In this document: positions 1 through 64,000 of the stretch, piece after piece
How the letters are laid out: the number at the start of each line of letters is the position of its first letter
How positions within the stretch are numbered: position 1 is the first letter of the stretch
Assembly (NCBI GenBank): GCA_026770705.1
Contig: JANJGN010000034.1
Location: forward strand, 11,036,001 to 11,100,000
DNA: 64,000 nucleotides
DNA from: Isurus oxyrinchus
Taxonomy: Eukaryota
Direction: 5' to 3'
Notes under the pieces: generated by a model
What the model saw: the letters and a program-made list of their open reading frames with translations, nothing else
The model's database searches: none
What the model was told of the DNA's origin: nothing
Translations under genes and position numbers: made by a program

Positions 1-25460: not shown

Positions 25461-26024
25461 GTACAAGTTTAACCTGCTGAATATTATAATGGAGTCACAG
25501 CTCATTCACTAACTCAATTATAATAGTGTCAGCAAATTCCAGCGCCATTCAGCAGCTCAATCCTGAATCTACCTCTAGTTTGTACTCGGTGCACTTTCCA
25601 TCATGAACGATACCAAATGAACAAAGTCATTAGTACTTTCTGAAACTTGCTGCATATATGAAAGTCAAAGTTATAGGAACAGAAGAAATAGACAATGGCA
25701 TTGAAAGTGTTTGTTTTCTGAATTAAGATAAACACTTTAAAATGTCAGATTCACTTTCACAATCTGATAGCACCTGCAGTCTGCCCCGGCTTGTGTAAAC
25801 CTCCATCTTGTTCAGCCCATCTGAGTAGATTATCATCGTATTTATCGACACTAAATTGAATTATCTGCCTAGACTATAGTTTAAAGTCTATATGACCTCT
25901 CCCTTTTCCTTCTGTCAAATGTGGCACCTCACACCTCCCTGTAATCAATGCCAAGAAACATGTCTGCCCATGATGGTAACCTTTGTCATCATTGTCGCTG
26001 TCCACCAGTTTCTCAATTTGCTAT

Positions 26025-27147
26025 CACAGAATCACAGGATCAGAATCACAGAAACACATAGTGCAGAAGAGGCCCTTTGGCCCATCGTACCTGCACAGAC
26101 ATGTGAGAAACACCGGATCTACCTACCTAATCCCATTTAGCAGCACCTGGCCCATAGTCTTGAATATTATGACGTGCCAAGTGCTCATCAAGGTAATTTT
26201 TAAAGGATGTGAGGCAACCCGTCTACACCATCCTCTCAGGCCGTGCATTCCAAACCGTCAGCACCCTCTGGGTAAAAAGGTTTTTCCTCACATCCCCCTA
26301 AACCTCCTGCCCCTCACCTTGAACTTGTGTCCCCTCGTGACTGACTCTTCAACTAAGTTGAACAGCTGCTCCCCATCCACCCTATCCATGCCCCTCATAA
26401 TCTTGTACACCTCGATCAGGTCGCCCCCTTAGTCTTCTCTGCTCCAACGAAAGAAACCCATGTCTATCCAACCTCTCTTCAAAACCTAAACACTTCATCC
26501 CAGAGAACATCCTGGTGAATCTCCTCTGCAATCGCTCCTGTGCAATCACATCCTTCCTATAATGTGGCGACCAGAACTGCATATAATACTCCAGCTGTGG
26601 CCTCACCAAGGTTCCATACAACTCCAACATGACCTCCCTACTTTTATAATCTATGCCTCGATTGATAAAGGCAAGTGTGCCATATGCCTTTTTCATCACC
26701 CCACTAAGATGTCCCTCTGCCTTCAGAGATTTATGGACACACACGCCATGGTCACTTTGTTTCTCAGAACTCCTAGTGTCATGCCGTTCATTGAATACTT
26801 CCTTGTTAAATTACTCTTTCCAAAGCGTATCACTTATCAGTGTTAAATTCCATGTGCCACTTATCTGCCCATTTGACCATTCCGTCTCTATCTTCCTGTA
26901 GCCCAAGACACTCAACTAAACACCCAGCCAATCTTTTTGTCATCCGCAAACTTACTAATCCACCCTCCACATAGTCATCTATGTCGTTTATATAAAGGAT
27001 GAATAATAGGGGACCCAGCACAGATCCCTTCGGTAAGCCACTGGACACGGACTTCCACTCACTAAAGCATCCTTCTGTCATCACCCTCTGTCTCCTACAA
27101 CTAAGCCAATTTTGAATCCACCTTATCAAATTACCCTCTATCTCATG
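26025..27147 (-). mobile_element. CR1 LINE 3' fragment
   Basis: SGLPKGSVLGPLLFILYINDID; LELYGTLVRPQLEYYMQFWSPHYRKD. Confidence 0.88.
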
Positions 27148-28080
27148 TGAGACACTTTGTAATTTTATTCTGTATTGCAACATACAAGTCAATTATAAAT
27201 ATCAGAACATCAGTGGTCCTAGAAAGGACATTGGGGAGCACCAATGTTAACCATCCAGCAATTTTAAAAACAACCATTCACCAAGACTGGGTGAGTTCTT
27301 TCTTTAAGCTAATATTTTTAACCAAGCTGACAGACCTCCCTACTCCATGAGCCTTAATTTAAGTAACCAGACTTTTATGTGATGGTTTGTCAAACTCTTT
27401 CTTAGAAGCAGTACATGCAAAACCTATTGCTTCCCCGTCCACCCCCCACCAATCAACTTCCTCTGTTACTTCATTAAAAAAATCAATTCGCTTACTCAAG
27501 CATTATTTGTTTCTTACAAATCCGAGCTGGGTGCCCTCAGTTAAGCCAGGACTCTCCAAGACACCTACCAACAATGTAATGAATTAACCATTTAACATTA
27601 TAAGGTTTCATCATATGAACTTTTGCCTTCATAGCCGAACCTATGAAGAAACAAATCAATCCAGCCCAAAGGACGATGTTAAAAGGAACAACATTAGGGA
27701 AATAATTTGACTTTTTTCCCCAAGCACTGGCAGCTAAAAGCATATTTTTTGGGAACATGTTACATATAAATATCAGTTGCATTTCCTCTGGTCTGAGAAA
27801 TCTCCCACAACATCTCTCAGGGCAAATCTAGTTGGGATGAACATTCCAGTGATTAACTATGATTTTTTTTTTTGCTAAGGGTTAACCTGATTTGTTTGAA
27901 AATATAACATGCAATTGGACTTATGTTATATTAACTGTTTGCTTTATTTATTTTTTAAAATGTATTTCCTTTGCAGAGTCGACCATGACTATCGTGGCTC
28001 TTTCAACAGCTAAATTAATGGATTATAGAAACTGCAACTGTTACTTATAATTGTTCCGTATATTTTTATCCTCTTTTTAA

Positions 28081-28368
28081 ATAAACCCATAATAATAGTG
28101 GGGTCAACCTCCAGTACCTCAGAATATTGGAATAAGTGTACCTGCAGAATTAGAGCCAATCCACCTGCAAACATTACATGGGGCCGCAATGGGAGAATCC
28201 TCCCTGGGATTATGTCAGATGTGGAAATGATGACCTGGGCGGCGAATAGGTCCTTGGTGCAGAGCTCGCTGAGACCGGTCCTACCAACGGGAACTGGTAA
28301 CATAATTTCATGTAAAGCAGCAAATAAACACGGTGATTCTATCAGCAAATAGCAGCTCCACACTGAGG
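28081..28368 (+). pseudogene. Inactivated duplicate (pseudo-exon) of Siglec-like exon 4
   Basis: Same 288-nt length and alignable to 25173-25460, with flanking intron homology; acceptor AG>AA (28079-28080), TAC>TAG stop (28350-28352), donor GT>GC (28369-28370), first Cys lost. Confidence 0.88.
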
Positions 28369-28719
28369 GCACTTCTTTAATCTATTGAATACTATAATGG
28401 AGTCACAGCTCGGTCACAAATTCAATCATAATAGTATCAGCAAATTCCAGCTCCATTTATCAGTTCAATACTAAATCTATCGCTAAGTGCACTTTCCATC
28501 AATGACTAATCAGCAATTAGAGGGATCAGGATCTTCGATTTTAAAATTCAGACAGCTGACACTTGCCAAATTATCCTGAAAATGACATTTTTTTCGAATT
28601 AAAATAAACAGTGAAGAAAGTCCAATTCCTTCTCAGAATATAATAGTAAACCGCTGTCTATACTATCAGCAGCCCCCACCAAAACCCCTACATCAGATGC
28701 CCATTTCTATTTCGCTCAG

Positions 28720-29785
28720 GCTCAAAGAGGGAGAGATGGTGTATTTCAGATACACAGGGAATGCTCTGGGGACCCGGGTTCAATTTCCAATGAAACCATT
28801 GCCAATTGTTGTAAAAACCTCATCTGGTACACTAACGTCCTTTAGGAAAGTGAATCTGCTGTCGTTATCTGGTCTGGCTTACAGGTGATTCCAGGCCCGC
28901 AACAGAGGTTGTGGTTGACTCTAAAATGTCCTCTGAACAAGGGTAATTAGGGATGGGCTAGTGCATGGCCTAGTCAGTGATGCCCGCACGCAATGAACGA
29001 ATAAAAAAAATAAGCGGTTATAATGCTGGTCTTCATTAATCCAAGCTCAATTAATGCAGTCAAGCTGATAGAGCCATACAAGCATAGAATGGAGATTGGA
29101 AAAGTAACTGTTTCAGATCACTGTATACAACTTAATGAAGCTCTGGAATATATAGAGTCAACAATTCATTTTAGGGCAGATTATGGGGGTGGAATGTTTT
29201 GATATCACTGGACCAGTAATCAAGAGACCCAGGCTAATGCGTAGGGGACATGGGTTCAAATCCCATCATGGCAGCTGGTGGAATTGAAATTTCATTAATA
29301 AAATCTGTGATTCGAAACTGTTTTCAGTGATGGTGACCGTGAAACTGAAAAAAAAAACCCACCTGATTCAATAATCTCCTTTATGGAAGGAAATCTGCCA
29401 TTGTTACCTGGCCTGACGTACATGTGGTTGACTCTTAAATGCCCCCTTTGTTTTTTTTTTTGCAATGCGTTCATGGGATGTAGGTGCCACTGGCTAGGTG
29501 GACATTGGTTGTCCATCCCTAATTGCGCTTGTTCAGAGGGCATTTTTTAAGAGTCAACCACGTTGCTGTGTGCCTAGAGTCGCACGTAGAGCAGCCCAGG
29601 TAATGACAGCAGCTTTCCTTCCCTAAGGAATATTAATGAGCCAGATGGGTTTTTACAACAATGGTTGCATGGTCATCATCAGACTTTGAATACCAGGTTT
29701 TTATTGAATTCATATTTCACCATCTGCCACGGTGGAGTTCGCACCTGGGTCGCCAGAGAATTAGCTTCGTTCTCTGGAATACCAG
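28720..29785. mobile_element. Cluster of three tRNA-derived SINEs (+28720-29010, +29190-29450, -29450-29785)
   Basis: Box B-like GGGTTCAAATCCC; body CCATCTGG...GGAAGGAAATCTGC...GTGGTTGACTCTTAAATGCCC; tail TTAGGGATGG...TGAA. Confidence 0.8.
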
Positions 29786-29869
29786 CCCAATTCATTATGA
29801 GAGAGGCAGTAACAGGACGTTTAGTAAATCATAATGCAATTGAGCAGAGTCATCATGTTTTCAACGGAG

Positions 29870-30750
29870 AATGAAGAGACTACAAAGGGATATAGATAGG
29901 TCACGTGAGCGGGGGAAATGCCGATGGAGTGTAAAGTGGATAAATGTGAACTTGTTCACTTTAGCAGGAAAGAGAAAACAGTATTTTATTTAAATGGAGG
30001 AAGATTGCAGAACTTTACTGGACAGAGGGTCCTGGTTGTCCTGGTGCATGAATCACAGGAAGTTTACATGCAGGTGCAGCAAGTGGTTGGACAGGCACGT
30101 GGAATGTTGGCCTTTATTGCAAGGGGAAATCGGGCATAAAAGTAGGGAGGTGTTACTACAGCTGTACTGGGCCTTAGCGAGGTCGCTTCTGGAGTATTGT
30201 GTACAGATTTGGTCTTCTCAGCCAATGAAGGATCTAAGTGCATTTGAGGCAGTTCAGAAAAGGGTTCACTCGACTGATTTCTTGGATGGAGGGGTTATCT
30301 CACAGGGAAAGGTTGAGTAGTTTGGGCCTATACCAGGTTTGCAGGTTTACATAATGAAAGCTGTTGTCGTTGAATCATATAAGATCCTGAGGTAACTTGA
30401 CAGGTTCGATGCTGAGAAGATGTTTCCATTTGTGGAGGGTTCTAGCACTGGGGCCATAGTTTAAAAGTTAGGGGTCTCCCACTTAAGACAGAGATGAGAT
30501 TATCTTTTTCACTCTCAGGGTCGTAAATCTGTGAGATTCACTTCCCAAAGGAGGAGTGGAGGCGGGGTCCTTGAATATATTTAAGTCCGTTAGACAGATT
30601 TTTTCGCCAGCTAGGGAGTGGAGGATTATGGGGACAAGCAGGAAAAAGGAGTTGTGATCACAATCAGTGCAACCATGATCTTATTGAATGGTGGAGCAGG
30701 CTCGAGGGGCCGAATGGCCTATTCTTGCTCTTATTTCTCGTGCTCTCGTG
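29870..30750 (+). mobile_element. CR1 LINE 3' fragment
   Basis: DKCELVHF; LLQLYWALARSLLEYCVQIWS; GGGCCGAATGGCCT tail. Confidence 0.83.
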
Positions 30751-31269
30751 TATCTGCCTCTAGGATGCTCCTCATCAAATAAGGTCATAGATGATCATTG
30801 ACCTCAATTCCACATGTCGCGAGTTCCTCACATCCTTTGTTTTCTCTCTGGTCCGAAGCGTATCTCAGCCTTGAATAGGCTCAGTAGCTAACATTCACAG
30901 CTCTCCGGAATAGAGAATTCCAAAGGTTTGTAATCCTGAGTTTAGAAATATCACATTTGAATCATAGCCTGAGACCATTCCAGCCCGAACCCATTTGTAG
31001 TTTCCAAAGGAAGACCATGAAATGAGATATTCTTTAAAATTGAAGCAGGAAATTAGGGATAATCGAAAGGGCTTGTTAGAGACTGAAATGATATATTGAA
31101 TAGGAAGCGACACACTTTGAGTATAATATGGATATATGATGGTTATCGAGGTTATACTTGGGAAATTAATCTATGTTAGGTCATTATCCCCATGCTATGA
31201 AGTTTGATATTGCCTTGGTAACGCACATACTGCTATATATGGATGGTTCTTGTTAGTTGTCTCACGGGC

Positions 31270-32570
31270 AGAACTTATTGGTTCCTCTCTTAATCGAAGT
31301 TTCCCACCCATGGTGGTTGACAGGGCCCTCAACGGTGTCCATTTCATCTCCTGCACCTCTGCCCTCACACCTTCCTCTCCCTTCAGAACCATGATAGGTT
31401 CCCCCTTGGCCTCACTTTTCACTCCACCAGCCTCCACATTCAAAGGATCAATCTCTGCCATTTCCTCCAACTCCAATATGATGTCACCACCAAACACATC
31501 TTCTCTTTATCCCTCCCCCACCCCTTTTTGGCATTCCGTAGGGACCATTCACTCCAGGACACCCTGGCACACTCCTCCATTACCCCCTACACCTCAATCC
31601 CCTCCCACGGCACTTTCTACACAATCAAAGAAGGTGCAACACCTATCCCTTTAATTCCCTCCTCCTCAACATGCAAGGCCCAAACACTCCTTTCAAGTGA
31701 AGCAGTGCTTCTCTAGCACTTCCCTCAATTTGGTCTACTGCATTCTCTGCTCCCAATGCGGTCTCCTCACGCAGATTGTGTGACTGCTTTGCAGAACTCC
31801 TTCAGTCTGTCCGCAAAGATGACCCAGACCTCCCTGTCGCTTGCCATTTCAACACACCACTCTGTTCTCATTGTCACATGACCGTCCTTGGCCTGCTGCA
31901 GTTTTCCAGTGAATCTCAGCGCAAACTGGAGGAACAGCACCTCATCTTCCGATTAGGCACTTTACAGCCTTAGGGACTCAAACATTGAGTTCAACAACCT
32001 CAGACCATGAACTCTCTCCTCCATCCTCACCCCTTTTTGATCCCTTTTTTCCAACCTGTATTTTCCGACCTATATTTATTTTTTAAAAATATTAATTTCC
32101 ATTTTTGTTCATTGTTTTATTCGCACCTCTGAGACTATTTTGATCTTTTTCCCACACCGTCCCCTCCCCCTACGCCAGCCCCACTAGGGCTATCTATCAC
32201 TTGTTCATCCTGCTTTCTACTCTTAGTGTCACCATTAGCACCTCCTTTAGCCAGTATCACCATCAACACCGGTTCTACCTTTTGTTTTTGACATTTTTTG
32301 CAATCTCTCCTTTGTCTCCACCTATCACTGGCCCTCTCTCCAGCTTCTCCTGTCCCCCCCACCCCCCCCCCCCCCCCCACCCTCACCCCGCCATTTAACA
32401 GCATGCATTTTACCATATTTTTACTTCTCTTTAGTTCTAAAGAAGAGTCATGCGGACTCGAAACGTAAACTCTGTCTTTCGCTCCACAGGTGCTGTCAGA
32501 CCTGCTGATTTTTTCCAGCACTTTTTGTTATCGTTTCAGATTTCCAGGATCCGCAGTATTTCGCCTTTTC
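31270..32570 (+). mobile_element. Penelope-like element 3' fragment, degenerate
   Basis: Homologous to about 13245-14480 (VVDRALN, FRRDHSL.DTL, LPVACHFN, KLEEQHLIFRLGTLQP). Confidence 0.88.
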
Positions 32571-33584
32571 GTTAGAATTTTTTGGTTCCTTTTTACTGCC
32601 CGTGAAGAGTAAGTTAGCATCTAAGGGATGTGTGTTTCCACATCATCGCAGAGATTGTCCCCATTAAATAATTGCAGCAGCAAGCTTTTTATGAGATTTA
32701 AAATAAACTAGGTCATTTATTACCCCGCACTTAGCCCAGATGTTTGAAAAAATGGCGGCTCACTCACGAGTTTTGCAAAGTCTATCACAAACGCAAAGAC
32801 ACAGATGAAGATAAAACAACATGGCTGCAAATTATAATTATCCCAGCCTCGTTCGTGGTAGGCCTATAGTTTCTTCGATGCGTTGATGCCCTAGTTGAAG
32901 CGAAGGACGATGAAGCAGACCCTTTTGATCCAGTTTTGGAAAAGGGCATTGATTCAGCATCAGCCTTGGAGATTCCTTTTGTCCCCTCTTGAGGCAAGGA
33001 AGTGGGGTCAGTTCACAAAAGTACGGTGAGCCTCAGGCAGGGATCTTTTTGAAGCCTTATGTGATCAGTTTTAAAATATGAAGCAAAATTCAGGAAATAT
33101 TGGGCCACGACAATTTGCTAGGGTCAGATGTTATTGCTGTGCTAAAGCATCTCCCCATGCACTGAGAGATTCACGACCTGTTGCCGAGGCTGAGACATGT
33201 ACATGACATTGTACTCGGGCACTCCATTAGTTTCACTTTCACTTGAGCTTGCCGTAAATGAAACCAAGACTGATGTAAGTATTGCAGCTCCACACAGGAC
33301 ACAAAACAGGGCCATAAATGTGCCTGAAATCTAGTTCCAAAGCCTGTCAGAGGAATGAGTTCAAAGGCTGCCCGTTCCTTGTGGGGTGAAGAGTACACAA
33401 CACAATAACAGAACCACAACCAGGATTTTTAATGAGATTAAGTCCTGAGTTTTGGGAAATTATAGAATAAATCAGATTTATACTTATTTAATATGAAAAT
33501 TGTATTTACACCCAGATACAAGTTGCCTTGCAACTAAGTTGTAACTTCGCGCAATGTTGAACAAGATATTTTTGACTATTTCAG

Positions 33585-33669
33585 TAATATCCCCCTGGAT
33601 TTATGTCATCCCAGTTGGAGCAGTCGTCGCATTTATCATTCTGATTCTGATCCCGGTGAAGTTACAGAG
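33585..33669 (+). CDS. Siglec-like receptor, exon 5 (transmembrane)
   Basis: TTTCAG acceptor; VISPWIYVIPVGAVVAFIILILIPVKLQ(R), uncharged TM; AG|GTAGGT donor; phase 1 in, phase 2 out. Confidence 0.85.
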
Positions 33670-35024
33670 GTAGGTGTGTGCTGCTTAAATAGTTAAACAC
33701 AGATTTAAAGTTTGCGAGGCAGAGCTATTGCTTAATAAGGTTTGCCCTGAAACTCCTGGCCCTGACAATGAGCTAAGAGTTGTGAAGGAGTTGCCAATGG
33801 AATCCAAGCTGTTATGTAATGAAAATAACAGAATGACAGAGGCTCATGTCCCCTGGTCAATCCCGCACTCGGCTATTGATCTGAATGAGCTCTCACGTGC
33901 ATGTGGGAATGAAATAATTTGTTAGCCCCAATTCTCCAGAGCCGAATGAAGAAACAGTAAGCGAATTATATTTGACAAAAGTAATTTGGAATTGAAAACT
34001 GAACACAATCTAGGCTTCTAAACTGAACGCGAAGAATTAAGTTCAATCTCCACCAATCTATATTTAATCTGTGCAATATCAGTCACTACTGTTTGAGTGC
34101 AATATTGGAATACATTTCCTTCTGGTGTGCTGGGTGCTCGAGTCTAGTCTTGCCTTCAAGAGGTAATTGAATTAGTTTCTTAGAGGTGAATCACAGTGAA
34201 CTTCAGTGTTGTTAAAGGTAAGACCTGCTCCCGGTGGTCTCCGGGACTGGTTTCGACAACCTGATGGGATCTACGAGGACTTCAAAGGATAATGTTCCTC
34301 TTATTCCCAGAACTCTTCCTGCCTCCCCCTGGAGCTTGCGGGAGGGAGTGTGAGGAAGGGATTGAGAGACTCTAATTGGAGGAACCATTTGCCAGGGAAG
34401 TTCTAACCCTGACTGGCCCCCTGATCGCTGCTTTCTTTGTTCGTCATTTTCATTTATTTTAACAGGAAGTCCGGCCTACTAGTTTGGAAATTTGCTTTAG
34501 GATATTACATTAATCTCTCCAGTCAGCCCTGCATACAACGTGTTAAATCAATATCGAGAACTCCTGCCTATAAACAATGTGTCAACCGACGAAACACTTG
34601 TTTGCTACTTAATATATTGTTAAGACTCTGTATGAAGCATCTAATCACCTCTTCAACGTCGTGTTAACAAACAGTAACTCTCCCTTACATGTGTTAGGTG
34701 TGCACACGTTTTATTTAAAAATTAATTCATTTATCTTTTAAATAATGTTAACTTAATGTGTGGAATAACTGTGCCCGATATTTGGCCAGGTGTTACATCT
34801 CTACACAAGCGATGAAGCTCTCTGCTGACTGATAAATTCTCCCAGTACTGGTGACTCAAGCTCATTGATCAGCTTTCTGAGATAGAGGGAAACCTTCACA
34901 TAGAAAGATGGATGTTTACTGACAATAAGTAAACAGGAACCAAACTGGGTCTATGTGGATCAGGAAACGATAGACAGCCAATTTCCTGATGCTACAGCAC
35001 GCAGCTATAATTGAACAAAGCACC

Positions 35025-35115
35025 GAAAAGAATGCAGACTCGAAACGTTAACTCTGCCTTTCTCTCCGCAGATGCTGTTAGACCTGCTGAGTTTTTCCAG
35101 GATTTTCTGTTATTG
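35025..35115 (+). mobile_element. Penelope terminal-repeat fragment
   Basis: GACTCGAAACGTTAACTC...CAGATGCTGTTAGACCTGCTGAGTTTTTCCAG. Confidence 0.7.
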
Positions 35116-35192
35116 TTGCTATAACTGAACACACTGGTACTAGTAGGTTCTAAACAGCTGTGAGATTAATCTTACTTTTATTTCATAATCAG

Positions 35193-35280
35193 GAAGATGA
35201 AAAGTGACATTGCTTGTGTCCCCACAGCCAACGACGACTGGACGACTTATGCTGTGGTGCAACACCCCTGGACCACCCAG
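35193..35280 (+). CDS. Siglec-like receptor, exon 6 (cytoplasmic, ITSM TTYAVV)
   Basis: ATCAG acceptor; phase 2 in: (R)KMKSDIACVPTANDDWTTYAVVQHPWTTQ; CAG|GTTAGT donor, phase 0. Confidence 0.83.
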
Positions 35281-35669
35281 GTTAGTGACGGGAAGGAAAC
35301 TGACCAATGCCGAAAGGAGATATCTACCAGATTATTAATCTGTTTCTAACCACACTAAACGTGCAATTCAACCATTTAACGAGTGCTGTGAAACCTTGTT
35401 TGACTGAGCTTTCTGATGATGGACAGGCTACCCCAATCCACTGACTGGAGGTGATGCCTTGGACATTGACCTGCTGAATATGGCATGGACATTTCTTGTC
35501 TAACAGGTTTATGTTGAAATTGAAATATAGAATGTAAAGCACTTTTTGTAATTGAGTATGAACAATAGATTAGTATCAGAGATAGAATGAAAGAGATTAT
35601 TCTATTACAGATATGACAATCATATCCATTCCACTAGTTCCATGTCTAACACACAGCTTTCTGTTACAG

Positions 35670-35834
35670 AGCCATGTCTCGGACAGTAATGCTGATGTTC
35701 GAGAGACTACATCCAAATCAGCTGCAAGTGAGGAGCTTCTATATGCATCATTCAGTTTCTCGAACTTTCACAAATCTGAAAATCATTTGCAGATTCAGGA
35801 GTCCAGTGAATATGCTGTTATTAAATGTAAATAA
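35670..35834 (+). CDS. Siglec-like receptor, exon 7 (cytoplasmic ITIM-like motifs, stop)
   Basis: TTACAG acceptor; SHVSDS...EELLYASFSF...SSEYAVIKCK*, resembling the CD33-related Siglec tail (ELHYASL.F / TEYSEIK). The seven exons sum to 1326 nt = 441 aa plus stop. Confidence 0.88.
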   Translation, partial: SHVSDSNADVRETTSKSAASEELLYASFSFSNFHKSENHLQIQESSEYAVIKCK

Positions 35835-36872
35835 GATGTAGGTGGATTCACCCCATTCTCACAAATGGAGTTTATCAATAGCTGAACACAACTTGTTCAA
35901 TGACTTAGAACAGGAAGACCATATTGTAGAAAGTGTTTTGAGAATGGTGATCTATCAGAAATTAATTGCTAACATGTTAAGTTCTCACTGTGGGGAGTTT
36001 TGACCTACAGTCCCAAATCTGTTTCCAATCCCAATATGCTGCTGAAATGGGGTAGGGACGGCTCTCTATAGGTCAATTGGACTGTCCGGCTGTTTATTCC
36101 TTATAATATTATCTCGTGCTTCCTCCGTTGGACCTTGTTTCATGCAGGATTCCCGGTTGGCTTGTGAAATAGCTTCATTTGGAACTGTTGACTCTCTCCA
36201 TTGAAGCCCTTACCATGTCCAGTGTAATGAACGATGACCTCAGTGGCAAATTGCAGCAGATATTAACAAAGAGTCGGACTGAGATTAAATCCTTCAAACC
36301 TGACTTCATGCTTAAATCTTTTAACCCATTGTTGAATACGGTGGATTAAAAGGCAACTTCCACATTTAACGTCTCAGTCTTTCCTGTCCTGAGTTTGATA
36401 TGATGAGCTCATGGGGTCGAAGCCAGTCAGATCAGTTAAGCATCAAAATTTCGACGTGGGACTGGAGTCACATTTTTAAGGACACGAGTGAAATAACCTC
36501 CTGTCACGTCACATCAGCTTCGTGGTCACTTTTACTGAAATCAGTGTTTTTTTTTAATTTATTTCCAAATTTGTGAAAACTGTTTTCACAGTATTAAAAT
36601 GCCATAGTTAGATTTTAACCCTTTTATAATGAATTACTCACCTAATGACATAATATCATTGATAGCATGGGCAGCTGTTTTGCCACAGGGAACTGACAAC
36701 TGTGTTCAGCAAGTTCCTTGGGTCACTTTCCTGTGCTCTGTTGTGCAACAGCACTGTTTAACCTTGATCCCTAGCTTTATGGCAGCAATAGCTAGCAGGT
36801 CGCTCTGTAGAGAAACTTTAAATGTCTCCCCAGGTGGCCACATTAGATTGGGAGCCGCTCCCAGCCCAGTGC

Positions 36873-36959
36873 AATAAATGTTCAGCTTGGTGCCAAATTC
36901 CATTCGGCTGGCTGCTGCAATGGGTGAGCATTCATCTTCTGGATGAACGAATTAATAAA
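36873..36959 (+). terminator. Candidate polyadenylation signals of the Siglec-like gene
   Basis: AATAAA at 36873-36878 and 36954-36959, about 1 kb after the stop; the second is followed by a T-rich tract. Confidence 0.35.
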
Positions 36960-37454
36960 GTATCAGCGCCAATCACCTCCTGAAACCTGTTTATTTTGTG
37001 ATCAAGGTGAAGCAACCTCACACTCTGCTGGCGGATGGAAGCTACTACAAACGATGGCATGAGGGTCTCAGAGAATTTTAGTAACTAGATCAGGGGTTCC
37101 CTGCATCTGGATACAGATTCATGAAGTGTAAATGTTGAACGATGCTGCAACGAATTAATTAGAGGCTGGAGAAATAAAACACCCGTGAAATTCACATGAA
37201 CCTGAGGTCACTTTCATACTCAGCTATGAAGGGACGGAGGGAAGGAGAAACGTAGATTCATGGATAAGAAAGTAAGAGGGTTTTAGACAAAGAGGTAGGG
37301 AGGAAGCAAAAGCTGTAGAAGAAATGAACAGATAAAATCATGGGAAATATGAGGTGGTGAAAAGTAAAAGGGAGAAGCATGAGAGAAAGAGATGAGATTC
37401 TAACAACAAAGGGAGACAAGGAGGCTCTTGGAGCAGGACGAGTTAGCCCACAAC

Positions 37455-38060
37455 TCCATAAAACATAGGAGCATAAGTAGACCATTCAGCTCATTGAGTC
37501 TGCCCCGCCATTGAATGAGATTATGGCTGATCTAATAATCCTCAACTCCACTTTCCAGCCTTTGCCCCATAACCCTTGATTCCCTGGCTGATTAAAAATC
37601 TGTCTATCTCTGATTTGAATATGCTTAATGACCCAGTTTCTACAGCCCTCTCCAATAAAGAATTCCACAGATTACTACCCCCTGAGAGAAGAAATTCCTC
37701 CTCATCTCTGGTCCTAGGGGAAACAACCTCTCAGCATCTACCCTGTCAAGCCCCCTAAGAATCTTATATGTTTCAATAAGGTCGCCTCTCATTCTTCTAA
37801 ACTCCAATGAGTACAGGTCCAACTTACTCAACCTCTCCTCATAAGAAAATCCCTCCATACCGGGAATCACCCTGGTGAAAATTGTCTGAACTGCCTCCAA
37901 TTCCAGTATATCTATCCTTATATAAAGGGATGAAAAATGTTCACATTATTCTAGGTGCGGTCCAACTAGTGCCTTGTACAGCTTTAGCAAGACTTCCCTA
38001 TTTTACTAACGCATGTTTTCTGAAATAAGGCCCAAATTTCTATTTATTTTCCCTATTACC
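37455..38060 (-). mobile_element. CR1 LINE 3' fragment
   Basis: YEERLSKLDLYSLEFRRMRGDLIETYKILRG. Confidence 0.85.
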
Positions 38061-38284
38061 CGTTCTCCTTTTCAGATTCCATCCAATTCATCTATCCTCC
38101 TATTGATTAACATTTTGGAGCTTTGGCATTTACCCCCACACAGCACAAGCCCAAATCTGGGAGACACAAGTCTACAAGGGCCAGATATCGGCAAGAGGCA
38201 GGGGCTGAACAAGCTCGAGATTCAGAGACAGTATAAGCCCTCACAAATACACAGGCTGACCAGATAATGCTTCATAGTCTCAAA

Positions 38285-39360
38285 GCACACAGTACAAACA
38301 CAAACAAATCACGCAGCCCCAGCACAAAGAATCACACAGTCACAGCACAGAAACTCACACATGCCCAGCACAGACACTCACACAGTCCCAGCACAGAAAC
38401 CTACACAATCCCAGAACAGAAAACTCACACAGTCCCAGCACAGAAACTCACACAATCCCAGCACATAAGCTCAAACAGTCCTAGCACAGAAATTCACCGA
38501 CTTCCAGACAGAAACTCACTTAGGCTCAGCAAAGAAATTCACACAGCCCGAGCATAGAAACCCACACAGTCCCAGCACAGAGACTCACACAGACCCAGAA
38601 CAGAAACTCACACAGTCCCAGCACAGAAACTCACAGAAACCCAGCACGGAAACTCACACAGTCCCAGCCCAGATGTTCACACAATCCCAGCACAGAGACT
38701 CACACAGTCCCAGCACAAAAAGTCACACAGTCCCAACATAGAAACTCACAGAAACCCAGCGCCAAAACTCGCAGAATCCCAGCACATAAAATCACACAGT
38801 CTCAGCACAGAAACTCACACAGTCCCAGCACAGAGGCTCACTCAGTTTCAGCACAGAAACTCACACAGGCCTAGAGATTAGACTCACACCTACTCGCACA
38901 GAGACTCGTCCAGTCTTAACACAGAAATCCACACAGTCCTAGCACCGAAACTCACAAAGTTCCAGCACAGGAACTCATTCATTGTCCTAACACAGAAACT
39001 GACACTTGCAGCACACAAAATCACGCAGGCCGAGCGCAGAAACTCACACAGTCGCAGCACAGAAACTCACCTAGTCCCAACATAGAAACTCACGCTGGCC
39101 CAAAGCAGAAACTCACACAATCTCAACAGAAACTCACACACTCGCGGCACAGAGGCTCGTGCAGTCCAAGCAGAGGAACTCACAAAGCTCCAGCACAGAA
39201 TGACACACAGCCCCAGCTTAGAAACACACAGTGTTCCAGCACAGAAACGCACGCAGCCCCAGCACAGAAACTCACAGAGTCCCAGCACAGAAACACACAC
39301 AGCCCCAGTTTAGAAACCCACACTGTTGCAGTACAGAAACTCACACAGCCCCAGAACAGG
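38285..39360. repeat. Diverged 23-bp satellite, opposite orientation
   Basis: Unit CACAGTCCCAGCACAGAAACTCA, the reverse complement of the terminal array. Confidence 0.93.
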
Positions 39361-39696
39361 AACTGCCGCTTTCCCGGCAGAGCCACACAGAAAATCATGT
39401 GATAGTTTTGTGCTAATTGGACAATTCAAAATATTTAAGGCTTTACAGTTGCCTGTCAGTTTCTGCATGAGAGGTTCAGAGAAATGAAACTGACCTAGAT
39501 GTGATGACCACAACTAATCTCCCTTCCGGTGCTTGCTGGCACGTGGTTGCAAGTTGCTGTGGCAACCTGCTTGACGCAAGCAGCTGGTGGCTGCAATTCC
39601 CACAAGGACAGGCACTGCTGCGCTCACCCAACTTCAGAGGCTGCGACCAGTCCACATTGACTGCTTTGTCTCTGGATCAAGACGGAGTTGATTTTA

Positions 39697-39751
39697 ATGT
39701 CGGGGAAAGCCGCCCTGCTTAAAGTGCTGCTGTGCCAAGTAGTTCTCAGTG
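39697..39751 (+). CDS. CEACAM/CD2-like Ig gene, exon 1 (signal peptide)
   Basis: MSGKAALLKVLLCQVVLS then G|GTAAGA donor; 55 nt, phase 1, compatible with the exon at 42346. Confidence 0.72.
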
Positions 39752-40029
39752 GTAAGATATATCGTGTCATCTACGTTTGACAGGGAGAAGTTGGTGCTCA
39801 CAGTCAATGTGCAACAAACCATTTCGAATTGCCACATGAAGCCTACACTGCAGCTTTGTGCAGTTGCGATCACAATAGTTTGATTACTGACTCTGGTAAG
39901 AAGCTGGTAGGCGTTTCACTGAGAGGTACATATCCAAGTTGAAAATTGCCATTTTGTAACTGAAAATATGGAACTCGAAAGACGGGCGTAGCATTTCTGG
40001 CCGGTCAAATATTTCAGAGAAGGTTCATA

Positions 40030-40500
40030 CAGCTGAATCTGGGACTGAGGGGTTTCTCAAGAGGAAAGGTTGGACCTTTATCCATTGCAGTTTAGAAGAG
40101 TCAGAGGTGACCTTTCAGAAATATAAAAAACCCCAAGGAGACTTGACAGGGTGGATGTGGAGAGGATCTTTCCTCTTTTGGGAGAGACTAGAACGAGAGG
40201 ACATAGGGATATAAGGGATCTCCCATACTTGGATATTTGGTAAGTGAGTGTGGAGAAACACTTCGTCCACTGCCAGGAATGGCGGTAACCACAGGAAACA
40301 GGTTTAACATTGTTGGAAAATTAATGAAAATGTGAAGATTTTGGTTTGCACCCGCTGAGTTATACAGAGCTGGAATGGACTGCCGAGGAGGATGGTTGAA
40401 GGGGATTCATTAATTAACGTGAAAAATGTTCCTACTGAGAAAGGGACAACTTTGCAGAGCCATGGGGAAAGGTTAGCAGAGTGGGAATAATTAAATACTT
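40030..40500 (+). mobile_element. CR1 LINE 3' fragments, degenerate
   Basis: TTTAGAAGAGTCAGAGGTGACCT...GACAGGGTGGATGTGGAGAGGAT similar to other copies. Confidence 0.6.
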
Positions 40501-40860
40501 AGGGGAGGCGATGTTAATGGTATTGTTGTTAGGCTAATAATCCATAGGCCCAGGATAATGCTCCGGGGACCTGGGTTCAAATCCTGGCCCGGGAGATGGT
40601 GGAATTCGAATTTAATAAAAACCTAGAATTAAGAGTCTGATAATGAAATGGTTGTCGATATTTGTAAAGACCCATCTGGTTCACTGTCATCCTTACCTGG
40701 TCTGGCCTACGTGTGACCCCGGACCCAGCAATGTAGTTGACTCTTAAATGCTGTCTGAAATGGCCTAGTAAGCCAATCAGTGCAAAGACAATTAGGGGTC
40801 GGCATCAATGCTGGCCTGGCCAGTGAGACCCACATCCCATGACGGAATAAATAAAAAACA
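40500..40860 (+). mobile_element. tRNA-derived SINE, full length
   Basis: GGGGAGGCGATG head, GGGTTCAAATCC box B, CCCACATCCCATGA...A-rich tail. Confidence 0.82.
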
Positions 40861-41500
40861 CATTTAGTGCACTAGAACGCCATGAGACATTTCATGGGAA
40901 CATTAAATGATATAATAGGGCTCGACCACAACAGGATGCATTCGTTCAGTTGCTTAATCCAGGAGACAGGTTTTCAGGAGTTTCTTAAAGGAGGGATGTG
41001 CCATAAAGAGATTTAGAGAGGGACTTTCAGGGCCTAAGACCAAGCTATCCGAAGGCCTGGCCACGCACCGTGGAGCACCGGAAATCGGAGGTGCTCAGGA
41101 ATTCTGAAGCAGTTGGGCACAAGTACTTGGGAGGCTTGCGGATCTGGAGGAGCTCACCGAGACCGAGAGAGATGCGGCCATGCAGGGATTGGAAAAGAGG
41201 GACGGATGATTCAAAATGAAGCAATTGCTTAACTAGGGGCCATGGAAGGGCAGCAAGGACGTTGGGGGGGGGGGGGGGGGGGTGGTGATGGTTCAACAGG
41301 GTGTGGTGCAAGTTTTGACATGGGTGGCAGGGTTTGGATGACGTCACGCTTACGGAGGGTAGAATGTGGGAGATCAGGGCTTTGTAATTGGCGTGTCCAG
41401 AGGTCAGGAAGGTGTGAATGAGGGTTTCGGCAGTAGATGAGCTGAGCGAGGGGCAATGTTGGGCAATGTTCTGCAAGTGGAAAAAACTAGTCTTTGTAGT
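40860..41500 (-). mobile_element. L2-clade LINE 3' fragment
   Basis: FFHLQNIAQHCPSLSSSTAETLIHTFLTS, typical of the L2 ORF2 C-terminus. Confidence 0.7.
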
Positions 41501-41689
41501 GGAGCGCTTGCTCTGGAATTCCCTATTCAAATTTTCCTTCCCTGCTTTTTCTGTTCTCCTTTACAAATCTGTCGAAATGTCAGTCCATCAATTTGAAAAG
41601 GCAGTTTGAACTAGGAAGTGATAATTAGAAAATTTGATTCAATACCTAGTGAGGCAGAGAATGTGAAACAAAGGAACGTAGAGTAAGAT

Positions 41690-42055
41690 ATAATTGAGGG
41701 AGAAACAGAGGGGGAAAGACAGAGAGAATGAGGGAAGGAGGGAGAAAGGGTGGGGGAAGACAGAGAAAGAGGGGTGGCGGGAAGAGAGAGGGGTGAGGGA
41801 CAGGGAAAGGAAAGATTGAGCAGGGAGTGGAACGATAGAGTAAGAGAGAGGGAGACAGGAAGGGGGATAAAGTGGGCGTGGAGAAAGAGAGAAACAGGAA
41901 GAGGGATAAAGGGGGAATGGAGAAAGAGAGGGAAAGTGAGACAAAGAGAGACAGAGAAAGGGGAAAGAGAGAGAGAGGCTGAAAGGGAGAGGGAAAGAGA
42001 GACAGGGAGAGAACGGTGAGAGATAGGATGAAAGGGGAGAGATAGAGTGAAAGGG
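41690..42055. repeat. GA-rich low-complexity tract
   Basis: Polypurine tract in intron 1 of the CEACAM-like gene. Confidence 0.85.
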
Positions 42056-42345
42056 TGTATCATGTGAGCATAGCCACTTCATTCCATTCTATGTGTTTCA
42101 ATGGCGAGCTTCTGCTGATTTCTTGGGATATTAGGGCAACTCGGACAGCAGAGTGCTAATTTCGGTGTTGAGTGCACAGGTACAGTCACTGCCTGCATCA
42201 TCCTTCAATGACACCTGCGCACAGATCGCCTCATCATTACCGTGAATGGAAAATCCAGACCAATGATTGAAGATGGAGATTTTCCTGACGCTGTCCCTCC
42301 ACAAAAAAAACACTCAATTTTCTCATTCTCTCTCGCTCTCTGTAG

Positions 42346-42657
42346 CGGATCAGTTCGACATCAGAGTAAGAGAAATGCATGTGACCGGAGTCCTGGGTAA
42401 ATTGGTTGTATTATCCGTTCATGAAGAAGGGCCAATACGGAGAATCACCTGGGACAAGGGCAAGCAGAGATTTCTGAGCTGGCAGAATGGTGATGGTCAC
42501 AAAATCTTCTGCAGAGATCAAAACAGAGTAACATGTTTCCCGGATTGCTCCCTCCAGCTTTCAGACCTGCAGATGGAAGACCATGGGGTCTATCTGGTAA
42601 CAGCAGTAGCTGCTGATGGTCAGACCAAAAAACAATCCATCTATTTAGACCTCTCCG
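42346..42657 (+). CDS. CEACAM N-domain/CD2-SLAM-like V-set Ig exon
   Basis: Strong pyrimidine tract plus TGTAG acceptor; DQFDIRV...GKLVVLSVH...ITW...RVTCFPDCSLQLSDLQMEDHGVYLV...LDLS; no B/F cysteines, D-x-G-x-Y motif; G|GTAAGT donor; 312 nt, phase 1/1. Downstream exons not found. Confidence 0.82.
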
Positions 42658-43184
42658 GTAAGTGATGTTATTCCCTGTTGGTGAGGTGGAGAGCAACATG
42701 CCCGGTAATCCACAACCATGTTGACCTTGTGCCGAATCAAGTTCGAGCTTCATGCATAGCCATAAATGTTCATGTTAGGAAAGTTCACTCGACTGTCCTA
42801 CTGCTTTTCTGGGAGCCTCCCATCTTGGGCAAACTTTCAACTTCAGGTCATCCAAAAGCCTGCGAGTCGAATCGTCTCCTAAGCCAGTAGGGGATTTTGC
42901 ATCTCAGAAGGCAGGCGAGGTCTCAGCTGAGCCTCTCGACTGAAATCTCAACACCTCCCATGGTGCAGTATTCTTCCGGGACCGGTCGAGGTTTTCCACT
43001 AGAGCCTGCAGAAGCTTGATGTGAGCCAGAGGCTGGCACTGAGCCTACCCTGGCATCGCCACTAGGCTGTTACCTGAGTGCTTTGGTGGGGACTTCAATT
43101 CCTCCAGTATCCCTGAACGCGCAGTGACCCCCGGGCACCTCTCCCATGCATGGCTGATATGGCTTCTGCCCAAAGTCTGGCTGG

Positions 43185-43640
43185 CGATGAGGTGTGGGGA
43201 TGGGGGAGGTCCTTGTGGACAGGTAGTGTGGGTTGGAAGGTGTGGGGGTGGGGCGAGGTGTTGGTAGGCGTCTCCTGGGGTGTAGAGGGTGTGGTGGGAG
43301 CTGGTAGAAGGCGGCCAGTATGGGGTTGGATGAACTGGTGGTAGGCGGGGCTTTGGGGATGGGGCAGCGGGGTGGAAGTGCTGATGGTCGGTGGGTGGTG
43401 GGGTTTGGTGGCGTGTTGGGAGAGGTAGTGGGAGACAGGTGGGGGCTGGGGGTGGGGAGAGCTGGTGGTAGACCGGTTGGGCTGGGGGGCGAGGGAGCTG
43501 GTGGTAGGTGAATTGTTAGGGTGGGGTCTGAGGGTGGGTGGAGCTGGTGGTAGGCAGGCGGTGGGAGCTTGAAGTGTGTGTGTATTTGTGTGTGTTGGGG
43601 GGGGGTTGGTGGTCAGGTGTAGGGATGGGTTAGGGTGAGG
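43185..43640 (+). repeat. G-rich tract with recurring GAGCTGGTGGTAG
   Basis: Dense GGG/GGGG runs on the plus strand. Confidence 0.8.
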
Positions 43641-44199
43641 CCAGGAATGCGGCTGAACCATGTCCCGCTCCAAATCCACGTATTTTCTGCCCTAAAGCCC
43701 CTTCTCCCCCTGTGGTTAACCCCTCCTTGGCCCCTCCAGCTGCAGAATTGCAATGGTTTTCTGCTTCCAACGTGTACATGGATTGAACCTAGAGGTTCAA
43801 GGGCCGCAGACACATGGGAACACCACCACCTGGGAATTCCCTCCAAACCACCCACCATCTTGACTTGGAAATATATTTCACTGGGTGAAAATCCTGGAAC
43901 TGCCTCCCTAACAGCATTGTGGATGTACCTTGCATTGCATCTATTTTTCTAAACACTCACCTCTTGTTCGCATCACATGTCCAAAGTATGTCTACCTCCT
44001 TAATAACACTGCCTCAACGTGACAGTGGTCAGAACACGGAAATCTGTATCATGGATTTGGAGGACATTTGTGAGGTGGAGCACGGGTATTATTAATGGTG
44101 AAAATAAAGTTTTAGGATTGTCCTTCAGAACTCAACTGGTTTCACTCGGGTTCGTTATGAAGCTTGACCTCAGTACCAGTTCTGGAGCAGATGTGACAC

Positions 44200-44556
44200 T
44201 TTTTCCTTCATTATTTCATGGGGTGTGGGCCTCGCTGGCAACATCTCTAATTGCCCTTGAACTGAGTGCCTTGCGGGGCCGTTTCAGAGCCCAGTTAAGA
44301 GTCAAACTCTTTGCTGTGGGACTGGACCTTAACCAGCCTAGAAAAGGACTGCAAATTAAGGACAGCGTTAGCGAACCAGATGTTTTCTTCTTTTAAAGCA
44401 CGAAAATGTTTTCATGGCCAACACGAGCTGTATTCCAGGTGTATTAATTGAAATTAAATTGCACCAGCTGCCATGGTGGGATTTGAACCCATGCCCCCAG
44501 CGTGCAAATCTGGGCGCCTAGGAATACAGGCCCAATGCAGTTTCCACTACGTCACC
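44200..44556 (-). mobile_element. tRNA-derived SINE
   Basis: Reverse complement of the same family (GGGATTTGAACCC box B). Confidence 0.75.
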
Positions 44557-46689
44557 ATCACCCAGACGTCGCCTTATTGTACCACACTGCCACAGCTGGT
44601 CAAGATGACACACAAGCACCTGTTCATGGTATTGAGAAATGGGTGGTAAGTGCCAGCAACGCCTGCATCCCGAGACTGAATTGACAAAACAGAAAAGCAC
44701 AGAAAAGCATTATAAATTGTCCCAATTGCTCCCCTCTCTTGTTAATATCAGGGGAAACAACTGAATTCGTTATTTCAGCAAAGATTTTCGTCTTTTATAG
44801 AACTGCCAAACCTATCAGTTCATATCAATATAATTATTGTTGTTCAATTGCCCACATCGGATAGGGCAAAATGGGCGACAGTAAATCGGCGGGAGCGATT
44901 CAACAGGTTAGGCCTACACCCACTCTAGTTTTGAAGATTGGGTAGTGGTCGTATTCAAACAAGTAAGATCCTGGGGGACGAGAGAAAGTGGGCACTGGGA
45001 GGCTGTTTCCATTGTGGGGGCTAAAACGAGGCGTCACAGTTTAAGAATAAGATTTCCCTTTTAAGACGGAGATGATGTGATTATATATTATATATGTGTG
45101 TGTTTATGTATATATTCTCTGTAAGTAAGTGTAAGCTGTGTCTGTATGTGTGCCTAGAGTTAATCAAAGGTTTGGTTGTTGGAGTCAGACTGCAGAATCT
45201 AAGGGATGTAAGACTAAAGGTGTTACCTTCCTGCTAATATGATGAAGCCTTCTGCTGGGTCTTCACCTACAAGTAAACAGCGTAGATCTGAAATTTGCAT
45301 TTTGGAATTGGTTTGTAGCTGCTGCATTTCACAGGAGTCTGAAAGGTATGAAAGAACATTTGCAATTTACAGGAAATTCGTGAGTAAACAGAGGCAGGCG
45401 TTTTAAATTTTATCGGCCCAAAACGGAGATAAAATAGGAATATGAAAGCTTTTAATACTTGGAAATCTGAGTCTTAAAGGGATATTTAAAAACAATGGAG
45501 AACCAAGGTGAAAGGGTTCAAAAATGTATTTATGGAAAAGGGTTTTCAGCTGTGAAGGGCGGCTGTGGACAGAAGTCCCACTGAAAGCCTCCTCCTGTGC
45601 GGCGAAAAGCTGTGAAAGTCTTTTAATTAAAGAAAGCAACTCGGTTTTCGATTAGGACGATATTTGTCCTGAGGAACAGTGTGTTTTAAACCTTCCTTTT
45701 GGAAATAAAAACGCATCAGCATGGATTCATTATGAGAATCGTGGCTTGTACTTCTGTTTAAATTGAAAGCAATTTCTCGTTTTGGGGGCCAGTTCCTGGA
45801 TGTTATGGTTAAGGATCTATAAGTTTTATGTTTTATTATTTGATGTAAGCACTTTTTCGTTTTCGGTAGATAACAGAACAGTCATAGCATTGTGACAAGG
45901 TGGAAGGCAGCAAGCCCTCTCCAAATCCCTATTCTGCGCAGTTCGTTGTTTTTGTTTGATCTGCTTCAGCCACTACTTGCTCGAAGCGAGGGGCCACCAC
46001 ACCAGAGTAGTTAGCCCGGGAGGGGGAAGGGCAAATAGTCTACGGGTGAGGTGACAAGGGGAAAGCTGCATTATAATTAAGGTCTAAATTCAGGACACTA
46101 AGCTATCATGGGTGACCATGATACATTTCATGATATTCAGAGCCAAGCGATCGGGGGAAAGTGGGCGCCTCAGTGCACACGAGAGAGACGTCCACCTGCT
46201 GGGAACATCCGCCAACTGGTCAATCATTCCTCAAGGGACTTCTTGAGTGGTGATGTAGAATTGTGAATTGATAAGTTTTCTCTTGGAGATAGTGATGCGT
46301 TTGTCTATTTTGGGCCGTGAGAAGTTTGCATGTTCTAGATTTTAGACCCTGGCCATAATGCAAAGGGACATTCTAACCCAAGGCTTCCAGGCATGACTAA
46401 CCCCTGCCGTCACCCCCGACCATTTGCAAGGATAGCCTCGTAGCGCTACAATGGCTTGTGCCAATGACTTGCGTGGCATGACCGTGGACTATTGTTAGGT
46501 GTTCTGACGGGAGAAGTTGCATATGGGGGGTATCATTATATGGGCGGATTGATGCAATAATTAGAGGAAGGAAGAGTATCAAAACCTCCTCAATCGCGGT
46601 GGCGACAGAACGATATGGAATTGGACTCAATGCAACAACACTTTGGGAATGCGCTAGCGCCTATTTCACACAATCTCAGAATGCATTCA

Positions 46690-47230
46690 TAGAAATCAAA
46701 AGCACGACTGTGATGCTGAATCTTTATCATTCACAGGTTATACCTCGCCTAGAATACTGATTCCAATTAAATGCAGCACATTACATGAATAACATTGCTC
46801 TACGAGAGAGGGAGGGTGCGGTGCAGTTTGACTGGAATGATGCTACCGAGGAGAGATTTCGATTCTGCGCAAAGACTAGGAAGTTCGGCTTGTTCCCTTT
46901 GGAGAAAAGAAGGTTGAAGAAACATTACTTGGAAGCAGGCGAAATTATGATAATGTTTTTGGAGAGAAAAAGTGGCACCACCATCAGAGAGTATTGGGAA
47001 CTGGCGGAAGGCACATTTATGGTCATTGCCTTGAGAAGCAGATGAAGAGATATATTGTGCTCAGCGAGTTATTATGAAGTGGGAACATATTAAATGATTA
47101 CTTATTATGAGGAAAGTAATTGGACGCAATTATCAAAAGGAAGAACCTGTGGGTGCAGGTATGTGGAATTAATTGGATCGCTCACTCAAATAGCAGACAT
47201 TGTCACCATGTGAACCCTTCCGTGCTGAAA
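46690..47230 (+). mobile_element. Old CR1 LINE fragment
   Basis: GLFPLEKRRL motif and a degenerate tail. Confidence 0.55.
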
Positions 47231-47309
47231 TGTACAATGTGGACACCATAATGTTGGTTGTATCACATTCACCACTACGATAATTTGGAGTCTGTGAACT
47301 TGTTTGGAC

Positions 47310-47645
47310 TTTTAAAACAATCTGTTCATGGGATGTGGGCATAGCTAGCTAAGCCAACATTTATTTCCCACCCATAATTGCCCTTGTTCAGAGGGCATTT
47401 AAGAGCCAACCACATTGCTGTGGGTCTGGAGTCACCACGTAAGGACAGCAGGTTTCCTTCTCTAAAAGAACATTGGTGAATCAGACGGGTTTTTTTTTTA
47501 TGACAATCGACAATTGTTTCATGGTCACCATTAGGCGTTTCATTCCAGGTTCTTAATTGAATTCAAATTCCACCATGGGTCCCCATAGCATCCGCCCTGG
47601 GTCTCTGGATTATCAGTCCAATTATAATACCACTCCACCACCACT
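47310..47645 (-). mobile_element. tRNA-derived SINE
   Basis: Reverse copy of the same family, just 3' of GPCR A. Confidence 0.75.
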
Positions 47646-47901
47646 TTCCCATTTGAACATCTGGGGCAGTGTATAATAGGTCGTGACCCCTTCCACGCTA
47701 CTGCCAATGAAAACCTTCCATCCCTTTGACACAATGTTTCTGCCCCTCTGTCGTGGACTGAAAATTTTGCAGGACCATTTGTTTAAACTATGGCCACACT
47801 GTGTTTCTTATTCTTGCGCGAGATCCCTATATATTCAATATTAAAGAGAGCATTTGAGTGGAACTCAGTGTCAATATTAGCAAGTCTCTATTCCTTCTGC
47901 A

Positions 47902-48803
47902 TTATTTCAAGAACTGATGAATTAGCACCAGTGGATATGTCAGTATTTTTTTCAGCTCGCTTCTATACCTGGCCTGGGTTACTGCATAGACACATGTGTT
48001 GGTGCAACAGCTGAAAAGGAGAAGGGCATACCCAGCTTCTTGGAGAATATATACGGGATCATCGGTACCTGTATAGTTATAAGTGTTTGTAATCCGATGG
48101 TATATGTAATGCACGGCAAAAGTCATCCAGAAGAGTATAAAACTACCAGATATTGTGAGAAGCAAAATAATGGATCTTCTTCGATTCTCCATTTCCAGGT
48201 CATTCTCCCTTTTACTGTGTTTCTTGCCACGCAGAGCCTTGCGGGTTCTATTGGCCACTATAATGTGCTTCACTGTTAGTGCATTAAACAATGATATGAA
48301 AATCAATGGAATGAATGGGGTTAAAATATGGTTTAGAAACGAAAATGCTCTCCATAGCGGGGCGGAATAAAAGGTAGATTCGAAGATACAATACCAGGGT
48401 ACATTGTTGATAAAATACAAAGGTTTAAATGCAAAATACCAGGGGATGTTTCTTAAACAGCTCAGTGCAAACACAATTCCTACAACCACTGCTGCCGCAT
48501 CCTCCATGCAGTATTTCGTTTTCAGCTTCCTGCAACAAATAGCCACATACCGATCAAAGGTGAAAGCCATAGTTAACCAGACTGAGCTGTCTTTGGCAGC
48601 ATAAATGAGGGCAACTTTGAGCCGACACAGCGGCGTAATGTACAGGAAGCTGGCTGGAAAATACACATCAATTATGCGGCTCAACACCACACTGGTGAGA
48701 ATGACCAGAAGATCTGCCACTGCCATGGCTACCAGGTAGTGGGTGATGCATTTGGCTAGACCACACTTCCCTCGAGACATTATCACAATCGTCACTACAT
48801 TCG
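47902..48803 (-). CDS. GPR139-like class A GPCR A, exon 2 (end of TM1 to TM7, stop)
   Basis: ORF 47902-48795 extended to acceptor CCTACAG; motifs YLVAMAVADL, TFDRYV, NIPWYF, PFIP, SCCTNTCVY. Confidence 0.92.
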
Positions 48804-48983
48804 CTGTAGGAAGGGGAAAAACATAGTTAAGTTAATGACCAGTTGGTCAGTAAGTTCTTCTATCAGGGATAAATTCAGTTACATGTTATTGTTCGATTTC
48901 TACGTGGAGCAATGCCCAGGATTGCTTAAACACACGAGCGTTTGTAAATGAAAGCAAACTTTCAACAGGAAAAAAAAAACAGA

Positions 48984-49494
48984 ATTAATAGTCATTTGGT
49001 ACTACACAGCTTGAATATTGCTAAAAAAATACATTTTGTCGAAGCTTTTCGTCTTGCACTCATCAGAACAATCGCAAGAATACCTATGTCAGGGGAAGCA
49101 ACAACGTTATATTGAATGAGAAGAGGGTGCTGACTGGTGGGAAGTGGACTCTGGTAGAGGTACTGCCAAGGAGGGTAAGCCTGTTAATGGTGACTAACTG
49201 TTAACTGCCAAGCATTGTTTGAAATTTGAATCAGGCTGCTTGATTCTGACTAGTCAAAGAATGAACCAGCGGATGTCTGTCCCTTGTTTTGTTTAGCTGA
49301 AAGAGCCGTAATGTATGTACATCTCCTTCTTGTTTGCAAATTATAGGGCCCTGTGTATTAATATATGTAGCTTCCAGTACACACAAACGTGCCACACTGC
49401 GAGTTGTTGCTTGCCCTGAGATTGGTAGGCTTGCGATTGTCCAGGTGAGTGCATAACGAAAATCTCCGGCAAAATTTATTTTTTCAGCAATATT
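48984..49494. mobile_element. Non-autonomous Penelope-related element with ~65-bp inverted repeats carrying hammerhead motifs
   Basis: 49014-49078 and 49430-49494 are imperfect reverse complements; a second, truncated copy lies at about 4794-5150. Confidence 0.7.
49036..49071 (-). ncRNA. Minimal type I hammerhead ribozyme motif
   Basis: Minus strand TTGTT-CTGATGA-GT(GCAAG)AC-GAAA-AGCT-TC-GACAA: complete catalytic core, 5-bp stem I, 2-bp stem II, palindromic stem III (AAGCTT), UUC cleavage triplet. Confidence 0.65.
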
Positions 49495-50914
49495 TAGAAA
49501 TAAGGGCGCATTATCCCACCAAGCGACTTAATATAATGTTTAAAATTTTGCAATATACTGTTCAGGAATTAATTTGAATAAATTACAGGAAAGAGGCTTA
49601 TGTGGAGCACAATTGTCTGTTTCGGTCAAATGGCTTGTTGGTGTGCTGTGGAACCCTATATCACCTGTGCCATTAATAAAACGAAAACCGTCAAATCGCT
49701 GTGGTCGCAATGGGGCTGAAAGTAAATTTTGGCAATGAGCAGCGAAAATCTTCAAAAAGATGACTGTGAGGCGGTAAACAGGACGAATCAGATGCTCAAA
49801 TTCATTATTGAGAACAACTTGGTTGATATGGGATGCACACATCGAATAAAGAACACGTTTAACATTAAAGCTGCCGAGGAATAATACAAATGCACTGCGA
49901 CATAGAAGGATTAGCACATGATAAGAATGGGTGGGGGTGCACTTTGTGCGGATGGGAGTTCTAGAACAGAAATGACTGATTTGTGATGTTGCCCCCAGGA
50001 AGGATGCTAGATTGGCTCAGCGGCTCTGGAGGGAAGGCCCAGTTGATTGGCCATCTCGGCCACGTGATAAGTGCTGCTGAAGTTTTTCTACAGTTGCATA
50101 AAGCCCTGATTAGACTACATCTGGGTAACTGTGTACAGTTCTGGGTACCACTCCTTAGAAAGACTACACTGGCCTTAGAAAGAGTGTAGAACACATTCAC
50201 TAGAATGTTACCACGTTACTAGAAATTATGTGAATTAGACTTGTAACTCTTTCGAGTACAAACCCGTTTCCATCTGTTTCAGATGAAGTTACATTGTTTC
50301 ATAGTTTGCCATTGTGAGATTTAAACTCTTGATCTTGGGGGTTACAAACCCAGTACCATAACCACTTGGCTATTTAGGCCAAGCTTGCGAACGGGGTTTT
50401 GCGTCATTGCAAATTGCTTGTGCTGCCAAAAGCAGATCAGGCAGCTCGTCAGAAGTAAAGAATGGGTAAAGTTGCCAATGGCTCAGTGACGTATTGGGAG
50501 CGCAGATCTGCCAGGGAGTTGGAAGAAGGGATGGATTTCCGGGGGATGAGGGCAGGAGTGAAACAAAGGATCGACCCAGTGATTGGGCAACAGAAAAGCG
50601 CGAGGTGTTAGAGTGATGGTGATCTATATGTTTCCCCACCTTTGAGAGCCACTCATCTCCGACTGAGCTTTTGACTTTTCGCCCTCATTCGTCCTTATGC
50701 GGCATGGCCTCCAATCCTGCTTATCCCGTAAAGCGCCTTGGGGCATGTCACTAATTTAAAGTCGCAACAGAAACACAAGCCCTTGTTGTTGTTGTGTTTG
50801 CAGTCTCTTTCAGCTGTCGTGTTGACTAAATTTGAGAAGATATGCATTGTGCTTGTTTATCCCAGATCAGCGGAGTTTCAATTTAAGGAGTGGACTCCCG
50901 CCATGCGGAAGTGC

Positions 50915-51150
50915 TGCGCTGCAATGGATAGCGCCCCTGCCTGTGGACCAGAAACGCCGGGTTCGAGTCCTACTCAAGGACTTACGACCACCGATAAGTG
51001 CCTTCATAAGATGGTCAACTTGCAAATCCTCACGGCGCCCGCCAATGGAAGGCGGTAAGAGTGGTAGAGACCCCTGTTTAGCCATGTGATGGAAAGAATC
51101 ATTGAAGCTTCCATTATCACTATCCATAGCTCCAGACTACGACTGAGCAT
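50915..51150 (+). mobile_element. Second tRNA-derived SINE family
   Basis: tRNA-like head (GCAATGGATAGCG...GGGTTCGAGTCC); body similar to 15-80 (AAATCCTC...AGGCGGTAA.AGTGG.AGAG...AGCCATG). Confidence 0.55.
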
Positions 51151-51415
51151 GTGAAAGTGCGTGTAACCCTGACTTGAGCACCTTGCAACATACCATCACC
51201 ACATGACGCTATACAAGTGAAGAAAATAAAACATTGGTAATGTTGAAGCGATAAATGCGTCATCAAATCACTTTCGATGTAATTGAAAACAAGCCCGTTA
51301 ATTAATATTAAAATAACAAATCAATACTTTACTAAAAATGAGATGATCATTCAGGTTGTTGTTGGGGATAATGCAATATATGCGACAGATGAAAAGTGAC
51401 AATATCATGACTTAC

Positions 51416-51485
51416 ATGAGATACCGACAGCGGCAAGAACGGGATAGAAAACCAGATAGACCCGATCCGTTACTGGTTCATGCAT
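51416..51485 (-). CDS. GPR139-like GPCR A, exon 1
   Basis: MHEPVTDRVYLVFYPVLAAVGIS then T|GTAAGT; 70 nt, phase 1; spliced CDS 972 nt = 323 aa; paralogous to 61316-61385. Confidence 0.9.
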
Positions 51486-51558
51486 TGTTTTGAGGAGAGG
51501 GTTCTGTCGGCGCTAGAGACAGAAATTTCACTTGCTCTGCCTGACAGCCCATGGAACC

Positions 51559-51616
51559 TTCACATATACTTGAGGGAGGTCTCCGGTGAGGCAATTAGGT
51601 GGCATCATTACTGTGG
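51559..51616 (-). promoter_or_regulatory. Conserved proximal promoter block of GPCR A
   Basis: Aligns with 61440-61501: TATA-like element, GGGAGGTCTCC element and CAATTA (TAATTG on the gene strand), 75-130 bp upstream of the ATG. Confidence 0.6.
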
Positions 51617-52049
51617 TTAGTTCGGCACTCGAGGGAGCAAGTCAACATGATATTAGAGTTTCTCACAGCGATGTCCATGAGCCATGCAGAAGCACAGGGT
51701 TTTCTTTTTCCTTAACTTGTGGTCATCCCATGTCAGCGTCTTGTGTATATTAAGCACGGACTCAGCCAGATGAAAGCGGGGCGCTTTCTGCAGACATCCG
51801 TCACCACTCCTCTGTCATAAGTACCGCCAAACAAACGGATGGTTAAACCGATGACTCACTCAATTTTCCATCCTGGGCCCTACGCTCTGGAATTCCCTCC
51901 TTACACCTCCTGGATTCTCCAGCTCACTTTCCTCCTTTGAGTCATTCCTTCTAAACCAAGCCTTAGGCCATGATTTTGTTCATTTGCCTAATAATCCCTA
52001 ATGTGTTTCGGTATCATATTTTGTTTTGTAATGGGATGATTTAACGACA

Positions 52050-53160
52050 TATGAAGATAAGAAATCGGAACAAGAGTAGGCCATTCGGCCCACTGAGCCT
52101 GTTGCCCATTCTGTAAACTCGTGGCTGATTTGATCTTGGCTATATATTCACCCCCTGCCTGACCCGAATGTCTCTTGACACCCCCATATTTAATAATTCT
52201 GTCTACCTTAAAATTAATTAATTTCAATAACTTTCAACGTCCACAGCACTCTGGGGTATAGGTTTCCAAAGATTCACGACCCTCTGAGGGAAGAACATCC
52301 TCCTCATCTGCATCTCACATAGGGCAACATCTTGATCTGAAATTTTGCTCGCCAGCCCTGGATTCCTCTCAGCCTCTACCCTGAGAACACCCCTTTAGTA
52401 AAATCATCTCTCATCCTCCTAATCTCCAATGAGTATTTCACCGACTGAAGAACGTTAAATAAGACACCCCCTTTATCACAGGAACCAACCGAATAAGCCC
52501 TCTGTGAACAGTCTGCAATACAAGAATGTTCCTCCGTAACTACAGCTGACTCTGTTCACTAGTACTCTAGCGGTAATCTCACCTATGCCCAGTGCAGTTG
52601 TTCGGGTGAGACCAGTGTGTGGTAATGGATCATCAATGTTACTGGACTAGTAATCTGAAAGCCCAAGCTAATGCCTTGGGAACATGGGTTTAAGTCCCAA
52701 CACAGAAGTAGGTCGAATTTAAATTCAATCAATAAATCAGGGATATAAAGTCGGTCTCAGTAATGGTGACCACAACATATATCATCGGTTGTCATAAAAA
52801 CCCATCTGAATCACTAATGCCATTTAGGGAAGGGTAACTGACTCCCTAGCCCGAACTGGCCTGTATGTGAATCCAGACGCATAACAAAGTGGCTGACACA
52901 TAACTACCCTCTGAAATGGGCTAACAAGCCTCTCAGTTCAAGGGTAATTAGGGATGGGAGACAATTGCTGGCCCTGTCAACGGCACCCACAATCCTCCAT
53001 TTATAACCAATCCCTCTTGCAACAAAGACCTTCCTAATTATTGTACTTCCATACTAACCTCTTTGATTTTATGCAAGAGGACACCCAGATTCCTCTGCAC
53101 CACAAATTTCTGCTGTCATCTCAATTTAATAACATTTCGCTTTTCTATTCTTCCTACATG
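52050..53160 (-). mobile_element. CR1 LINE 3' fragment interrupted by a SINE
   Basis: CR1 tail at 52050-52600 resumes at about 52995 after the SINE. Confidence 0.7.
52610..52995 (+). mobile_element. tRNA-derived SINE nested in CR1
   Basis: CTGGACTAGTAATC...GGGTTTAAGTCCC...GGGTAATTAGGGATGG. Confidence 0.78.
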
Positions 53161-53809
53161 TCCATAATTTTGCTTTTCATCATATCTGGTGGTTTGATAC
53201 TTTTGTGAATAACTGATTACATTCTTGTACGAGCGATCGACAAATGCCTAGCTTTACTGGAGTTACTATGATCCTGTGTTTATCACGTAGTGAGTTTTTT
53301 TTATTCATTCACCGGATGTGGGCTTCTCCGGCTGGGCCAGCATTTATTTCCCATCCCTAATTTCTTTTGAGAAGGTTGTGGGGAGTTGCCTTCTTGAACC
53401 ACTGCATTCCCTGTGGTGCAGGTACACCCACAGCACTGCTAGGAAGAGGCTTCCAGGATTTTGACTCAGTTGGATATATGCTCCTGCAGCAAAAGGTGCA
53501 TTCTGTGCAGTGACTCGATGCAAATTCTTGAATGAGTTGAAAAGGTTTGTGAAATGTCCGCTAATTTCGATTTTTGAATATCTTAAACAATGAGAACCAG
53601 AAGAGTCTTCCCAAGAGTGGAACCCAAACACTGCATCGCTGTTTTTGAAATAAGAAATGGAAGGCATGTTGTTTGGAAGCTATACATTAGAACTAATATT
53701 GCTTTCCTGCTGGTTGATCAGTGACAACTTAACTTCATGCCCCAATAGTCCAGGTACTGACCATCTACCAATAGAGAGAATCTAATCACCTGCCCTGGAC
53801 AATCGGATC

Positions 53810-54510
53810 GAATCACAGCTTAGTGAGAGCACAGGAAGACAGCTTACTCCCTATCGTGCACCATGCGGCTCCTGCCACTGCCCCGCACAGTTCTTTGGCC
53901 AAATCACCTGGAAGGCCGTCTCTTGTTCTCTACCCTTCTGCCAAAGGAAACAGTTTCTTACTGCCTACCCTGTGTACATGCCTCATGATTTTCAAAGACT
54001 GTATCGCATCTCCTTTCACCTCACACTTCTCCAAGCAGAACAATCCCAGCTTCCTTGGAAACTCAGCTAAATCTTCCCTACACACTCTCCGATGTCGTCA
54101 CATTCACCCTGATGTGTGGTGCCCAGAACCGGACACAGTGTTCTTGCTGAGGCCAAAACAGAGTTTTTTGAGGCTTCAACATGTTCCTTGCTTTTCTATG
54201 TATGTCTTTGTTTATAAAGGCCTGGATCCTGTCCGCTCTTGTGCACATAGACCATAGCATTTGATGAACTGTAACAGGTGCATTTCCACAAGGTTCAGTG
54301 CTGGGGCCTCGACTATTTACGGGCTATATTAATGTCTTGGATGAGGAAATAGACTGTATTATAGCCTAATTTGCTGACGATATGAAGATAGATAAGAAAG
54401 CAATTGCGAGGAGGAGGCAAAGAATCTGCAAAGGGATGCAGACAGTTTAGGTTAGTGGGCAAACATTTGAGGAATGCAGAGTGATGTGGTAAAATGTGAG
54501 CTACTGTGCA
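53810..54510. mobile_element. CR1 fragments (minus ~53810-54250, plus ~54285-54510)
   Basis: EHCVRFWAPHIR on minus; QGSVLGPRLF and FADD-like sequence on plus. Confidence 0.65.
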
Positions 54511-55019
54511 CTGGAAGAGGCTCTAGCACTTATAGTCTTTTCAAACTCCTCCCAGGCCTACATGCTAACTGTCACTAGTGTCCTACCTAATTGTTGCTAT
54601 TAGTACATAGACGCTTCACCTCCATCTCATTGAGGGTGTGCATTGAAGAATTCAACAATAAAGTTATAACATCTCCCCTTCTCAGCTATATACGGAGCTG
54701 TCATCTTCTATCTTATAAGATAACTTTTTTTTTGACAAACTGTTAATTACTTTGCACACCTTTGTTCAAACCTTTAGCTTTCCTTTCCTCAGCTTTTTCC
54801 AAATGGTCCATTGCACTTTGCCTTATCTTCGTAAACGTTTTTTCTCAACTTTAAGAAACGGTTTCAAGCTTTATCAAGTCTTTCCAAGTTTTCTATCAGT
54901 GTTCTTTAAACTGACCTTTCAGTCTCCACACTGAACGTGTGCCTGTGTTGATGTTCCCGTCATTTCTGACAGATGCTGCATGATCCTTCTCACCTATTGA
55001 ATCACTGAAGAACCACCAG

Positions 55020-55285
55020 CTGTTGGGAACACCACCACTTGAAAGTTCCCTTCCAAGTCACTCACCATCCTGACTTGGAATTATATCGGCCTTTCTTTCA
55101 CTGTCGCTGGGTCAAAATCCTGGAACTCCCTTCCTAAGAGCACTGTGGATTTACCTACACCATATGGACTGCCGTGGTTCAAAGAAGCAGCTCACCACCT
55201 CCTTGTGAAGGGCAATTAGGGATGGACAATACATGTTGGTCTACCCAGCAATACTCTCCTCCGGTGATCGAATAAATAAAAATGA
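55020..55285 (+). mobile_element. LINE 3' tail fragment (same family as 8687-9150)
   Basis: GGGAACACCACCAC...CCATCCTGACTTGGAA...GGGCAATTAGGGATGG; further pieces at about 43800-43930 (+) and 53300-53465 (-). Confidence 0.7.
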
Positions 55286-56488
55286 TTCCCCTCCGTTTGT
55301 GCAGTAGCGTCTCTCCACCTGAAGGGGGACCTTAATCACAAGATCGAGAAACAGGTTTGATAAAGAGATGATCTGACCATTTTTATTTCATTCATTCTTT
55401 CTGAGACATAAGAAGTAACATTGCAGCAGTCAGCTGCTTCTGAAATGACTTTAAGCTTTTCAATCCCACTCTCAAATCAGCTCCTGAAGTGATCTTTTCC
55501 TTTTAATCTCCGACTCTCCTTGATCATCCCCTGTATTTTACTTTCACTTGAAGTATTTATGCAATTCCCTTTTGAAAGTCAATGTTGACAGCAGCAGCTG
55601 AAAGAGAATGCACTTGTACAGGTGAGTGACGTTTCCCAAAAGCCCAGGGTGTGCATCGGGGCTCTGAGGTTGAATAGGTGGTCCTCGCGGTGTGAGGGGG
55701 AGAGGGTAATGCGGGATATTGTACCTGGAAAGGTGAGTGAGGCTCCCCAACAGCCCAGGCTGTGCCTGCCCCATGTCACCTGGTCTATCAATGACAACAG
55801 CAACTGGTTCAGAGTGGGTGGCAGGAGGAGTTTTCCGACACCCTCCTGAAGTGTTCCTCATTGAAAATGGACAGGCTTTGGGAGTCAGGAGATGAATCAC
55901 TAGCCTCATATTTTCCTGCTTCTGACTTGTTCCTTTTACCACTGCATCTATAGGATGGTCCAATTCAGGTTATGGCCGCTGGTAACCCCCAGAATGTTGA
56001 TAGGGGTATTCAGCGATGGTAATGCCACTGAAAATTAAGGGGAGGTTAGTCTATGTGATCAAATAAGACTTTTTTTTTATCGTTACAAAAGCTTGCCTAA
56101 CCATCCAATTTGTCCACGGTGCCCTTCCGAGGAGCCTCATGATGTTTGACTAAACAGAGTGAATATAGGTCAGCGGGGGAAAACATGCCTTCCCCGTGTG
56201 TTTTGTGCTGGGCTTTTTGGTGACGATCGAATTATTATTAACAACACGAACGTGCTACGAAAGAGCATATTTGGAACTGTTTCATCTTCATTCGGAAGTG
56301 TCTGAAAATCCAACAGTTAAGGCTCTCTGAATATTTTCTGAGATTGACGTCTATAGTCCAGTTTGTTTACATTGGCTAATTGACAAATGGCAACCTAAAC
56401 TTTCACAAGAAGGACCGCTGGAAGCAGGCAAGGATATTATTAGTTGCAGAAGATTCTACCTGGTGTCTGGCAAGCTGCCTTGTGGCAA

Positions 56489-57411
56489 TCAGCCAATCCA
56501 GCTCTTCAATTGAGTCAAAAAGGAAACAATTTGATTCACTGGGTACATGATCATTTTCGTTAGCTCTGCTCTGAACTGAGTCTGGGTCACTGTATAAATA
56601 AACGTGTTCGTGCAGCAGCTCAGAAGCAGGAGCATGTAAGCGGTTTCCTGAAGGATGTAAACGGGGTCATTGTAACCCGTGTAAGAATAGGTATCAGTAA
56701 TTCGATAATACAAGTAATGGATCGTGTACGGCAGCCACAGCAGTAGGAAATTTCCAGATATACTAAAGAGTAAGATGAAGGATTTTCTCCGGTTGACCAT
56801 CTCAGGATCAGGGTTGTTTACAGAGCCGGCGCTGCCCCGCAACGCCCTGCGCACCCTGCTGGCCACTAATATATATCTCACGGTCAGAATATTGAGCAGC
56901 AAAATGATAAAGAATGGCAGAAAAGGGGTCGCAATGCAGCCGAAGTAAGAAAAGGCTAGCCAAAAGGGTGATATATAAAAATTTGGCGTGATCAGGCAAT
57001 ACCATGGCAATTTATTAAATATATAGAGTGGGTCATATACGAAATACCAGGGAATGTTTTTTAAACAGCTCAGGGTGAACACAGTACCTACAATCGAAGC
57101 TGCTACTTTCTTGGTGCAATATGTAGTTTTCAGCTGCTGCCAGCAAATGGATGTGAAACGATCAAAGGTAAATGCGACGGTTAACCAGACAGAGATGTCT
57201 CTGGTTGCATACACTAGGGCAGTCCTGACCCGACACGCTGGAGTAAGCAACAAATAATTACCGGGAAAGTAAATGTCAATGATCCGATTGAGTATAACGC
57301 AGGTGATGACAGCCATTAGATCCGCCGCTGCCATGGACGCAAGGTAGTGAGTGATACATTTGGAGAGACCACAGTTTCTCCGGTTCAGGATCACAATCGC
57401 CAGGAGGTTAA
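56489..57411 (-). CDS. GPR139-like class A GPCR B, exon 2
   Basis: Acceptor CCAACAG; (V)NLLAIVILNRRNCGLSKCITHYLASMAAADL...TFDRF...NIPWYF...SCCTNTFIY...SWIG*. Confidence 0.92.
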
Positions 57412-58899
57412 CTGTTGGGAAGAGAAACGAGCAAAACAATTAAATGTTGTCAGATTTTAAGGGGAAGTTTCAGTTTGTTACCATTGTGTGTTCAAATCTG
57501 AGCTTTGTTAAAGTGCTCTGCATGCAAAACAATAGCCAGAATTCCCTAGTACCCATAAATTTAAAATTAAAACAATTCTAACTGATGCTTATTGAGTAAC
57601 ACAATCGCATCTAGGGTCATATATTTCTCCTTCCTTGTCTCATTTCAAAGTTAATAGCACATTATCTCAGATGACATTTCAATGTGGCACAATTGAGTGC
57701 TGCTCCCCCTGATGTGCTGGCCACTATTTCTTCCTAAAGCAACATCACTACACCGCTGATCTGGAATATTTTCTATTGGTAGCAGTTTCCTGTGGGCGAA
57801 TTAATGCAGTGTGTGCACATATTACAAAAGGTGATTCCATTACCAAATTGGCTGTAGAATATTTTGGCTCAATCTAACGTGATGATTGGCACTATATCGA
57901 CCTGATTTTTTTTCAATTCAGGCAAGAAACGTGTTAATGAAACATAATAGTTGGAAGTAATAAGATGCAGGATTCATTGAATGCTACAATAGTTGGGCCT
58001 GCAGTGCTTTATTTTAATTTTCAAGTTGGTTGATGGTTAATGAGTGTGCAACATGGGAGGCCGAGAACCACGACCAATATATATTTTTTAAAGTTTGGTA
58101 AGAAGCAACAGTTTAGAGATGATGCCAAAGTTAAATACGTATGGGGCACATACAACCTGTGACAATTGAGAGAAGTTTTCTGATCCCAGAGGACAAATGG
58201 ATAGTGAGTGTTGATCTCCACAGCTTGTGGCAGCAGCCGTCTTCTCACTAGCCAAAATGTTAGGAAGATCTTCCCCTGGTCATCCTCCATCTTCTCTGGT
58301 CTTTCCACGCTGAAAATGGCAGCCACCTGCTGAGAACTGCCTCAGCATCCGGGCACCCATTAGTACACCTGATTTCGAGGGCTAGTTGCGTACTCTATGC
58401 AAATCACCCGTTCAGATAGATCTGGCCAATGATCGCAGGACTGATTCCCAATGTTTTGGGGCGGAAAGGTCACTTCCCTCTTGCCAATCACTTTAGCCCA
58501 AAGTCACATTTTAGCCTATCGCGTGCTGGGAGCCAGTTGTTAGCCCTTATCAAACACTTATATGGGTAAGTGGGTACACAAGGCACCAGAAAGCTATCAG
58601 TTCAGGAATACCAGTGCCTTCTAGTTCCCACTATTGGCCCCTCTTGAGGGCGCAATCATGGTGACTTTTATCTCCATCATACCTTACCCCCTGACTACTC
58701 AGGAAAGTTTCTGTGCAGAGAACAACTTTTCCTGGTGCTCACAATAGGCTGAAAAGTATTGTACGTTAAAGGTTGCATTGCTTAGATGATTTCAGTGCCA
58801 TAAACTAGTTTAAATAAGTAATTGACATATCCGTAATCATATACGCAAAAGTAGTGAGCTGAAAGGCATTATGCCAATGAATTATAATACATTTAGGTA

Positions 58900-59405
58900 A
58901 GTTCTGGGCACCATACATAGGAAGGATGTGAACACACTGGAGAGAATGCCATAGAGTTTTGCGAAAATGGTTCCAGGGATGAAGAACTTCATTTACGAAG
59001 ATAAATATTTAGAGTTTGGGACTGTTCTCCTTGGAGAGAAGAGGTCTAAGAGGATATTTGATAGAGCCATTCAAAATCATGAGAAGGCTGGGCAGAGTAG
59101 TTGGGGAGAAGCTTTTTCTGCTCGTAATAGGCTCAAGAACTAGAGGGAAAAGATTTTAAGTAATTTGCAGAAAAAGCAATGTGACGTGAGAAAAAAAAAC
59201 TTTTTCACACAGCGAGTGGTTCGGGTCTGGAATGCACTGCCTGGAAGTGTGGTGGAGGCAGGATCAATCGAGGCATTCAAGAGGGCATTGGATGTGCAGT
59301 GGCATGTAGAAAAAGCAGGGCAATGGCAAAAGATCATAATGCTCATTTGATGGACAGAATGGCCTCCTTCAGCACCCTTAAAATTCCGCGATTCTGTGAT
59401 TCTGA
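58900..59405 (+). mobile_element. CR1 LINE 3' fragment
   Basis: NFFTQRVVRVWNALPGSVVEAGSIEAFKRALD. Confidence 0.83.
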
Positions 59406-60104
59406 GTTTGGGATTAATAAGGTAACTGATGCTTAATGACGCAGTAAGATCAGAATTAATTCAGAACAAAGGATACGCACAGGGATCCGTTAAAAACTCG
59501 TGGTTGGATTAGGTGGGACAGGCTGGATCGAGTGAATTTGGATTGTATCTGCAAATCAGGTAGGGGGTGTATGGGAGAATGAAAGCGTCGCTGATTGAGC
59601 ACTCGTGCCTTGGAGCATTTCCACATCACAGAGAGACCAGTTGTCCGTTGTCATGTTAAAGTTATTTACGTCATCCAATTGACATCAATTGCTTGCATCC
59701 GCCCGAGTTTCCCTTTGCAATTAAATTTCTTACTTTGCCTGTCACATTGTAAATGAGCTTATGCCCACGTGCGTTACCGATGGGGCAAGTGGGAAGGTGC
59801 GGGGTTGTATGTTGCCCTGAGTTGCCCTAACTCTCAGAGTTTGTGATGTGGGCAGGACAGTCTCACAGAGATCGCACGGTCAATAACAGTGCTTCCTTTG
59901 ACGAGCAGGTCTCGTCAGCCACCCTCCCCCGCCCTCACCCTCACCCAATTGTAAGAGTTAAGACACGACTTAGCTGGTCAGCTAAACAAAATACCTCAGC
60001 GATCACTATAAGTTTCTTAAACTTCCTATCAGTGTGGCGCATGGATAACAGAGCAGCCATTTCCGGGCCAGTTAAAGATAACATTGAAAAGAATTGTTTA
60101 ATAT

Positions 60105-60300
60105 CATTAATATCTATCACTGGCCCTCGATCCAGCTTCACCTGTCCAACCCCCCTGAAACAGCTTATATTTCACCACATTTCTATTTAGCTTTAGTTTT
60201 GATGAAGAGTCGTACGGACTCGAAACATTAACTATGTCATCCTCTCTACAGATGCTGTCAGACCTGCTGAGCATTTCCAGCAATTTTTGTTTTTTGTTTA
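60105..60300 (+). mobile_element. Penelope terminal-repeat fragment
   Basis: CTATCACTGGCCCTC...TTGATGAAGAGTCGTACGGACTCGAAAC...GACCTGCTGAG. Confidence 0.75.
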
Positions 60301-61315
60301 ATATCATTGACTGGATTCGTGAATTGGGTGCATGCAGGCGGCAAATCCACATAATTAGCGTTTGCATTTGCGCAAATCGCCCAGTGACTTTACGCAATTA
60401 AAGACTGTTTGTATGAAATGACTAATCCTCATATGTCAGCCGACTTGTGTCAGGGAAATAATGATCAGGTGAAGCCCGCTTTTTCGATGAGGTCGGTCGC
60501 AAAACGTGACGGCGGGACAAACTCGATCCTTATCCGTTCCCTCTAAGTAGTTAACTCGCGTTTGGGCTGAAATATTCTTATAAAGTCAACACTTTTTTTC
60601 AATTCGCGTTGCTATGCAATTAATGTGCAATGGCATCAACTGCAAGCAAGTGTGGAAGGGAGAGAGGGAGAAAGAAATTTCAAGAGACAGAGGTAGAGAA
60701 TGATACGAAAGGCCAGAAGAGAAAGAGGTAAGAAGTGATATGGCAGCTCCAGTCAAATAAATACATCCATTGTACTATTTCCAAATATTTGGAATCAATA
60801 ATGTACAAATGCAACTGAATCTATCATTCATTTTGTTTCATATATGCATCAAATGAAAGCGCACTGTTAGTTTTACTTTATTTATACAGTTGGATTATGA
60901 CTAGCATCACACGGGAATATTTATATAGAGATCAATTTTTCTCCCACATGTTGACACAGTCCAAAGCACAATATTGCTCCGCCCTTATGTTGGGAATCTG
61001 AATAGTGATCGGTGCCCATTAGACGTTTAAAGCGAGACATTGCATTCTACAAAGTTAAACGCTGTTGCCATGTTAGTTTCTGGCCATGAAATAGCAAGTC
61101 GTGGTATTTGGAAATATGTCCTACATTGGAGCGGGAGTAATTATAATATCAAAGGAAGGCTATGTTGGGTAAATAATGCAAAATCACGATAGCTAAACAA
61201 TCGAGCGCTTTGCACAGACGATGTCACTGTTTAGCAAGCCCCTTTATGCAAGCCGATCGAATATAATCAGCACATATTAACATAGGTTTACGGAACTGGG
61301 AGGATCACAACTTAC

Positions 61316-61385
61316 CCGGAATACCGATGGCGGCAAGAATTGGATAGTAAATAGCATACACCTGACCAGTAACTGGTTCGTGCAT
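61316..61385 (-). CDS. GPR139-like GPCR B, exon 1
   Basis: MHEPVTGQVYAIYYPILAAIGIP then G|GTAAGT; 70 nt; spliced CDS 993 nt = 330 aa. Confidence 0.9.
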
Positions 61386-61439
61386 TTTCCCTCAGAAGCG
61401 ATCACCTGTCAACAGCTTCAACTCCTGGTTTGTGGCTGG

Positions 61440-61501
61440 TTCAATATATAGACCAGGGAAGTCCCCAGTGTGGCACAATTAGGCGACATCATAACTGATG
61501 G
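61440..61501 (-). promoter_or_regulatory. Conserved proximal promoter block of GPCR B
   Basis: TATATA at 61445-61450; GGGACTTCCC on the gene strand (61456-61465); TAATTG at 61476-61481; conserved with gene A. Confidence 0.62.
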
Positions 61502-61699
61502 GACTTTGCACTCCTTTCCACAATGGTACTCAAAATGTTATTTTCATTATAATCCTGCGATTGAAGTGATGTGATTGTCCAGTCTCAGCAAACAAAGGAG
61601 TCAAAAAGAAAAATGCGGCCTGTTCGAAGGGTCAGAACGAAAAATATCCAAAATATAAATAACAATGAAAGGAAACTTGGCAACATAAATAATTATATA

Positions 61700-61792
61700 A
61701 AAACAGAAAATGCTGAAAAAACTCAGCAGGTTTGACAGCATCTGTAGAGAGAGAAATAAAGTTAAAGTTTCGAGGGCTTAAGACTCATCAAC
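61700..61792 (-). mobile_element. Penelope terminal-repeat fragment
   Basis: Reverse complement of the same terminal motif. Confidence 0.65.
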
Positions 61793-62354
61793 AATCATAT
61801 TTTAAGTATATGACATAGACCCACACACCGACATCCCCCCCTCCACCCTTTTTAAGGAATGACACGAGGACAAACGTTCAAAGCAAAATGAGTGACCTAA
61901 GCCCCAACCAATTTAAATAATGAATGTTTTCTGCTTAACCACATTGTTCAGGTCCTCCAGTGCCCACCCGCCACGGAAATGTAATGGTGACCAGGAAACC
62001 ATTGCTGTAACCCATCTGGTTCACCAGTGTCCTTTAGGGAAGGAAATCTGCCGCCGTTGTCAGGCATGACCTACATGTAGCTCACCGTTAGCGGCCAATG
62101 ATATTAAAAACCCCGCTCGCCCAGTCCGGGTGTGTGTTGCACCAACATATTAACGACCCACTCTTTATCAAATTGCACTGTAGTTAATAGCAATACAGCA
62201 TCTGCCTTAGCGCAATTTGTATGAGTGTATTTATTTTTATTGAGTTGGATGTTGGGTCTAGTCAGTCGGGTCGGGCGGTAAGTCATGGGTAAGGGTGCAA
62301 GCCGGGGTTCAGTTGAGTGAGGCTGGGTGCCTGCCTGTTCTCCAGCTCTGTGGA

Positions 62355-64000
62355 CCTCTGCACTGGGACTGTGAGAGTTTCTGTGCTGGAACTGTGTAAG
62401 TTTCTGTGCTGGGACTGTGTGAGTTTCTGTGCTGGGACTGTGTGAGTTTCTGTGCTGGGACTGTGTGAGTTTCTGTGCTGGGACTGTGTGAGCCTCTGTG
62501 CTGGGACTGTGTGAGCCTCTGTGCTGGGACTGTGTGAGTTTCTGCGCTGGGACTGTGTGAGTTTCTGCGCTGGGACTGTGTGAGTTTCTGCGCTGGGACT
62601 GTGTGAGTTTCTGCGCTGGGACTGTGTGAGTTTCTGCGCTGGGACTGTGTGAGTTTCTGTTTTGGGACTGTGTGAGTTTCTGTGCTGGGACTGTGTGAGT
62701 TTCTGTGCTGGGACTGTGTGAGTTTCTGTGCTGGGACTGTGTGAGTTTCTGTGCTGGGACTGTGGGAGTTTCTGTGCTGGGACTGTGGGAGTTTCTGTGC
62801 TGGGACTGTGTGAGTTTCTGTTTTGGGACTGTGTGAGTTTCTGTGCTGGGACTGTGTGAGTTTCTGTGCTGGGACTGTGTGAGTTTCTGTGCTGGGACTG
62901 TGTGAGTTTCTGTGCTGGGACTGTGGGAGTTTCTGTGCTGGGACTGTGGGAGTTTCTGTGCTGGGACTGTGTGAGTTTCCGTGCTGGGACTGTGTGTGTT
63001 TCCGTGCTGGGATTGTGTGAGTTTCTGTGCTGGGACTGTGTGAGTTTCCGTGCTGGGACTGTGTGAGTTTCCGTGCTGGGACTGTGTGAGTTTCCGTGCT
63101 GGGACTGTGTGAGTTTCCATGCTGGGACTGCTGTGTGAGTTTCCGTGCTGGGACTGCTGTGTGAGTTTCCGTGCTGGGACTGCTGTGTGAGTTTCTGTGC
63201 TGGGACTGTGTGAGTTTCCGTGCTGGGACTGTGTGAGTTTCCGTGCTGGGACTGTGTGAGTTTCCGTGCTGGGACTGTGTGAGTTTCTGTGCTGGGACTG
63301 TGTGAGTTTCTGTGCTGGGACTGTGTGAGTTTCTGTGCTGGGACTGTGTGAGTTTCCGTGCTGGGACTGTGTGAGTTTCTGTGCTGGGACTGTGTGAGTT
63401 TCTGTGCTGGGACTGTGTGAGTTTCTGTGCTGGGACTGTGTGAGTTTCTGTGCTGGGACTGTGTGAGCCTCTGTGCTGGGACTGTGTGAGCCTCTGTGCT
63501 GGGACTGTGTGAGTTTCTGCGCTGGGACTGTGTGAGTTTCTGCGCTGGGACTGTGTGAGTTTCTGCGCTGGGACTGTGTGAGTTTCTGCGCTGGGACTGT
63601 GTGAGTTTCTGCGCTGGGACTGTGTGAGTTTCTGCGCTGGGACTGTGTGAGTTTCTGTGCTGGGACTGTGTGAGTTTCTGTGCTGGGACTGTGGGAGTTT
63701 CTGTGCTGGGACTGTGGGAGTTTCTGTGCTGGGACTGTGTGAGTTTCCGTGCTGGGACTGTGTGTGTTTCCGTGCTGGGATTGTGTGAGTTTCTGTGCTG
63801 GGACTGTGTGAGTTTCCGTGCTGGGACTGTGTGAGTTTCCGTGCTGGGACTGTGTGAGTTTCCGTGCTGGGACTGTGTGAGTTTCCGTGCTGGGACTGCT
63901 GTGTGAGTTTCCGTGCTGGGACTGCTGTGTGAGTTTCCGTGCTGGGACTGCTGTGGGAGTTTCTGTGCTGGGACTGCTGTGGGAGTTTCTGTGCTGGGAC
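62355..64000. repeat. 23-bp tandem satellite, homogeneous, runs off the window
   Basis: Unit GGGACTGTGTGAGTTTCTGTGCT, about 70 copies. Confidence 0.97.

What the first reader, a model, noticed from the sequence alone, without database searches (positions are those of the whole stretch)
47902..61385. Tandem, diverged, intact GPR139-like GPCRs with features of an expanded sensory-type family
Seen: two genes with identical structure (70-nt exon 1, phase-1 intron within TM1), a very short N-terminus without a glycosylation sequon, DRY versus DRF, SCCTNTxxY in place of NPxxY, and many substitutions with both ORFs open. Known: GPR139 and GPR142 are single-copy aromatic-amino-acid sensors in mammals. 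Inference: members of a lineage-specific expansion that may act as an unrecognised amino-acid/peptide chemoreceptor repertoire, either olfactory or leukocyte-expressed.
Basis: partly seen in the sequence, partly recalled or inferred. Interest (0 to 1): 0.7.

Follow-up and report, generated by a model that had tools for sequence, protein, structure and literature searches.

The report
Large unnamed shark receptor family
These two intact genes belong to a large family of cell-surface receptors in sharks and rays, labelled GPR139 by databases but distinct from it, whose varied binding pockets suggest an overlooked set of chemical sensors with tissue and ligands still unknown.

Summary
Observation confirmed: two intact minus-strand class A GPCR genes (323 and 330 aa, 57% identical), each with a 70-nt first exon and a phase-1 intron in TM1. 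The window is shark (93% to a white shark protein). The genes are not GPR139/GPR142 orthologues. They belong to an elasmobranch multigene family: at least 48 distinct proteins in horn shark within the top hits alone. Its closest named relative is a third, low-copy GPR139-like gene of non-mammalian jawed vertebrates (family profile 163-216 bits, against 75 for GPR139). The pair is old, not fast-evolving: dN/dS 0.15, each gene with its own shark and ray orthologues. Sites kept within orthologue groups but differing between groups concentrate on the extracellular pocket side. GPR139's Trp/Phe-binding set is mostly absent (R6.51 in 4 of 211), so aromatic amino-acid sensing is unlikely. New: both genes share a 73-nt upstream block with a TAATTG homeodomain site, an O/E-like site and a TATA-like end. 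Best reading: a ligand-diversified sensory repertoire, probably neuronal and peptide-type; a leukocyte role is the main rival. Expression and ligands are untested. Nine paper searches found no description.

The parts
47902..48803 (-). Gene A coding exon 2 (end of TM1 to stop)
   Evidence: Open frame, polypyrimidine-AG acceptor; Pfam 7tm_1 75.8 bits, cut-off 30.5; 79% to Heptranchias P0036 without gaps
48804..51415 (-). Gene A phase-1 intron, 2612 nt, GT-AG
51416..51485 (-). Gene A coding exon 1, 70 nt
   Evidence: Best window match to exon 1 of B, score 91 versus next 30; start matches P0036
51559..51630 (-). Upstream block of gene A shared with gene B; ends 73 nt before the ATG; TAATTG, O/E-like 10-mer 2 nt later, TATA-like end
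   Evidence: Local score 54 versus maximum 36 in 2000 shuffles; best match in the window both ways
56489..57411 (-). Gene B coding exon 2 (end of TM1 to stop)
   Evidence: Open frame; Pfam 7tm_1 70.8 bits; 93% to white shark P0001; AlphaFold model pLDDT 90, pTM 0.84
57412..61315 (-). Gene B phase-1 intron, 3904 nt, GT-AG
61316..61385 (-). Gene B coding exon 1, 70 nt
   Evidence: Same first 24 residues as P0001
61440..61513 (-). Upstream block of gene B shared with gene A; ends 54 nt before the ATG; TAATTG, O/E-like 10-mer 4 nt later, kappaB-type site, TATATAT

Best explanation
Genes A and B are two old paralogues in a tandem cluster of an elasmobranch-expanded family of orphan class A GPCRs of the GPR139/GPR142/FMRFamide-receptor-like group. 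SHOWN: the family is large and multi-locus, separate from a third low-copy GPR139-like gene and further still from GPR139; its cytoplasmic half is conserved while the extracellular pocket side is fixed within orthologue groups and differs between them; the two genes keep a shared upstream block although synonymous sites are near saturation. INFERRED: members use common signalling but bind different ligands, so the family works as a receptor repertoire. The ligands are more likely peptides or other polar molecules than free Trp/Phe (ECL2 beta-hairpin, TM3-ECL2 cysteine pair, R6.51 lost, nearest invertebrate look-alikes are FMRFamide-type receptors). The shared homeodomain plus O/E-like plus TATA block most likely drives the members in one cell class, and I judge sensory neurons (olfactory or other chemosensory or somatosensory cells) the most likely. 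Repertoire status about 0.85-0.9; sensory-neuron deployment about 0.45-0.5 given that.
For: Size: 1607 proteins at E<=1e-20 for B and 1133 for A; the two best-120 lists give 162 distinct proteins, 160 named, all from 20 shark and ray species, with 48 from Heterodontus francisci (17 and 18 on two contigs), 36 from Heptranchias perlo, 22 from Pristiophorus japonicus; 107 clusters at 50% identity at E<=1e-30. Published V2R counts in cartilaginous fishes are 8-43 (Syed 2023, passage). Separation: split between 212 sequences and 16 third-gene sequences has FastTree support 1.0, and UFBoot 100 in a 52-sequence subset; family profile scores third-gene proteins 163-216 bits (16 of 16) and PDB GPR139 75 bits. 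Age: A groups with shark and ray proteins (UFBoot 98), B with others (100). Pocket: 9-13 of the top 20 orthologue-conserved, paralogue-variable TM sites fall in 38 pocket positions of 206 (3.7 expected) over four group definitions; against extracellular non-pocket sites p 0.009-0.028. Mean entropy at pocket positions 1.78 bits in the family versus 0.72 in the third gene; cytoplasmic half 1.00 versus 0.81. Short N-terminus without sequon in 99 of 99 models with a 22-28-residue N-terminus. Fold: ECL2 hairpin, helix 8; nearest solved folds are peptide receptors and GPR139. Upstream block; TAATTG is cited as an Lhx2 core and Greek-island enhancers pair it with an O/E-like site within 3 bp (preprint passage; probe table).
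Against: No expression or ligand data were seen. The pocket list and generic numbering are recalled and hand-assigned, not taken from model coordinates; shifting the list by -1 or +/-3 residues scores about as well (0.22-0.31 versus 0.27-0.30), and the strictest grouping gives p 0.055 within the extracellular half, so the signal marks a helix face and region, not residues. A and B themselves differ no more at pocket sites (14 of 38) than elsewhere (27 of 65; 40 of 103). The O/E-like sites match the OMP site at 7 and 8 of 10 bases and sit 2 and 4 nt from TAATTG, whereas the mouse composite probe has 1 nt and a 2-nt insertion weakens binding. Only two upstream regions were compared. Immunoglobulin-domain genes lie next door. 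In catshark even most OR genes are expressed outside the nose (Mayeur 2024, passage). Database clusters can include isoforms or alternative models, and the 1607 may include third-gene proteins.
Confidence: 0.45

Rival explanations
1. Leukocyte or barrier-tissue repertoire: the family senses microbial or host-damage peptides on granulocytes, mast-like cells or epithelia, working like formyl-peptide receptors or MRGPRs of bony vertebrates.
For: Neighbouring Siglec/CD22-like and CD48/CEACAM-like Ig exons. A perfect kappaB-type site in the upstream block of B. The whale shark paper reports that MAS1 and related receptors are lacking in cartilaginous fishes (passage; orthogroup row), leaving a role open. 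EBF-type sites also act in B cells (recalled). Pocket diversity fits this reading equally well.
Against: The kappaB pattern occurs at chance level in the window (16 observed, 15.9 expected) and is broken in A. The best-kept part of the block is the homeodomain-type core. The family sits on many contigs, so one neighbourhood is weak evidence. Orthologue groups kept across sharks and rays and dN/dS 0.15 show no arms-race signal for this pair.
Confidence: 0.25
2. Neuroendocrine or peptide-receptor family: members read endogenous neuropeptides or hormones in brain, gut or gonad, with duplicates partitioned by tissue and no sensory role.
For: The group is related to protostome FMRFamide, MIP/sex-peptide and proctolin receptors (Li 2021-type review passage, PMC8514136; Atlas rows). 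GPR139 is a brain receptor and GPR142 a pancreas and gut receptor (PMC7318219 passages). Purifying selection and stable orthologue groups.
Against: Dozens of paralogues per genome in tandem arrays with lineage bursts (e.g. many near-neighbours of B in Heterodontus) are unusual for hormone receptors (general knowledge). The low-copy third gene, with its invariant pocket, looks like the member that kept a single endogenous ligand.
Confidence: 0.2
3. Aromatic amino-acid sensors equivalent to GPR139/GPR142, or plain orthologues of them.
For: GPR139 is the best PDB sequence match; database names say 'probable GPR139'; W6.48 is kept (208 of 211) and 3.33 is Y or F in 148 of 211.
Against: Only 37.7 bits and 19% identity to GPR139. 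R6.51 in 4 of 211, H5x43 in 28, N7x38 in 74; the four mutagenesis-supported residues together in 2 of 211 and in neither A nor B (residues from PMC5430874 and PMC7318219). The family has C3.25 (203 of 211) and C45.50 (204 of 211), which GPR139 lacks. The GPR142 orthogroup in the whale shark study holds 70 proteins in 35 taxa, i.e. low copy.
Confidence: 0.07

Closest known systems
Third GPR139-like gene of non-mammalian jawed vertebrates (Latimeria P0239, Scyliorhinus P0312, sturgeon, teleosts, amphibians, turtles, squamates); possibly the 'Orphan 139-like' or 'NMOGPR' rows of Furlong and Seong 2017, Table 1
   Same: Short N-terminus, C3.25/C45.50 pair, ICL1 cysteine, T at 6.50, no P7.50, helix-8 TQxKFR-type motif; family profile 163-216 bits.
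   Different: 29% identity to A and B; one or two clusters per named species in the 120 of 145 hits listed; invariant pocket with R6.51 in 16 of 16, ERF instead of DRF, no W6.48. Sharks keep this gene separately. Whether it equals either table row was not established.
GPR139 / GPR142 (human aromatic amino-acid-activated orphans)
   Same: Best PDB sequence match; two coding exons reported for GPR139; proline-less 7.50; W6.48.
   Different: About 19% identity; family has the TM3-ECL2 cysteine pair and ECL2 hairpin, lacks R6.51 and mostly H5x43; dozens of copies instead of one.
Vertebrate chemoreceptor repertoires (OR, TAAR, V1R/ORA, V2R/OlfC, FPR) and MRGPRs
   Same: Tandem clusters, short unglycosylated N-terminus, conserved cytoplasmic face, pocket-side variation between paralogues, homeodomain plus O/E-like upstream sites (weak).
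   Different: Separate ancestry: Pfam finds 7tm_1 only, no OR, TAAR-specific, V1R or V2R model at E<=0.01. Expression in sensory neurons, the defining trait, is untested.
Protostome FMRFamide / sex-peptide / Srw-type receptors
   Same: Nearest non-vertebrate clusters by features (0.96-0.97) and structure (TM 0.79-0.83); literature places them with GPR139/142; nematode Srw receptors are themselves an expanded chemoreceptor-type family (recalled).
   Different: Distant; no shared ligand can be inferred.

Membership tests
Class A (rhodopsin-like) GPCR | 7TM fold with helix 8; 7tm_1 profile above cut-off | tested here: met
   Pfam 75.8 and 70.8 bits; model of exon 2 of B, pLDDT 90; Foldseek TM about 0.7 to peptide receptors
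GPR139/GPR142-like group (works-like and ancestry) | GPR139 is the closest characterised receptor | tested here: met
   Profile 75.3 bits, next 54.8; single sequence 37.7 versus 30
GPR139 orthologue | High identity and low copy number (70% human-zebrafish) | tested here: not met
   19% identity; at least 48 proteins in one species
GPR139 orthologue | Trp/Phe site F3x33, H5x43, W6x48, N7x38, R6x51 | tested here: not met
   A: Y, N, W, Y, F; B: Y, G, W, Y, Y; first four together in 2 of 211, R6.51 in 4 of 211
GPR139 orthologue | Absence of the C3.25-C45.50 pair | tested here: not met
   GPR139 lacks both; family has them in 203 and 204 of 211
GPR139/GPR142 clade | Nesting with GPR139 or GPR142 in a tree; shared intron position; synteny | not tested
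   No named full-length GPR139 or GPR142 sequence was held, so trees are rooted on the third gene only; relation to GPR142 is unmeasured
Third GPR139-like gene (Latimeria P0239 group) | Falls inside that clade; R6.51, ERF | tested here: not met
   Separate with support 100 / 1.0, branch above 1 substitution per site; sharks have their own copy
Chemosensory receptor repertoire | Large clustered multigene family with old and lineage-specific duplicates | tested here: met
Chemosensory receptor repertoire | Pocket conserved among orthologues, variable among paralogues | tested here: met
   9-13 of top 20 sites, 3.7 expected; moderate within the extracellular half; shifted lists score alike
Chemosensory receptor repertoire | Lhx2/Ebf-type upstream motifs | tested here: inconclusive
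   TAATTG kept in both genes; O/E-like site degenerate and spaced 2 and 4 nt; two sequences only
Chemosensory receptor repertoire | Sparse expression in sensory neurons; activation by environmental chemicals | not testable with these tools
   Catshark supplement too large to read; no ligand data
Chemosensory receptor repertoire | High pseudogene fraction | not testable with these tools
   No vertebrate genome collection was available; both window copies are intact

The most novel reading that the evidence does not exclude
A further, independently evolved vertebrate olfactory or chemosensory receptor family, as large as or larger than the shark V2R repertoire, hidden under the automatic name 'probable GPR139'. 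It would be expressed sparsely in microvillous olfactory neurons under a homeodomain/EBF promoter, would detect waterborne peptides, and would overturn the view that the shark nose runs on a few dozen V2Rs.
Probability: 0.25. Interest if true: 0.92.

Novelty: new variant of a known kind. Interest (0 to 1): 0.68.

Why it matters
Published accounts describe cartilaginous fishes as poor in GPCRs (whale shark paper) and in olfactory receptors: 6-13 OR, 3-5 TAAR, 2-4 ORA, 8-43 V2R, which sits oddly with their large olfactory organs. A class A family with at least 48 members in one shark, diversified pocket faces and a shared upstream block is outside those counts. If olfactory, it answers a long-standing puzzle and adds another independent origin of vertebrate chemoreceptors. 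If immune or somatosensory, it is a candidate stand-in for the MRGPR family that sharks are reported to lack. Either way the question is directly testable with existing catshark organ RNA-seq. The low-copy third gene with an invariant pocket is a separate deorphanisation target. The proteins are already in RefSeq under an automatic name, so the sequences are not new; the reading of them as one family may be.

Tried and rejected
Rapid or positive selection between A and B: rejected (dN/dS 0.15); site models were not run because DNA of relatives was not held. DRY/DRF and loss of NPxxY as signs of a sensory family: rejected as family or group consensus. Recent tandem duplication: rejected; intron ends and downstream flanks show no similarity (28-53 of 200 shuffles reach the score) and each gene has ray orthologues. 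Upstream block as a repeat: rejected; each copy's best match among 2502 window tiles is the other copy, and the core occurs twice only. The pattern was built from the two copies, so its zero chance count is not a test. kappaB site as evidence: chance level. Support values printed were shifted along the re-rooting path; the values cited come, and the pocket test was repeated with them. Cluster look-up for names of divergent representatives could not be made, so the taxa of the deepest branches (P0228, P0173, P0185 and others) are unknown; Atlas gave only 'Chordata' for look-alike clusters. Seven weak unnamed hits (P0259-P0262, P0265, P0268, P0270) were left out of all analyses. Literature: searches found no paper on the expansion; one search was swamped by irrelevant papers. 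Supplements of the whale shark paper (24 files) and bamboo shark paper (3 files) do not name it. Two human-less 7tm_1 orthogroups in the whale shark tables (157 proteins in 12 taxa; 199 in 17) could be this family, but their members were not seen. Three papers asked for by recalled identifier were not held (the neuropeptide GPCR study behind the 'Orphan 139-like' row, and two shark genome papers), and the catshark supplement could not be read; any of these may mention the family. No complex prediction was run: no candidate ligand.
Full report
OBSERVATION. The two genes are real and intact. Both lie on the minus strand. Gene A has exon 1 at 51485-51416 and exon 2 at 48803-47902 (323 aa); gene B has exon 1 at 61385-61316 and exon 2 at 57411-56489 (330 aa). 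Both first exons are 70 nt, end in GTAAGT and split codon 24, one residue before N1.50. Database proteins from white shark (P0001) and Heptranchias (P0036) have the same start and length as spliced B and A. Pfam gives 7tm_1 only. An AlphaFold model of exon 2 of B (69-sequence alignment) has pLDDT 90, TM2-TM7, a beta-hairpin in ECL2 and helix 8. The proteins are 57% identical; dN 0.31, dS about 2, dN/dS 0.15. The window is from a shark, probably a lamniform, since B is 93% identical to a white shark protein; this is inference.

THE FAMILY. B finds 1607 proteins at E<=1e-20 and A 1133; I saw the best 120 of each. Together these are 162 distinct proteins, 160 named, all from 20 shark, skate and ray species, mostly called 'probable G-protein coupled receptor 139'. 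Heterodontus francisci gives 48 (17 on one 44-Mb contig, 18 on a 59-Mb contig), Heptranchias 36, Pristiophorus 22, with median pairwise identity 0.62-0.63 within species. These are lower bounds from truncated lists, though some may be alternative models of one gene, and the large totals may include other relatives. At 50% clustering there are 107 representatives at E<=1e-30. No holocephalan or bony-fish name appeared in the lists seen, but the deepest branches are unnamed, so 'elasmobranch-expanded' is shown and 'elasmobranch-specific' is not. The copy number in the window's own genome could not be counted.

NOT GPR139. GPR139 is the best solved-structure match, but weakly: 37.7 bits for B, 75.3 for the family profile, 19% identity. 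A much closer relative is a third gene found in coelacanth, sharks, sturgeon, teleosts, amphibians, turtles and squamates, with no mammal or bird named among the 120 of 145 hits listed; the family profile scores 16 chosen named members 163-216 bits. Sharks keep that gene apart from the expansion: the split has FastTree support 1.0 in the 228-sequence tree and UFBoot 100 in a 52-sequence subset (corrected). True GPR139 and GPR142 were not in the trees. Mutagenesis places the GPR139 Trp/Phe site at F3x33, H5x43, W6x48 and N7x38, with R6x51 modelled as the polar anchor (its mutants did not reach the surface) (PMC5430874 abstract and passages; PMC7318219 passages). In the family R6.51 occurs in 4 of 211 and the four tested residues together in 2 of 211; neither A nor B has them. 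The third gene keeps R6.51 in 16 of 16. The family has the C3.25-C45.50 pair that GPR139 lacks. DRF (174 of 211) and N-T-x-x-Y (197 of 211) are simply the family consensus.

AGE. A groups with Heterodontus, Heptranchias, Pristiophorus, skate and stingray proteins (UFBoot 98); B groups with a different set of shark and ray proteins (100). The duplication therefore predates the shark-ray split, given as more than 270 My in PMC11979771 (passage). Relatives of both genes are listed on one contig length in Heterodontus, Heptranchias, Rhinoraja and Hypanus, which suggests an old conserved cluster.

REPERTOIRE SIGNATURE. The cytoplasmic face is nearly fixed (ICL1 CGLSKC-type motif, DRF.AICC, the stretch before TM6, helix 8), the extracellular side varies. 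With 12-14 supported orthologue groups, 9-13 of the 20 TM sites most conserved within groups and most different between groups fall among 38 generic pocket positions of 206 (3.7 expected). Against extracellular non-pocket sites the excess is moderate (p 0.009-0.028 by rank test; 0.0009-0.055 by top-20 count). Lists shifted by -1 or +/-3 score about the same, so the result locates an inward extracellular face, not single residues. The pocket list is recalled and the numbering hand-made. Pocket entropy is 1.78 bits in the family and 0.72 in the third gene, against 1.00 and 0.81 in the cytoplasmic half. A and B differ at 14 of 38 pocket sites, the same rate as elsewhere. All 99 named models with a 22-28-residue N-terminus lack a sequon there.

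A 73-nt block ending 73 nt (A) and 54 nt (B) before the ATG aligns at score 54; the maximum of 2000 shuffles is 36, and each copy is the other's best match in the window, while intron ends and downstream flanks are at chance. It holds TGATGYCRCCTAATTG, an O/E-like 10-mer 2 or 4 nt later, GGRGACYTCCC and a TATA-like end. TAATTG is cited as an Lhx2 core, and olfactory Greek-island enhancers pair it with an O/E-like site within 3 bp (bioRxiv 2022.05.05.489571 passages; PMC5608512 passages and supplementary files 2 and 7). The match is loose: 7-8 of 10 bases to the OMP site, with spacing that differs from the mouse probe. B also has a kappaB-type site, but such sites are at chance frequency in the window and A's is broken. 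The block shows shared regulation; it does not name the tissue.

NEIGHBOURS. On the plus strand lie a Siglec/CD22-like gene (V-set exon near 22150-22611, best PDB hit sialoadhesin at E 0.002; further Ig exons near 23172, 25052, 28029; a hydrophobic stretch near 33584) and a V-set exon at 42346-42657. This is weak support for an immune context.

MECHANISM. Most likely each member binds its own ligand set in the extracellular pocket and signals through shared machinery in a common cell class. Peptide-type ligands are favoured by the ECL2 hairpin and cysteine pair, the nearest folds (neurotensin, CCK, orexin, TRH receptors, GPR139) and FMRFamide-type look-alikes (PMC8514136 passages). Sensory neurons are my best guess for the cell class (0.45 overall), then leukocytes or barrier cells (0.25), neuroendocrine cells (0.2), and GPR139-like Trp/Phe sensing (0.07). 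Family size, separation, age, pocket pattern and upstream block are shown; ligand class, coupling and tissue are inferred.

WHAT IS KNOWN. Furlong and Seong 2017 (passages and table section) list 'Orphan 139-like' and 'NMOGPR' with unclear relationships and no ligand; I could not read the source study, so either row may cover the third gene or this family. Syed 2023 (abstract and passages) and Mayeur 2024 (abstract and passages; 'gpr' occurs 0 times in the main text; supplement unreadable) count only OR, TAAR, ORA and V2R. Tan 2021 (passages and supplement searches) notes a relative paucity of GPCRs and lack of MAS1-type receptors in cartilaginous fishes; two of its human-less 7tm_1 orthogroups could be this family. 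Zhang 2020 was searched in its supplements only. Searches found no paper on the expansion (listings only; one search was uninformative). The library lacks most subscription papers, so absence from print is not established.

VERDICT. A real feature and a sound lead. It is a new variant of a known kind (an expanded orphan class A repertoire). Interest 0.68; 0.92 if it proves olfactory, which I put at 0.25.

Noticed in passing
P0239, P0312, P0315, P0319 and others: A low-copy third GPR139-like gene in coelacanth, sharks, fish, amphibians and reptiles, with an invariant pocket including R6.51; no mammal or bird named in 120 of 145 hits. Two records are named as TMEM183A isoforms, hinting at its neighbour gene.
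   Followed up: partly
window 22150-33700 (+): Siglec/CD22-like gene: V-set exon (best PDB hit sialoadhesin, E 0.002), Ig exons near 23172, 25052 and 28029 (the last two resemble each other), hydrophobic stretch near 33584. The V-set strand that carries the sialic-acid-binding arginine in Siglecs (recalled) shows no arginine here.
   Followed up: partly
window 42346-42657 (+): V-set exon with good splice sites (weak CD48, NCAM2, CEACAM15 hits); no further Ig exon found by Pfam between it and gene A, so it may be a fragment or a distal exon.
   Followed up: partly
window 11701-13947 (+): Reverse transcriptase plus GIY-YIG reading frames, Penelope-like retroelement, interrupted by a stop; a shorter similar piece near 31200-31716.
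   Followed up: no
window 38286-39364 and 62363-64000: Two arrays of the same 23-nt unit in opposite orientation (47 copies at 71% match; 70 or more copies at 95%), lying on either side of the region with the lone V-set exon and the two GPCR genes.
   Followed up: no
P0228: Unnamed 339-aa receptor branching between the third gene and the family, with K6.51, P6.50 and N7x38; family profile 248 bits. Taxon unknown; it may mark the family's origin.
   Followed up: partly
window 57409-56492, residue 251 of gene B: Gene B has proline at 6.50, rare in the family (13 of 211; T in 156), and the 93%-identical white shark protein has T there.
   Followed up: no
window 26382-27192 (-), about 58900-59350: LINE-type fragments (RVT_1 hit at 26833-27192) and other repeat-like pieces inside and between the genes; two N runs at 10740-10885 and 11003-11165.
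   Followed up: no
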